From the sequence record SRR20825019_2588: a stretch of DNA of 64,000 nucleotides. One strand, written 5' to 3'. The translations under genes were made by a program, and so were the position numbers. Below, in pieces: positions 1 through 64,000 of this stretch. The first letter of the stretch is position 1. Each line of letters opens with the position of its first letter. A model generated the notes under the pieces. It was given only the letters and a program-made list of their open reading frames with translations, made no database searches and was not told where the DNA came from.

Positions 1-30
1 TCGCGGGTTCGAGTCCCGTCCGCTCCGCCA
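1..30 (+). tRNA. 3' portion of tRNA, most likely tRNA-Asp (truncated by window edge)
   Basis: T-arm GCGGG-TTCGAGT-CCCGT and acceptor 3' end CCGCTCCGCCA match the 3' half of gammaproteobacterial tRNA-Asp; anticodon lies outside the window. Confidence 0.8.
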
Positions 31-35
31 AGACG

Positions 36-67
36 AAAAAGGGCGCATTCAATGCGCCTTTTTTTTT
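36..67 (+). terminator. Rho-independent terminator after tRNA
   Basis: aaaaagggcgcatt-c-aatgcgcctttttttt hairpin plus T tract. Confidence 0.8.
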
Positions 68-122
68 GCCTGATGGTTTAGACTATCCGTTTTAATAATC
101 AAAGAAATGAAGGTTTTCTTCC

Positions 123-2006
123 ATGTTGCATTTCATACGTGATCGCGCCCAGGGATGGATTGCCTGGTTTATCGTCGGTCTGATTAGTATTCCATTTGCG
201 CTGTGGGGGGTGAACTCCTACATGACTGGTGCTTCTGATGTCGTTGTGGCTGAAGTTAATGGCCATGAAATCAAACAGACGCAACTGCAGCAATCATTAC
301 AGCAATACCGAGACCAGATGCGTAACGTGCTGGGCGAACAGTTCGATCCGGCTATGTTCGAAGGTGCTGCCGTTAAACGCAATATTCTTGATGGCCTGAT
401 TGAACAGCAGCTGCTGCGTGAGGCCAATCAGAAACTGGGACAAACAGTCAACGATGCTTCTGTGTCCGAAATGATCCGTTCGACCCCGGCGTTTCAGCGT
501 GATGGTCAGTTTGATCCTGACTACTACGCGATGGTGCTGGCACGGGTAGGTTACAGCCCCACAAGCTATGAAGCTCAGTTGCGCAGTGACCTGCTGGCGC
601 AGGAGTTGACGCAGAATATTCAACGTTCGGCTATCGTCACTGATGCACAACTGGACCGGGTGCTGGAACTGGAAAAACAGCAGCGTGAAATTGCCTATGG
701 TGTGGTTCCTCTCCAGGGATACGTGGATAAAGTCAGTATCGATGACGAAGCAGTTCGCGACTATTACGAGAATAATAAAAACGCCTATACCGCGCCGGAA
801 CAAATCAAACTCAACTATGTTGAACTCGACATAGACAGCATCGCCGATACAATCACCGTCGACGATGAGGCACTGAAACAGTTTTATGCCGATAACCAGT
901 CACAATTCGTGGGTCCGGAACAACGTCAGGTCAGCCATATTCTGATTGAAGGCGATGACGAGGAAGCACGGGCGAAAATCGAATCGATTGCCGACCGGAT
1001 TGAACAGGGCGAAGACTTCGCCGACGTCGCCAAAGCCGAGTCGCAGGATACCGGCTCAGCAGCACAGGGCGGTGACCTTGGCTTCTTTGGTCGTGACGTA
1101 ATGGAACCGGCTTTTGAAGAAGCGGCTTTTGGGCTGGAAAACATCGGTGATATCAGTGAACCAGTACAAACCGAGTTCGGTTACCACCTGATTAAACTGA
1201 CTGGTGTGGACTCGCCTGAAGTGCAGGATTTTGCCGAAGTGCGGGATGAGGTTGAACAACGTTATCGTCGCCAACAGGCTGAAACCCAGTTTTATGACAA
1301 AGCTGAACAGCTGGCAAACCTCAGTTTTGAAAACCCGGACAGTCTTGATGTGGCGGCCGAGGAAGTGGGGCTGAATATTCAAACCACAGAACTGTTCACC
1401 CGCGGTGGCACCGAGTCCGGTATTGCCAGTGAGAGTAAAGTGGTTGAGGCGGCATTCAGCCAGGATGTGTTGCAAAACGAGCTGAACAGCTCAGTGATTG
1501 AATTATCTGACACGCATCTGGTGGTGATTCACAAGAATAAGCATATTCCGGAAGCAGTCCTGCCGTTCGAATCCGTTGAGCCGGCTATTAAACAGCAGCT
1601 GTTGTTTGATAAAGCCAGCCAGTTTGCTCGTGAAAAAGGTGAAGCGATTGTTACTGAACTGAAATCCGGTGCTGATGCACAGGCGCTGCTGGAAAACTGG
1701 CAGCCTGCGGCTTTCTACGGCCGTGACAGCGAAGAAGTCAGTAACCAGATCCTGCAACGTGCTTTTGAAATGCAGAAACCCGAGTCACAAGCGCAATACA
1801 CCGGCTTTACTGCTGATAACGGCAATTATGTGGTCATTAAGCTGACTGCCGTAGAGAACGGACAGGCAGCAGAGGTTGAAGCTGAAGAAAAACAGTCGAT
1901 TGAAGAACAGTTGCAGCAGATGCTGGCTAATGCAGAGCTGCAGGCCTTCATTGCCTCTTTACGTGCTGATGCCGATATCAATATCGTCGATAAAAGTCTG
2001 CGCTAA
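123..2006 (+). CDS. ppiD: Peptidyl-prolyl isomerase D (SurA N-domain + parvulin)
   Basis: N-terminal TM anchor, VSHILI and GGDLGFF parvulin motifs, 627 aa. Confidence 0.92.
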   Translation: MLHFIRDRAQGWIAWFIVGLISIPFALWGVNSYMTGASDVVVAEVNGHEIKQTQLQQSLQQYRDQMRNVLGEQFDPAMFEGAAVKRNILDGLIEQQLLREANQKLGQTVNDASVSEMIRSTPAFQRDGQFDPDYYAMVLARVGYSPTSYEAQLRSDLLAQELTQNIQRSAIVTDAQLDRVLELEKQQREIAYGVVPLQGYVDKVSIDDEAVRDYYENNKNAYTAPEQIKLNYVELDIDSIADTITVDDEALKQFYADNQSQFVGPEQRQVSHILIEGDDEEARAKIESIADRIEQGEDFADVAKAESQDTGSAAQGGDLGFFGRDVMEPAFEEAAFGLENIGDISEPVQTEFGYHLIKLTGVDSPEVQDFAEVRDEVEQRYRRQQAETQFYDKAEQLANLSFENPDSLDVAAEEVGLNIQTTELFTRGGTESGIASESKVVEAAFSQDVLQNELNSSVIELSDTHLVVIHKNKHIPEAVLPFESVEPAIKQQLLFDKASQFAREKGEAIVTELKSGADAQALLENWQPAAFYGRDSEEVSNQILQRAFEMQKPESQAQYTGFTADNGNYVVIKLTAVENGQAAEVEAEEKQSIEEQLQQMLANAELQAFIASLRADADINIVDKSLR

Positions 2007-2022
2007 GGCTGGCTGAACTCAC

Positions 2023-2048
2023 TAAAAAAGCGCCCTTGGGCGCTTTTT
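2023..2048. terminator. Bidirectional terminator between convergent genes
   Basis: aaaaaagcgccc-tt-gggcgctttttt. Confidence 0.85.
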
Positions 2049-3250
2049 TATGTCAGTCTATCAATGACTGCAGCACCGACACTGTCACCCCAGACATTCA
2101 CCGAGGTGCGGAAACGATCCAGAAACCAGTCAACCGCGAGTAAAAGGGCGATACCTTCCAGTGGCAGTCCGACCGCGGTAAGCACAATCACCATGGTCAC
2201 CAGACCGGCTTCAGGAATACCGGCTGCGCCGATAGCAGCCAGTGTTGCTGTGATAAAGACAATGCCCTGCTGCATCAGACTGAGTTCTATCCCGTAGGCC
2301 TGGGCAATAAACATCACCGCAGCAGCTTCATACAAGGCGGTACCGTCCATGTTGATGGTGGCGCCCAGTGGCAGTACGAATTTGACGGCTTTGGGATCGA
2401 CTTTGTTTTCACGGGCACATTCCATAGTGAGCGGCAGTGTGGCTGATGAACTGGCGGTACCGAAGGCGGTAACCAGCGCTCTGGCCATACCCAGCAGATA
2501 ATCAATACCGCGGCCGGCGACGAAAAACAGAATCAGCAGTAAAACAATGGCATGTATAAGCAGGCCGGTCAGTACGGTTACGACATGCAGGCCCACAGCC
2601 GTGATTTCAGCCATAAACTGCTCGCCGCCACCGACACTACCGAGCCTTGCTGCAATCAGCGCAAAGATGCCGATAGGGGCAAAATGCATGATCCAGATAA
2701 CCAGCGTCATCATCGCTTCATTAATGCCGTCAAACACGGCAAAGACCGGCCTGGATTTATCCCCTACTGTGGTCAGTGCCATGGCAAAAATAATGGCAAA
2801 GACGATCAGCGGCAATAATTCTGTCTGGCTTGCGGCCGTGACCAGGTTGGGGGAGATGAGAGACAGGACAATATCGCTGATGCCGGTGTCCTGTTTGGAC
2901 AGAATATGCTCGGGTACCTCAGTCTGGGTTAACTGAATGCCGATGCCCGGCTGAATCCAGTTGACGACTAAAAGGCCGATGAAAACAGCAATGGCGGTCG
3001 TAGACAGATAATAGACCAGGGTGTAACCGCCCATTTTTCCGAGTTGACGGATATCCCCCAGACTGCCAATACCACTGATGACAGAGGCAATCACCAGCGG
3101 GATAATGGTCATCTTCAGCGCATTAAGAAACAGGCTGCCCAGCCAGCCTACCGACATGGCCGCTTCGCCGGCGTACCAGCCGTAGAAGACGCCAGTAACA
3201 GCCCCGACAATTATAAAGGCCAACAGGGCCATGGCGTGTGAATGCGACAT
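2048..3250 (-). CDS. Dicarboxylate/amino acid:cation symporter (DAACS/GltP family)
   Basis: AFGTASSSATLP, GATINMDGTALY and DRFRTSVNVWGD motifs; ATG at 3250 chosen. Confidence 0.9.
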   Translation of the reverse strand: MSHSHAMALLAFIIVGAVTGVFYGWYAGEAAMSVGWLGSLFLNALKMTIIPLVIASVISGIGSLGDIRQLGKMGGYTLVYYLSTTAIAVFIGLLVVNWIQPGIGIQLTQTEVPEHILSKQDTGISDIVLSLISPNLVTAASQTELLPLIVFAIIFAMALTTVGDKSRPVFAVFDGINEAMMTLVIWIMHFAPIGIFALIAARLGSVGGGEQFMAEITAVGLHVVTVLTGLLIHAIVLLLILFFVAGRGIDYLLGMARALVTAFGTASSSATLPLTMECARENKVDPKAVKFVLPLGATINMDGTALYEAAAVMFIAQAYGIELSLMQQGIVFITATLAAIGAAGIPEAGLVTMVIVLTAVGLPLEGIALLLAVDWFLDRFRTSVNVWGDSVGAAVIDRLT

Positions 3251-3272
3251 TGAATTTCCCCGCGCTGAAAAC

Positions 3273-3300
3273 AAAACAGGGCATTTAAAATGCCCTGTTG
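3273..3300 (-). terminator. Terminator-like hairpin after fabI
   Basis: aacagggcattt/aaatgccctgtt inverted repeat followed by T-rich run on minus strand. Confidence 0.6.
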
Positions 3301-3325
3301 TGAATATTAGCAGATTAGTGGCGCG

Positions 3326-4114
3326 CTACTTATCGCCGATGCCGACAATGTTGTAACCAGCATCGACATAGGTAATTTCACCCGTGACTCCTGAGGCCAG
3401 ATCGGAGCAGAGGAAGGCGGCCACATTACCGACTTCTTCAATAGTGACATTACGACGCAGCGGGGAGTTACGTTCACCGTAGGCGAGCATTTTGCCGAAA
3501 TCACCAATGCCTGCTGCCGCCAGTGTTTTGATCGCACCGGCTGAGACCGCATTCACGCGAATACCTTCTTCACCGAGTGAGTAGGCCATGTAGCGCACAG
3601 TAGCTTCAAGCGCGGCTTTAGCGACGCCCATGACGTTGTAGTTATCAATAGCACGTTCAGCACCGAGATAGCTCAGGGTCAGCATTGAGCCGTTACGTCC
3701 GGCCATCATCGGTTTACCGGCTTTGGCAAGGGCGGCAAAGCTGTAGGCGCTGATATCATTCGACATGGCAAAGGCATCACGGGTGACACTGTCAACAAAA
3801 CTCCCCTGCAGTTGTTCGCGGGGCGCAAAGGCAACGGAGTGAACAATTGTGTCGAGACCATCCCAGTGTTTGCTCAGATCATCGAACACAGCCTGAATCT
3901 GTTCATCGCTGCTGACATCGCAGGGAAAGACCAGAGACGGATCGGCACCGCACTCTGCAGCAATTTTTTCAACGCGCGATTTAAGCTTGTCATTTTGATA
4001 GGTAAAGGCCAGTTCAGCGCCTTGTTTGGCCATGGCATGTGCAATGCCGGAGGCGATAGAACGCGGGCTGGCAACGCCCACAATTAACACGCGTTTGCCT
4101 TGCAGGAAACCCAT
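3326..4114 (-). CDS. fabI: Enoyl-ACP reductase
   Basis: [46 protein letters not shown]. Confidence 0.96.
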
Positions 4115-4237
4115 AAGTCTCTCCTAAACTGCGAATAAAGCGAAATAACTTACCTGATTTTAACATTAACGGGAAGGGCGACCGCGCAGTAATCTCGTGA
4201 TAATCTTGGTCACACATGAGGTTCGAATTTTGACGTT

Positions 4238-6394
4238 GTGAGAATGAAACTGAGATATCTGCTGGTTTATCTGTCGCTGCTTGTCGTCACCGCTTGTGAA
4301 TTTGGCGCTGTCAACTCGCCATATCCCGATCAAAACCCGGAGATCGATACCCTTTATACCTCTTTCTCCCTGCGCCCCAAACATCTGGACCCGGCCCGTT
4401 CCTACAGTGCCAATGAAATCGCCATTACCGGCCAGATCTACGAGCCGCCATACCAGTATCACTATCTCAAACGTCCCTACCAGCTGGAACCATTGGTGGC
4501 AGCCGATATGCCTGAGGTTGCTTATCTGGATGAGAGCGACAAACCGGTGCCGGAAGACAGTGATAACATTGCCTACAGTGTTTATACGATTCCATTAAAA
4601 ACCGGGGTTTTCTTCCAGCCGCATCCGGCCTTTGCCCGTAATGAAGACGGCGAGTTCCTCTATCACAGCCTCAGCAATGAACAGCTGGAAGAAATTGAAA
4701 AGCTGGCCGATTTCGAGCAAACCGATACCCGTGAGCTGAGAGCCGATGATTTTGTCTACCAGATTAAACGGCTGGCTCACCCGGAAATTCATTCTCCTAT
4801 TCTTGGCCTGATGGGTGAGCATATCGTCGGACTGACAGACTATGCAGATAAGTTACGGGAGCTACGCCAGCAAGGGCTGCCACTGGATCTCAGAAAGCTG
4901 GATATTGAGGGTGTCAGGGTGATTGACGACAGCCATTATCAGATCAAGGTTTACGGTAAGTATCCTCAACTGCGGTTCTGGCTGGCGATGCCGTTTTTTG
5001 CGCCGATTCCCTGGGAAGCTGAAGAGTTTTATGCCCAGCCCGGATTGATTAATAAAAACATTACGATTGATTGGTACCCGGTTGGTACCGGTCCGTTCTA
5101 CATGACCGAAAATGATCCTAACCGGCGGATGGTGCTCAGTAAGAACCCGCATTTTCATGGCGAATTTTATCCAACTGAGGGCGACCCGGGCGATGCTGAG
5201 GCCGGCCTGCTCGATGACGCCGGTAAGCCGCTGCCACTGATCGACGAAATTGTCTTCACCCTGGAAAAGGAAAATACGTCCTACTGGGGTAAGTTTATTC
5301 AAGGCTATTATGATGTTAGCGGTATCAGCTCAGACAGTTTTGATCAGGCTGTGCAGGTTTCTTCAGCGGGTGAGTTCGGTCTCAGTGATACGATGAAAGA
5401 AAAGGGGATACAGCTAGAAACAGCTGTCGGGACCTCAACTTTTTATATCGGTTTCAACATGCTCGACCCGGTGGTCGGGGGCTATTCAGAGAGAGCCAAA
5501 AAACTCAGAAGGGCGATTTCCATTGCCATCGATCACGAGGAATATATATCGATTTTTGCCAATGGCCGCGGTATCCCTGCCCAGGGGCCGGTGCCGCCCG
5601 GTATTTTCGGTTATGTTGACGGTGAAGCCGGCATTAATCCACATGTCTATGACTGGCAACAGGGCACGCCTGTCAGACGACCGATTGACGATGCCAAAAA
5701 ATTGCTGGCTGAGGCGGGATATCCCAGAGGTCGGGATGCCGAAACCGGCGAGCCGCTGGTGTTGTATTTTGATGTACCCGCCAGTGGCCCTGACAGCAAA
5801 GCGCAGCTTGACTGGTTACGCAAACAGTTCCGTAAACTCAATGTGCAACTGGTGATCCGAAGTACTGATTACAATCGTTTTCAGGATAAGATGCGTCGCG
5901 GCCAGGCACAGATTTTCCAATGGGGATGGAATGCGGATTACCCGGATCCTGAAAACTTTCTGTTCCTCCTCTACGGCCCTAACGGTAAAGTGGAAACTGG
6001 AGGCGAGAACGCGGCCAATTATAAAAACACGGCTTTCGACAAGCTGTTTGAAGCAATGCGGGTGATGCCCAACAATGAAGAACGGCTAAAGATCATTCAG
6101 CGTATGGCTGATATCGCTCGTGAGGATGCGCCCTGGGTGTGGGGGTTTCACCCCAAAATGTTCACGCTCTATCACGCCTGGAATCACAACATCAAACCCA
6201 ACCTGATGGCGAACAACACTCTCAAATACCGCCGACTTGATACTGAGCTACGGCAACAGCTGCAGGATGAGTGGAATAAGCCCACTGTCTGGCCGCTTTT
6301 AATGCTGTTATTTGCCTTGCTGTTAGTGATATTGCCGGCCATGCTGGTTTATCGTCATAAAAAGCATAAAAAACATTCAATTCCGGCTGCTTAA
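4238..6394 (+). CDS. Peptide/nickel ABC transporter substrate-binding lipoprotein (family 5) with C-terminal TM helix
   Basis: Lipobox-like VVTAC, PVGTGPF, GWNADYPDPENFL; hydrophobic C-terminal helix followed by basic tail. Confidence 0.85.
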   Translation: MRMKLRYLLVYLSLLVVTACEFGAVNSPYPDQNPEIDTLYTSFSLRPKHLDPARSYSANEIAITGQIYEPPYQYHYLKRPYQLEPLVAADMPEVAYLDESDKPVPEDSDNIAYSVYTIPLKTGVFFQPHPAFARNEDGEFLYHSLSNEQLEEIEKLADFEQTDTRELRADDFVYQIKRLAHPEIHSPILGLMGEHIVGLTDYADKLRELRQQGLPLDLRKLDIEGVRVIDDSHYQIKVYGKYPQLRFWLAMPFFAPIPWEAEEFYAQPGLINKNITIDWYPVGTGPFYMTENDPNRRMVLSKNPHFHGEFYPTEGDPGDAEAGLLDDAGKPLPLIDEIVFTLEKENTSYWGKFIQGYYDVSGISSDSFDQAVQVSSAGEFGLSDTMKEKGIQLETAVGTSTFYIGFNMLDPVVGGYSERAKKLRRAISIAIDHEEYISIFANGRGIPAQGPVPPGIFGYVDGEAGINPHVYDWQQGTPVRRPIDDAKKLLAEAGYPRGRDAETGEPLVLYFDVPASGPDSKAQLDWLRKQFRKLNVQLVIRSTDYNRFQDKMRRGQAQIFQWGWNADYPDPENFLFLLYGPNGKVETGGENAANYKNTAFDKLFEAMRVMPNNEERLKIIQRMADIAREDAPWVWGFHPKMFTLYHAWNHNIKPNLMANNTLKYRRLDTELRQQLQDEWNKPTVWPLLMLLFALLLVILPAMLVYRHKKHKKHSIPAA

Positions 6395-6478
6395 GAAGCA
6401 GATTTTTTGTGAGGGCTTCGGTAGAATAACCGCCTGAATTGTGATGTTACTGCCGGATGCTATAGAGGGAGTTTAAGA

Positions 6479-7246
6479 GTGGATCTTGCTACGCTGCTGG
6501 GCCTGGTTACCGCCTGGGGATTAATTATCGCGACAATCGCGCTGGGCGCGGCTGCCGGGACATTCGTTAACATGCCATCGCTGGCCATTGTTCTGGGCGG
6601 GACCTTTGCCGTTGTTTTGATGCGTTTCACTCTGGGACAGTTCATCGGTTCGATAAAAACAGCCACCAAAGCCTTTCTGCACAAGTCGGAATCACCACAA
6701 GCTATCATTGAGAACGTGGTTGAGCTCGCTGGTATTGCGCGTAAAGAAGGGCTGCTGGCGCTGGAACGTCAGGAAATCAGCAATCCGGTTCTATCTAAAG
6801 GCATTATGATGCTGGTCGATGGTCATGAGCCGGGGGTGGTCAAAAAAGCATTGCTGACGGAAATGAATGAAACTTTGAATCGTCACAGCCTTGGCCAGCA
6901 AATATTCAAAGCCATGGGTGATGCTGCTCCAGCCATGGGCATGATAGGGACTTTGGTGGGGCTGGTACAGATGCTGAGCAATATGTCTGACCCCAAATCC
7001 ATCGGCCCTGCGATGGCTGTGGCCCTGTTGACTACCTTATACGGCGCGATGCTGGCTAATATGTTTGCGCTGCCGATTGCTGACAAACTGTCACTGCGCA
7101 GCAGCGAAGAGCAAATGAACAAAAACATCATTATCGAGAGTGTGCTCGGTATACAGGAAGGGCAAAACCCGAAAATCCTGGGTGAAATCCTCAAAAACTT
7201 TCTTCCCGCTTCCAAGCGTGACACTGAAGAAGAAGCGGCGGCCTGA
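6479..7246 (+). CDS. pomA: Flagellar stator A subunit, PomA (Na+-type) like
   Basis: MDLATLLGL, ARKEGLLALE, APAMGMIGTLVGLV, LLTTLYG motifs. Confidence 0.88.
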   Translation: MDLATLLGLVTAWGLIIATIALGAAAGTFVNMPSLAIVLGGTFAVVLMRFTLGQFIGSIKTATKAFLHKSESPQAIIENVVELAGIARKEGLLALERQEISNPVLSKGIMMLVDGHEPGVVKKALLTEMNETLNRHSLGQQIFKAMGDAAPAMGMIGTLVGLVQMLSNMSDPKSIGPAMAVALLTTLYGAMLANMFALPIADKLSLRSSEEQMNKNIIIESVLGIQEGQNPKILGEILKNFLPASKRDTEEEAAA

Positions 7247-7263
7247 CAAGGCCGCTTTTGTCT

Positions 7264-8157
7264 ATGAGTGAGAATTCGAACAGAGTCAAGCGTGACGCGG
7301 AGGGCTTGCCTGCCTACATGGCAACCTTTGCCGATTTGATGTCACTGTTGATGTGTTTCTTCGTTCTGCTGCTGTCTTTTGCCGAAATTGATGCGCTGAA
7401 ATACAAAATGGTGGTCAAGTCGCTGGAAACGGCTTTCGGTGTTCAGCGCGAAGTACCAAAGGACGAAATCCCTGAAGGCACCAGCATCATTGCCCAGGAA
7501 TTCAGCCCGGGGGAGCCCAAACCGACTCCCCTCAAAGTGGTCAGACAGGATACAATGGACGAAACCCGTGAACAGCTGAAGGTGACCGCGGATGCCGAAC
7601 AGCTGGCACAGCAGCAGGTAAAAGAAGTTGCTGAAGAGACTCAGGAGTTCCGGGAAGCCTTGGAGCAGGAGATCAAGGATGGCCTGATTGTGGTTGAGAG
7701 CCAGTTCAGCCGTATTGTGATTCGTATCCGCGAGAAGGGGTCTTTCCCCTCCGGTGATGCTCGCTTGAACCCGGGTTTCATCCCGATTTTGCGGAAAATT
7801 CACGATGTGTTGCTGACCACGGACGGCCGCATTGCGGTGGCAGGGCACACTGATAATGTGCCGATTAACACAGCACGCTACCGCTCGAACTGGGAATTGT
7901 CGACCTCACGGGCTACCTCGGTGGTGCATGAATTACTGGCCCCGGGTGTGATACCTGCCGAGCGCTTTGTGCTGGAAGGTTATGCAGATACCAAACCGCT
8001 GGTACCTAATGATACGCCGGAAAACCGGGCCAAAAATCGCCGGGTTGAGATTATTGTCCTCAAGTCTCCAGTTGAGGAGGAACTGACTCGTTCGATTGAC
8101 GAATTGATTCAGGAGCACGAATCCGTCGATAGCGAAATCAGTCCGTTATACGAATAA
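7264..8157 (+). CDS. motB: Flagellar stator B subunit PomB/MotB (OmpA-like PG-binding domain)
   Basis: TFADLMSLLMCFFVLL TM with essential Asp; GHTDNVP, NWELS, NRRVEI. Confidence 0.88.
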   Translation: MSENSNRVKRDAEGLPAYMATFADLMSLLMCFFVLLLSFAEIDALKYKMVVKSLETAFGVQREVPKDEIPEGTSIIAQEFSPGEPKPTPLKVVRQDTMDETREQLKVTADAEQLAQQQVKEVAEETQEFREALEQEIKDGLIVVESQFSRIVIRIREKGSFPSGDARLNPGFIPILRKIHDVLLTTDGRIAVAGHTDNVPINTARYRSNWELSTSRATSVVHELLAPGVIPAERFVLEGYADTKPLVPNDTPENRAKNRRVEIIVLKSPVEEELTRSIDELIQEHESVDSEISPLYE

Positions 8158-8169
8158 AAGGAGTTGATT

Positions 8170-8757
8170 ATGAAATATCTGCAAAAAACATTTTGTTTGA
8201 TGGGCCTGTTACTGGCGAGTTCGATTGCGAACGCAGCCGGCTGGCAGGTGGATAATTCACAGTCCCAGCTCAGCTTTGTTTCGGTCAAGAAAAGTAGTAT
8301 CGCAGAGGTGCATCATTTCGACTGGATGACCGGATCGGTTAATGAAGCGGGTGAAGTTGCACTGGAGGTTGATCTGACCAGTGTGAACACCGGTATCGAA
8401 ATCCGTGATTCACGGATGAAAGAGTTTTTCTTTGATGTCGGGGCTTATCCTACCGCTGACCTTCACGCCAAGATCGACCCGGCTTTTATTCGTGAACTGG
8501 CAGTCGGGCAATCCAAAACTCTGGCGCTCGACGCCGAGTTGGATTTGCACGGTCAGAAACAAACAGTGACGATACCTCTGATGGTAACCAAGGTCAGTGA
8601 AAAAGAGTTACTGGTTGTTTCCAATCAGCCGGTGATTCTCAATGTGGCTGACTTTGATTTGGTCAAAGGGCTTGAAAAATTACGTGAACTGGCAGGCCTG
8701 CCCAGTATTAGTCAGGCAGTACCGGTCAGTTTTTATTTAATACTGAACGCGATGTAA
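8170..8757 (+). CDS. YceI family periplasmic lipid/isoprenoid-binding protein
   Basis: Signal peptide, WQVDNSQSQLSF, SVNTGIEIRD, LDLHG. Confidence 0.85.
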   Translation: MKYLQKTFCLMGLLLASSIANAAGWQVDNSQSQLSFVSVKKSSIAEVHHFDWMTGSVNEAGEVALEVDLTSVNTGIEIRDSRMKEFFFDVGAYPTADLHAKIDPAFIRELAVGQSKTLALDAELDLHGQKQTVTIPLMVTKVSEKELLVVSNQPVILNVADFDLVKGLEKLRELAGLPSISQAVPVSFYLILNAM

Positions 8758-8775
8758 AGAGGTTAAGACCGCGTT

Positions 8776-9414
8776 ATGCAAAAGTTTTCAGTTGAAACAG
8801 GCATTGTCATTCCGATGGACAGACCCAACGTGGATACCGATGCCATCATTCCCAAACAGTTTCTTAAATCAATCAAACGCACCGGGTTCGGCCCTAATCT
8901 TTTTGATGAGTGGCGTTACCTGGATCATGGCGAACCCGGTCAGGATTGCAGCGAGCGACCGATTAACCCGGACTTTGAGTTAAACCAGCCGCGTTACAAA
9001 GGTGGCACCATTTTGCTGGCACGGGAAAACTTCGGTTGTGGTTCAAGTCGTGAACATGCCGTGTGGGCATTGGATGATTTTGGCATCCGCGTGATTATCG
9101 CCCCGAGTTTTGCCGATATTTTCTTCAGCAACACCAGCAAGAACGGCATTCTCGCCATCACGCTGGAAGAAAAGCTGATTGACAAGCTGTTTGCTCAGGT
9201 CGAAGCCAGTCCCGGTTATCAACTCAAGGTTGATTTACCGGCGCAGATGATTACACTGCCCGATGGTGAAATGATTCCGTTCGAGATTGGCGGCTTCAAA
9301 AAGCACTGTCTGCTGGAGGGGCTGGATGACATCGGTCTGACCTTACAACACACTGATGAGATTCAAGCCTACGAAGCCAAACGTAAACAGGAAGCGCCCT
9401 GGTTGTTTTCCTGA
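8776..9414 (+). CDS. leuD: 3-isopropylmalate dehydratase small subunit
   Basis: [24 protein letters not shown]. Confidence 0.97.
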
Positions 9415-9443
9415 AACAAGATATAGCAATTAAAGACACGACA

Positions 9444-10514
9444 ATGACAAAAAAAATAGCAGTTCTGCCCGGCGATGGGATTGGTCCCGAGATCGTTGCC
9501 GAAGCGGTTAAGGTATTGGATAAACTCCGCACTGAAGGGCTGGATATCAGCCTGGATTACGGCCTGGTTGGCGGTGCGGCCTATGATGAAACCGGTACCC
9601 CGTTGCCGGATGACACCCTGGCACTTGCCAAAGCAGCCGATGCGATTCTGCTCGGCGCTGTAGGTGGCTACAAATGGGAATCCCTGGATATCAGTGTGCG
9701 TCCCGAAAAGGGGTTGCTGGGCCTGCGTAGTGAGCTGAATCTTTTTGCCAATCTGCGTCCGGCGATTCTTTATCCTCAGCTGGCCGGTGCCTCTACCTTG
9801 AAACCTGAAGTGGTGGCCGGACTGGATCTGATGATTGTGCGGGAACTCACCGGCGGTATCTATTTCGGTCAGCCGCGAGGTGTTCGCACCCTGGAAAACG
9901 GCGAAAAACAAGGCTATAACACGCTGGTGTACCGTGAAAGTGAAATCCAGCGTATCGGTAAAGTGGCCTTTGATATTGCCGGCAAACGGCAGGGCCGTGT
10001 CTGCTCCGTTGATAAAGCAAATGTGTTGGAGTGCACGGAACTGTGGCGTGAAACTATGACAGAATTGGCAGCGGATTACCCCGAGGTCGAACTCAGTCAT
10101 ATGTACGTCGATAATGCTGCCATGCAATTGGTACGGGCGCCGAAACAGTTTGATGTAATGGTCACTACCAATATGTTTGGCGACATTCTCTCCGATTGTG
10201 CCTCGATGCTGACCGGTTCTATTGGTATGCTGCCGTCGGCATCACTGGATGAGAACAGCAAGGGTATGTACGAACCCATTCATGGCAGTGCCCCCGATAT
10301 TGCCGGCCAGAATATTGCCAACCCGCTGGCAACCATTTTGTCAGCTGCTATGATGTTACGTTACACACTCGATGAAGCTGAGATGGCTGATCGAATCGAA
10401 AAAGCTGTGAGCCAGGTGCTGGATGACGGTCTCAGAACGGCCGACATATACTCAGAAGGCAGCACCAAAGTATCGACATCGGAAATGGGCGATGCGGTTG
10501 TCGCAGCTCTGTAA
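9444..10514 (+). CDS. leuB: 3-isopropylmalate dehydrogenase
   Basis: [31 protein letters not shown]. Confidence 0.97.
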
Positions 10515-10535
10515 TCCCAAGATAAAAGGTGAAAT

Positions 10536-11558
10536 GTGAGTAAACAAGTTGATGTTGCAGTCGTTGGCGCCACTGGTGCTGTCGGTGAAACCATGCTGGA
10601 AATTCTGCACCAGCGCAATTTCCCGGTCGGTAAAGTCTATGCCCTAGCCAGTGAGCGCAGTGCCGGCAGCAGAGTCAGTTTCGGTAACAAATCCCTGGTT
10701 GTAGAGGACCTGGCAACATTTGATTTTTCCAAAGTGCAGGTCGGATTGTTTTCTCCCGGTGCCAGTGTCTCGGCCGAATATGCCCCTAAAGCCGCAGCAG
10801 CCGGTTGTGTGGTCATCGATAATACCTCTCAGTTCCGTTATGACAAAGACATCCCCCTTGTCGTGCCGGAAGTGAATCCGGATGCTGTAGCGGACTACAA
10901 AAACCGGGGCATTATTGCCAACCCTAATTGTTCAACCATTCAGATGATGGTTGCGCTGAAGCCTATCTATGATGCGGTCGGCATTACCCGCATTAATGTC
11001 TGCACTTATCAGGCAGTATCAGGCTCAGGCAAGCCGGCAATGGATGAATTGGCCAAACAAACCGCTGATCTGCTCAATGGTCGCCCGGTTGAAGCCAGCG
11101 TGTATCCCAAACAAATTGCATTTAACGTGCTGCCGCAAATTGATGTATTCCAGGATAACGGTTACACCAAGGAAGAGATGAAGATGGTCTGGGAGACCCG
11201 CAAAATCATGGGTGATGAGAACATCCTGGTCAATCCGACAGCGGTTCGTGTGCCGGTCTTTTTTGGTCATTCTGAAGCCATTCATATTGAAACCCGTGAC
11301 AAGATGACAGCAGAGCAGGCCACGGCTTTACTCAAGCAGTCGCCGGGTATTGTTGTACTCGATGAGCACAATGATGGTGGCTATCCCACCGCAGTGTCTG
11401 AAGCATCCGGTCATGACCCGGTCTACGTCGGTCGTATCCGTGAAGATATTTCGCATCCCAAAGGTTTGAATTTGTGGGTGGTTGCGGATAATGTACGTAA
11501 AGGCGCGGCATTGAACAGCGTACAGATTGCAGAAGTCCTGGTCGAAAACTACCTTTGA
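10536..11558 (+). CDS. asd: Aspartate-semialdehyde dehydrogenase
   Basis: VVGATGAVG, NPNCSTIQ, DNVRKGAALN. Confidence 0.96.
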   Translation: MSKQVDVAVVGATGAVGETMLEILHQRNFPVGKVYALASERSAGSRVSFGNKSLVVEDLATFDFSKVQVGLFSPGASVSAEYAPKAAAAGCVVIDNTSQFRYDKDIPLVVPEVNPDAVADYKNRGIIANPNCSTIQMMVALKPIYDAVGITRINVCTYQAVSGSGKPAMDELAKQTADLLNGRPVEASVYPKQIAFNVLPQIDVFQDNGYTKEEMKMVWETRKIMGDENILVNPTAVRVPVFFGHSEAIHIETRDKMTAEQATALLKQSPGIVVLDEHNDGGYPTAVSEASGHDPVYVGRIREDISHPKGLNLWVVADNVRKGAALNSVQIAEVLVENYL

Positions 11559-11582
11559 TCAGCGCATAAGGAAGATGAGGGG

Positions 11583-14207
11583 ATGAAGATGAAGAAACAG
11601 GTTCTGGCCGGAATGGTGGCTGCTGCCACGATGGGCTTTTTCACTCCCCTCACCAGCCACGCTTTCGGGCTGGGCAAGATTGACGTCATGTCAGCGCTGA
11701 ACGAACCCTTCAGAGCTGAGATTGGCTTGACGGCACTTCGACCCGAAGAGAAAGATAATCTGCAGGTGAAGATGGCATCCGATGCTGAGTTCACCAAAGC
11801 CGGGCTTAATCGGAGCATGCTGCTTAACCAGATGCAGTTCGATATTATAGAATCCGGTGGTCGTAATAAGATTCTCATTACTTCCAAACAGCCTATCAAA
11901 GAGCCTTTCCTGGACTTTCTCATCTCAGCAACTGCCGGATCCGGGATTCTGATTCGTGAATACACTGTCTTGCTGGATCCGCCAGAGTATGTAACCGCAG
12001 CGAGCAGAAGCTCTTCAAGTTATGCTGAGAAACCGGCTCAAACCGCTGCTCAGGAATCCAGCACGACCCGTTATAAGTACGCACAAAGCAGTGGCTATAG
12101 TGGCAGCAGCTATGACGTAAAACGAAGTGATACGTTGTGGAATGTCGCACTGGAGACACGGCCGGGCAGTGATGTCAGTGTGCATCAGATGATGATGGCC
12201 TTGCTCAATGCGAATCCTGATGCCTTTACCAATCAGAATGTGAACGGACTCAGAGCGGGCGTGACATTGCAGATTCCCTCACGCAATGAGATTACAGCCA
12301 TGTCCTCCGCTGCTGCCAGAGCCGCCTTTGCCGAGCAGAACCAAGCCTGGAGCAACCGTAACCGTCAGCCAACACAAACCGCTGCAGTGACGACCCAGGC
12401 CAATGCTGAATCTGCACAAACACAGGAAACAGCGACAGCCGAGCCGGAAACACAGGCTGAAGCGAATACAACGACTGCTGCTGACAGACCGGAACTGACT
12501 ACCGGCGCAGACACCACAGACACTGAAACAGCAGAAGGGCGTCTGCAACTGGTTGCGCCCGAAGATGCTGACACTTCTGAAGATGATGCCTCACCGAATG
12601 TGGCTGGCAACGAAGATATCAAAAAGCTTACTGAGCAATTGACGCTGGCTCAGGAAACCATCGAAACCCAGACCCAGGAAAACATCGACTTCAAAGAACG
12701 TATGGATGCCATGGAAGAGCAACTGGAAACCATGCGTCGACTGATTTCACTGAAAGATGCTGATCTGGCCCGCCTGCAGTCCATGCTTGAGGAAGAAGAC
12801 CCGGCACTGGCTGCACAGGCCGCCGCTGTGGTCGAGTCGGAAGCGGGTGAAAGCGCAGCAGAAGACCAGGCGAAAGATGTCCCATCCACCGATACCATGC
12901 CTGATGCAGAGCCTCAAATGGCAGCAACGGGCATTGACAACACATCGGAAACCGAACCGTCACAAGCTGGGCAAACTGGCGCAGATAGCGATGTTATCGA
13001 CAATACCGCTGAAGCACTGAACCTGGATGCTGACCAGGTACAATCTACCATCGATCAGGTCAAGCAATTTGTTAATGACAACAAACTGCCGACGGCGCTG
13101 GGATTATTGTTAGTTTTGTTACTCCTGTGGCTGCTGGCTCGCCGCAGTCGTCGTGAAGTGACCTGGGATGAAGCCGTTCAGAAAATGGATAAGGCCGATA
13201 AAAATGAGGCCACTAAATCGACAGTTATCACGCCGGTCAATGATGATGATATGACCGATGCGCCCTTGTCAGAACAGGAACACGAACAGGAAAAATCAGT
13301 TTCAGAACTGATTGAACAGGCGGATATGTTTGTCGGCTATGCCGACTATGTCCAGGCGCGTTCTTCGCTGGAACAGGCCAGAAGTATGGAGCCTGGCAAT
13401 ACCCTGGTTGCATACAAGCTGCTGTTTGTGCTTTACAAACAACAGAGAACGGATGAATTCGTTGCCCTGGCAGAAGAAGTGCCGTTCGAAACCGACAGCT
13501 TTGAATGGCTTGAGATTAAACAATGGGGTAGAGAGCTGGCTCCCACTCACAACCTGTTTGCTGATCAGCAAGCAGAACCGGTACAGGCTCAAGAAAGCCA
13601 CGTTGAGACAGTATCAGACTCGGACATAGCAACGGACGGTGATCAGGTAGAACCGGACTCTGATGTGGAAGCTGAAGTCGTAACCGAGGACAGCGGTCAT
13701 ATCGAGTTTGATCTGAATGACTTTGCAGACAGCGAAGCCAAATCCGAGCCAGAGGAAGAGGTCAGTAGCAACAAAAAACCGGCTGATGACCTTGATGATG
13801 ATTTACTGTCATTTGACACAAACTCCGGTCTTGATGACAAAGTCGAAGCATCCGAAGATGACCAGGCCGATGCTCCGCTGGAACTTGATATTACTGAAGA
13901 TGACGAGCGTGATGACACCTTGTCCTTTGATGAGAACATCGAGCCTGCTCCCCCGGAGCTTGAAGAGGCTGACGAATTATTAAATCAGTCAGAATTCGCT
14001 GAAACAAGTGATGAAGCGCCAGACCTTGAATTTGATATCGATGACCTGGATGAGATCGACGAGGCCGAGACCAAGCTTGACTTAGCCGCAGCCTATATCG
14101 ATATGGGGGACCCGGATGGTGCCCGTAGCATACTCAATGAAGTGCTGGTAGAAGGTAACGACGAGCAGAAGAACCGGGCTCACGATTTGCTCAATTCCCT
14201 GTCATAA
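11583..14207 (+). CDS. fimV: FimV/HubP polar landmark protein
   Basis: LGKIDVMSALNEPF N-domain, LysM (DTLWNVA), coiled coil, TM, acidic region, C-terminal KLDLAAAYIDMGD; lies between asd and truA. Confidence 0.93.
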   Translation: MKMKKQVLAGMVAAATMGFFTPLTSHAFGLGKIDVMSALNEPFRAEIGLTALRPEEKDNLQVKMASDAEFTKAGLNRSMLLNQMQFDIIESGGRNKILITSKQPIKEPFLDFLISATAGSGILIREYTVLLDPPEYVTAASRSSSSYAEKPAQTAAQESSTTRYKYAQSSGYSGSSYDVKRSDTLWNVALETRPGSDVSVHQMMMALLNANPDAFTNQNVNGLRAGVTLQIPSRNEITAMSSAAARAAFAEQNQAWSNRNRQPTQTAAVTTQANAESAQTQETATAEPETQAEANTTTAADRPELTTGADTTDTETAEGRLQLVAPEDADTSEDDASPNVAGNEDIKKLTEQLTLAQETIETQTQENIDFKERMDAMEEQLETMRRLISLKDADLARLQSMLEEEDPALAAQAAAVVESEAGESAAEDQAKDVPSTDTMPDAEPQMAATGIDNTSETEPSQAGQTGADSDVIDNTAEALNLDADQVQSTIDQVKQFVNDNKLPTALGLLLVLLLLWLLARRSRREVTWDEAVQKMDKADKNEATKSTVITPVNDDDMTDAPLSEQEHEQEKSVSELIEQADMFVGYADYVQARSSLEQARSMEPGNTLVAYKLLFVLYKQQRTDEFVALAEEVPFETDSFEWLEIKQWGRELAPTHNLFADQQAEPVQAQESHVETVSDSDIATDGDQVEPDSDVEAEVVTEDSGHIEFDLNDFADSEAKSEPEEEVSSNKKPADDLDDDLLSFDTNSGLDDKVEASEDDQADAPLELDITEDDERDDTLSFDENIEPAPPELEEADELLNQSEFAETSDEAPDLEFDIDDLDEIDEAETKLDLAAAYIDMGDPDGARSILNEVLVEGNDEQKNRAHDLLNSLS

Positions 14208-14219
14208 GCGGGTCTGGAT

Positions 14220-14999
14220 GTGAGGATTGCACTCGGCGTCGAATATGCCGGAACAGCTTTTTGCGGCTGGCAGTATCAGCCCCACGGCCGAACCGTGCAG
14301 GATGAACTGCAAAAAGCTGTTTCTAAAGTCGCCAATCATCAAATAGAAGTTTTCGCCGCAGGCAGAACCGACACCGGTGTGCATGCGCTCAATCAGGTGG
14401 TGCATTTTGATACCCCATCGCTCCGTGAACTACGGGGCTGGTTGCTGGGTATCAATGCCAACCTTCCCAAAGATATCGCCGTCACCTGGGTCAGACAGGT
14501 CGATGATGACTTCAATGCCCGTTTTACCGCGATCAAGCGCAGCTACCGCTATTTGATTCTGAACCGATTGAGCCGTTCGGCTGTACATCATCAGCGTATG
14601 TGGTGGCACTATCATCCACTGGATATCGAGCGGATGCAGGCGGCGGCGTCACAACTGGTCGGCCGTCACGACTTTTCAGCTTTCCGCGCCAGTGAGTGTC
14701 AGGCCAAAAGCCCGATAAAAACACTGGATAAAATCGAAATCAGCAAGCAAGGCGATTGTATTGCTGTTGATGTTGAGGCACGTTCCTTTTTGCATCACAT
14801 GGTGCGCAACCTTGTGGGAGTGATGGCAGCGATTGGTGATGGCAGCAAGCCGGTCGAATGGGCGGGGGAAGTGCTGAGAAGCGCAGACAGAAGCCGGGGC
14901 GGCATTACTGCGCCGCCGGAAGGCTTGTATCTGGTCGATGTCCGCTACCCGGAACAATATTCTTTACCAACAGTGTCGGGTTTTCCGGTGCTCTGGTAA
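14220..14999 (+). CDS. truA: tRNA pseudouridine(38-40) synthase
   Basis: AGRTDTGVHA, FLHHMVRN. Confidence 0.96.
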   Translation: MRIALGVEYAGTAFCGWQYQPHGRTVQDELQKAVSKVANHQIEVFAAGRTDTGVHALNQVVHFDTPSLRELRGWLLGINANLPKDIAVTWVRQVDDDFNARFTAIKRSYRYLILNRLSRSAVHHQRMWWHYHPLDIERMQAAASQLVGRHDFSAFRASECQAKSPIKTLDKIEISKQGDCIAVDVEARSFLHHMVRNLVGVMAAIGDGSKPVEWAGEVLRSADRSRGGITAPPEGLYLVDVRYPEQYSLPTVSGFPVLW

Positions 15000-15035
15000 A
15001 GTATCACAACGATTACAGAACTATTTCAGAGCGTA

Positions 15036-15650
15036 ATGAGAACCCGTGTCAAAATCTGCGGCATGACCCGTCGCCAAGATGCTGATTTTGCAGCCGAATC
15101 CGGTGCAGATGCGATAGGTTTGGTGTTTTATCCGCCCAGTCCACGCGCGCTCACTATTGCGCAGGCTCAGGAAGTTGTGGCGGGAATTGCACCGTTTGTC
15201 ACAGTGGTTGGCTTGTTTGTGAACCCGGATAAAGAACTGGTTTCACAGTGCCTTGACGCGCTACCCATTGATATAATTCAGTTTCACGGTGATGAAAGTC
15301 CGGCTTTCTGTGAGCAGTTTGCCAGGCCCTATATCAAGGCCATCAGAATGAAGCCGGGCACGGACCTGAAACAGGTGACTGAAGCTCACCGGGCAGCCCG
15401 CGGTTTTCTGCTGGATGCCTATCAACCGGGTGTTCCCGGTGGGACAGGTAAAACATTCGACTGGTCTCTGATTGCCGATATAGACCGGCCCGTGATTCTG
15501 GCCGGAGGCTTGAATGCTGGCAATGTCCAGCAAGCGATACAACAAGTGCGACCTTTCGCGGTCGATGTCAGTGGTGGCGTCGAGAGTGAAAAGGGAATAA
15601 AAAGTCATGACAAGATCAGCGCTTTTATGAGAGAGGTAGCTAATGCTTGA
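15036..15650 (+). CDS. trpF: Phosphoribosylanthranilate isomerase
   Basis: [28 protein letters not shown]. Confidence 0.96.
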
Positions 15651-16863
15651 ACAGCATATCCACGATTACTTTAAGAATTTCCCCGATTCACGGGGACATT
15701 TCGGCCCTTATGGTGGCCGTTTTGTAGGTGAAACCCTGATGGGGGCCATCTACGAACTGGAACAGGCCTACCAGCAATATCGTGATGACCCAGACTTTCT
15801 GGCCGAAATGGATAAGGATCTGAGTACCTTTGTCGGCCGACCTTCACCTCTCTATCTGGCTGAAAACTGGACGCAAAAGCTGGGTGGTGCCCAGATTTAT
15901 CTCAAGCGTGAGGATTTAAATCACACCGGCGCGCACAAAGTGAATAACACCATTGGCCAGGCACTGCTGGCCAAACGGATGGGGAAAAACCGGATTATTG
16001 CTGAAACCGGTGCCGGTCAGCATGGTGTCGCTACTGCCACGGTCGCAGCCAGGCTGGGGATGGAATGTGTGGTCTACATGGGTGCTGAAGACGTTGAACG
16101 TCAGGCACAGAATGTTTACCGGATGAAATTGCTCGGTGCCCAGGTCGTACCGGTGGAATCTGGTTCGCGCACACTGAAAGATGCCTTGAATGAAGCCCTG
16201 CGTGACTGGGTGACGAATGTGGATGATACTTTCTACATTATCGGCACTGTCGCCGGCCCGCATCCTTATCCTGCCATGGTGCGGGACTTCCAGTCTGTGA
16301 TTGGCCGCGAGACCAAGCAACAGGTACTGGAAAAAACCGGCAAGCTGCCGGATGCGCTGCTCGCCTGCATCGGTGGTGGCTCTAATGCCATCGGTCTGTT
16401 CTATCCCTTTATCGAAGATGAGTCAGTGGCTATGTACGGCGTTGAAGGCGCCGGCCATGGTATCGAAACCGGTCAGCATTCAGCACCACTGAGTGCGGGC
16501 AGACCGGGCGTTCTGCATGGCAACCGTACTTATCTGATGCAGGATGAAAACGGCGAAATTATCGAAACACATTCGATTTCAGCCGGCCTGGATTATCCGG
16601 GTGTCGGTCCTGAACATGCCTGGCTGAAAGATATCGGTCGCGCCAAATACATTTCCGTGACTGATGATGAAGCGCTTGCCGCGTTTCACGAATTAACCCG
16701 TACCGAAGGCATTATTCCGGCACTGGAATCCAGTCATGCTCTGGCTTACGCCAGCAAGCTGGCCCCGACCATGTCTTCGGATCAAACACTTGTTATCAAC
16801 CTGTCGGGTCGCGGTGACAAGGATATGCATACAGTCGCAGCTATGGCTGGTTTGAATTTTTAG
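15643..16863 (+). CDS. trpB: Tryptophan synthase beta chain
   Basis: [34 protein letters not shown]. Confidence 0.98.
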
Positions 16864-16872
16864 GGAGCCACA

Positions 16873-17694
16873 ATGAGTCGCATTAGCCAGTGTTTTGAAA
16901 GTTTAAAAGCCGATGGTCAGACCGCACTGATCCCTTATGTCACAGCTGGTGATCCGGAACCCTGGGTCACGGTGCCGCTGTTGCACGCCCTGGTCGATGC
17001 CGGTGCCGATATTATCGAGCTGGGTATTCCGTTTTCGGATCCCATGTGTGACGGTCCGGTAATCCAGAAAGCCTGTGAGCGTGCATTAAAAAATGATGTC
17101 AGCCTCAAGCAGGTGCTGAAGATGGTGAAACAGTTCCGCGAGAAGAACAAAGAAACGCCGATTGTACTGATGGGCTATGCCAATCCTATCGAGGCCATAG
17201 GCTATCAGAACTTTGCCGAACTCGCTAAGGATGCCGGTGTTGACGGCGTGCTGACGGTCGACGTGCCGCCTGAAGAGTCTGACGAGTTCCGTCAGATCAT
17301 GGATGAGCATGACATCGATACCATCTATCTGGTGGCGCCCACCACTTCTCCTGAGCGGATGGCCACCATCGCAGGCTTTGCCCGCGGCTTTATCTATTAT
17401 GTCTCTATCAAAGGCGTGACCGGTGCAGCAGCACTGGATATCAACGAAGTTTCTCAGAAGCTCTCAGAACTGCGTGAAAAGACCCAGCTGCCGCTGGGAG
17501 TAGGCTTTGGTATCCGTGATGGTAAATCAGCAGCTGCCGTGTCTGAAATTGCTGACGCCGTCGTGGTCGGTTCGACTCTGGTGCGTTGTATTGAAGAGCA
17601 TGCAGACAAACTGGATGAATTGCCGGCCGCAGTTGCCGGTTTACTCGCAGAAATGCGCCACGCGATTAATGCCCGTGACCTGGCCAGTGCCTGA
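16873..17694 (+). CDS. trpA: Tryptophan synthase alpha chain
   Basis: IELGIPFSDP..DGPVIQ, GFGI, VVGS. Confidence 0.97.
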   Translation: MSRISQCFESLKADGQTALIPYVTAGDPEPWVTVPLLHALVDAGADIIELGIPFSDPMCDGPVIQKACERALKNDVSLKQVLKMVKQFREKNKETPIVLMGYANPIEAIGYQNFAELAKDAGVDGVLTVDVPPEESDEFRQIMDEHDIDTIYLVAPTTSPERMATIAGFARGFIYYVSIKGVTGAAALDINEVSQKLSELREKTQLPLGVGFGIRDGKSAAAVSEIADAVVVGSTLVRCIEEHADKLDELPAAVAGLLAEMRHAINARDLASA

Positions 17695-17715
17695 TTGCAA
17701 TTTTAAGGTGAAAAG

Positions 17716-18573
17716 ATGAGTTGGTTTGAAAGATTAATTCCGTCGAAGATTCGTACTACTGGCCGCAGCAAGTCAGTGCCAGAAGGAGTCTGGTGCAAAT
17801 GTCCAAGCTGTGACAGCGTGCTATACCGGGCTGAACTGGAACGCAATCTGATGGTCTGTCCGAAATGTGAGCATCATCAGCGTATCGGTGCCAGAAGCCG
17901 TCTGGAAAACTTTCTTGATGAGGATGAACGCAAAGAAATCGGCACAGAAGTTAAACCAATCGACACGCTGCGTTTCAAAGACAGCAAGCGTTATCGTGAC
18001 CGCATCAGCCAGGCCCAGAAAAACACCGGCGAGAACGATGCTTTAATTGCGATGCAGGGCAAGGTCAACAATCTGCCTGTGGTTGCTGTTGCCTTTGATT
18101 TCAGCTTTATGGGCGGCTCAATGGGCTCGGTAGTCGGTGAGAAATTTGTCCGTGCCGCACAGGTCGCGCTCAAGCACAATATGCCATTAATCTGTTTCTC
18201 TGCCAGTGGTGGGGCGCGGATGCAGGAAGGTCTATTCTCGCTGATGCAGATGGCAAAAACCAGCGCGATTCTGACCCAGCTGAGCGATGCCGGTATTCCT
18301 TTTATTTCGGTCATGACCGATCCCACTATGGGTGGCGTATCGGCCAGTCTTGCTATGCTGGGTGATATCAATGTCGCAGAACCCAAAGCCCTGATCGGCT
18401 TCGCCGGTCCACGGGTGATTGAGCAAACCGTTCGTGAAACGCTGCCGGAAGGATTCCAGCGTGCTGAATTTCTGCTGGATCATGGTGCCATCGATATGAT
18501 TGTTGACCGTCGCGATATGCGTGACCGTTTGACCAATGTATTGACCATGCTGCAAAAACGAGCTGCGGTCTGA
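17716..18573 (+). CDS. accD: Acetyl-CoA carboxylase carboxyltransferase beta subunit
   Basis: Zn finger [31 protein letters not shown]. Confidence 0.97.
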
Positions 18574-18584
18574 TAAGGACTTCA

Positions 18585-19883
18585 ATGCGCTTCTCTTCTT
18601 TGTCGCAATGGCTGGCGTGGCAGGAGCACTTGCATTTCAGGGATATTGATCCCGGCCTGCAACGCGTAGGCGAGGTGTGGCAGCGCATGGGCGGCAGTAG
18701 CAGGCTGCCATTCAAAGTCGTCACGGTTGCCGGCACGAATGGCAAGGGCTCTTCAGTGGCGATTACGGCCGCTGTCCTGCAGGCAGCAGGCTACAGAACG
18801 GCAACCTATACCTCACCTCACCTGCTGCGTTATAACGAGCGGATCTGTATCGACAGTGTTGCCGCTGATGATAATGATATCTGTCAGGCATTCCAGCGTA
18901 TTGACGATGCCCGCGGTGACACCTCACTGACCTATTTTGAATTCGCGACCCTGGCCGCTGCCGATATTTTCTGCCGCGAAAATGTTGATATTGCGGTGTT
19001 GGAAGTGGGCATGGGCGGCAGGTTGGATGCTGTTAACCTGTTTGATACCGATGTGGCTTTGATTACGCCAATTGGCCTCGACCATATGCTGTGGCTGGGT
19101 GATAACCGGGAACTGATAGGTCGCGAAAAAGCCGGTATTATCCGTCGCGATAAACCGGTGGTCTGTTCTGAAGCCACACCGCCGCAAACAGTGATTGATT
19201 ATGCAGATAGCCTGGAAGCACCGAGTTTTCTGCGCGAACGCGACTTTTATTATCAGGATAATAACGAACACTGGCACTGGCGGAATGAAAATATCAGCTT
19301 CCAAAATCTGCCCTTGCCGGTACTGGCTGGAAAATACCAGCTACAGAACAGTGCTGCGGTACTTCAGGTCTGTTACTTACTGCATCAGCAGGGGCTGACG
19401 ATTAGCGAGCAAGCAATTCGTGATGGTTTAAGGAGAATACGCCTGTCAGGACGGTTTCAATTGATACCGGGACAGGTCACCCGAATACTGGATGTCACCC
19501 ATAATCAGCAGGGGGCTGAGAACCTCTGTAGCGTGCTTAAAGAGACTCAGAGCGAGGGTAAAACCTTTGCTGTGTTGGCGATGCTAAAGGATAAAGACTG
19601 CCAGGCTGTCGTTGAAGCATTGAGCCCGGCCATCGATGGCTGGTTCCTTGCCGGTCTCGAGGGTGACCGCGGGATGAGTGGTGTAGAGCTTGGCAGTCAG
19701 GTAGCGCCGCTCATTGGTGAGGATAAAACGGTTTGTTCGGAGACGGTCAAACAGGCCTACGAGGCGGCCATGAATGAAGCGCTTCCCGGTGACCGGGTAC
19801 TGATTTTCGGTTCATTCCATACCGTTGAGGCAGCGATGCTGTTCCTACCGGAGTGTCAGCAGCCGGTCTCTCAGGCAAGTTAA
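18585..19883 (+). CDS. folC: Bifunctional folylpolyglutamate/dihydrofolate synthase
   Basis: VAGTNGKGS, YTSPHL, EVGMGGRLDAVN. Confidence 0.96.
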   Translation: MRFSSLSQWLAWQEHLHFRDIDPGLQRVGEVWQRMGGSSRLPFKVVTVAGTNGKGSSVAITAAVLQAAGYRTATYTSPHLLRYNERICIDSVAADDNDICQAFQRIDDARGDTSLTYFEFATLAAADIFCRENVDIAVLEVGMGGRLDAVNLFDTDVALITPIGLDHMLWLGDNRELIGREKAGIIRRDKPVVCSEATPPQTVIDYADSLEAPSFLRERDFYYQDNNEHWHWRNENISFQNLPLPVLAGKYQLQNSAAVLQVCYLLHQQGLTISEQAIRDGLRRIRLSGRFQLIPGQVTRILDVTHNQQGAENLCSVLKETQSEGKTFAVLAMLKDKDCQAVVEALSPAIDGWFLAGLEGDRGMSGVELGSQVAPLIGEDKTVCSETVKQAYEAAMNEALPGDRVLIFGSFHTVEAAMLFLPECQQPVSQAS

Positions 19884-19887
19884 TCTT

Positions 19888-21693
19888 TCAATGCTGATAG
19901 AGGCGGGCAATGTCGGCCTGATGGTGCTCAATGACTTTAGCCCGTTTGATCTTCATCGTGGGTGTCATCATGCCGTTTTCAATCGTCCAGGGTTCAAGCG
20001 AGAGACTCACTCTCCGTATTTTGGCGTAGGCGGGAAAGTCGTGCAGTAACTGACGCAAACGCTGGATAACAAACTGTTGCAGCGATTTATCACCCAGGCT
20101 CTGGTTCTCCATCGGATTCAGATTTAATTGTTTGGCCAGACTGAACCACTTATCACTGTTAAGCACCAGCAAAGCAGATAAGTAGGATTCGCCCTCACCG
20201 ACAATCATCGCCTGTTCAAACAGTGCGTCTGACTGAATAGCGTTCTCCATATCAGCTGGCGGCACTTTCTCACCATTACTCAAAACCAGGATGTCCTTGA
20301 TACGGCCGGTAATGAAGATATGACCGGTATCCCCGATCCTTGCCTGGTCACCGGTATGCAGCCAGCCCTCGGCATTAATGGTCTGTGCAGTGGCTTTATG
20401 ATTATTCCAGTAACCCTGCATATTACCAGGACCTCGCACCATCAATTCATCATTATCCCCGACTTTGACAGCAACGCCCGGAATGGCTCGTCCGACACTG
20501 GCAGGGAAGTTATTATCCGGCTCATTGACACTGACCACCGGACTGGTCTCAGTCAGGCCGTAACCCTGCAATAAATTGAGGCCCAGGCCGATAAACAATC
20601 TGGAGGCCTGTTCCGGCAGTGGAGCGCCGCCACTGACAGCCAGACGCATTCTGCCACCCAGACGATCCAGTACTTTGCCAGCGACCAGCTTATTCAACAG
20701 TGGCAGCAGTATAAAACCGGGACGCCAGCTTCGGCGGCCTTGCCGATAGAGAAAGTGAGACCAGCCAATACGGGCATTGGCTTTAAACAGCATACGACTC
20801 AGCATGCCTTTTTCAGACAGCTGGGTCTGCAGGCGGGTATAAATGCGCTCGAAAATTCGCGGGACGGCAATCAGGATAGTTGGTTTAACCCGTTGTATAT
20901 CCTCAGCCAGCTGCGGAACCCCTCTTGAGTAGGCGACGGTGGCTCCGGCCATCATGGGCAGATAATATCCCGCGGTACGCTCCAGCGTATGCGACAGGGG
21001 CAGAAATGACAGGAATAAGTCATCAGCCAGAATATCAAAATACTGCAGTGAGCCGGCAGCAACGGAAAGCATATTATGATGGCTCAACATCACCCCTTTG
21101 GGGCGACCGGTGGTGCCGGAAGTATAGATAATAGAAGCCAGCTGATGAGGATCGGCATCCCATTCTCTTACGTCACCGCCTTCTTCTGGTAACCAGTCTT
21201 TGGCATAGACCACCGAACCATCGACGGGCTCATCGTCATCATTATTGATAATGATACGGACCAGGCTGTGTTCTTCGGTAATCGATGGCTGCAGACGCTT
21301 CCACTGATTATTGTTTTGCAGGAACAGGCATTTGACATCGGCATCCTGCAGGATATAAGCGACATTGTCCGGCCTGTCATCGGGATACAGCGGAACAACA
21401 ATGAGGCCCAGCCCCATAGCAGCCTGGTCGAAACAGACCCACTCCATACAATTACGCAGATTCAGTGCGACCCGGTCGCCCGGTTCCAGCATTTCCTCTG
21501 CCAGTGCTTTTTGCCAGCGAGCGATTTCCCGGGCAACTTCCCGCCAGTTTGTGCCATGCCAGTTATTGCTGTCGGCAGAATAGCTTTGATAGGCAATTTG
21601 CTCCGGGGAACGGGCCAGGCGCTCCAGAAACAGGCCGTAAAGCGTGCCTGCCTGTTCTGCTGAGATGTAATCTGTCTCTGCTTTAGCCATCAA
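19888..21693 (-). CDS. Long-chain fatty acid-CoA ligase (AMP-dependent synthetase)
   Basis: IIYTSGTTGRPKGVML, QGYGLTE, WLHTGD, GRIKD. Confidence 0.9.
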   Translation of the reverse strand: MMAKAETDYISAEQAGTLYGLFLERLARSPEQIAYQSYSADSNNWHGTNWREVAREIARWQKALAEEMLEPGDRVALNLRNCMEWVCFDQAAMGLGLIVVPLYPDDRPDNVAYILQDADVKCLFLQNNNQWKRLQPSITEEHSLVRIIINNDDDEPVDGSVVYAKDWLPEEGGDVREWDADPHQLASIIYTSGTTGRPKGVMLSHHNMLSVAAGSLQYFDILADDLFLSFLPLSHTLERTAGYYLPMMAGATVAYSRGVPQLAEDIQRVKPTILIAVPRIFERIYTRLQTQLSEKGMLSRMLFKANARIGWSHFLYRQGRRSWRPGFILLPLLNKLVAGKVLDRLGGRMRLAVSGGAPLPEQASRLFIGLGLNLLQGYGLTETSPVVSVNEPDNNFPASVGRAIPGVAVKVGDNDELMVRGPGNMQGYWNNHKATAQTINAEGWLHTGDQARIGDTGHIFITGRIKDILVLSNGEKVPPADMENAIQSDALFEQAMIVGEGESYLSALLVLNSDKWFSLAKQLNLNPMENQSLGDKSLQQFVIQRLRQLLHDFPAYAKIRRVSLSLEPWTIENGMMTPTMKIKRAKVIEHHQADIARLYQH

Positions 21694-21699
21694 TCCGGC

Positions 21700-22992
21700 C
21701 TACATCAGCCAACGAAGCTGCAACCCCACAATATCAACACTGGCGTCATATTCACCGCGGAGATTGTAACCACTGTCATCCGTTTCATTAATGCTGGGAT
21801 CATCCATAAACAAGTGGGCGTAGGCCGCATCAATCACAATATTATCAGAGTAGTGATAGCTTGCACCGAAAGCGACCCATTTCCTGTCAGTACCCGGAAT
21901 GCGAGCAGTTCGCCGTTCACTACTGGGGATGGGGGTTTCATCGTAAGCAATGCCGGTACGGAACTGCCATTTGTCATTATGCTGATAACTCAGACCCAGG
22001 CCATAACGCATTGAGTTTTCCCAGTCTTCAGGTTTGAGTGAAGATAGCTGACCACCGTCAGACTTGATATTTAATTCTTCGAAGCGGTTCCATCGAGTGA
22101 GCGTGGCATCCGCCGAAACAGCCCACTTGCTGTTAATTTGATGGTGTATAGCAAGAGATAAAGTCTCTGGGAGATCGACATCAGCTTCAACATTGTCATC
22201 TACCAGCGTATTGCCGTTGGAATCCTTCAGCGTACCATCGCCCTCGAGCGTATGTGAGATTTTGGAGCGGAAGGAGAGACCGACGCGGGTCGAGTCCGTA
22301 GCTTGATAAATAATACCCAGGTTGTAACCATAGCCCCAATCATCAGCTCCGAGCTTGACCTTTCCATCGGCGGCTTGGGGAGCCCCGGCTCTGGCACCAA
22401 GATCGGCCATTTGAGTCAGTTTCACATCGATGTACTGAGCACTGACACCAAAGCCCAGGGAGAGCTTATCCGTCGCTTTGATGGCAATAGTTGGATTGAA
22501 GTTAACCGTCAGCATCTCAGATTTGACGGCAAAGTAACGGCCTACCCAGTCATCCCGATATTCAGTGACAAGGCCGAAAGGTGCCGAAACGCCAAGACCG
22601 AGGCTGATCTTGTCATTGACAGGATGGCTAAGGTAGAAATTAGGTACAAAAGCTTCATGGCCAGCATCGCCGCCATCACCACCGGTGAGCGGTTGACCGG
22701 AGAAACCACCGGCGCCACCAAAGTCTGGTACTGATGAACCTTCATTACGAAACTCAGACTGTGGCTTGATGTAATTCAGCCCCATATCGAGTTCACCGCG
22801 TTTCAGATAGGTCAGACCGGCAGGATTGAAAAATATTGTGCTGGCATCTTCAGCAACGGCAGCACTACCGGCAAAAGCGCGGCCCAGACTGGTGATACTT
22901 TGCTCTTTAATCGCGAAGCCGGCTGCGGACACCGTCTGCGGCAGACTGCCTAATAATATGAGTGCTGAAATATTTTTTAGTTTCGAGTTCAT
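21700..22992 (-). CDS. fadL: FadL/OmpP1 family outer-membrane long-chain fatty acid transporter
   Basis: Signal peptide then AGFAIKEQS..LGRAFAG..NPAG hatch motif; adjacent to acyl-CoA ligase. Confidence 0.88.
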   Translation of the reverse strand: MNSKLKNISALILLGSLPQTVSAAGFAIKEQSITSLGRAFAGSAAVAEDASTIFFNPAGLTYLKRGELDMGLNYIKPQSEFRNEGSSVPDFGGAGGFSGQPLTGGDGGDAGHEAFVPNFYLSHPVNDKISLGLGVSAPFGLVTEYRDDWVGRYFAVKSEMLTVNFNPTIAIKATDKLSLGFGVSAQYIDVKLTQMADLGARAGAPQAADGKVKLGADDWGYGYNLGIIYQATDSTRVGLSFRSKISHTLEGDGTLKDSNGNTLVDDNVEADVDLPETLSLAIHHQINSKWAVSADATLTRWNRFEELNIKSDGGQLSSLKPEDWENSMRYGLGLSYQHNDKWQFRTGIAYDETPIPSSERRTARIPGTDRKWVAFGASYHYSDNIVIDAAYAHLFMDDPSINETDDSGYNLRGEYDASVDIVGLQLRWLM

Positions 22993-23077
22993 AGTCAACC
23001 ACTTGCGTCATTATCTTAATTAATGGTCTAAGCTATATTAAGCGTTCAACGGACGCAAGTATTTATCAAGAAACTTG

Positions 23078-23764
23078 TTAAATTCGCTCGAATAACAAAT
23101 CCCAGACGCCATGGCCCAGTCGATGCCCACGCTGTTCAAATTTGGTGACAGGGCGATAGTCTGGACGTTCAATAAAACCGTCGTCATTGCCACAATTAAC
23201 AAATCGCTGGTTACCCGAAACATCGACAAGCATCTGTTCGGCGTAGTCCTGCCAATCAGTGGCAAGGTGAAGGTGACCGCGATGTTTGAGTTTATTTGCC
23301 AGCACATTGATAAAGTTGGGCTGGATAATGCGTCGTTTGTGATGACGTTTTTTGTGCCATGGGTCAGGGAAATAAATCTGGACCCTGTCCAGACTGTGAT
23401 CCTGAATCCGGTGTTTGAGTAATTCAACGGCATCGGTGCAGGCGACACGAACGTTGCTGAGTCCCAGCGTCTGAATAGAGTTCAATAACTGGCCGACCCC
23501 GGGACGGTGAACTTCGATACCGATGAAATCCTGATCAGGCTGATTTTTTGCCATCTCTGCCAGTGAAGCGCCGTTGCCGAAACCGATTTCCAGTACTACT
23601 GGCGCACTGCGGCCGAACATCATGTTCAGATTAATGGGCTCGTGATTGTCATCAATGCCAAATGCGGGCCAGAGTTCATCGAGCGCTTTCTGCTGGCCCG
23701 GGGTCAGCCGGCCTTCGCGGCGAACAAAACTTCGGATAGGGCGCATGACTCTGGATTCGGACAT
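23078..23764 (-). CDS. trmB: tRNA (guanine-N7)-methyltransferase
   Basis: IRSFVRREGR, LEIGFGNG, FPDPWHKKRHHKRR, ATDWQDYA. Confidence 0.96.
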   Translation of the reverse strand: MSESRVMRPIRSFVRREGRLTPGQQKALDELWPAFGIDDNHEPINLNMMFGRSAPVVLEIGFGNGASLAEMAKNQPDQDFIGIEVHRPGVGQLLNSIQTLGLSNVRVACTDAVELLKHRIQDHSLDRVQIYFPDPWHKKRHHKRRIIQPNFINVLANKLKHRGHLHLATDWQDYAEQMLVDVSGNQRFVNCGNDDGFIERPDYRPVTKFEQRGHRLGHGVWDLLFERI

Positions 23765-24032
23765 GGTGAGCTGTTTTCCTGCAGGTGAAAATAAACCTGC
23801 GATCATACCTGAATGGTCGTTCTCTGGGGATGGTCAGTTAGCTTGTTTGTGATGGTCCACAGGTTTAGGATCTGAACATAAGTCATGGATTAATCTGTCA
23901 ATCCGACTGTTGTATTTCAGCGCCAGCCAAACTGGTAGAATGACAATATTTGTGTTGTGCACATTTTGCGTCAAAGCGGCGCCAGTAATACGTTCACAAA
24001 GCATTATGACTCAATTAAAACGAATTCGTCGT

Positions 24033-24061
24033 ATGCCAAAATAGACCTTTCAAGGTATAAT
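24033..24061 (+). promoter_or_regulatory. Candidate sigma70 promoter for edd-eda
   Basis: ATGCCA-17 bp-TATAAT. Confidence 0.4.
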
Positions 24062-24152
24062 GGTGGGTCTTGACATAAAATCTTCGGGACATTCCGAGCC
24101 CGGCAATCCTTTGCGAATACAACAGGCAAAGCATTAAAGAGAGAAGGAAACT

Positions 24153-25976
24153 ATGGTTCATCCAGTATTAGAAAGCGTCACCAATGACGTAATCGAAAGA
24201 AGCAAAAAAACGCGATCGGTTTATCTGTCGCGAATCGATGAAGCCGTTGGCAAAGGTCCTCATCGCGGGGTATTAGGATGCGGTAACCTGGCTCACGGAT
24301 TTGCAGCCTGCTCAATGACTGATAAAGCCGACCTCGCCGGTGACCAAAAAGCGAATATCGCGATTATCTCTTCCTACAACGACATGCTGTCGGCGCATCA
24401 GCCATTCAAGGATTTTCCAGCCATCATCAAAGATGCAGCTCACCAGGCTGGCGGTGTGGCACAGTTCGCCGGTGGTGTGCCTGCGATGTGTGATGGTATT
24501 ACTCAGGGTCAGCCAGGCATGGAACTGTCTCTGTTCAGCCGTGATGTCATCGCTATGGCCACAGCGGTCGGCCTCAGCCACAACATGTTTGATGCGGCGC
24601 TGTATCTCGGTGTCTGTGACAAAATTGTACCGGGTCTGCTGATTGGCGCTCTCAGCTTTGGTCACTTGCCGGCGGTGTTTGTCCCTGCCGGTCCGATGCC
24701 GAGTGGTATGCCCAACAAAGAAAAAGTCCGTATCCGCCAGTTGTATGCCGAAGGCAAGGTGGGACGCGACGAACTGCTGAAAGCAGAATCCGAGTCTTAT
24801 CACAGTCCGGGTACCTGTACCTTCTATGGCACCGCCAACAGTAACCAGATGATGGTGGAAATGATGGGTCTGCACTTGCCTGGCAGTTCATTCATTAATC
24901 CCAACACACCACTGCGTGACGCTCTGACCAAGCGTGCTACCGAGCAAGTGCTTAAATTCACTTCGCTGGGTGACGATTTCCGTCCGATTGGTCATATGAT
25001 TAATGAAAAAGCCATTATTAATGCATTGGTTGGTCTGCTGGCGACGGGTGGTTCTACTAATCACACCATGCACCTTGTCGCGATTGCCCGTGCTGCCGGT
25101 ATTATCATTAACTGGGATGACTTTGACCGTTTGTCCAAGATCATTCCATCACTGACCCGCATCTACCCGAACGGTACTGCGGATGTGAACCATTTCCAGG
25201 CCGCCGGTGGTATGGGTGTGCTGATTCGTGAATTGTCACAGAATGGTTTGATGCACACCGATATCCTGACCATTGGTGATGACAAGGGTATGGAACAATA
25301 CACCCGTGAACCGACTTTGGAAAATGGTGAACTGACCTGGAAAGACGGCCCTGAAGCCTCACTGGATCCGGAAGTTATCAGCAGTGTCAGCGCGCCGTTT
25401 GGCACCAGCGGTGGTTTGCACTTGATCCAGGGTAACCTGGGTCGTGGTATGTCTAAAATTTCTGCCGTCGATCCCAAGCATCAAGTGGTGGAAGCACCGG
25501 CTATGGTGTTTGATAATCAGGATCACGTGGTTGAAGCCTTTAAGCGTGGTGAAATGAACAAAGACGTTATCGTTGTTCTACGCTTCCAGGGACCGAAAGC
25601 CAATGGTATGCCTGAGCTGCACAAACTCACGCCTCCATTAGGTGTATTACAGGATAAAGGCTATAAAGTGGCGCTGGTCACCGATGGTCGCATGTCAGGT
25701 GCATCCGGTAAGATTCCGTCAGCGATTCACCTGTGGCCTGAATGTGCCGATGGCAATCTGATGACCAAAGTCCGTGACGGCGACATGATTCGTCTCGATA
25801 CCCAGAAGGGTGAACTGAACGTGATGGTTGATGAGGAAGAGCTGAATTCACGCATGGCGTGCGTTATGGCCAACACGGAACATCACTATGGCATGGGCCG
25901 TGAGCTGTTCGACAGCTTCCGCCAGGGCGTCTCGACTTCTGAGACCGGTGCTATCAACATGTTCAACGTCGAATAA
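24153..25976 (+). CDS. edd: Phosphogluconate dehydratase
   Basis: [40 protein letters not shown]. Confidence 0.97.
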
Positions 25977-26004
25977 TAACCAACAATCTGGAAAAGCATT
26001 ATCC

Positions 26005-26637
26005 ATGTCGAAAACAATTCATGAAATTATGAAAGTCTCGCCGGTTGTGCCGGTGATGGTCATTAACAATGCCGACCACGCTGTACCGCTGGCCAAAGCA
26101 CTGGTCAAAGGTGGCCTGAAGGTACTGGAAATTACTTTGCGTACGGATGCCGCACTGGAATCAATTCGTCGTATCAAGGCAGAAGTCCCGGATGCTATCG
26201 TCGGAGCCGGTACCATTATCAACATCGATACGCTGAATGCCGCGATTGATGCCGGTGCAGAATTTATCGTCAGTCCGGGTACCACTGACAGCCTGATTGA
26301 TGCCGCATTGAAAACCGGCGTGCCATTGCTGCCAGGTATTGCCAATCCTAGTGAAGCGATGCGTCTGTTGGAAAAAGGCATTACCGCGATGAAGTTTTTC
26401 CCGGCCGAAGCGGCTGGCGGTGTGCCTATGCTGAAATCAATTGGTGCGCCGATTCCGCAAATCACTTTCTGCCCGACCGGTGGCGTCAGCCAGAAAAACG
26501 TCAATGAATACTACAAGCTGCCTAATGTCGGCTGTGTGGGTGGTTCATGGATGTGTGCGGCTAATCTGGTCGATGCTGAAAACTGGGATGAAATCACTCG
26601 TCTTTCAGCAGAAGCGATTGAACTGGCTACTGCCTGA
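26005..26637 (+). CDS. eda: KDPG/KHG aldolase
   Basis: LEITLRT, VGAGT, KFFPAEAAGG, FCPTGG; start placed at MSKTIH. Confidence 0.96.
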   Translation: MSKTIHEIMKVSPVVPVMVINNADHAVPLAKALVKGGLKVLEITLRTDAALESIRRIKAEVPDAIVGAGTIINIDTLNAAIDAGAEFIVSPGTTDSLIDAALKTGVPLLPGIANPSEAMRLLEKGITAMKFFPAEAAGGVPMLKSIGAPIPQITFCPTGGVSQKNVNEYYKLPNVGCVGGSWMCAANLVDAENWDEITRLSAEAIELATA

Positions 26638-26660
26638 TTGTTTCAAGCTTCATTTAAATT

Positions 26661-26689
26661 AAAAAAGGCGCTGATCAGCGCCTTTTTTT
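26661..26689. terminator. Bidirectional terminator after eda
   Basis: aaaaaaggcgctg-at-cagcgcctttttt. Confidence 0.88.
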
Positions 26690-26700
26690 ATGGGCAGTTT

Positions 26701-26925
26701 GGATGACATGAGTAGAGAACCGAAACCTGTCATGCCGAGCGCAGCCGAGGCGTCTAGGAGGTCGGAGAGATCCTTCGCAGGCTCAGGATGACATGAGTAG
26801 AGAACAAATATCTGTCATGCCGAGCGAAGCCGAGGCATCTAGGAGGTCAGAGAGATCCTTCGACGGGCTCAGGATGACAAGGCGGTGAGTTGGAATTTGT
26901 CATGACGAGCCAAGCCGCGACATCC
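26701..26925. repeat. Tandem array of ~85-bp REP-like palindromic units (2 full + 2 partial)
   Basis: TGTCATG..GAGC starts at 26728, 26813, 26898; GGATGACA ends at 26708, 26793, 26879; each full unit is an imperfect hairpin TGTCAT..GAGC...GCTCAGGATGACA. Confidence 0.85.
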
Positions 26926-26947
26926 GGATTCAGAAAGGCGTTGCTAC

Positions 26948-27700
26948 TCAATCACGCTTCAACAAAATACCTCGGTTTAACCAGTCAGCAATCATCTGTC
27001 TTGCCCCTGCGGCTACCACTTCAGGTTGAGGGTGCTGCATTTCATTGACGATAGTTGCCACTGCCGTTTCACCTGTTTCACCCTGAGAGAGCAAATCCAT
27101 TAATTTAGCACTGACCGGGTTCAGTTCAATGAACTTAATCTCATCGGCTTCATTACGCAGCACCAGCAGGCAAACCGGTGTGTCATTCGGTGATTGCGGC
27201 TGGTTATCAACACTGATCTGTTGCACCGGAAACTGGTAGACCAGAAGCCAGGCTAATGGTGACTGCTGAAACTGCAAACTCAGACAATCTTCGTCAGCAA
27301 GCGGCGTGCGTTTAAATTCAGCTTCATGAATGCTTAAAGCCAGTTCCACCCACTCATAATGTGCCAGTTCTTTCAAAAAGGGTGGGTCGTCATCACTGAG
27401 CCGTTCATTTTCAAGATAAGCCATAAACTCGCGGGCGATTTCCACAAATAACGGCGTTTTGCACTGGTGCTTGACCATAAAGTCACGTACCAGCGTCTGC
27501 CATCTGTCCTCACTGAAGAGACTGCGAATTACCGGAAAGGCACTCTGCAAAGTACCACTGATATTGTTGAAAAACAGATCCCGATAAATCGCCATACGGC
27601 GGTCTTCAACCTGTTCAGGCGCCGGCTCATGTTCCGGGTTACGAATATGGGCGGCGAAGCGGTACTGTGTCGCTTTGAATGAATCAGCCGTGTGAGACAT
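26948..27700 (-). CDS. DUF2063/HvfC-like MNIO partner protein
   Basis: [33 protein letters not shown]; overlaps DUF692 stop. Confidence 0.88.
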
Positions 27701-28532
27701 GTTGAAGTTGTGGTTGTTGTTGATAACGGTGAATCGTGCTGACTTCTTCCAGTAACTGTGGAAGTGGTGGAATATTGAAATCACGTTCCAGCAGAGTAGG
27801 AATGATGCCATGGTGCTGGTAAGTTTTTGCCAGCAAATCCCAGACCGGGTCGATCACATCCGCGCCATGCGTATCGACAACCAGGTCTTCCGCCTCGTTG
27901 TAATGGCCGGCAATATGAAGATAGGCGATGCGCTCAGAAGGCAGTGACTTGATATAGTCCATCGGGTCGTAGTGATGATTGACACTGTTTACAAACACAT
28001 TGTTAACGTCCAGCAACAGCTCGCAATCAGCTTCTTCAACAACGGCACGGATGAAGGCGATTTCATCCATCTGCTGACCCGGCGCGGCATAATAGGACAC
28101 ATTTTCTATCACCAGCCGGCGTTCCAGAATAGACTGAACCCGCTTGATACGATCAGCGACATAGTGCACCGCTTCCTCGGTAAAAGGAATCGGCATGAGA
28201 TCGTAGAGATGGCCGTCATCACTGCAATAGCTCAGGTGTTCGCTATAGCTGCGGATAGAATGCTTGTCGAAAAACTGCTTCAGTCGCTGCAGGAAATGTT
28301 CATCGAGTGGCGCCGGGCTGCCAATGGACAGGGACAAACCATGGCAGAGCATTGGGTAGCGTTCAGCCATGGCCGAGAATTTACGACCGAATGCACCGCC
28401 CATTTCCATCCAGTTCTCCGGTGCCACCTCGAGAAAATCGATGCCGGTGTTTTCCATCTCAGCCAGTTCATCGATAAAGCTACGGCGCAGTCCGAGACCG
28501 GCACCATTGACCGGATAGGTTTTTCTGCTCAT
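27684..28532 (-). CDS. DUF692 multinuclear non-heme iron oxidase (MNIO, HvfB/BufB-like)
   Basis: [52 protein letters not shown]. Confidence 0.93.
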
Positions 28533-28599
28533 AAAACACTCCTGCATTCAGACTCTATCACTGTGACGCTCAGGCCGGCAGATTGTTACAAACGCAGTC

Positions 28600-29352
28600 T
28601 CAGTCGAGATTGACCTCAAACATAGTGCGATCGACACCGACATTGCCGGTAGTAGGGTCGACCATATAGACAATGGCTTTGTAGTGACCGGACTGTTTAA
28701 TGTCTGTTTTACCGGAGAACATGCCCACCGGACCAGTAAATTCTAATGGTACTTCAGCGATTTTGTCCTCATCCTGCATCAGCACCGCTTTGACTTCATA
28801 GTTATCCGGCTTCCAGTGGCCATCGTTGGTGATAGGGCAGCCACACAACAGCGAGGCTTTGGTGTAAAACTCGACTTTGCCACCTTCCAGCACCTGGGTC
28901 CAGGCATCAACGATAAAGCCGGGCATGTTCAGAATAATCCCGTCACCCAACAGATGTTTGCCCGGTACAACCCATGAGGTCACAGTCGCTTCCTGCAGCG
29001 ACTGACGGTAGCCATAAGGGCCCATCAGTTTGAATTTCAACAGGCGCGGTGCATCGATATCCACTTCGGCCAGATAACCGGCAGTTTTATCATCGGTCAG
29101 TTTTTGTCCGCGCTCAACCGGGTTTTTTATCAGCACATCGGTGTCGCCGGTACCCCCGTTGATCCAGCCCTCGTCGAGGATTTCACCGGTTTCAGCATCT
29201 TCCACCACCACGCGAACACCACCGACGCTGGTGCCGATAAATTTGGCATCAACTGCCTTGGCGCGAACCATGATTTGGGTATTTTCAGCACTGGCAGGCA
29301 GGCTCAATGTGATAAAAAAGGGAAGGAGCAGGGCAACAATCAATTTCTTCAT
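28600..29352 (-). CDS. Secreted hypothetical protein with CGCP motif
   Basis: Sec signal peptide (MKKLIV..PASA), DAKFIGTSVGG, LLCGCP; function not recognised. Confidence 0.7.
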   Translation of the reverse strand: MKKLIVALLLPFFITLSLPASAENTQIMVRAKAVDAKFIGTSVGGVRVVVEDAETGEILDEGWINGGTGDTDVLIKNPVERGQKLTDDKTAGYLAEVDIDAPRLLKFKLMGPYGYRQSLQEATVTSWVVPGKHLLGDGIILNMPGFIVDAWTQVLEGGKVEFYTKASLLCGCPITNDGHWKPDNYEVKAVLMQDEDKIAEVPLEFTGPVGMFSGKTDIKQSGHYKAIVYMVDPTTGNVGVDRTMFEVNLD

Positions 29353-29561
29353 GGCAGACCTCATAGTCAGTAAAAGGGGAATAGCACTCTCTCTGTGACC
29401 ATTATGGCCGAGCATTGTTCTGTTTGCATCCGCTTCGAAAGCAGCCTTCACTGATTCTTGTCGGCAACTGCTACAATGTGGCTCTGTGAAACTTGAGGCA
29501 AGCGCATCGGTCATTAATCTGACGTTTTGCCAAGTAGTTATTCCCTGACAGGTATCGCTTC

Positions 29562-30542
29562 ATGCTCGCTTACATCATCAGACGGATTCTCTATGCTTTT
29601 CCCATTCTGTTGGGGGTCAATGCACTGACATTCGTTTTATTCTTTATGGTAAACACGCCGGAAGATATGGCGCGTATGCATCTCGGTAACAAGTATGTGA
29701 CTGAGGCGGCGATTGAAACCTGGAAAGAGGAACGCGGTTATGACCGGCCGCTACTGTGGAACAGTGAATCAGAGGGCATCGATAAGGTCACCGATACGAT
29801 TTTCTTTGCCAAATCTTTAACCCTGTTTGTGTTTGAGTTCGGCCAGGCCGATGACGGCCGTGATATCGGTGAGGATATCAAGAACCGCATGTGGCCGAGC
29901 CTGGCCATTGCGATACCGATATTGATTATCGGACTCATGGTCAATATTACTTTTGCCATGCTGATGGTGTTCTTCCGGGCGACCTATGTCGATCTCAGCG
30001 GGGTGATTTTATGTGTGGTTCTGATGTCGATTTCCGGCCTTTTTTATATTATCGGTGGTCAATTTCTGGTCGGAAAAATCATGCAACTGGTTCCGATATC
30101 GGGTTATGCGGAAGGGTTTGACGCCACCAAGTTTCTGATCCTGCCGGTGGCCATCGGTATTATTTCCGGTATCGGCAGTGGCTCACGTTGGTACCGCACT
30201 TTATTTCTGGAAGAAGCCTCCAAAGATTATGTCCGCACTGCACGGGCAAAGGGGCTGTCTGAGGTTCGGGTATTGTTTTCGCATGTCCTGAAAAACGCGA
30301 TGATCCCCATCCTGACCGGCATCGTTGTGGTTCTGCCAACCCTGTTCATGGGCAGTTTGATACTGGAATCATTCTTTGGTATTCCGGGCCTCGGCAGCTA
30401 CACGATAGATGCCATTCATGCGCAGGATTTTGCCATTGTCCGCGCTATGGTTTTCCTGGGCTCCGTACTTTATATCATCGGCCTGATGCTCACCGATATT
30501 TCCTATACGGTGGTCGACCCGCGGGTTCGTCTCGATGACTGA
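29562..30542 (+). CDS. Peptide ABC transporter permease (OppB/DppB-like)
   Basis: YIIRRIL start, DYVRTARAKGLSE EAA loop, C-terminal VDPRVR. Confidence 0.92.
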   Translation: MLAYIIRRILYAFPILLGVNALTFVLFFMVNTPEDMARMHLGNKYVTEAAIETWKEERGYDRPLLWNSESEGIDKVTDTIFFAKSLTLFVFEFGQADDGRDIGEDIKNRMWPSLAIAIPILIIGLMVNITFAMLMVFFRATYVDLSGVILCVVLMSISGLFYIIGGQFLVGKIMQLVPISGYAEGFDATKFLILPVAIGIISGIGSGSRWYRTLFLEEASKDYVRTARAKGLSEVRVLFSHVLKNAMIPILTGIVVVLPTLFMGSLILESFFGIPGLGSYTIDAIHAQDFAIVRAMVFLGSVLYIIGLMLTDISYTVVDPRVRLDD

Positions 30543-31356
30543 GTCGGTTCAAATTCGTGAGCAGGCTTTGCAATGTCTGCTTATCGCTGATCCGTGGCTC
30601 AAAGCCGCTGCTACCCAGGCCCTGTATAAACAGAGCCAGGAGCAAGGCTTTGTGTTATCCCGGGCAGTACTGAACGTACCGGAATTTCCCGGCAGGCCGG
30701 ATGAACCGGCACTGGTGCCGCCTCGGGACTTGCCGCGTCGGCGTAACAATCAGCAAACGGGTCATGCCACTCTGATTCATGCGATTTGTCACATCGAGTT
30801 CAACGCCATTAATCTGGGCCTCGATGCCATCGCCCGTTTTCATGAGATGCCTGAAGATTATTATGCCGACTGGCTGCAGGTGGCTTATGAAGAGTCCACC
30901 CATTTTGAAATGCTCGACAAGCACCTGAAAACGATGGGGTTTAATTACGGTGATTTTCCAGCACATGACGGTATGTGGGAAATGGCCAGAAAAACCCATC
31001 ATGATCCTTTAACCCGCATGGCACTGGTGCCAAGAGTCCTGGAAGCACGCGGTTTAGATGTGACCCCGTCGATGATGAACAAACTCAGAAGTTCTGATGA
31101 TCATCAAGCTGTTGAAATCCTGGAAACCATTCTGCGGGAAGAGATTGGGCACGTAAAAGTCGGTACCCGCTGGTTTAACTATCTCTGTGAGCTGCGAGAG
31201 ATGGACCCATACCAGACTTTCAAAGACTTGCTGGAAACCTATTTTAATGGTGAAATCCGAGGCCCGTTCCACACCGATGCCAGAATGGCAGCCGGTTTCA
31301 GCGAGGCCGAAATGGCCTTACTGGAATCGCAGGCAGTGTATAAGAAACGTGCCTGA
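30535..31356 (+). CDS. Ferritin-like DUF455 protein
   Basis: HAICHIEFNAINL, EESTHF, LEARGLDVTP, EEIGHV. Confidence 0.88.
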   Translation: MTESVQIREQALQCLLIADPWLKAAATQALYKQSQEQGFVLSRAVLNVPEFPGRPDEPALVPPRDLPRRRNNQQTGHATLIHAICHIEFNAINLGLDAIARFHEMPEDYYADWLQVAYEESTHFEMLDKHLKTMGFNYGDFPAHDGMWEMARKTHHDPLTRMALVPRVLEARGLDVTPSMMNKLRSSDDHQAVEILETILREEIGHVKVGTRWFNYLCELREMDPYQTFKDLLETYFNGEIRGPFHTDARMAAGFSEAEMALLESQAVYKKRA

Positions 31357-31357
31357 A

Positions 31358-31672
31358 TCAGTCTTCTGACTGTTTGGCTTTTTTCTTAGCCATTTCCGCT
31401 TTCTGGCGGCGGGATTCTTTGGGATCGGCAATCAACGGACGGTAAATCTCAATCCGATCTTTGTGATTAAGCGTGGCGTTCAGTTTACACATTTTGCCAA
31501 AAATACCGACTTTGTCGGTGCTCAAATCTATCTGTGGGTAACGTTCCAGAATACCCGAGCGTTTAATCGCTTCTTCAACCTGACAATCGGCAGGGACTTC
31601 AATTTCCAGAATCAGTTGTTCATCGGGCAGGGCGTAGGCCACTTCCACCACGATAAGTTCAGCGTTTTCCAT
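31358..31672 (-). CDS. rnfH: RnfH/RatB ubiquitin-like protein
   Basis: VEVAYALP, VGIFGK, DRIEIYRPLIADPKE. Confidence 0.92.
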   Translation of the reverse strand: MENAELIVVEVAYALPDEQLILEIEVPADCQVEEAIKRSGILERYPQIDLSTDKVGIFGKMCKLNATLNHKDRIEIYRPLIADPKESRRQKAEMAKKKAKQSED

Positions 31673-32099
31673 AGATTTCCTGAGCACGTTTGCAGAAGGC
31701 ATCAACCAGCGAGCCGGAGATTTGGGTAAAGACCGGGCCTAAAGCCAAATCAAGCAGGCGGGTGGAAAACTCAAAGTCCATATCCAGCTGCACCCGGCAA
31801 CCCTGGTTGTCACCGATGGGCTTGAATTGCCAGTGACCCTCCAGATGCCGGAAAGGGCCATCGATGAGCTCGATACGGATCGCATTGCCGTGGTCGAGCA
31901 CATTGCGGGTGGAGAATTCATGGTGAATGCCGCCCTTGGCGATATCCAGTGCCGCACAAATCACATCTTCATTTTTGCTGAGGATGCGACTGCCACGACA
32001 CCAGGGCAGAAAACGCGGGTAGGCTTCCACATCATTGACCAGATCAAACATCTGGTCAGGTGTATACATCACCAAAGAACTTCTTGTAATGGTAGTCAT
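31659..32099 (-). CDS. ratA: RatA/PasT (START-domain, Coq10-like) protein
   Basis: MFDLVNDVEAYPRFLPWC, DGPFRHLEGHW, VDAFCKRA. Confidence 0.92.
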   Translation of the reverse strand: MTTITRSSLVMYTPDQMFDLVNDVEAYPRFLPWCRGSRILSKNEDVICAALDIAKGGIHHEFSTRNVLDHGNAIRIELIDGPFRHLEGHWQFKPIGDNQGCRVQLDMDFEFSTRLLDLALGPVFTQISGSLVDAFCKRAQEIYGKR

Positions 32100-32116
32100 T
32101 AGCTCGGGTTAATATC

Positions 32117-33487
32117 TTATATTTTCAGTAGACCGGTCAGATTGGCAAACACAATCAGGATTGCAAGCGGTGACACGAAACGAATCAATATCAGCCAGCA
32201 GGTATGCAATACGCGATTGCCGATCGCCAACTCATCTGCGGTGCTGGCGGGTTTCATTATCCAGCCGGCGAAAATGGCTATCAGTAAGCCACCCAAAGGC
32301 AACATGATATTCGCAGTCAGGTAGTCAAGCAAGCCAAACGGCGTCTTGCCGAACAGCGTCCATTCCTTGCCGATATTGAACGAAAACAGGGTAAGCAGAC
32401 CCAGCAGCCAGATAATGCCACCGGAAAGCATGGTCGCATTACGCCGGCTGAAACCGTGATTCTCCACCATCCACGCCACAATCGGCTCTACCAGTGAAAT
32501 TCCCGAGCTCCAGGCTGCAAAAACTAAAAGCAGGAAAAAGATGCCGCCGAAGAAATCCCCACCTGGCATATGGCCGAAAGCAATCGGCAGCGTTTCAAAA
32601 ATCAGACTGGGACCGGCGCCGGGCTCCATGCCGTTAGCAAACACCAGCGGGAAAATCGCCATACCGGCCAGCAGGGCAACGCCGGTATCCATCACCGAAA
32701 TAGTGACTGACACTTTAAATATAGATGTCTTTTTAGGTAGATAAGAGCCATAAACCATAATGGCACCCATACCCAGGCTCAGCGTGAAAAACGCATGACC
32801 CATCGCAATCAGTATCGAGTTGGCCGTTAGCTTGGAAAAGTCGGCATCAAATAAAAAGTGCAGACTGCGGGTGAAGGCTTCACCGGTATTGGCAGCATAA
32901 GCGACCAGCATCAGCAGAATAATAAACAAAGCCGGCATCATAATGCGTACCGACTTTTCCAGGCCATGCTGGACACCACGGGTAACTACAAACATGGTGA
33001 TAACCATGAACAGGGTATGCCAGGCCAACAGCCGTTCCGGGTCATTGACCAATGCTGCGTGAATACTGGCAGCCCCGTCCGGGGTGACCCCTTCAAACAC
33101 GCCGAAGAAAGTACGGGGAATATAGGCCATCGCCTGACCGGCAATGACGCTGTAATAAGAAAGAATAAAGAAACCGGCCAGTATCCCCATCGCCCCCAGC
33201 CAGCGCCAGCCTGTGCTACGACCTTCTTCTTCTGCCAGCGACTTCAGGCTGTTAATCGGGTTCTGGCGACCGCGGCGGCCAATGAGGACTTCCGCCATCA
33301 TCAGTGGAATACCAATCACCGCAATACAGGCGAGATAGACCAGAACAAAGGCACCACCCCCATTCTCACCGGTGATATAGGGAAACTTCCAGATATTGCC
33401 AAGCCCAACAGCCGAACCGGTGGCCGCCAGAATAAACGCCCAGCGGGATGTCCACTCACCGTGTATCGACTTTTCAGGTCTTGCCAT
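32117..33487 (-). CDS. Sodium-dependent transporter, NSS/SNF family
   Basis: GSAVGLGNIWKFPY..GENGGGAF, AFFTLSLGMG. Confidence 0.93.
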   Translation of the reverse strand: MARPEKSIHGEWTSRWAFILAATGSAVGLGNIWKFPYITGENGGGAFVLVYLACIAVIGIPLMMAEVLIGRRGRQNPINSLKSLAEEEGRSTGWRWLGAMGILAGFFILSYYSVIAGQAMAYIPRTFFGVFEGVTPDGAASIHAALVNDPERLLAWHTLFMVITMFVVTRGVQHGLEKSVRIMMPALFIILLMLVAYAANTGEAFTRSLHFLFDADFSKLTANSILIAMGHAFFTLSLGMGAIMVYGSYLPKKTSIFKVSVTISVMDTGVALLAGMAIFPLVFANGMEPGAGPSLIFETLPIAFGHMPGGDFFGGIFFLLLVFAAWSSGISLVEPIVAWMVENHGFSRRNATMLSGGIIWLLGLLTLFSFNIGKEWTLFGKTPFGLLDYLTANIMLPLGGLLIAIFAGWIMKPASTADELAIGNRVLHTCWLILIRFVSPLAILIVFANLTGLLKI

Positions 33488-33617
33488 GTTTGCGTCCTGT
33501 TTGATGCACAAATTGCTCCGATTGTAACCAGATTTGAACGAAATCAACAAACAGCACTGACCTGAATGTATTTACTTAAATAATGAATACCAACGTTAAA
33601 AACTTTATAATGCGCGG

Positions 33618-34097
33618 ATGGCTAAAAAGAGCAAAAAGAAAACACTCAGTGACAACACCATTGCGGTCAACCGTAAAGTACGTCATGACTTTTTCATCGA
33701 AGAAACCTTTGAAGCAGGCATTTCGCTGGAAGGCTGGGAAGTCAAAAGCCTGCGTGACGGCAAGCTGCAACTGAACGAGAGCTATGTGCATATCCGTAAT
33801 GGTGAAGCCTATCTCGCCAATGCCCTGATCTCTCCGCTGAAAACGGCTTCCACGCATATCGTGCCCGAATCGCAACGTGACAGAAAACTGTTACTGCACC
33901 GGCGTGAACTGGATAAACTCATCGGCGCCGTCGAGCGCAAGGGCTACACTCTGGTACCGCTGACCATGTACTGGATAAAAGGCATGGCCAAGCTAAAAAT
34001 TGCCCTCGCCAAAGGTAAACAGCTTCATGATAAACGCGCTACTGAAAAAGAACGCGACTGGCAGCGTGATAAAGCCCGTATCATGAAAATGAAATAA
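33618..34097 (+). CDS. smpB: SsrA-binding protein
   Basis: [30 protein letters not shown]; directly upstream of tmRNA. Confidence 0.98.
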
Positions 34098-34153
34098 CTT
34101 TATCTGGCCCGGAAACTCCGGTTTCTTTATAATGTCCATGTAGTACAGCTTTA

Positions 34154-34518
34154 GGGGGCGACTTGGATTCGACGGGGATCGCAAAACCTGAGGTGCATGC
34201 CGAGTATTTCAGTTCTTCTCGTAAAACAGACTGGAAAATTAAAATAGTTGCTAACGATAACAACTACGCACTAGCTGCTTAATAACCAGCAAATGCCGTC
34301 CGACCAGACCCGTGCTTGTGCGACTGGTATCGGGCGTCGACTCACACAAGATCGTCTCGACGTAAGCTAGGTGCGAAGAGACTAAAACTTTAACTAGCTC
34401 GCTGTTTGTTTGCCCTGTCCATCGGGTTGCAAGCAGTTAAAATAAAAGATGGAATAAGCATGTAGATCCAAAGGCGGAGGATCTGCGGACGCGGGTTCGA
34501 TTCCCGCCGCCTCCACCA
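34154..34518 (+). ncRNA. ssrA: tmRNA; tag peptide ANDNNYALAA* (34250-34282)
   Basis: 5' GGGGGCGACTTGGATTCGAC, 3' GGGTTCGATTCCCGCCGCCTCCACCA with G3-U acceptor stem; resume codon after TAGTT; TATAAT at 34128-34133. Confidence 0.97.
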
Positions 34519-34520
34519 AT
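34505..34520 (+). repeat. attL core (3' end of ssrA)
   Basis: CGCCGCCTCCACCAAT, identical to 51722-51737. Confidence 0.92.
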
Positions 34521-34554
34521 TTGACATTTCATAATGTCTCATATCGTACTTAAA

Positions 34555-34579
34555 GGCCCGTTATTAAACGGGTTTTTTT
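34555..34579 (+). terminator. Island-supplied terminator for tmRNA
   Basis: gcccgtt-atta-aacgggt followed by T run. Confidence 0.75.
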
Positions 34580-34613
34580 GTGTCTATCATTTCGTGACGT
34601 CTCAGGTTATCTC

Positions 34614-34680
34614 TTGACATGCCCCCACATAGGGGTATAACTATTGGGGCATCTGCAACCTCATAATCGAGGTGCCCCCA
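34614..34680 (+). promoter_or_regulatory. Integrase promoter overlapped by candidate arm-type sites
   Basis: TTGACA (34614)-16 bp-TATAAC (34636); TGCCCCCA at 34620 and 34673, GGGGTAT at 34632, TGGGGCAT at 34645. Confidence 0.55.
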
Positions 34681-34681
34681 A

Positions 34682-35884
34682 ATGCCTCTAACAGATATCA
34701 AAATCAAGAATGCCAAACTAGGCACTAGGCCCGATGGATCAACAACATCAAAGTCATACCGCATTACTGATGGACGTGGTTTATACCTGGAAGTATCCCC
34801 AAGAGGCGGAAAGTATTGGCGCTTCAAGTATCGCATCAACGGTAAAGAAAAAAGACTATCTCTTGGCGTTTATCCAGACGTGAGCCTTAAGCTTGCAAGA
34901 GAGAGAAGAGATAACTCCAGAAAACAAGTGGCTGAAGGGATAGATCCCTAAGAGACGAGAAAGGCAGAGAAAATAGCTCAAGCTGGTATGGAAAGCTTCG
35001 AGGTTGTTGCTCGGGAATGGCATGGGAAATTCAAAATAAACTGGTCTCAAAGCCATTCTGAGCGAATATTAGCAAGGCTTGAAAATGACGTTTTCCCTTG
35101 GTTAGGAAAAGTTAATGTTGCCGAAATTTCACCGCCAAGACTACTCCAGACTTTGAGAAGAGTTGAGAGCAGAGGTGCTCTTGAAACAGCACACCGAATT
35201 CATCAGATATGCAGTCAAATTTTCCGTTATGCAATTGCTACAGGCAGAGCTGAGAGAGATCCAGCAGCTGATCTTAGAGGTGCTCTACCACCATCAAGGC
35301 CAAAACATCACGCATCTATCACCGAGCCTGAAAAAATTGGTGAGTTAATGCGGGCTATACAAAATTACTCGGGCACATTTGTGACTGCATGTGCTCTGAA
35401 GTTCGCCCCGCTAGTTTTTGTTCGTCCTGGCGAGCTCAGAAAAGCGGAATGGTCGGAGTTTGACTTTGGTAATGCAGAGTGGCGTATACCCGCAGAGAAA
35501 ATGAAGATGAAAACTCTGCACATTGTTCCGCTATCTTCACAAGCCCTAGACGTGTTGACTGAACTTGAACCGTTTACAGGTTCAAGTAAGTATCTCTTTC
35601 CATCACTAAGAACTTCGTCACGATCTATGAGTGAAAACACCATAAATGGTGCTTTAAGGCGTTTAGGTTATACAAAAGATGAAATGACGGGACATGGATT
35701 TCGCTCTATGGCCTCGACAATATTGAATGAACAGGGTTGGAGTAAAGATGCTATTGAAAGGCAACTTGCTCATAGTGAGCGTGATGGTGTGAGAGCAGCA
35801 TATAACTATGCTGAATACTTACCAGAGAGAAAAGAAATGATGCAGGCTTGGGCTGATTATTTGGATAGCCTCGCTGATTGGTGA
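34682..35884 (+). pseudogene. P4-like tyrosine integrase interrupted by an in-frame TAA (34949-34951)
   Basis: Arm-binding domain (DGRGLYL..KYWRFKYR..LGVYP) and catalytic domain (RPGE, HGFR, LAH, Y) are in one frame: ..GAT CCC TAA GAG ACG..GGT ATG. Confidence 0.88.
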
Positions 35885-35896
35885 GTAGGGCGGGAG

Positions 35897-36334
35897 ATGG
35901 CAAAAAAGAGCAGTGTTGAGCTAATGGATGCGGGTAAAGAACTTGGACGCTTACCTGATGAGAAAGAGCTGTACAGACTACTTGAGTACTACCCAAGTTA
36001 AGTTTGGGAGCACAGAAAACGCCTACTTGAGGGGTACCTCAATAATCAGACTATTGAACAGCTACTAGCAGAAAAAATTGCTGCTAAAGGTATAAAAACT
36101 CCAATCTCTGGCAGAGCAAAAGGAGGACACATTCGATGGATTAAAGAAAAAATAAAGCGGACTGTTGTCAGGATAAAATTTTTGAGGTATTGCCTTGATG
36201 ATGGCTTGTCTAAAAAACAGGCAAATCAAAAGTTACTTAAAGAATACGGTTCGTCTAAAGAAACATCAGACTCGGGTCAGTCTAATATTCGAAAAATGAC
36301 GCATTCTGCGGAGTTTGATAAAAAACATAAGTAA
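35897..36334 (+). pseudogene. 145-codon basic hypothetical gene with in-frame TAA (35999-36001); absent from ORF track
   Basis: GGGAG RBS, MAKKSSVELM..LEYYPS*VWEHRKRLL..FDKKHK*; frame stays open for 110 codons after the stop in AT-rich DNA. Confidence 0.6.
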
Positions 36335-36472
36335 AAAGTCACTTATTAAATAAAAACAAAAACCTTTTAAATACAACTGTATACAGCATTTTTCAGCACT
36401 TTCCCGCTGGAGTCCTTTCCCATAAAACCCGTAGATGGTTCAATTAACCTCTATTTCTTTTGAGGTTAAGTG

Positions 36473-36646
36473 ATGAAGTTAATCCGCTTACCAGAAGTCT
36501 GCAATCTGACAGGGCTCTCCAGGTCAAGTCTCTACAGAGCTATCAACGCTGGCTTATTCCCAAGATCAGTTCAACTGGGTCAGCGCTCAGTAGCATGGAG
36601 ACTGGATCAAGTTGAAGAATGGATTAACTCACGACCCGAAAATTAA
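36473..36646 (+). CDS. alpA: AlpA family regulator / recombination directionality factor (57 aa, below ORF-track cutoff)
   Basis: MKLIRLPEVCNLTGLSRSSLYRAINAGLFPRSVQLGQRSVAWRLDQVEEWINSRPEN; GAGG RBS. Confidence 0.92.
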   Translation: MKLIRLPEVCNLTGLSRSSLYRAINAGLFPRSVQLGQRSVAWRLDQVEEWINSRPEN

Positions 36647-36969
36647 AGCTTTTTTGCAGTTTATTAATGGCGTAAAACTGCACGTGCGAATATTCAGCGG
36701 ACTAACCACCTGCTGTCTCTCCCTGCACGACGCTGGGTACCCTGCTTATGTTATCGAGGGTAGAAAGAGGGAGGGCAAGAAGGGGTTTTACATAGCGATC
36801 CTGGCTCCACAAGGTTGAGGCTCTGTCTCGCCGTGGTAAGAACATAATTCCCTTACTCTTAATTGTCTATGGGGTAAGGGGCGAATATTCAAACCACGGT
36901 TGAGATTTAACATTAAATAGTAAAAGGACTGTTCTCTATTTAAAGTTATTTTTATTAGGAGAAATAGTT

Positions 36970-37188
36970 ATGGCTAGTGGCCAAGTCGATATCAGATATT
37001 CAAAAAGAACTAACAAATATAGATTACGTTTTCACGCTGTAGCTCATGATCAATTAGAGATGATTTTGTTAGCTTTGAAAGATGGACGAGAAGAGGCTAA
37101 CACAATGTATGACTCAGTGGCATTGGACCGTATCTGTATGTCTTACATTGAATCGAAAAACGGCAAACCTAAAGATTTGGCCCAGTGA
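36970..37188 (+). CDS. Small hypothetical protein (72 aa)
   Basis: Strong AGGAG RBS and ATG; family not recognised. Confidence 0.65.
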   Translation: MASGQVDIRYSKRTNKYRLRFHAVAHDQLEMILLALKDGREEANTMYDSVALDRICMSYIESKNGKPKDLAQ

Positions 37189-37247
37189 AATTAATTTCAC
37201 TGCGCAGTGCGTTTGAAGTTTTTTGATTAAATTTGAAGAAATAACCC

Positions 37248-37628
37248 ATGTCTCTAAAGCCAAAACAAGACATAGCTGCGTTGAGGGTAGCCAGTGGAGA
37301 AAAGCTAAAAGATATTGCTAAAGATTTAAACGTATCCGCAGCAACACTCTCAAACTGGCAAAGTGATCCTCACTTCATTGCAGCAGTAAATGCTAATAGG
37401 AAAGAGCTATTAAAGTCTTCATCCGACCGTCTGGCTAGTTTAGCTGCTATAGCGATGGACAGACTAGAGAGCTTGATTTTGTCAGATGACCAAAAAGTTA
37501 GTTTCCAAGCTATTAAGTTGGTAATGTCGGCAAATGGTTTAATTGGAGATAGTGAAAGGTCTTTCTTGAGATACGGGGCATGGATTGGCCCCACCTCTCC
37601 ACGAGCGATTATAAGAGAGAAAAAATAA
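37248..37628 (+). CDS. HTH protein (phBC6A51-like / small-terminase-like N-terminus)
   Basis: KLKDIAKDLNVSAATLSNWQSDPHF helix-turn-helix followed by helical region. Confidence 0.6.
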   Translation: MSLKPKQDIAALRVASGEKLKDIAKDLNVSAATLSNWQSDPHFIAAVNANRKELLKSSSDRLASLAAIAMDRLESLILSDDQKVSFQAIKLVMSANGLIGDSERSFLRYGAWIGPTSPRAIIREKK

Positions 37629-37645
37629 AATCTTCAGTAAGGTAG

Positions 37646-38101
37646 TTAATTTGTCCCCCTAATAGTTTGAAAAGCACAGTCAGAATTAAGCCAGTCGATA
37701 ACTTTTTCTGACAAAACTTCAGGAACAAGTTTCTTCTTCCCTTTTATCGCGCATTCCCAGACTATCATCACCCTCCAGCCCTGCTCTAAAAGTGCTTTGA
37801 TGTTCCTATTATCCCTTTCAACATTGGCGTGGATTTTATCTCTCCAGAAGCTTCCCCGAGTCTTTGGCCATTTGAAAAGTGGACAATCATGTCCATGCCA
37901 AAAACAACCGTTTATCTCTATAACTGCTTTGTATTTCGGAAGAACTAAGTCTGGTCTTCCGGGTAGTGTCTTATGGTGCAACCTATATCGAAGACCCTTC
38001 GCATGCAGCATTTTCCTCAGGGTTACCTCAGGTTTTGTATTTTTACCTCTGATCATGGACATATTTCTTGAGCGTGTGCCCGTGTCATGTACATCAGACA
38101 T
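37646..38101 (-). CDS. vsr: Very short patch repair endonuclease
   Basis: RSRNMSMIRGKNTKPE, LPGRPDLV, GCFWHGH, VWECA. Confidence 0.95.
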   Translation of the reverse strand: MSDVHDTGTRSRNMSMIRGKNTKPEVTLRKMLHAKGLRYRLHHKTLPGRPDLVLPKYKAVIEINGCFWHGHDCPLFKWPKTRGSFWRDKIHANVERDNRNIKALLEQGWRVMIVWECAIKGKKKLVPEVLSEKVIDWLNSDCAFQTIRGTN

Positions 38102-38182
38102 ATTCTTCACCTCCGTAAACACCCTGGTTTATAGACAAGAACCTGGTATCATTGCTCCGAACTATTTTGGCTATTACAAAAA

Positions 38183-40000
38183 ATGAAAAAGTCACAAAAA
38201 AAAATAAAAGTTATCGATTTATTTGCTGGTCCGGGTGGTTTGGGGGAAGGCTTCAGCAACTGCGAGAATGATTCACCTTTTGAAATAGCTATGTCAGTTG
38301 AGTTTGAAAAGCATGCGCATAAAACTCTCACGCTACGGGCACTGTATAGAAAACTTAATGAGACCGAACGCTCGAAATACTACCTCCCATACATCCAGAG
38401 TAAATCTGAATCAGAAAAAGAGCGTAACTTTAAAAATCTAACTGACAGTTGCTCAGCAAAATGGGTAGAAGCAAAGCATGAAACAATGGGTGAACCTCAT
38501 GCGCTGGGAAATCCAGAAAGATGGAGAAAAATTAAAAACGGCGAGACTCTAACGGAAGGTGACTTTCTTCCCACAAAGCATGAGCAGGCTATCATGCAGA
38601 GAATTGACGATATTAAAGCTGAGCATAAAGGACCATTAATTGTAATTGGTGGGCCTCCATGTCAGGCATATTCTGTTAATGGACGGAACAGGATAAGAGC
38701 CCAGAAAGACTACTCACCAGAAAATGATGAACGTTTTTTCTTGTATCAAGAGTATCTCAAGGTTTTGGACCGCGCAGACCCAGATATTTTTGTAATGGAG
38801 AACGTTGAGGGAATTCTCACTGCTAGGTTGGCAGATGGACAGCACATCTTTCCGAAAATTAAAGATGAACTTGTTATGCCAAATAGAAGCCGCGATGAGC
38901 AGTACGATATCTACTCCTTTGTGAGAGCACCATATGAGAGTGCCTCACAGGAGCATGGCCCTCTCTACCGGAAGAATTCAGATTATGTGATAACTGCGAG
39001 CGATTATGGAGTTCCACAAAATAGAAAGCGTGTAATTTTGCTGGGAGTCAAGCATAAATATGGTCCAGTCCAATCAGTGCTGAAAAAATCATCAGCTATC
39101 CCCAGAACTGCTGAATTACTATCTGGTTTACCTGTACTGAGAAGTGGCATGAGTGATGAGAGTGACAATTCTTCTACTTGGCTCATCAATTGGAAAAGGA
39201 ATAAAGGTGAGTTGATTGATTTACTGACTAAACACAGCACTGCAGAAGAAGTAGCTCAGCAAATTTGCCAAAACAAACTATTCAGAAAAAATCCTTCTAG
39301 GGATAAGTTACTAAGTTTGGGGGGCATGGTTTTCAATTCAGAGTACAAAGAACTTAGAAGTTTTTACATTGATGCATATGAAAAAACGCTCAGAGAGCTA
39401 GAGTCATGTAATGAATCTCTTGATTTATCTACAGATGGTGATGGTAAAGGAAATAATTTTTTTTGTTCTTCGGATAGTAACAATGGGGCCTTCACAGAGA
39501 GTTTTAAAACTGACTATCCTGAACTTTACTCTTGGCTCAACAAAAATATTGATGGTGCTTTGAATCATATTACCCGGGGTCATATGAAGAATGATTTGAA
39601 ACGGTACATGTTCTCTGCCGCGTGGTCTTCAGCCTACAGGAGGCAAAAAAGCCCATCTCCAAAGAGCAAAGACTTCCCACTAGATCTATCTCCGGAGCAT
39701 GGAAATTGGCACACGGGTCATCATGCAGATAGATTCAGAACTGTAAGTTATGACACCATACCATACACAATTACGAGCCATCTTAGAAAAGATGGTCACG
39801 CGCAAATTCATTACGATATCTCACAGAATCGCTCAATTACGGTTCGTGAGGCAGCTCGAATTCAGACGTTTCCAGATGACTACTATTTCGAGGGATCGCT
39901 TGGCTGGCAATATCAGCAAGTAGGTAATGCCGTACCACCCTATCTTGCTGTCCAGATTGCAAGACTAGTAAGGGAATTATTTGACTCCATAGCCGTCTAG
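38183..40000 (+). CDS. dcm: DNA (cytosine-5)-methyltransferase with large insertions
   Basis: IDLFAGPGG (I), GGPPCQ (IV), ENV (VI), PQNRKR (VIII), TVREAARIQTFPD (IX), VGNAVPP (X). Confidence 0.92.
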   Translation: MKKSQKKIKVIDLFAGPGGLGEGFSNCENDSPFEIAMSVEFEKHAHKTLTLRALYRKLNETERSKYYLPYIQSKSESEKERNFKNLTDSCSAKWVEAKHETMGEPHALGNPERWRKIKNGETLTEGDFLPTKHEQAIMQRIDDIKAEHKGPLIVIGGPPCQAYSVNGRNRIRAQKDYSPENDERFFLYQEYLKVLDRADPDIFVMENVEGILTARLADGQHIFPKIKDELVMPNRSRDEQYDIYSFVRAPYESASQEHGPLYRKNSDYVITASDYGVPQNRKRVILLGVKHKYGPVQSVLKKSSAIPRTAELLSGLPVLRSGMSDESDNSSTWLINWKRNKGELIDLLTKHSTAEEVAQQICQNKLFRKNPSRDKLLSLGGMVFNSEYKELRSFYIDAYEKTLRELESCNESLDLSTDGDGKGNNFFCSSDSNNGAFTESFKTDYPELYSWLNKNIDGALNHITRGHMKNDLKRYMFSAAWSSAYRRQKSPSPKSKDFPLDLSPEHGNWHTGHHADRFRTVSYDTIPYTITSHLRKDGHAQIHYDISQNRSITVREAARIQTFPDDYYFEGSLGWQYQQVGNAVPPYLAVQIARLVRELFDSIAV

Positions 40001-40298
40001 CTGCGAAGACTTTACACGCAGCCCTTGATTGAATAATTTAGGCCTCACTGACGAACTGATGCTGTGAAATGAGTTTAAAATATTTGTTCGTCTAATTATT
40101 CTCCCATCACAATGAGAAATTTAGATGTCCTCTGATCCTGAGCTAAAGGTGGGTCTTGGCAAAATTTGACTGCAATACTTGGGAAGTGATACTGATTTCA
40201 ACAGAAATCTACAATCAATAGTTGGTTTTGCTTTCATAACTATGTTGTTTGTAGCTAGGGATGTGACTTTCAGAACAGAATCATAAGGGACTATTTCA

Positions 40299-41810
40299 AT
40301 GTCAAAAGCAACTGGCGCAGTCAATAAGGGGCAAGAGGAATATGAGATTGCTCAGCCAGATCCCTCAGGTTTAGTTGAGTCACTCAGGGCATTTGGCTAC
40401 ACCCTCAAAACAGCAATCGCTGATTTAATAGATAACAGTATATCTGCCAAGTCCAAAAATATTTGGATTAGATTTGAATGGCTTGGAGCAAAGTCATTCA
40501 TTCTGATTAAAGACGATGGCAAAGGCATGTCTGAAACTGAGCTGGTCGCTGCTATGAAAGCAAGCTCCAAAAGCCCCTTGGAAGAGAGAGATCCTGAAGA
40601 TTTGGGTAGATTTGGCTTGGGTCTGAAAACAGCATCATTTTCGCAATGCAGAAAACTATCGGTTTTTTCTAGGCAAATAGAGGGGGACTTGGTCTCGAGA
40701 ACATGGGATCTGGATTATATAAATGAGTCGCGAGAGTGGCGTCTTTTAAAGCATCCGACTGGTAACCCACTTACGGAGTTTAATGAAAGTATTGAAGATA
40801 AAGGCACAATTGTGCTGTGGGAAAAAATGGACAGAGTGGTTGGTTCATCAAAGGAAGATGATAACGCTGCCTACAAGCGATTCTTAGAAACTATCGAGGA
40901 GGTACGTGCCCATCTTGGAATGGTTTTTCATCGATTCATTGATAAACCGTACGGACTGAAATTATGGATTAATGGTCGTAAGATTGAAGCATGGGATCCA
41001 TTTCTAACAGATCAAATTGCTACTCAGGAATTACCCTCAGAGAACTTTACGTGTCAAGGGACTGCACTCAAAATTACCCCTTTTATACTGCCCCACCAAT
41101 CAAAAATTTCTTCTGAAACTCACAAACTTGCCGCTGGTCCGGGAGGCTGGAATGCTCAACAGGGATTTTACGTATATCGTAATAAACGTCTTTTAGTTGA
41201 AGGCGATTGGCTTGGACTTGGATTTAAAAAAGAAGAACATTACAAGCTTGCGCGTATATTGATTGACCTACCAAACACAATGGATGATGCATGGCAGATT
41301 GATGTAAAAAAATCACGTGCAAAGCCGCCAGGTGAGCTGCGTGAAGATTTGAAGCGTATTGCAAAACTTGCTAGAGAAAGAGCTGTTCAGATTTATCGTC
41401 ACCGTGGGAAAGTCACAGCAAGGCGAAATTCACAAAGCCATGTCTTTTTGTGGGAACAAAAGACACGACACAGTAAATATTTTTATGCCATTAACAGAAA
41501 GCATCCTCTAATTGAAGAAGCACTGGCAGAGCTTGGTAAATCTAAATTGGAGCCAGTTTTGAGGATGCTCGAAGAGACAATACCTTCAGCACATATAATA
41601 ATCTCAGGTGCTGAGGAGCCCCATAAAATTGCGGCCCCATTAGAAGAAAACTCATATGAAGAAGTAGAGCCACTCATAGAAAAGCTCTACATGTCTTTTT
41701 TGAGTAATGGGTGTAGTGCTGATGAAGCAATAGAGAAATTAATACTTATTGAACCGTTCAATAACAGACCAGAATTTATAGAAATTTTTAAGACACATAG
41801 AAAGGGATAG
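40299..41810 (+). CDS. MORC/MutL-like GHKL ATPase (MzaB-like)
   Basis: AIADLIDNSISA, DDGKGM, DLGRFGLGLKTASFSQ, QGFYVYRNKRL, WQIDVKKS. Confidence 0.9.
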   Translation: MSKATGAVNKGQEEYEIAQPDPSGLVESLRAFGYTLKTAIADLIDNSISAKSKNIWIRFEWLGAKSFILIKDDGKGMSETELVAAMKASSKSPLEERDPEDLGRFGLGLKTASFSQCRKLSVFSRQIEGDLVSRTWDLDYINESREWRLLKHPTGNPLTEFNESIEDKGTIVLWEKMDRVVGSSKEDDNAAYKRFLETIEEVRAHLGMVFHRFIDKPYGLKLWINGRKIEAWDPFLTDQIATQELPSENFTCQGTALKITPFILPHQSKISSETHKLAAGPGGWNAQQGFYVYRNKRLLVEGDWLGLGFKKEEHYKLARILIDLPNTMDDAWQIDVKKSRAKPPGELREDLKRIAKLARERAVQIYRHRGKVTARRNSQSHVFLWEQKTRHSKYFYAINRKHPLIEEALAELGKSKLEPVLRMLEETIPSAHIIISGAEEPHKIAAPLEENSYEEVEPLIEKLYMSFLSNGCSADEAIEKLILIEPFNNRPEFIEIFKTHRKG

Positions 41811-41811
41811 C

Positions 41812-44583
41812 ATGGCTCACTACGATTATGATGATGTTAAATCAAACATCATGAGAATTCTTCGTAAAAAGGAAACTGTAACTAAGGAAATGATTGTCAA
41901 TGAAATTCGATTAGTGATGGATGCGTTCAAAGCAGCCAATCTTGTTGATGATATAGATGAAGATGCATTATTTCGAGACATTTCAACACACATCAGTGTT
42001 TGGCAGCCAGATCCCTCAGTACTTAGAGACAAAAAGCACATAAACTGGCTACCTGAGTACAAATCAAAGATTGATTGGAATTTTTGGAGAAGATACCAGG
42101 AGTATTTAGAAGAAGAGAAAAACTGGTCAAGAAATGTCACTGGTAAGCTCGATTCAACAACGGACAACATTCTAGGTGACCTAGGTAACCCATTCCAAGA
42201 TGGTAGCTGGGATAGAAGGGGTATGGTTGTTGGAGACGTTCAATCTGGTAAAACTGCAAACTATACAGGACTGATTTGCAAAGCTACTGATGCTGGATAC
42301 AAGTTAATAATTGTTTTGGCAGGTATGACAAATGACCTGAGATCGCAGACTCAATCACGTTTGGATGCTGAATTTCTTGGCTTTGAGAGTGAACTAGGGA
42401 AACTCAATGAAAATGGAAGTCGTATTGGCGTTGGGAAACTTCAGGATCATGGTCAATTATTCGCACAGCCACTTACTTACAGTGCGAAAGATGGCGATTT
42501 TAGAGCCAAAAAAGGAACAAACATTAAACTCGGAGGAAACCCACTCCTTTTGGTTGTAAAAAAGAACAAATCGGTCTTAGAAAGAATCATTAAGTGGGTT
42601 GAGAGTCAGGGCGTCACCCATCCCGAGACAGGGAAAAAGATAGTAAAGGATATTCCTTTGTTGTTATTGGATGATGAGGCAGATAATGCATCGGTTAATA
42701 CTAACCCTGATGAAGATGATGATCCGACGACCATAAATAAAGCAATAAGAAAAATCTTAAATGTATTTTCTCAAAGTTCTTATGTAGGTTACACCGCTAC
42801 TCCATTTGCAAATATATTCATACTTCCAGATGAGGAACGAGCTGATCCTTCAGAGTATGGACCGGATTTATTTCCAAGAAATTTCATTTATTACATTAAC
42901 CCTCCAAATAATTATGTAGGTGCAAAACAAGTATTTGGCTTACCTGATGATGTCGATGACTATGACGAAAACAATCTACAGCTTCCACTCATCAGGGATG
43001 CAAATGACGGCAATATTGTTTTCCCCCCTAGACACAGAACTGACCTGAGAGTACCCAATCTTCCAGAAAGTTTAATAGAGGCGATTCATACCTTCATATT
43101 GAGCTGTGCAGCTAGGCGAGTTAGAGGTCAAAAAGACGTTCATAACTCGATGTTAATTCACGTTACAAGATTCAATTTGGTACAAGAAAAAGTCATTGAA
43201 TTAGTGAGTACAGAGCTGGTCAACATTCAGAGGATGCTTGACTACAAAACTGGCAAACTAGCTAGAGATCTCCTATTAGATTTGGCAAACCTCTGGAAAA
43301 AGGATTTTGTTGATACTACTGAAACTCTTATCAAAGAAATTGATGATGAAAGCCTTACCTCAATCGCCTGGTCTGATGTGGAGAGTGAGTTGCTTGAAGC
43401 TGCCTCAAAAATTGAGGTCAGGGGGATAAATGGTATGGCTGGAGGTCAGCTTGACTATGATGACCATCCCAGAGGTCTGAATGTAATAGCAGTTGGTGGC
43501 GATAAGTTATCAAGAGGATTGACACTTGAATCATTGACGGTCAGTTACTATTTGCGCCCAGCAAGAAATTACGACACGCTCCTCCAGATGGGACGTTGGT
43601 TCGGATATCGTCCTGGCTATTTAGATCTATGCAGACTCTTTACCACAGAAGAAATTGTTGGCTGGTACCAACACATATCAGTTGCAACAGAAGAATTAAA
43701 GCGTGAGTTTAGCCTTATGGAGCTGAGTCACCTCACGCCCGAAGATTACGGCTTGAAGGTTAGAACTCATCCAGATGGTTTGAATATAACTGCTGCAAAC
43801 AAAATTCGTAACGGAACTCGATTGCAAGTAGCATTTTCTGGGCAGCTTTCACAGACAACAGTTTTTCAAAAAGACAACTATATACAGAAACGTAATTTTG
43901 AACATACTGATGGATGGCTAAAAAAACTTGGTCTTACAAACACAAAATTAAGTAGTGATAACAGGTTTGTATGGTCAGATGTTTCATCCGATTTGGTTAA
44001 GCTGTTTCTCAAGGACTTTAGAACACACCCAGCTTGCAGAAAGGCTGAGACAGATTTGTTAATCAAATATATTGAGAAGCTAAATGAATACGATGAGTTG
44101 AAGGATTGGACTGTAGCGCTTATTTCTAATACTTCAGCTCAGAATAGCTATATGGTTGGCTCACAAAACGTTGGGTTGATTAAAAGGAGTGATAGCACTC
44201 CACACACCGACCTTTACATGTTGCCAAATTCCAACATATTAAGCCCAAATGACCAAATGCTAGACTTGGATGAGGCACAAATCGGACAGGCACTTAAGGA
44301 AACTCAAGAGGCCTGGGCGCAAGGAAAGTCTAGGGCGAAAAACAAACCTCAAGCACCAAGTGGACCGTTCATCAGGAAAGCACGACCAAAAGAAAAAGGA
44401 TTGCTGCTAGTTTATCCCCTAGATAACACTCTAGTTCTTCTCGATAATAATAGCTTTACCGACACGCCAATTATTGGGTTTGCTGTTAGTTTTCCAGTCG
44501 GCTCAAGAGATGAAACAGTTGAATATCAGGTAAACACTAAATATTGGTCAGATCGCTATGGAGAGGAAGAAGATGATGCATAG
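41812..44583 (+). CDS. Z1-domain SF2 helicase-like protein (MzaC-like)
   Basis: GDVQSGKT Walker A, DDEAD, YTATP, SRGLTLE, QMGRWFGYR. Confidence 0.9.
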   Translation: MAHYDYDDVKSNIMRILRKKETVTKEMIVNEIRLVMDAFKAANLVDDIDEDALFRDISTHISVWQPDPSVLRDKKHINWLPEYKSKIDWNFWRRYQEYLEEEKNWSRNVTGKLDSTTDNILGDLGNPFQDGSWDRRGMVVGDVQSGKTANYTGLICKATDAGYKLIIVLAGMTNDLRSQTQSRLDAEFLGFESELGKLNENGSRIGVGKLQDHGQLFAQPLTYSAKDGDFRAKKGTNIKLGGNPLLLVVKKNKSVLERIIKWVESQGVTHPETGKKIVKDIPLLLLDDEADNASVNTNPDEDDDPTTINKAIRKILNVFSQSSYVGYTATPFANIFILPDEERADPSEYGPDLFPRNFIYYINPPNNYVGAKQVFGLPDDVDDYDENNLQLPLIRDANDGNIVFPPRHRTDLRVPNLPESLIEAIHTFILSCAARRVRGQKDVHNSMLIHVTRFNLVQEKVIELVSTELVNIQRMLDYKTGKLARDLLLDLANLWKKDFVDTTETLIKEIDDESLTSIAWSDVESELLEAASKIEVRGINGMAGGQLDYDDHPRGLNVIAVGGDKLSRGLTLESLTVSYYLRPARNYDTLLQMGRWFGYRPGYLDLCRLFTTEEIVGWYQHISVATEELKREFSLMELSHLTPEDYGLKVRTHPDGLNITAANKIRNGTRLQVAFSGQLSQTTVFQKDNYIQKRNFEHTDGWLKKLGLTNTKLSSDNRFVWSDVSSDLVKLFLKDFRTHPACRKAETDLLIKYIEKLNEYDELKDWTVALISNTSAQNSYMVGSQNVGLIKRSDSTPHTDLYMLPNSNILSPNDQMLDLDEAQIGQALKETQEAWAQGKSRAKNKPQAPSGPFIRKARPKEKGLLLVYPLDNTLVLLDNNSFTDTPIIGFAVSFPVGSRDETVEYQVNTKYWSDRYGEEEDDA

Positions 44584-45589
44584 CGAAATTTGGGAAGAGC
44601 TGGAAACAAGAGCCTCCAGAGAAAGAGGCATTGGTACCTTAAAAAGGATGATAGGTACAAAAAAAATCTGCCCAATGTTTATAGGTATCAACCGTCCCGG
44701 AAACATAAGGGTATTCATCCTTGAAGTTCCTAAAGATAACTTGCCTTCACCAAGTCGCATTCCGGACTCTAACGGTTTCGATTTTAAAGTACAGATTGTT
44801 GGTGATGAGACAAACCGGGACCACGTCAGCCTGATACTTTACTCAGCCAGTTCCAGATATGATGAAATTTTTGCTTCTATATCGAATGATCTCTTCTTAA
44901 ATTTAAATGAATTAACAACTACTAAAGAAATTGTTTCTAAATTCTTGAACAGACTACAACTCTGGCAGTCATTCTTTCAGAAGCAAAACTCAGATGGTTT
45001 GAGTGAGGAAGCTCAAAAAGGTCTCTACGGTGAGTTGTTCTTTATAAACAAATACGTTTTTCCGAAGTTTGAACCCATGGAGTCGCTGACCTATTGGTTG
45101 GGAACAAATAAAAGGCAGCATGATTTCCAGTTTGGCGACCTCTCCGTTGAGGTTAAAACTACATCATCCAAACAGCATCAGAAATTACATATTTCTAGCG
45201 AGCAACAGTTAGATGATTCATTAGTGAATCAGCTGTATTTGTTTTTTATTTCAGTATCACTTATCGACAATCTAAATAAGACACTGCCATCACTAGTCGA
45301 AGAGGTACGTGAATATTTATCCATAAACACTGCTGCATTGGAACGATTCAACAGTATCCTGATTGAGAGAGGGTATTTAGATATCCACAGACATCTATAT
45401 GAATCGACAGGCTATTCATTAAGAAAATCAGGTTTTTTTCTTGTTAGCGATGATTTTCCTAGGATTACAGAACATGACCTCAGACCGGGTGTTGGAGACC
45501 TTAAGTACACTATTGATTTAGACGTGTGTGTGCCATTCTCCATCTCAGAAGATGAGTTTGTGACCAATTTAGAACGGTTAATGAAATGA
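44573..45589 (+). CDS. PD-(D/E)XK motif protein, DUF4420-like (MzaD-like)
   Basis: GLYGEL..W..HDF..VEVKTT..ISSEQQL..FPRI; overlaps Z1 stop. Confidence 0.87.
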   Translation: MMHSEIWEELETRASRERGIGTLKRMIGTKKICPMFIGINRPGNIRVFILEVPKDNLPSPSRIPDSNGFDFKVQIVGDETNRDHVSLILYSASSRYDEIFASISNDLFLNLNELTTTKEIVSKFLNRLQLWQSFFQKQNSDGLSEEAQKGLYGELFFINKYVFPKFEPMESLTYWLGTNKRQHDFQFGDLSVEVKTTSSKQHQKLHISSEQQLDDSLVNQLYLFFISVSLIDNLNKTLPSLVEEVREYLSINTAALERFNSILIERGYLDIHRHLYESTGYSLRKSGFFLVSDDFPRITEHDLRPGVGDLKYTIDLDVCVPFSISEDEFVTNLERLMK

Positions 45590-47631
45590 ATGAAAATGAG
45601 TTAATGGTTCAGTTCTTGGAGAATTTGCACCAAGAGGTCATATCTGCAGCTGACAGCGAAGGTGAAGATGGTGACTTTAGGGTCGACCAATTTACACAGA
45701 AAATGGCTGAATACCTGATTGAGGCTGGAGAGATTGATGATATTGAAGTCTGTTTCTACAAGAGTAAAGGAATGCAGATTAATGGATACAGCATAAGCTC
45801 TGATGAGGACTGCATTGATCTATTTGTGAGTGTTTTTAATCACAATTCCTCGCCAGTTTCAGTTACTAAAACTCAATGTGAAACATTATTTAGGCAGGCT
45901 CAAACAGTCCTAAAAAAAGGAATATCTGGATTCCATAATCAATTAGAAGAGGCTTCTGAAATATACGATGCTTTTCAGCGCATATATGAAGTACAGAAAA
46001 GTTTAACCAGATGTAGAATCTTTCTGCTGACAGATGGAATGGTAAAGCATACTGAATTTACAGCGGAAAGCGTAGATGACATCTCAGTATTTTGTAATGT
46101 GTGGGACCTTACTCGTATATACCGCTTTGCAAGCTCAGGAAAGAAATTTGAACCCATAGAAATAGATTTCCAAAATGAATTTGAGACGCTACTACCATGC
46201 CTTTCTCTGTCCGACCCTGCATCTGATTACGAGGGTTACCTTGCTGTAATACCCGGTGAAATATTAGCAAAAGTTTATCAAAGATACGGCCCAAGGCTCT
46301 TGGAGCGAAACGTTCGTTCTTTCCTCCAAGCTCGAGGCAAGGTAAACAAAGGAATAAGAAAGACAATTTTGGAGGAGCCTCATAGATTTTTTGCTTATAA
46401 CAACGGCATCACCGCAACAGCAGATTTGATTGAATTCGATGCTGAAGATAAATCAAAGATCAAGAAACTTAGGAATTTACAAATCGTTAACGGTGGTCAA
46501 ACAACTGCATCTCTCTACCATACAGCCATTAAGGATAAAGCTGAATTGGGAGGTATCTATGTTCAAGCCAAGATATCGCTCATACCTGAAGAATACGTTA
46601 ATGAAATAGTACCCCTGATTTCGCGTTACGCAAATAGCCAAAATAAAGTTAACGACGCAGATTTTTATGCTAACGATCCTTTTCATGTGGACTTGGAAGA
46701 GCTATCGAGAACCATATGGACTCCAGCTATTGGCGGGACAAGTCGCGCGACCAGATGGTTTTATGAAAGAGCCAGAGGACAGTACATGGATGCGAAGAGC
46801 CGGGAGTCTACACCGACAAGAAAAAAACAATTCGAGGCGACTTCACCTACTAGGCAGAAATTCACTAAGACCGACCTGGCAAAATATGAAAATACATGGA
46901 TGCAACTGCCTCACATTGTCAGTCTTGGTGCCCAGAAAAATTTCAATCACTTTTCGATACAACTAAAAGAGAGGGGAAGTGTAAAAGTCGATAAAAGATA
47001 TTTTGAGCATTTGATTGCAAAAGCAATATTGTTTAAACATGCTGATAAAATTGTCAAAGATCAAAATTATGGCGGTTACAAAGCTAATATCGTTACTTAC
47101 ACCCTTGCCTGGATCTCTCACCACACCTCACAAAGACTTGATCTGGATTCGATTTGGAACAAGCAAGAAATCTCTCCCGCACTTCAAGAAGTGATTAGAG
47201 AAGTTTCCATAATTGTTCAACAAAAGCTCACCAACCCACCTCAGAATCGCAATATTACTGAGTGGTGTAAACGCAAAGAATGCTGGGAGCAAATTAAAGA
47301 TACCAATATTGATGTAATTAGTCGCATAAATAATGAACTCCTGGACATTAGTAAACCAAGCGTCAACCAACCTGACATAGGCATTAATGCACCTAATGAT
47401 TCGGATTTAGAAGTCATTAAAAAGATTAAAACGGTACCGGCCGAAGAATGGTTCAAGATTGCAAAATGGGCCAAAGAGACTGATAACCTTCAGCCATGGC
47501 AGAGAAGTCTGGCATTTTCTATTGGAAAATTGTGTAGCCAGTCCAAAGAACCTAGCTACAAACAAGCCAATCATGGTTTGAAAATCCTAGACGAGGTAAG
47601 AAAACTAGGTTTTAAAGAGTCGGTTGCATAG
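45586..47631 (+). CDS. AIPR family protein (MzaE-like)
   Basis: LLERNVRSFL, FFAYNNGI, QIVNGGQT, WFYERARGQY; ATGA overlap with upstream gene. Confidence 0.9.
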   Translation: MNENELMVQFLENLHQEVISAADSEGEDGDFRVDQFTQKMAEYLIEAGEIDDIEVCFYKSKGMQINGYSISSDEDCIDLFVSVFNHNSSPVSVTKTQCETLFRQAQTVLKKGISGFHNQLEEASEIYDAFQRIYEVQKSLTRCRIFLLTDGMVKHTEFTAESVDDISVFCNVWDLTRIYRFASSGKKFEPIEIDFQNEFETLLPCLSLSDPASDYEGYLAVIPGEILAKVYQRYGPRLLERNVRSFLQARGKVNKGIRKTILEEPHRFFAYNNGITATADLIEFDAEDKSKIKKLRNLQIVNGGQTTASLYHTAIKDKAELGGIYVQAKISLIPEEYVNEIVPLISRYANSQNKVNDADFYANDPFHVDLEELSRTIWTPAIGGTSRATRWFYERARGQYMDAKSRESTPTRKKQFEATSPTRQKFTKTDLAKYENTWMQLPHIVSLGAQKNFNHFSIQLKERGSVKVDKRYFEHLIAKAILFKHADKIVKDQNYGGYKANIVTYTLAWISHHTSQRLDLDSIWNKQEISPALQEVIREVSIIVQQKLTNPPQNRNITEWCKRKECWEQIKDTNIDVISRINNELLDISKPSVNQPDIGINAPNDSDLEVIKKIKTVPAEEWFKIAKWAKETDNLQPWQRSLAFSIGKLCSQSKEPSYKQANHGLKILDEVRKLGFKESVA

Positions 47632-47667
47632 GTTTTCGTTAAAACAAAAATATGATCATGGAAGACT

Positions 47668-48861
47668 ATGACAAGAGATTTACCATCGCCAGATAGAGTG
47701 ATTTCCCTTGGTGAGGGGTTACCAAAGATTCCTGAACGGTTACTGTTAGCACATGCCCGAGGTGAAGTTCTATTCATTTGTGGTGCTGGAGTTTCGATGC
47801 CTAAGTTACCTGACTTTAGGAAATTAGTTATTCAGGTATACAGCGTCCTAGATACTGCTGTTCACAAAGTCATCGATGCATTACCTAGTGGAATCTGTAA
47901 TCACTGGGAAACAGATGTTTCTATACTCAATGAGTCCCAAAAAGCTGAAGTCAAGCGTTTTATCGTCGGTGATTATGATGTTGTCCTTGGAATGCTGGAA
48001 AGGCGGTTGGATGGTCAAACCTTGGGTGACAGTAAGGTCAGAAAAGCTGTTAAGAAATGTCTCAAAACCACTGGAGTTGGGCCAGCTCAAATTCACCGCT
48101 CCTTAATGAAGCTATCAGATAGAGGTGGAGTTACAACAGTTGTCACAACCAACTTTGATTTACTTCTCGAAAGTGCAAATACTTCCAAAAGTGGTGTGGT
48201 GCAAACCTATTCGCTAGGAGGTATTCCCAGACCCACAAGGCAGTCAGATTTTGCAGGGGTCTTACATATACATGGTGCGCTTGATACTAACCCTAGAAGG
48301 ATCTCTGAGCTAGTTCTCACTGAGCAAGATTTTGGTGAGTTCTATCTTCGTCGTCGTGTAGTCCCTGATTTTATCTATGATGCAGCGAGGTTATTCAATC
48401 TTGTCTTGGTTGGTTATAGTGCAAATGACCCACCCATGCGTTATTTATTGAATGCAGTTGCAGCTGATGGTACAAGATTCGAAGATCTCAAGGAGCGTTT
48501 TACATTTCTCGGAATGAATAAGCCCGATCCAGTTGCTTTGGAAGATTGGAAAGCACGTGGTATTACCCCAATTAGTTATGACTCTAATGATGCACATAAG
48601 GAATTACATGACACCTTAAAGCGTTGGTCAGAGCTCTCAGCGATCAATGGACACCAAAGAAACCTTGATGCTGAAATTAAGCGAATCATGAAGAATCCTA
48701 GATCATCTACACCAGTAGAAAAAAGAGATTTATTTGATCACTTGATAAGACGAAGCAACTCTGCTGAGAGGAATAGGTTGTCTGAATTGGCATCAGCAGC
48801 AGGTGCAAATATTGATTGGCTTGATGCAATAATCCAAATCGGCGCAGAGAAAGAGAGGTAA
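47668..48861 (+). CDS. SIR2-like (SIR2_2) NADase protein resembling the N-terminal part of Dsr1
   Basis: IPERLLLAH..FICGAGVS, TTNFD, HIHG, DFGEFYL, VGYSANDPPMRY, W..RGITPI. Confidence 0.88.
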   Translation: MTRDLPSPDRVISLGEGLPKIPERLLLAHARGEVLFICGAGVSMPKLPDFRKLVIQVYSVLDTAVHKVIDALPSGICNHWETDVSILNESQKAEVKRFIVGDYDVVLGMLERRLDGQTLGDSKVRKAVKKCLKTTGVGPAQIHRSLMKLSDRGGVTTVVTTNFDLLLESANTSKSGVVQTYSLGGIPRPTRQSDFAGVLHIHGALDTNPRRISELVLTEQDFGEFYLRRRVVPDFIYDAARLFNLVLVGYSANDPPMRYLLNAVAADGTRFEDLKERFTFLGMNKPDPVALEDWKARGITPISYDSNDAHKELHDTLKRWSELSAINGHQRNLDAEIKRIMKNPRSSTPVEKRDLFDHLIRRSNSAERNRLSELASAAGANIDWLDAIIQIGAEKER

Positions 48862-48869
48862 TAATCCAC

Positions 48870-51578
48870 ATGAGACAGTTGTGGGGTTACTTAGATGAGT
48901 CTGAGCGTGAAAGTGTCCAGGCTGCCGTAGCATTTCTAAAAAATCGTCTACAGGACGCTTCTGTAGTCGAATGGGCTGTAGAACTAAAATCAAACCAAAG
49001 AGTGGAAAGGTTAGCCATTGAGCATTTATTAGAGGGACCTGAAGCAAAAACTCTCATTGAGCCATGGCAATCTGTATGGCGCTTAATTCAGGAGAGTTGG
49101 TCAAATATTCCTGTTGAAGTTAATACGAGATATAGCGGGATATATGAAGTAAAAGAACGGATAAAAATAGGTGAAAGGTCGGGAGCTCTGGTAAAGAGAA
49201 TAACCGAGCTTGTTCAACCTCACCTTGAAATAAAAAAACTAAGTTCTTGGCGTAAATCGTCAGATACGAAATTAAAGCGACCCAAAACCATTCATCAACT
49301 TATTTCACCTAAGATTACAAGCGGTGAACTGATTGACCCTAAATTGTTAAAGCTGGATTTGATAGATGACATTGAGTTTATAAAATCTTTGGCTCTGAGT
49401 ATCGAGTCATCGATGAATTATGGCCTTGATTTGGCTAGGAGGCTGGGCTGGAGAGAGCTGAGTGGTATGTGGCAACTTGGTGGACTCACAAGAGTTAAAT
49501 ATGTTTCTACTGACTCTAATGATTTGAATAACAGTGAGCCTGACAAATATCATCGAGGCATCGCACCTAGTGTAAAACTCTTAACCAGTGTTTTGAGTCG
49601 CTTGGGAGAATTGAATGTTGGTGAAGCTAAGTACTTTATGGATAAATGGCGTCTCAGACCAAGTCCCCTAATGGATCGGCTCTGGGCAGCCATGGCAAGT
49701 TCGCGATCTCTTGTCGAAGCTGATGAGGTAAGTGAATTTCTATCCAGACTGAACAGTCAGCTTTATTGGGACATTCACTCCTATCCAGAGATTGCAGAAT
49801 TAAGAACTTATCGTTTTAGAGACTTGGATGAGAAGTCACAGCGAAAAATAGCTTCGAAAATCATGAAGGGGCCACCTAGAAACTTCTTCAAGAACAAAGT
49901 AGATGAAGATAGAAGAGAGGAAGCTCGCTTATATTGTTCACTAAGAGAGTTGAGACGTATAGAAATTGCCGGTGGGGAGCTACCACCGGTTGAGCGATTT
50001 TTTCTCAGAGCTAATGTTGATAGGTTTGATAATTTATCGAGTATGGAAATCGATTCTGGGTTTCCTCAGGGAGTTAAGGTTGAATCTTACTCTCCAGAGC
50101 CTGATGATAAATACAACCAGTTACATGGTTTGGAAAGGCTTAATCAACTAGAAAAAGCACTTTCTGAGGGAGGAAGGGGCTGGAATGATGAACCCGCAGA
50201 GTCAGCCATTTCTTGGTTGCAAAACTCAAACAATGCATGTCTTATTCTTGAAGATTTTGTAGCCACTGGTGGTCAGATAGACAAATTTCAACGACTTATG
50301 GATAGGGTTTTGTGGGCGCACAAGAAGCGCAACATAGATTCCGCTTCTGCTGAGTCGATTAGCGAAAATAAGTCACAATTACGACTCGCTATTTCGCTTA
50401 TTAACAGACACTCTGATATTACTCTAAAACGTCTAATAAATGGCCTTTCCGAATGGTTTTCAGCTTGGGGGAAAGAGGCCATTCAATCAGATATGGGGTT
50501 TGAGTTGTGGAAGCGAGTTTGGCCTTTTGCGGAGGATGAGACAAACTCTTCATACAACCATATTGAACAGCAAGAACTAAGTGTATCAGATGCCCATGAT
50601 AGACCTTTGGTAACCGATACGCTGAATACTCCGGCTGGTAAGCTAACAGGAGTCTTATTTGATTACTGGTCGTCTCTTAATGACAAGCAAAAGCCATTTG
50701 CACCGGAAAGTAAAGAGCATGAAATTAGAGACATACTCATCAAAGCAAAAGGCCGTAGTGGTGAAATTGTAAGGTACAGGCTATCAGAGTATTTGCCATA
50801 TTTTTTGAATGTGGATAAGCAATGGACTGAAAAATATTTAATTAATCCTTTGCTAGAAAATACTGATAATTCTGTAGCTCTCTGGCAAGCGCTAGCTCAG
50901 CGGGTTCATGGTCGAAAAGTTTTAAAAGTGATAGGCGATGAGATGCTCGAAAGGACTATCGATCAGCGTCTAGGTCGTGAAAGTCGTGAGAGATTGGTCT
51001 TCAGCCTTGTAATTGAAATAATGCATGCATACAAAGAGAAACGTGCACCTGTTATTTCATCTGCTTCAATTCAACAAATGCTGAGAACTGTTGAGGATGA
51101 AGTCAGGGCATTTGCCGCCAGTACAATTCAACGATTTGTTAAGGAAATATCAGCTGAAGAGGATAATCCAGCTGAGATTTTTCTCACTTGTGCGTATCCC
51201 TTGCTCAGGGATATTTGGCCAAAAGAACGGTCACTTGTTACTCTAGGAGTATCAGCTGCATTTGCGGACTTACCCGCAACTTCAAGGGATGCTTTTGTTC
51301 AAGCGGTTGAGACATTGGAACCTTATTTGGTGCCATTTGACTGTTGGTCATTACTCGACTTTGGCCTTTATGGTGATCACAATGATGTATCAAAAGTCAT
51401 AGATGATGAAAATAAAGCTATGGCTTTGTTGAAACTATTAAATCTTACGATCGGCACCTCTCAAGGTTCAGTAGTGCCCTATGACTTAACTGATGCGCTT
51501 GAGCAAATAAAAAGAATAAATCCAGAGTTCATTAAAAACCAAACATATCGAAGACTAGCAACCCTGGCAAGACGTTAG
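48870..51578 (+). CDS. Large helical protein resembling the C-terminal two-thirds of Dsr1
   Basis: Motifs GPPR, LNTPAGKL, VDKQWTEKYL, IWPKERSL, YRRL fall in the order I recall for the Dsr1 C-terminal region (recall only, no alignment run). Confidence 0.65.
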   Translation: MRQLWGYLDESERESVQAAVAFLKNRLQDASVVEWAVELKSNQRVERLAIEHLLEGPEAKTLIEPWQSVWRLIQESWSNIPVEVNTRYSGIYEVKERIKIGERSGALVKRITELVQPHLEIKKLSSWRKSSDTKLKRPKTIHQLISPKITSGELIDPKLLKLDLIDDIEFIKSLALSIESSMNYGLDLARRLGWRELSGMWQLGGLTRVKYVSTDSNDLNNSEPDKYHRGIAPSVKLLTSVLSRLGELNVGEAKYFMDKWRLRPSPLMDRLWAAMASSRSLVEADEVSEFLSRLNSQLYWDIHSYPEIAELRTYRFRDLDEKSQRKIASKIMKGPPRNFFKNKVDEDRREEARLYCSLRELRRIEIAGGELPPVERFFLRANVDRFDNLSSMEIDSGFPQGVKVESYSPEPDDKYNQLHGLERLNQLEKALSEGGRGWNDEPAESAISWLQNSNNACLILEDFVATGGQIDKFQRLMDRVLWAHKKRNIDSASAESISENKSQLRLAISLINRHSDITLKRLINGLSEWFSAWGKEAIQSDMGFELWKRVWPFAEDETNSSYNHIEQQELSVSDAHDRPLVTDTLNTPAGKLTGVLFDYWSSLNDKQKPFAPESKEHEIRDILIKAKGRSGEIVRYRLSEYLPYFLNVDKQWTEKYLINPLLENTDNSVALWQALAQRVHGRKVLKVIGDEMLERTIDQRLGRESRERLVFSLVIEIMHAYKEKRAPVISSASIQQMLRTVEDEVRAFAASTIQRFVKEISAEEDNPAEIFLTCAYPLLRDIWPKERSLVTLGVSAAFADLPATSRDAFVQAVETLEPYLVPFDCWSLLDFGLYGDHNDVSKVIDDENKAMALLKLLNLTIGTSQGSVVPYDLTDALEQIKRINPEFIKNQTYRRLATLARR

Positions 51579-51721
51579 CCCGAATTTTACCTTGCATAAA
51601 TAATATCGCGAAATATTTAACAATTAGATTTACTGTGTAGGGGCATAAATGGGTGCAGATAATTTTCAGTGAAATTTAAAATCACATATATTTCAATCTT
51701 ATAGAATATTAATTAGGATGA

Positions 51722-51737
51722 CGCCGCCTCCACCAAT
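51722..51737 (+). repeat. attR core (duplicated ssrA 3' end)
   Basis: CGCCGCCTCCACCAAT. Confidence 0.92.
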
Positions 51738-51744
51738 CGAATAG

Positions 51745-51770
51745 AGAAACCACCTTCGGGTGGTTTTTTT
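51745..51770 (+). terminator. Displaced original ssrA terminator
   Basis: aaaccacc-ttcg-ggtggttt plus T run just after attR. Confidence 0.85.
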
Positions 51771-51949
51771 GTTTTTAAGCTCATAAGAATCTGCATCAGT
51801 ATGCTTTGGTGACGAATCTCTCAGTCAATACTAGTGTCATTGTTTGCTGCTGTTTTCACTGTATTCGTAGTGAGTTGGCGTCAGAAATGTTGACGAATAC
51901 CTCCCAGCTTAAGAAGATAGTCAAATAACCTCCGGGAAAGCTGGTTGAA

Positions 51950-54900
51950 ATGCGGATCAGAGAAAAAATCAGTCTTATCGTTATTGTCAGTATCCTTGTC
52001 ACGGCGATACCAACGGCAATTTTGATAACGGCTTATGTTAAAGAGAAGATTCTCAGCCGCGAAATCAAGAACCTGCTGAGCATGACTCACAACCAGGTTG
52101 AGATTGCTTCAGAGCGTTTGCGTAGCGGGGAGGAAAAGCTCCAGGAGCTTGCCCGATTGTTGCAGGAAGAACTGCAACGGCCCGTTACCCAAAATGAAAT
52201 CAATCTTTTCTATCAGCTAATGACCCTGAGTGAGGATGGGGTATGGCGAAACCGTTCAGAAGACTATGACGGTAGGCAGGAGTCAGGAGTCTTTTTGCCT
52301 GATTCTCCAGAATTAACAGAGCGCCAGAAAGTCATGCACCTGAGAATCAAACAGGTGATGGATACTTTCGGTGCAGCAGCCAACCGGCTTCATGAGAATG
52401 TCTGGTATCTATCCCGCTACCGTAGTGAAGTTATCTTTGACAAAACGTTCTCCGATTTCGTCTTTGACCAGAATGCATCCAATGACTACACCCAGACGCC
52501 ATGGGTGACCTTTACCTCTCCAGAATTAAATCCGGCTCGAAGTTATACATTCACACCACCACTTTTTGACCCTGTGCCCAAGGTTTGGATGGTCAGTGCT
52601 CTGTATCCCTTATATCTGGATGGAAAGTGGCTGGGATCGCTTGGCGAGGATATGCAGCTGACCAATGTGCTGGGATTCATCTTCCGGGATCAACAAATAT
52701 ATCCGGATACGCAGCATTTTTTGCTTGATGCCAATGGTGATTTTATCCTTGCAGGCCAATGGCAGAGAGAGCTGGAGGCGGCGACTGATCAAAATAATTT
52801 CGCTTTGCATGGTGAAGCAGATTTGCAGGCATTACTTAATACAGAAACCTTATCCTATTCACCGACATTACTGTCCCGGACGCTGATGGTGGAAGGGGAA
52901 AAGTATATTGCTTTGGGTTTGCGCATTCCGCCTGTGAATTGGGCCTATTTCAGACTGGTCCCGGTGGCCAATATCGTTGAGCCGTTGCAGCAGTTATTGC
53001 TGATGCTGTTCATTATGGTGTTCGTGATTACGGCGGTTTGTGGTGGGTTGATAACCGGGGCTATTCATACGAATGTGGTTTCACGAATCAGCCGTCTGAC
53101 CCGCGCTATCAGTGCCTATGAATCCGGTGATCGGAAACAGGTTGCCAAAGCGGTGAGCGGGCATGATGAAATCACGCTTGCAGCGCGTGAGTTTGATGTG
53201 ATGGCGGACAGGGTCGCTGCTGCGAGACAGGCGCTGGCCGACAGCGAAGAGCGTTGGAATCTGGCACTGGAAGGCGCAGGTGATGGCGTCTGGGACTGGA
53301 ATATCACTACCGGGGAGGTGCTGTATTCCCGACAGTGGTTCCTCATGCTGGGCTATCAGGAACAGGAGATTACAGAAGAGTTTTCATCCTGGGAAAAGCT
53401 GGTCCATCCGCAGGATATCGAAAATGTACTGCAACAGCTTGAAGCCTATATCAAGGGCAGACAAAAGGCTTTTTCAGTGGAATTCCGCATGCAATGCAAG
53501 GATGGCAGTTGGAAGTGGATTTTGTCACGGGCGACATTGGTAACACGGGATCAGGAAAATCGGCCAACCCGCATGATTGGGATGCATACCGATATTTCCT
53601 ATCTTAAAAAGATTGAGACGGAGCTGCGTACCAGCACGGAACAACTGCACGAGTTGCTTGAGTTCAGTCCAACTGCCATACGTATTGCCTCCAATGATGG
53701 GCGCAGAGTGATCTATGCCAACCGACGCTACTCGGAACTGCTCAATCTGCACCAGGATGAGGTGTTGAACGTCGATCCTACTCAGTATTATGTGGATCCG
53801 GAGCATTACGAGGCCTACCTCGACACGATAAATTCGGGGGGTAAGGTGTCTGATGTGCTGACATATTTGCAAATACCCGGCGTGGGGAACAAAGCGGTAC
53901 TGGCCACATACGTACCTATTCAATACGAGAACGAAAGTTGTGTCATCGGTTGGTTCTATGACGTCACCGAGTGGTTGAAAGCACAGGAAGCGCTGCGCTT
54001 GCATGCCAGCGTTTTCGACAATGCCTGGGAAGGCATTCTGATAACGGATAAAAACAACCGTATCATCACCGTGAACCATGCTTTCACCGAAATTACCGGT
54101 TACGGGCAGTCAGAGTTGATAGGGGAGGACCCGGGCATTCTTGCCTCGGGCCGTCAGGATAAAAATTTCTATCAATCAATGTGGCAATCTATCAACGAGA
54201 CAGGACGCTGGCGTGGTGAGGTCTGGAATCGCAAGAAAAACGGCGACTATTATGCTGAAATCCTGACTATCAGTGCTATCAAAGATGAACAAGGGGAGGT
54301 TGTTAATTACCTGGGCTTGTTTGCGGATATCACCGAGATAAAAAATACCGAGCGCCAACTGGAAGATTTGGCACATTACGATGCCCTGACACAACTCGCC
54401 AATCGGACTTTGTTGTCGGACCGTCTTGGACAAGCACTGGCCCAGGCCCGCAGAAGAGATACCCTGCTGGCAGTCTGTTTCCTCGATCTGGATAACTTCA
54501 AACCCATCAATGATAGCTATGGTCATGATGTGGGCGACAAGCTCCTGATTGAAGTGGCAAAACGATTGAATGCCGTGGTTCGGAGTGGCGATACCGTTGC
54601 CCGCATGGGGGGCGACGAGTTTGTACTGCTGATCACCAATATTGATGATATAGAAGAGCTGGCACCGGTTCTGACACGCATTAATCAGAAAATTGCAGAA
54701 GAAATCTCATTGGATAGTCATATTTTTTCTGTCTCGGCCAGTATCGGTGTCGCCATTTATCCACTGGACAATGTCGATGCGGATACCCTGATTCGTCATG
54801 CGGATTTGTCAATGTACGAAGCCAAACAGGCGGGACGTGACTGCTACCATGTTTTTGATGTCAAACTTGACCAGCAGGTACATGAACATCACGCCCGAAT

Positions 54901-55693
54901 CGAGCGTATCGGTTCGGCGTTACGTAGCGAAGAGTTTTGTCTTTTCTACCAGCCCAAGGTCAACATGAAGACGCATGAAGTAACGGGGATGGAAGCATTG
55001 CTACGCTGGCATCATCCTGAAAAAGGCTTATTGGGCGCGGCTGACTTTTTACCGGTTATCGAATCTCATGAACTGATCATTGCCGTGGGTGACTGGGTGC
55101 TCGAGCAGGCGTTGCAGCAAATTCAGCACTGGCGTGGTCAGGGGCTTGATTTACAGGTCAGTGTTAATGTGTCGGCCAGGCAAATACAGCACCCTGATTT
55201 TGTTAACAAACTGGAGAGTTTACTGGCCACCTACCCGGATGTTCACCCCTCCTTGCTGGAGCTCGAATTACTGGAAACTTCTGCACTGGAGACGAGACAG
55301 ACAGCAGAGGTGGTTGAAGATGCGGGTCAACGACTCGGGGTGTATTTTGCCCTGGATGATTTCGGCACCGGCTATTCGTCGCTGACCTACCTGCGACAGT
55401 TACCGGTCAGAACCTTGAAGATTGATCGATCTTTTGTCAGCACGATGCATCAAAGTGAAGGCGATATGGCAATCGTGAAAGGGATTATTGAGCTGGCGCA
55501 GACCTTTAAGCGACATACGGTTGCTGAAGGGGTTGAGACCAAAGCCGAGTGTGAAACCTTACTGGAAATTGGTTGTGACACCATTCAGGGCTACTACATT
55601 GCCAAGCCGATGCCTGCCGATGAGGTCTTCGACTGGGTGCAGCAATTCCACCAATCGCACCATAAACCGGCAGTAAGAAAAAAACATAAATAA
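51950..55693 (+). CDS. Membrane sensor diguanylate cyclase/phosphodiesterase (Cache-HAMP-PAS x3-GGDEF-EAL)
   Basis: Two TM segments, PAS repeats, RMGGDEF, MEALLRW, DDFGTGYSS, AEGVET. Confidence 0.92.
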   Translation: MRIREKISLIVIVSILVTAIPTAILITAYVKEKILSREIKNLLSMTHNQVEIASERLRSGEEKLQELARLLQEELQRPVTQNEINLFYQLMTLSEDGVWRNRSEDYDGRQESGVFLPDSPELTERQKVMHLRIKQVMDTFGAAANRLHENVWYLSRYRSEVIFDKTFSDFVFDQNASNDYTQTPWVTFTSPELNPARSYTFTPPLFDPVPKVWMVSALYPLYLDGKWLGSLGEDMQLTNVLGFIFRDQQIYPDTQHFLLDANGDFILAGQWQRELEAATDQNNFALHGEADLQALLNTETLSYSPTLLSRTLMVEGEKYIALGLRIPPVNWAYFRLVPVANIVEPLQQLLLMLFIMVFVITAVCGGLITGAIHTNVVSRISRLTRAISAYESGDRKQVAKAVSGHDEITLAAREFDVMADRVAAARQALADSEERWNLALEGAGDGVWDWNITTGEVLYSRQWFLMLGYQEQEITEEFSSWEKLVHPQDIENVLQQLEAYIKGRQKAFSVEFRMQCKDGSWKWILSRATLVTRDQENRPTRMIGMHTDISYLKKIETELRTSTEQLHELLEFSPTAIRIASNDGRRVIYANRRYSELLNLHQDEVLNVDPTQYYVDPEHYEAYLDTINSGGKVSDVLTYLQIPGVGNKAVLATYVPIQYENESCVIGWFYDVTEWLKAQEALRLHASVFDNAWEGILITDKNNRIITVNHAFTEITGYGQSELIGEDPGILASGRQDKNFYQSMWQSINETGRWRGEVWNRKKNGDYYAEILTISAIKDEQGEVVNYLGLFADITEIKNTERQLEDLAHYDALTQLANRTLLSDRLGQALAQARRRDTLLAVCFLDLDNFKPINDSYGHDVGDKLLIEVAKRLNAVVRSGDTVARMGGDEFVLLITNIDDIEELAPVLTRINQKIAEEISLDSHIFSVSASIGVAIYPLDNVDADTLIRHADLSMYEAKQAGRDCYHVFDVKLDQQVHEHHARIERIGSALRSEEFCLFYQPKVNMKTHEVTGMEALLRWHHPEKGLLGAADFLPVIESHELIIAVGDWVLEQALQQIQHWRGQGLDLQVSVNVSARQIQHPDFVNKLESLLATYPDVHPSLLELELLETSALETRQTAEVVEDAGQRLGVYFALDDFGTGYSSLTYLRQLPVRTLKIDRSFVSTMHQSEGDMAIVKGIIELAQTFKRHTVAEGVETKAECETLLEIGCDTIQGYYIAKPMPADEVFDWVQQFHQSHHKPAVRKKHK

Positions 55694-55719
55694 CCGTGTA
55701 TTAAGATTCTTCTGATAAG

Positions 55720-55757
55720 CGCCGTCAGGCTTGCTATGATCTGGCGGGTTTTTGTTT
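55720..55757 (+). terminator. Probable terminator
   Basis: ccgtcag..ctggcgg stem followed by T-rich tract. Confidence 0.5.
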
Positions 55758-55786
55758 GTTGCTGACACTATCGGAGTTTTACCTTT

Positions 55787-56755
55787 ATGAGCCTTGCCAT
55801 TGCTGCTGTGATTTTCGGGCTGATTCTGCTGGTCTGGAGTGCCGATAAATTCGTTGAAGGCGCGGCGGCTACTGCTCGACATTTCGGAATGCCGGCTTTA
55901 TTAATCGGTATGGTGATTGTCGGCTTCGGTACTTCGGCGCCGGAAATGGTGGTCTCAGCGCTGGCTTCCTCACAGGGTAACCCTGGTATTGCGCTGGGTA
56001 ATGCATACGGCTCCAATATCACCAATATTGCTCTGATCCTCGGTATCACCGCTTTAATCAGTCCGATTGCAGTGCATTCGCAGGTGCTCAGAAAAGAGCT
56101 GCCGATTCTGACCATTATTACTTTCGCTGCTGCCTGGCAGTTGTGGGATGGTAATTTGTCACGCACCGATGCGGTCGTGTTGCTGCTGATTTTTGCTGTG
56201 CTGATGGGCTGGACTATCTGGCAGGGGATGCAGAAAAAGACTGATGAATTCGGTACTGAAATCGCCCAGGAGCTTGAACAGCATCAGATGCCGCTTAAGC
56301 GGGCCGTAATCTGGTTGATAGTCGGTTTATTGCTGCTGATTCTCAGTTCCCGTGTGTTGGTGTGGGGCGCCGTGGAAATCGCTGTCGCGCTGGGTGTCAG
56401 TGATTTGATCATTGGTCTTACCATTGTTGCCATCGGTACCTCTTTGCCTGAACTGGCTTCATCGGTGATCGCTGCCCGTAAAGGCGAGCATGATATCGCT
56501 ATCGGTAATATCATCGGTTCCAACCTGTTCAACACCCTGGCAGTGGTCGGTATCGCCGGCACAATCGCGCCGATGGCGGTCAGTCCGGAGTTGCTCTATC
56601 GCGATGTGATGACCATGATTGTGCTGACTCTCTCGCTGTTTATCTTCGGTTACGGTTTCCGTGGACAGGGCCGGATAAACCGGATTGAGGGCGGGATTCT
56701 GCTGGCAGCTTATGTCGCTTATACCACGTACCTCATCACCACCGTTTTCGCATAA
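55787..56755 (+). CDS. Calcium/sodium antiporter (CaCA, YrbG family)
   Basis: GTSAPE..GSNI and GTSLPE..GSNL alpha repeats. Confidence 0.93.
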   Translation: MSLAIAAVIFGLILLVWSADKFVEGAAATARHFGMPALLIGMVIVGFGTSAPEMVVSALASSQGNPGIALGNAYGSNITNIALILGITALISPIAVHSQVLRKELPILTIITFAAAWQLWDGNLSRTDAVVLLLIFAVLMGWTIWQGMQKKTDEFGTEIAQELEQHQMPLKRAVIWLIVGLLLLILSSRVLVWGAVEIAVALGVSDLIIGLTIVAIGTSLPELASSVIAARKGEHDIAIGNIIGSNLFNTLAVVGIAGTIAPMAVSPELLYRDVMTMIVLTLSLFIFGYGFRGQGRINRIEGGILLAAYVAYTTYLITTVFA

Positions 56756-56768
56756 TTATCTGATAGCT

Positions 56769-57305
56769 ATGGCCAATATACTGCTCGACAAATCACATAA
56801 AAAACTCATCAAATCAGCAATTGATTTGGGGGACTGGCTGTTGTCACTGGAAGGGTTGAGCAATGAGGATGAACAGGCTATCAAAGCCGTTCAGAAATCG
56901 CTGAACAAGCTGCCCAAAATCAATGACGGCACGCTGGCGATGTACGGTTTCAGCCTGGAGCAGGGCGATGACACGGCGGGCCTAGTCCGGGGCTGGGATA
57001 TCTCGCTGGAATACTTTGCTGATGATCCGGAGCAGCAGGGAGGTCTGGAAATGTTCAGTTCCTATATCCCCATTCCGGAAACGACTGATCCGGATGTATT
57101 GGCTGAGAAGAAAAACAATGAGCTTTATTTCCACTGGCCCATCGGGGATATCTGTAATTTGATTCCATCTGATCAAGCCAGTCAATGGCTGGAACAGGTC
57201 TCTAATCCAGTGGCTATGGCCAAGACTGCTGAGCGCCTTCGCATTGAGATTGTTTTGGGTGAGTATTATTCAGAAATTGAATATGACAGGCCACTCAGCC
57301 TGTAA
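56769..57305 (+). CDS. Hypothetical acidic protein
   Basis: ATG 13 nt after antiporter stop, 178 aa open frame; family not recognised. Confidence 0.6.
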   Translation: MANILLDKSHKKLIKSAIDLGDWLLSLEGLSNEDEQAIKAVQKSLNKLPKINDGTLAMYGFSLEQGDDTAGLVRGWDISLEYFADDPEQQGGLEMFSSYIPIPETTDPDVLAEKKNNELYFHWPIGDICNLIPSDQASQWLEQVSNPVAMAKTAERLRIEIVLGEYYSEIEYDRPLSL

Positions 57306-57329
57306 CGGCTTAAATATTTTGATATTTGT

Positions 57330-57372
57330 TTGAAAATACCCATTATGGGGATTATAGTACCCATATTGGGTA
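57330..57372 (+). promoter_or_regulatory. Sigma70 promoter with two palindromic operators
   Basis: TTGAAA (57330)-17 bp-TATAGT (57353); CCCAT-T-ATGGG (57339-57349) and TACCCA-TAT-TGGGTA (57358-57372). Confidence 0.7.
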
Positions 57373-57388
57373 TTATTATTGGTGGTCT

Positions 57389-57988
57389 ATGTCAGTCGTT
57401 TCTGTAGCCGATGCTTTATTCACAAAAACGCAACAACGGGTGCTTGGCCTGCTTTACGGCAAGCCTGATAAAAGTTTTTATACCAACGAGATCCTGCGCT
57501 TGGCTGATATGGGACGCGGCACAGTCACGCGTGAGCTTGAAAAGCTGGCTAATGCCGGTCTTGTCGTTGTGTCAAAAGAGGGAAATCAACAACACTATCA
57601 GGCAAATGCGGATAATCCAATTTTTGAGGAGCTGGTATCCATAGCCCGTAAAACCTTTGGTGTGGCTGATGTGATTCGAGAAGCATTAATGAGCCTTGAT
57701 GAAAAATTTGATTCTGCCTTTATCTACGGTTCTGTCGCTAAGAGTGAAGCCACCGCCAACAGTGATATTGATTTGCTAGTTATTTCTGATAGCTTGGCTT
57801 ATGCAGATTTGATGGCGAATCTGATGGCAGCAGAAAAGGTTTTATCCCGTCCAATTAATCCTTCCGTTTATGATGCAGAACAATTCAAACGGAAGTGGCG
57901 AGAAGGTAATGCGTTTATTTCAAAGGTGATGGAGCAACCGAAGATTTGGCTGAAGGGATCAGAAAATGACATTAGCGCAGCTGGATAA
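57389..57988 (+). CDS. wHTH + minimal nucleotidyltransferase (MNT-type antitoxin/regulator)
   Basis: N-terminal HTH, FIYGSVAK..SDIDLLVI NTase motif. Confidence 0.88.
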   Translation: MSVVSVADALFTKTQQRVLGLLYGKPDKSFYTNEILRLADMGRGTVTRELEKLANAGLVVVSKEGNQQHYQANADNPIFEELVSIARKTFGVADVIREALMSLDEKFDSAFIYGSVAKSEATANSDIDLLVISDSLAYADLMANLMAAEKVLSRPINPSVYDAEQFKRKWREGNAFISKVMEQPKIWLKGSENDISAAG

Positions 57989-58219
57989 TCTGGTAAAAAC
58001 CGGCAAGATTAAAACAGAGCCTGCTGACCAAAAAGAGTTTGAGGTATGGTCAGTTCTGCAAGGCGCCGTTTGCACGATGCAAGTCTGGAAAGCTTATCTG
58101 ACGACAGTCGGTTTTCATTGGCTTATGGTGCAGCCCATGCATTGTCTCTGGCAGCGATGCGCTGGCATGGTTATCGTTCCGATAATCGTTATCTGGTGTT
58201 TCAATGTTTGCAGCACTGA
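57966..58219 (+). pseudogene. Frameshifted and truncated HEPN-like partner of the MNT gene
   Basis: Frame change near 58044 restores ..MVSSARRRLHDA..SRFSLAYGAAHALSLAAMRWHGYRSDNRYLVFQCLQH, then an early TGA. Confidence 0.72.
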
Positions 58220-58273
58220 GAATAAGCGCTTTCTTTTCCCATTAATGCATACAAGATATTACGGAGTATAGGA

Positions 58274-59860
58274 TTGTCCATCAGAAAATCATTGTGGTTA
58301 GCAATATTTGCAATCCTGGGGTTAAACTCAGTTCTTCATGCTGAGCAGCTTCTGGTTCCCGAGCATCAAAGCAGTAATTCCTGGTATCAATCAGCTCAAA
58401 ATACATTAGCCGGCAAACCCCTGTTTGAAGCTGATAAAAAAGCCAAAAATATCATCTTGTTTGTGGGCGATGGCATGGGGGTATCCACGATTACCGCTGC
58501 CCGTATTCTGGACGGGCAGAACAAAGGCCTTGCAGGCGAAGAGAACAGACTGAGTTTTGAATCCTTCCCTTTTACCGGTCTGTCCAAAACCTACAATGTC
58601 GATGCCCAGACACCGGACTCTGCCGGGACCATGACGGCCATGATCACCGGTGTGAAAACCGATGCAGGCATTATCAGTGTTGATGAAGATGTGAAGCGCG
58701 GTGATTGCAGCACGGTGAATGGCAATGAGCTGGTCACGGGATTGGAACTGGCGGAAATGGCCGGGCAGTCCACGGGATTTGTCACAACAACACGTGTCAC
58801 CCACGCGACACCGGCGGCGACTTATGCCAAAGCGCCTGAGCGTAACTGGGAAGATATTTCTGATTTGCCGGAGGCAGCCGTCACTGCGGGTTGCGAAGAT
58901 ATTGCCCTGCAACTGGTGAATTTTGAGAATAATCTCAAGCAGCGCTTTCCCGCTGCAACGAATATCAACGGTATTGAAGTGATGATGGGCGGTGGCCGCC
59001 GGCATTTTCTGCCTCAGCAACCAGCATCGGGCAACATTGATGAAATTGGCTTATTCACTGGCAATCGCAGCGACCAGCGTCATTTAATTGATGAGTGGCA
59101 GGCGCAATATCCGGGCGGACATTACATTGAAAATCAGGCCGGTTTTGATGCGGTTGATCCGGCAAAGACGAATAAACTGCTGGCCCTGTTTGAAGCCTCA
59201 CATATGCGTTATGAGGCCGATCGACTTAATGATGATGCCGGCGAACCGTCACTTAGTGAGATGACGGACAAAGCGATTGATATTCTGGATAACAATGAAA
59301 AAGGCTTTTTCCTGCTGGTGGAGGGCGGTCGTATCGATCATGCCCATCATGCCGGGAATGCCTTTAATGCACTCACTGATACGATTGAATTTGCCCGCGC
59401 GGTCGAGGTGGCACTGGAGAAAACCAATGCGGAAGATACCCTGATCATCGTGACCGCCGATCACAGCCATGTATTTACTATGGCGGGCTACCCCAAACGG
59501 GGCAATCCGATTCTGGGTAAGGTGATTAATATCGGTGAAGAAACGCCGGCTCATGCCAACGATGGCAAGCCTTACACGACACTGGGTTATGCCAATGGAT
59601 TGGGTTTCCGTGACCTAGGCGATGAAACCGATGCTGATGTGGCTTACAATCAGCCAGCCGATAGCGGGCGCCATGATTTAAGTCATGTTGATACTGAGAC
59701 CAGTGGTTATCATCAGGAGGCTCTGGTACCGCTGGGATCGGAAACGCATGGCGGTGAGGATGTAGCGATTTATGCCATCGGCCCGGGCGCTTCAGCGGTG
59801 TCAGGTGTCAATGAACAGAACCTGATTTTTCATATCATGCACCGGGTAGCAAACTGGTAA
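58274..59860 (+). CDS. Alkaline phosphatase (PhoA family)
   Basis: Signal peptide, ILFVGDGMG, PDSAGT, THATPA, EGGRIDHAHH, TADHSH, THGGEDV. Confidence 0.94.
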   Translation: MSIRKSLWLAIFAILGLNSVLHAEQLLVPEHQSSNSWYQSAQNTLAGKPLFEADKKAKNIILFVGDGMGVSTITAARILDGQNKGLAGEENRLSFESFPFTGLSKTYNVDAQTPDSAGTMTAMITGVKTDAGIISVDEDVKRGDCSTVNGNELVTGLELAEMAGQSTGFVTTTRVTHATPAATYAKAPERNWEDISDLPEAAVTAGCEDIALQLVNFENNLKQRFPAATNINGIEVMMGGGRRHFLPQQPASGNIDEIGLFTGNRSDQRHLIDEWQAQYPGGHYIENQAGFDAVDPAKTNKLLALFEASHMRYEADRLNDDAGEPSLSEMTDKAIDILDNNEKGFFLLVEGGRIDHAHHAGNAFNALTDTIEFARAVEVALEKTNAEDTLIIVTADHSHVFTMAGYPKRGNPILGKVINIGEETPAHANDGKPYTTLGYANGLGFRDLGDETDADVAYNQPADSGRHDLSHVDTETSGYHQEALVPLGSETHGGEDVAIYAIGPGASAVSGVNEQNLIFHIMHRVANW

Positions 59861-59864
59861 GAAC

Positions 59865-61082
59865 TTACCAGTTAATATCAGGGAAACTGTTAAAAGCAGG
59901 GCGGGCAAAATAAAAGCCCTGAAATTTACTGATGCCTGCCTCCAGCAGCCAGTTGATTTCAGCTTCCTGCTCAACTCCTTCAGCAATGACTGAGATACCC
60001 AGCGAGTAGCAACATTCGACAATTGCCCTGACAATCGCCTGTCTGGGGCCGCTCCTTTGAATACCCTGAATCAGTTTACGGTCAATTTTGACCTTGTCCG
60101 GCTGAAATTCCGCCAGCAATGACAGCCCCGCATAACCAGCGCCGAAATCATCGATCGCGACTTTAATGCCGGCACTTCTAAGCCGGCTAATCGCACCAAA
60201 AAAAGCATCATGGTTGGTGATAGCTTCTTCTTCGGTAATCTCGACCACAATCTGTTCGCTGGAAAGACCCAGATTTTCAATCTTGTCCAACAGAAAATCG
60301 ACCGCATCCGGAATTACAATCAGCGACATCGGCAGCAGATTGAGAGAGATTCGACAAGTCAGACCCATATCTGCGGCAATCTGCAAAGCATACTGTTTCG
60401 ATTCCAGATCATACCGATAGAGCTCGATACCACTGTATTGCGATAGAATCGATGCCGGTGATTCTTGATCCGGTCCTCTCAGAAGCGCTTCGGCAGAGCT
60501 GACGAGTTTGCTGACCGGGTTAACGATAGGCTGAAAGGCAAAATTGATCGGATAACGGCCGATGGCTTTCTGATTGTTCGGCTGACTCACGGCGCCTGCG
60601 GTCAAGTCTTCATAAAATTCCTGGGATGGCACAGTGTAGGATTCACGCCAGCGGCCTTTGGCAAAGGCGTCGATAATCCGTGAAGCACGCGTTTCATCAA
60701 CCCTCTCGAGGTCGTCCAGCCCCAGCTTGTGTAGTTGGTTATCAAAAGTGATGTCACTGGAGATGATGTGTTCACCGCCTTCGTCGTTGATAACGATAAA
60801 ACCCAGCCCCCAGTCATCAAAAGTGCGCCTGTAGATAGGTTCATCCAGCACGGTCACGACTTCTTCATGTCTGGGATCAGACTGAATGAGTTCATAAAGA
60901 GCGGTGATTTTCTGTCTGGGACCTTCCAGCACCTGCATGAAATATTCACCATCGAACACCAGCATCCCCGTGATGTTGCGGTCACGGTTTCTGTAGGCAA
61001 AGTGCTTTGACATCGCCACAACCTTATCTTTTTTTAGCTCGGTAGTTGAGCGACTTCTATATACCAGTAGGCTGAGAGACAT
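59865..61082 (-). CDS. BLUF-EAL blue-light sensor (BlrP1/BluF-like)
   Basis: LVYRS, NITGML, FMQVLEG, DPRH; EAL domain AEALLR, EITE, DDFGAG, KIDR, AEGVE, QG. Confidence 0.9.
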   Translation of the reverse strand: MSLSLLVYRSRSTTELKKDKVVAMSKHFAYRNRDRNITGMLVFDGEYFMQVLEGPRQKITALYELIQSDPRHEEVVTVLDEPIYRRTFDDWGLGFIVINDEGGEHIISSDITFDNQLHKLGLDDLERVDETRASRIIDAFAKGRWRESYTVPSQEFYEDLTAGAVSQPNNQKAIGRYPINFAFQPIVNPVSKLVSSAEALLRGPDQESPASILSQYSGIELYRYDLESKQYALQIAADMGLTCRISLNLLPMSLIVIPDAVDFLLDKIENLGLSSEQIVVEITEEEAITNHDAFFGAISRLRSAGIKVAIDDFGAGYAGLSLLAEFQPDKVKIDRKLIQGIQRSGPRQAIVRAIVECCYSLGISVIAEGVEQEAEINWLLEAGISKFQGFYFARPAFNSFPDINW

Positions 61083-61256
61083 AACGAATCCGACTGTTTT
61101 TTTTATGACGTTAACACAGGCCGTTGACATTGTGAAAAGCGGTCTCAGCAAAGTCTCTACTCCCTTGGGAGTACACACTCATCGGTATTTATTTGCCCTG
61201 TTAACCCTCTCTAGAATCAACTTAATAAATGGTTGCTGAGTGGTCAGGGGGTAAAC

Positions 61257-61670
61257 ATGACGCAGGCGATATCAAAACGTCGTGAAAGTATTTACCAGCA
61301 AATTGGTGGCGCCGAAGGCGTTGGGCAACTGGTTGAGACTTTTTGCAGCATCCTGGAAACGACTGAAGTCGGCAAGCCCGTCTATTTATTACATCTGCGT
61401 GGTCATGGCATGGCACATGCCCGTATGGAGCAGTTCAATTTCTTTTCCGGGATGTTCGGTGGTCCCAAACTTTATGCTGAAAAATGGGGACATTCGAATG
61501 TGCGTCAGATTCATGCCCATGTCGATATTAGCGAGAGCGTGAGTCAGGCCTGGTTGACCAGTATGTCCATGGCATTGGACAAGCTTGCCTATTCCCCTGA
61601 GCTCAAACAGCAATTAATGCAAAGTTTTACTGATATGGCCGCCATCCTGGTGCGGCAGTCTCAGTCATGA
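61257..61670 (+). CDS. Group II truncated hemoglobin
   Basis: IYQQIGG, LVETF, FGGPKLY, conserved His and Trp (HAH..AWL). Confidence 0.8.
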   Translation: MTQAISKRRESIYQQIGGAEGVGQLVETFCSILETTEVGKPVYLLHLRGHGMAHARMEQFNFFSGMFGGPKLYAEKWGHSNVRQIHAHVDISESVSQAWLTSMSMALDKLAYSPELKQQLMQSFTDMAAILVRQSQS

Positions 61671-61677
61671 TCCCCTG

Positions 61678-62316
61678 TTAGCTATGATGTTCGCTGTCAA
61701 TATCGTCGAGGCTGTCGTAATAGATGATAGCCAGGTAACGGATCGGCATTTCCATTTTTGCCATCGGTCGGTGCGGTTGCTCGGCATCGAAGGTCAGCGA
61801 GTCACCGGGTTCAAGAATATACAGCTTATCACCGACCGAATATTCCAGTTTACCTTCCAGCATATAAATGAACTCAGTGCCAGCGTGTTCGAAAGGATCA
61901 AACACTTCACTGTCTTCATCCAGGGAAATCAGGAACGGCTCAAACAGTTTTTTAGGGCCCGTGTCGTAGGCGAGCAGATGATAAGTGTGACCACTCTTGG
62001 TGCCGCGGCGAACCACTTCCATGCCGTCGCCATGACGGACGTACTGGGCACCGGCTTTGGGCGTGTCGTAATCATGAAACAAGCGGGACAGGGTGACACC
62101 CAGCGCGTTGGCCAGATGTTCCAGCTTTTCGAGGCTGGGTGAGGTGAGACCGTTTTCAATCTTGCTCAGCATGCCACGGCTGACATTGGCACGTTTGCTG
62201 ACTTCGGCAATGGTCAGCCCGTTTTCCATCCGTAAGTGGCGCAATGTATTGCCGAGATGTTTATCCAGTGAGTGGGGGGCTATCCCTGCTGTGATGAGCG
62301 GTTCTTTGTTGTTCAC
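61678..62316 (-). CDS. XRE-family HTH + cupin transcriptional regulator
   Basis: LTIAEVSKRANVSRGMLSKIENG..PSL, HAGTEFIYML..GDSLTFD. Confidence 0.9.
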   Translation of the reverse strand: MNNKEPLITAGIAPHSLDKHLGNTLRHLRMENGLTIAEVSKRANVSRGMLSKIENGLTSPSLEKLEHLANALGVTLSRLFHDYDTPKAGAQYVRHGDGMEVVRRGTKSGHTYHLLAYDTGPKKLFEPFLISLDEDSEVFDPFEHAGTEFIYMLEGKLEYSVGDKLYILEPGDSLTFDAEQPHRPMAKMEMPIRYLAIIYYDSLDDIDSEHHS

Positions 62317-62464
62317 GCCTGAAAATACTCCGTTGTATGCCTCTGTCAGGGCTTTGATTATACATCAGTTTTCAGGCTTCAGACCAAGCAAAGATTCCTC
62401 ATATGAAAAAAAGTTTCCAAGAAGTGTTGACATCAGAAATCAGTCATGAGTAAATGGAAATCAA

Positions 62465-62481
62465 GTTTCATATAGTGAAAC
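62465..62481. promoter_or_regulatory. Palindromic operator candidate
   Basis: GTTTCA-TATAG-TGAAAC, downstream of TTGACA (62427) in the divergent intergenic region. Confidence 0.55.
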
Positions 62482-62558
62482 AATGTTTACTAAAAAGGTG
62501 GTAGCCCTCTCTACTCCTTAGGTAGTAGAAGCAAGCACCACGGCAGTGGAGGTTAAGA

Positions 62559-63800
62559 ATGCCATTAGGACTTTTGAAATACGGTCTCAGTAAGGAACAT
62601 CCGGCACCACGGTTTTTCCAGGACCGTACTCAGCCCAAGAAAAGCTACGATGCCGTCATTATCGGCGGTGGGGGGCATGGTCTGGCTGCTGCCTACTACC
62701 TCGCCAAAGACTATGGCATCACCAATGTCGCGGTGTTGGAAAAAGGCTATATCGGTGGCGGTAACACCGGCCGGAATACCACCATCGTGCGTTCCAACTA
62801 TCTGACACCGGAAGGCGTCAATTTCTACGATGCCAGCGTCAAGATGTATGAAGATCTGTCGGAAGAGCTGGATCTCAATCTGTTCTATTCCACCCGCGGT
62901 CACTTCACGCTGGCTCACACCGAATCCGCGATGCGAACGATGCGCTGGCGTGCCGAGGTCAATAAGCATGTTGGTGTAGAAAGTCGCGTGGTAGGAACTG
63001 ATGAAATTTCCCAGGCGTGTCCGCAACTGGATATCCAGTGTAGTGGCCAGGCACCCATCCTGGGTGCTTTGTATCACGCCCCCGGTTCTGTCGCCCGTCA
63101 TGATGCGGTCGCCTGGGGTTATGCCAAAGAAGCTGATCGTCTGGGCGTTGAAATCTTCCAGATGACGGAAGTGACCGGCATTGATGTAAAAAGCGGCAAG
63201 GTCGTTGGCGTCAACACCAATAAAGGTTATATCGAAACCAACCGGGTTTTGTCTGCGGTCGCCGGCTTCACTCCGCGTATCACCGACATGGTCGATATCG
63301 AAACCCCGATTGTGATTCACCCGTTGCAGGCCTGCGTCAGTGAGCCTATGAAACCCTGGCTCGACACCATTCTGGTCTCCGGCAGCCTGCACGTCTATGT
63401 CAGCCAGTCTTCACGCGGTGAGCTGGTGATGGGGTCATCACTGGACCCGTATGAAGTCCATTCGACGCGCAGTTCGCTGGACTTTGTCGAAGGTCTCACA
63501 TCCCACATCGTTGATATGTTCCCGTTCCTTTCCAACGTCAAAGTGGTTCGTCAGTGGGCCGGTATGGCTGATCTGACGCCGGACTTCGCACCGGTCATGG
63601 GTAAAACGCCGGTTGAAGGCTTCTACCTGGATGCTGGTTGGGGCACCTGGGGCTTCAAGGCGACCCCGATCAGCGGTAAGACGATGGCCGAAACCATCGC
63701 CCGTGATGTGGCACCGGATCTGATCCAGCCATTCCGTTTATCCCGTTTTGAAGACTACGAGCTGACCGGCGAGAAAGGCGCAGCCTCGGTCGGCCATTAA
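62559..63800 (+). CDS. Sarcosine oxidase beta-like FAD subunit, probably N-methylglutamate dehydrogenase subunit A
   Basis: IIGGGGHG, GGGNTGRNTTIVRSNY, ARHDAVAWGYA, GWGTWGFKATP. Confidence 0.85.
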   Translation: MPLGLLKYGLSKEHPAPRFFQDRTQPKKSYDAVIIGGGGHGLAAAYYLAKDYGITNVAVLEKGYIGGGNTGRNTTIVRSNYLTPEGVNFYDASVKMYEDLSEELDLNLFYSTRGHFTLAHTESAMRTMRWRAEVNKHVGVESRVVGTDEISQACPQLDIQCSGQAPILGALYHAPGSVARHDAVAWGYAKEADRLGVEIFQMTEVTGIDVKSGKVVGVNTNKGYIETNRVLSAVAGFTPRITDMVDIETPIVIHPLQACVSEPMKPWLDTILVSGSLHVYVSQSSRGELVMGSSLDPYEVHSTRSSLDFVEGLTSHIVDMFPFLSNVKVVRQWAGMADLTPDFAPVMGKTPVEGFYLDAGWGTWGFKATPISGKTMAETIARDVAPDLIQPFRLSRFEDYELTGEKGAASVGH

Positions 63801-63813
63801 TGAGAGCTAAGCG

Positions 63814-64000
63814 ATGAAATTACTTCAATGTCCAATCAACGGCATCCGGCCTCTCAGCGAATTCACTTATGGCGGTGAGTACCGCGATATGCCGGATCCC
63901 GATAACTGCAGCGACAAGGAATGGGCTGCCTATGTGCATTACCGCAACGGCGCACCCGGTGTGAAGAAGGAATGGTGGTACCACGGCCCCAGCGGCACCT
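63814..64000 (+). CDS. Sarcosine oxidase delta-like subunit (MgdB-like), truncated by window end
   Basis: MKLLQCPINGIRPLSEFTYGGE..EWWYH. Confidence 0.85.
   Translation, partial: MKLLQCPINGIRPLSEFTYGGEYRDMPDPDNCSDKEWAAYVHYRNGAPGVKKEWWYHGPSGT

Follow-up and report, generated by a model that had tools for sequence, protein, structure and literature searches.

A pair of adjacent open reading frames (ORFs) in a 64,000-nt stretch of DNA from sequence record SRR20825019_2588 (hereafter, the window) raises the question of whether the anti-phage sirtuin Dsr1 also exists as two separate genes or whether a single gene has been broken in two. The first ORF, gene A (positions 47668..48861, plus strand, ATG start), encodes a 397-aa SIR2 (SIR2_2) protein, a putative NADase-type effector corresponding approximately to Dsr1 residues 8-400, and the second, gene B (48870..51578, plus strand, ATG start), encodes a 902-aa protein predicted to be the all-helical (α-solenoid) sensor half, corresponding approximately to Dsr1 residues 408-1256. 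The evidence presented below suggests that the two genes most probably constitute a self-contained, two-gene Dsr1-type anti-phage module, in which an NADase effector would be controlled by an α-solenoid sensor. Judging from sequence, this is an old, widespread and conserved two-gene form of a known system, not a system of a new kind.

The pair closes a 17-kb defense island at a tmRNA gene, behind an Mza system; within the window, it comes after a 5mC methylase gene and MzaB-E. At least one defense-type neighbor was found in 10 of 36 related loci examined, a count made without a control.

The junction between the two genes

The junction reads ...gagaaagagagg TAA TAA tccac ATG. Gene A is closed by a tandem stop (48859..48864, plus strand; stops at 48859-48861 and 48862-48864), and the ATG of gene B, at 48870, follows the first stop after a spacer of 8 nt, in the +2 frame relative to gene A. 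A Shine-Dalgarno (SD)-like sequence, AGAGAGG (48852..48858, plus strand), is contained in the final codons of gene A; 11 nt separate it from the gene B ATG. These features had been noted in the preliminary description and hold up: the ORF listing and the junction sequence agree on the 397-aa ORF ending in TAA TAA, and the 902-aa ORF in another frame, with AGAGAGG ahead of it, is seen in the junction sequence. The same applies to the combined size of the two products, 1,299 aa, compared with about 1,260 aa for Dsr1.

If the junction were an assembly or sequencing error in a continuous gene, joining the frames would require the loss of two stop codons together with a frame change. Contigs from two runs contain the entire 4,101-nt stretch with 0 differences, and a 1,415-nt contig from a third run crosses the junction, again with 0 differences. 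All three runs belong to one study, one of them is possibly the source of the window itself, and the support consists of contigs, not raw reads, a point in favor of the error that had been raised at the outset. The same architecture recurs in 59 independent loci, and the probability of such an error appears close to nil.

Relation of the two halves to Dsr1 and to other sirtuin systems

Both products were compared with the Dsr1 models of NCBIfam (NF041818; curated equivalog cut-off, 1,400 bits) and PADLOC, and with a Dsr1 reference protein that scores 2,023 bits against this NCBIfam cut-off (hereafter, true Dsr1). Gene A matches the NCBIfam model with an E value of 8.2e-60 (202.7 bits; model positions 8-292 of 1263) and the PADLOC profile with 1e-47 (positions 56-317 of 1275), is 33% identical to residues 8-313 of true Dsr1, and in Pfam matches SIR2_2 (8.2e-18). 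For gene B, no Pfam family was found, and in PADLOC it matches Dsr1 models only (3.5e-26, residues 504-902 on profile positions 898-1272); its match to the NCBIfam model (6.4e-36; 123.6 bits) involves the last ~400 residues. When the gene B family alignment was compared with true Dsr1 using hhalign, columns 14-917 aligned to residues 408-1256 (probability 91.5%, E 8.6e-7), gene B being ~21% identical to true Dsr1 across the aligned columns; the sequence models cover only residues 502-902 of gene B, and the homology of its N-terminal half comes from this one profile alignment. The matches to both sets of models are collinear, with gene A corresponding to the N-terminus and gene B to the C-terminus of Dsr1, which bears out the homology that the preliminary description had proposed.

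The conserved motifs are retained in both halves. Gene A contains GAGVS (residues 39-43), TTNFD (160-164), HIHG (200-203) and GYSANDPP (249-256), and the corresponding GAGxS, TTNFD, HxHG and GYSxxDPP motifs are invariant or nearly so across 22 homologs, so that the SIR2 motifs are indeed intact, as first reported. The TTNFD motif (48145..48159, plus strand), which includes the conserved Asn of defense SIR2 NADases, is invariant in 22/22 homologs at each position (T160, T161, N162, F163 and D164) and aligns with ITTNFD of true Dsr1; its role is presumably catalytic, as in the rest of the family. HIHG (H200-G203; 48265..48276, plus strand) is likewise invariant in 22/22, with H202 opposite the LHG His of true Dsr1 in the alignment. 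In gene B, the five C-terminal Dsr1 motifs named in the preliminary description were all found, in the order given, namely, GPPR (334-337), N586.P588.G590, VDKQWTEKYL (648-657), WPKERSL (783-789) and YRRL (893-896), at positions that vary little or not at all among 21 homologs. In the profile alignment, the GPPR, N.P.G and VD..WTE.YL motifs pair with GPTR, N.P.G and VD..W....L of true Dsr1.

Structure prediction yielded a gene A model with a pLDDT of 66.3 (<50 in the catalytic region), which among solved structures lies closest to the SIR2 domain of DSR2, KomC and ThsA; the best match is the DSR2 SIR2 domain (8wy8_A, E 1.8e-5, TM 0.36 on the query). The titles of PDB entries among the gene A fold matches name H171A mutants of DSR2. 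The gene B model consists entirely of helices (pLDDT 71.5), and fold searches with it recovered generic HEAT/ARM solenoids only (TM about 0.2, best Z 10.1). There was no Dsr or Avs entry among the gene B fold matches listed, which says nothing about absence, and sequence searches found no solved relatives of gene B, the best matches being ribosomal proteins (E ≥ 0.15).

Like Dsr1, the pair presents a SIR2_2 NADase-type domain first and then a helical sensor of about 850-900 residues, and is collinear with Dsr1 throughout. Unlike Dsr1, which is one polypeptide of about 1,200-1,300 aa, it comprises two genes, cut at approximately Dsr1 residue 400, and its halves score below the curated cut-off. 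Fused members of the same subfamily also score only 244-288 bits against the NCBIfam model (cut-off 1,400), and in both the SIR2 tree and the sensor tree, a 100%-supported branch separates the subfamily of the window from bona fide Dsr1. By these scores and phylogenies, the window pair belongs to a distant Dsr1-like subfamily. In the public annotations examined, the halves are labeled "SIR2 family protein" and "hypothetical protein." A link between Dsr1 and the Pfam family DUF4020 was not borne out: a protein above the Dsr1 cut-off has SIR2_2 only, gene B has no Pfam match, and DUF4020 was found solely on 10% of one distant Atlas cluster.

Several other defense systems share features with the pair. 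DSR2 also has a SIR2 NADase at its N-terminus together with a helical sensor, and its SIR2 domain is the nearest solved fold to gene A, but the NCBIfam Dsr2 model yields an E value of only 0.15 on gene A and no match on gene B, leaving the SIR2 fold alone in common; DSR2 is described as a single chain that senses the tail tube protein. SIR2-HerA, Thoeris (ThsA/ThsB) and SIR2-APAZ/pAgo (SPARSA) resemble the pair in that a SIR2 NADase effector adjoins a separate controlling partner gene, but gene B is neither a HerA ATPase, nor a TIR protein, nor an Argonaute. The PADLOC models of ThsA, of the pAgo-associated protein and of "SIR2" (SIR2-HerA) match gene A weakly, in the SIR2 core (E 1.6e-6 to 0.035). 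SIR2-HerA was rejected given the lack of a HerA-type ATPase partner, the Pfam and PADLOC results for gene B, and the lack of a conserved third gene. Thoeris was rejected as well: gene A matches ThsA in the SIR2 core only (1.6e-6, residues 140-267), and no TIR or SLOG family was detected among the window ORFs of at least 120 aa that were scanned. Avs7 is relevant through its sensor, which is homologous to that of Dsr1, to which gene B is homologous in turn; both Avs7 and Dsr1 are reported to be triggered by major capsid proteins (PMC13581612). Avs7, however, is a STAND NTPase; the window pair contains no STAND NTPase domain, and no Avs7 entry was present among the gene B fold or sequence matches listed.

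Conservation of the split among relatives

We compared the window with 61 related loci, defined as those holding both halves. In 59 of the 61, the halves are separate genes cut at the same position, and these split loci span Alpha-, Beta-, Gamma- and Deltaproteobacteria, Nitrospirota, Planctomycetota, Latescibacterota and one archaeal MAG; of the remaining two loci, one is fused and the other has a shortened gene A. Hundreds of stand-alone homologs exist for each half. The best 120 gene A homologs, in a search range of 218-695 aa, are 377-475 aa long, and 119 of the best 120 gene B homologs are 859-925 aa long. Among the best 150 representatives of the gene B family (50% clustering), 105 are sensor-only proteins of 850-980 aa and 11 are fused.

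These observations bear directly on the possibility that a recent frameshift or nonsense mutation broke a single-chain Dsr1, leaving two ORFs as decaying remnants. Fused relatives do exist (about 70 clusters of 1,220-1,350 aa, 41-68% identical to gene A), with the parts joined at exactly this point through 0-7 residues, and the junction in the window is atypical for the family. Against recent breakage, the split occurs at the same position across many phyla, neither window ORF is truncated or has lost a conserved motif, gene B retains its own ATG and SD-like site, and the nearest relatives are separate proteins too, of 397 aa for gene A (91% identity) and 899 aa for gene B (85% identity). We therefore consider a recent disruption extremely improbable. 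The search of other genomes for the same split, the stand-alone homologs and the collinear Dsr1 homology all favor the evolved two-component arrangement that the preliminary description had preferred over a frameshift.

Two of the arguments originally advanced for that arrangement carry less weight than the conclusion itself. The tandem stop is not a family trait: a second in-frame stop follows the first in only 10 of 62 junctions, 8 of these being TGATGA, and a TAA stop at the end of gene A is unique to the window among the 62. As for a dedicated ribosome-binding site with its own spacing, the first part stands, since 51 of 60 junctions have an SD-like tetramer 4-20 nt upstream of the gene B start (21% would be expected from random windows inside the same gene A set), whereas the 8-nt spacer is an exception to the rule of overlap. 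The 59 split loci comprise 41 ATGA/GTGA overlaps, 13 TGATG overlaps and 5 spacers of 0-11 nt, so that stop and start codons overlap in 54 of the 61 related loci.

The frame relationship of the two genes could suggest that ribosomes undergo programmed -1 frameshifting as they approach the end of gene A and make a fused, Dsr1-length protein, given that the -1 (+2) frame is the one used by gene B in the window and in 58 of 61 related loci. In the window, the gene B frame is open only from 48825, that is, 34 nt before the gene A stop. However, ATGA and TGATG overlaps by themselves place the two genes in this relation; an in-frame slippery heptamer (X XXY YYZ) was found in the overlap in none of 60 junctions; and, besides the enrichment of SD-like motifs ahead of gene B, its initiator Met is nearly invariant among 21 homologs. 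Thus, frameshifting of this kind is highly unlikely.

The two halves appear to evolve together. Pairwise identities of A and B are correlated (51 loci; Mantel r 0.80, with 0 of 999 permutations as high), and in 1263 of 1275 pairs gene A has changed less than gene B, which fits an effector that stays fixed while the sensor diversifies. As in Dsr1, the module stands alone, without a conserved third gene: among 325 neighboring ORFs from 62 loci, no cluster was present in more than 3 loci. Some copies are damaged, and not every locus is intact, with frame changes inside A or B in five related loci (L001, L007, L047, L057 and L059). Among 72 sequences, well-supported branches force at least nine changes between the split and fused states. 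It is possible, if somewhat doubtful, that a large, unannotated Dsr1-like subfamily exists in nature mainly in the two-gene form and not as broken Dsr1, with independently folding partners that have been joined and separated many times and a sensor that acts in trans. A single-protein search of JGI metagenomes found no close relatives and the phage collection searched gave no match; IMG/VR yielded one locus, with gene B at the contig end.

Proposed mechanism and implications

We infer binding between A and B, a phage trigger, NADase activity and protection. Genes A and B are probably co-transcribed, and in most relatives their translation would be coupled via the overlapping stop and start codons; in the window, the gene B SD-like site behind the 8-nt spacer would take the place of the overlap. 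With a spacer instead of an overlap, and 11 nt between the SD-like site and the ATG, coupling may be weaker in the window. The product of gene A would be the SIR2 NADase effector and that of gene B the large α-solenoid sensor, which in canonical Dsr1 resides on the same chain, and the two would form a non-covalent complex in which the N-terminal part of B contacts the conserved helical tail of A (about residues 330-397). In the most plausible scenario, A is kept inactive by B as long as B has not bound a phage structural protein; once binding occurs, A would hydrolyze NAD+ and phage replication would stop. According to the preprint of Garb et al., Dsr1 depletes NAD+ upon infection, and the trigger of Escherichia coli Dsr1 is reported to be the phage major capsid protein, recognized via the sensor common to Avs7 (PMC12803255, PMC13581612). 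By homology with E. coli Dsr1, the trigger of the window pair might also be the major capsid protein, but it may differ because gene B is so distant from true Dsr1.

In a variant of this mechanism, which leaves the identity of the system the same, B would be chiefly an antitoxin-like inhibitor, A alone would be a constitutively toxic NADase, and defense would fire upon removal, titration or degradation of B. The prevalent stop/start overlap favors linked synthesis of the kind seen in toxin-antitoxin pairs, conservation is far higher in A than in B, and the short joints of the fused relatives imply that the sensor sits right beside the enzyme. Conversely, B would be very large for an antitoxin, and its gene lies downstream. 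In the systems studied, the sensor is reported to bind a phage protein and the effector to be needed for trigger-induced toxicity (PMC12803255), which fits activation and release alike. We regard a chiefly inhibitory role of B as rather unlikely.

The gain in knowledge is incremental, since the system is of a known kind and split proteins are mentioned in the methods of the 2026 Nature paper devoted to this family of sensors (PMC13581612); five gene B homolog accessions and the word "split" do not occur in part of the supplements of that paper, the largest tables of which may list them. Dsr1 has been treated as a one-protein system, and here, in dozens of species, each functional part has a gene of its own, and the two genes co-evolve. 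Because split pairs score below the curated cut-off, Dsr1-type immunity is probably more frequent than surveys based on such cut-offs report. Separate genes are also experimentally convenient, with each half amenable to separate expression, mutation and titration, so that one can ask directly whether the NADase is inhibited or activated by the sensor and what the sensor recognizes. If the sensor indeed acts in trans, a Dsr1-type sensor can control an NADase on a separate chain and could double as an antitoxin-like brake, and the pair would offer a natural system to dissect the path from capsid sensing to the SIR2 effector, in which sensors and effectors might swap between modules.

Homology of the two proteins to Dsr1

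Gene A (47668..48861, plus strand) encodes a 397-aa SIR2 protein and gene B (48870..51578, plus strand, starting with ATG) a 902-aa protein, which a preliminary description had regarded as the separated halves of the single-polypeptide anti-phage sirtuin Dsr1. Protein A matches Pfam SIR2_2 (8.2e-18) and, in the Dsr1 models of both PADLOC (1e-47) and NCBIfam (8.2e-60), the N-terminal 300 positions. Its predicted model is of moderate quality (pLDDT 66.3); among solved structures, its fold is closest to the SIR2 domain of DSR2, followed by KomC and ThsA, all of which are defence NADases. No Pfam family was found in B; both Dsr1 models recognise its last 400 residues through their C-terminal 370 positions (PADLOC, 3.5e-26; NCBIfam, 6.4e-36). 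The model predicted for protein B (pLDDT 71.5) is helical throughout, and fold searches with it returned only generic HEAT/ARM solenoids.

As a reference, we selected P0373, a true single-chain Dsr1 of 1,260 aa, by scanning long A homologues; it scores 2,023 bits, compared with the NCBIfam cut-off of 1,400. Protein A aligns with residues 8-313 of P0373 at 33% identity (E = 6e-49), and a profile built from 21 B homologues matches residues 408-1256 over 793 aligned columns (probability 91.5%, E = 8.6e-7, ~21% identity). Together, A and B (1,299 aa) are thus collinear with the whole of Dsr1, cut near residue 400, and the model matches and alignments agree on the homology proposed for both proteins. 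The motifs quoted in the preliminary description were all recovered in A and B, in alignment columns with no or almost no variation. Judging from sequence, the pair is homologous to Dsr1 and would function like it, but it consists of two chains and falls short of the curated score. A full-text search found no paper describing a two-gene Dsr1, the largest supplementary tables of PMC13581612 lying outside the search. The methods of that paper, which deals with this sensor family, do mention split proteins.

The A/B junction and its conservation

All features reported for the junction, namely, the two ORFs in different frames, the tandem stop TAA TAA at the end of A (48859-48864, plus strand), AGAGAGG (48852-48858, plus strand), and the 8-nt gap, are present in the window. 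The ATG of B at 48870 lies 8 nt past the first stop of A, in the +2 frame relative to A. The B frame is open from 48825 only, and no long hidden overlap with A was found upstream of its ATG. A single-base change would not suffice to fuse the two frames because the stops would have to be removed as well. The junction is identical in contigs of three runs from a single study, an agreement that adds little, since one run is possibly the window's own source.

Scanning a single genome for each species yielded 65 related loci from Alpha-, Beta-, Gamma-, and Deltaproteobacteria, Nitrospirota, Planctomycetota, Latescibacterota, and one Methanosarcinales MAG. Four lack A: in L018 and L030, B lies at the contig end, and in L022 and L026, only N-terminally truncated B remnants are present. 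In 59 of the remaining 61, a complete A gene ends just upstream of the B start or overlaps it (37 ATGA, 4 GTGA, 13 TGATG, and 5 spacers of 0-11 nt), the exceptions being L045, which is fused, and L003, with a shortened A. This recurrence of separate genes at the same point in many phyla bears out the earlier view of an evolved split rather than a recent frameshift. The 8-nt spacing of the window is shared by one other locus only (L051), and its TAA-ended A is the sole case among the junctions compared; the window junction is atypical in detail and typical in kind. The best 120 B homologues are stand-alone proteins of 859-925 aa, save for a 1,305-aa fusion, and the best 120 A homologues within the 218-695 aa range measure 377-475 aa. 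Frame changes within A or B occur in five loci.

Plasmid-borne pairs annotated as 'SIR2 family protein' and 'hypothetical protein' were observed as well. In one, L067 on an Agrobacterium vitis plasmid (1755-5598), the genes are separated by a 16-nt spacer and B is 28% identical to that of the window; split pairs of this type reside on conjugative plasmids of Agrobacterium and Rhizobium, so the two-gene form extends beyond the window's own subfamily. The junction sequences of L012 (Desulfobacteraceae MAG) and L019 (Methanosarcinales archaeon MAG) are nearly the same, which points to recent inter-domain transfer or a binning error.

In 51 of 60 junctions, a Shine-Dalgarno-like tetramer lies 4-20 nt upstream of the B start, compared with 21% of random windows within A genes; the core GGAG/GAGG/AGGA occurs in 35 of 60, compared with 13%. 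The first Met of B is nearly invariant. Programmed frameshifting was also considered, given the constant -1 relation of the two frames, and was rejected: the canonical -1 slippery heptamer is absent from all 60 junctions, and the relation follows from the overlapping codons of ATGA and TGATG. In the Latescibacterota locus L063 (5998-6003), A and B are in frame, separated by TAG directly followed by ATG, and read-through of this single stop would yield a fused protein.

Single-chain and two-gene forms

In 1.84 billion representatives, a search without profiles recovered 963 B relatives (E <= 0.001), the best 150 of which comprise 105 of sensor-only length, 34 fragments, and 11 fused proteins, the first class being defined by protein length; the check for an adjacent A gene covered the 61 loci. 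In absolute numbers, fused relatives are not uncommon, with ~70 clusters listed at 41-68% identity to A. Fused forms have their A tail and B head joined at one and the same position, with 0-7 residues between them, and the fused P0118 retains the initiator Met of B. In the sensor tree, for which eight canonical-type Dsr1 proteins served as the root, the subfamily forms one fully supported side and its earliest branches are sensor-only proteins. To explain the 18 fused rows, 14 changes are needed, with well-supported branches forcing at least 9; in a first tree, 12 fused rows required 11 changes. In the SIR2-domain tree, fused forms are basal, and this tree is neutral on the ancestral state because its split rows are only the 21 sequences closest to the window. 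In our reading, the fused and split states were swapped many times, with the split state dominant.

Genomic context and proposed mechanism

The pair closes a ~17.2-kb island (34505-51737; G+C ~40%, vs. ~50% outside) located at the tmRNA gene (34154-34518), which itself comes right after smpB. A perfect 16-nt direct repeat marks the island's two ends, with one copy at the 3' end of the tmRNA gene (34505-34520) and the other at 51722-51737. In the island integrase gene (34667-35884), an in-frame stop (34949-34951) falls between the region for the Arm DNA-binding domain (PF13356, 1.8e-27) and that for the central and catalytic domains; the enzyme is therefore probably non-functional and the island can probably no longer move. 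Directly upstream of A/B, on the same strand, lies a Mza-type defence system (38183-47631): a 605-aa C-5 cytosine methylase, then genes with matches to PADLOC MzaB, MzaC (Z1 domain), MzaD (DUF4420), and MzaE (AIPR). A starts 36 nt downstream of MzaE, and since no terminator-like site was reported between them in the window, co-transcription is possible. Outside the island, a 220-aa ORF (57326-57988) encodes a MarR/HTH region together with a nucleotidyltransferase domain (PF01909, PF18765).

Among 325 flanking ORFs from 62 loci, no family occurs in more than three loci, and no recurrent third gene was found. A scan of 132 neighbours from 36 loci, of 223 listed, identified a defence-type neighbour in 10 of the 36 (a raw, uncontrolled count), including type I restriction-modification, Old/Gabija-like, mad3/mad8, PDC candidates, and HNH or restriction enzymes. 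Two intact ORFs were found in 50 related loci and in the window. Across these 51 loci, the pairwise identities of A correlate with those of B (Mantel r 0.80; none of 999 permutations reached this value), and A is the more conserved in 1,263 of 1,275 pairs (mean identity 66% vs. 52%).

Dsr1 reduces NAD+ on phage infection, according to a preprint by Garb et al., and Escherichia coli Dsr1 and Avs7 are described as having a common sensor triggered by a phage major capsid protein (PMC12803255, PMC13581612). By homology, B would act as sensor and A as NADase. A ends in a well-conserved helical tail (residues about 330-397), which is likely a docking element for B, because in fused relatives this tail is followed immediately by the B head. 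B might either activate A on binding or restrain an otherwise active A, both being compatible with the sequence. The A/B pair is a well-supported two-gene variant of the known Dsr1 kind.
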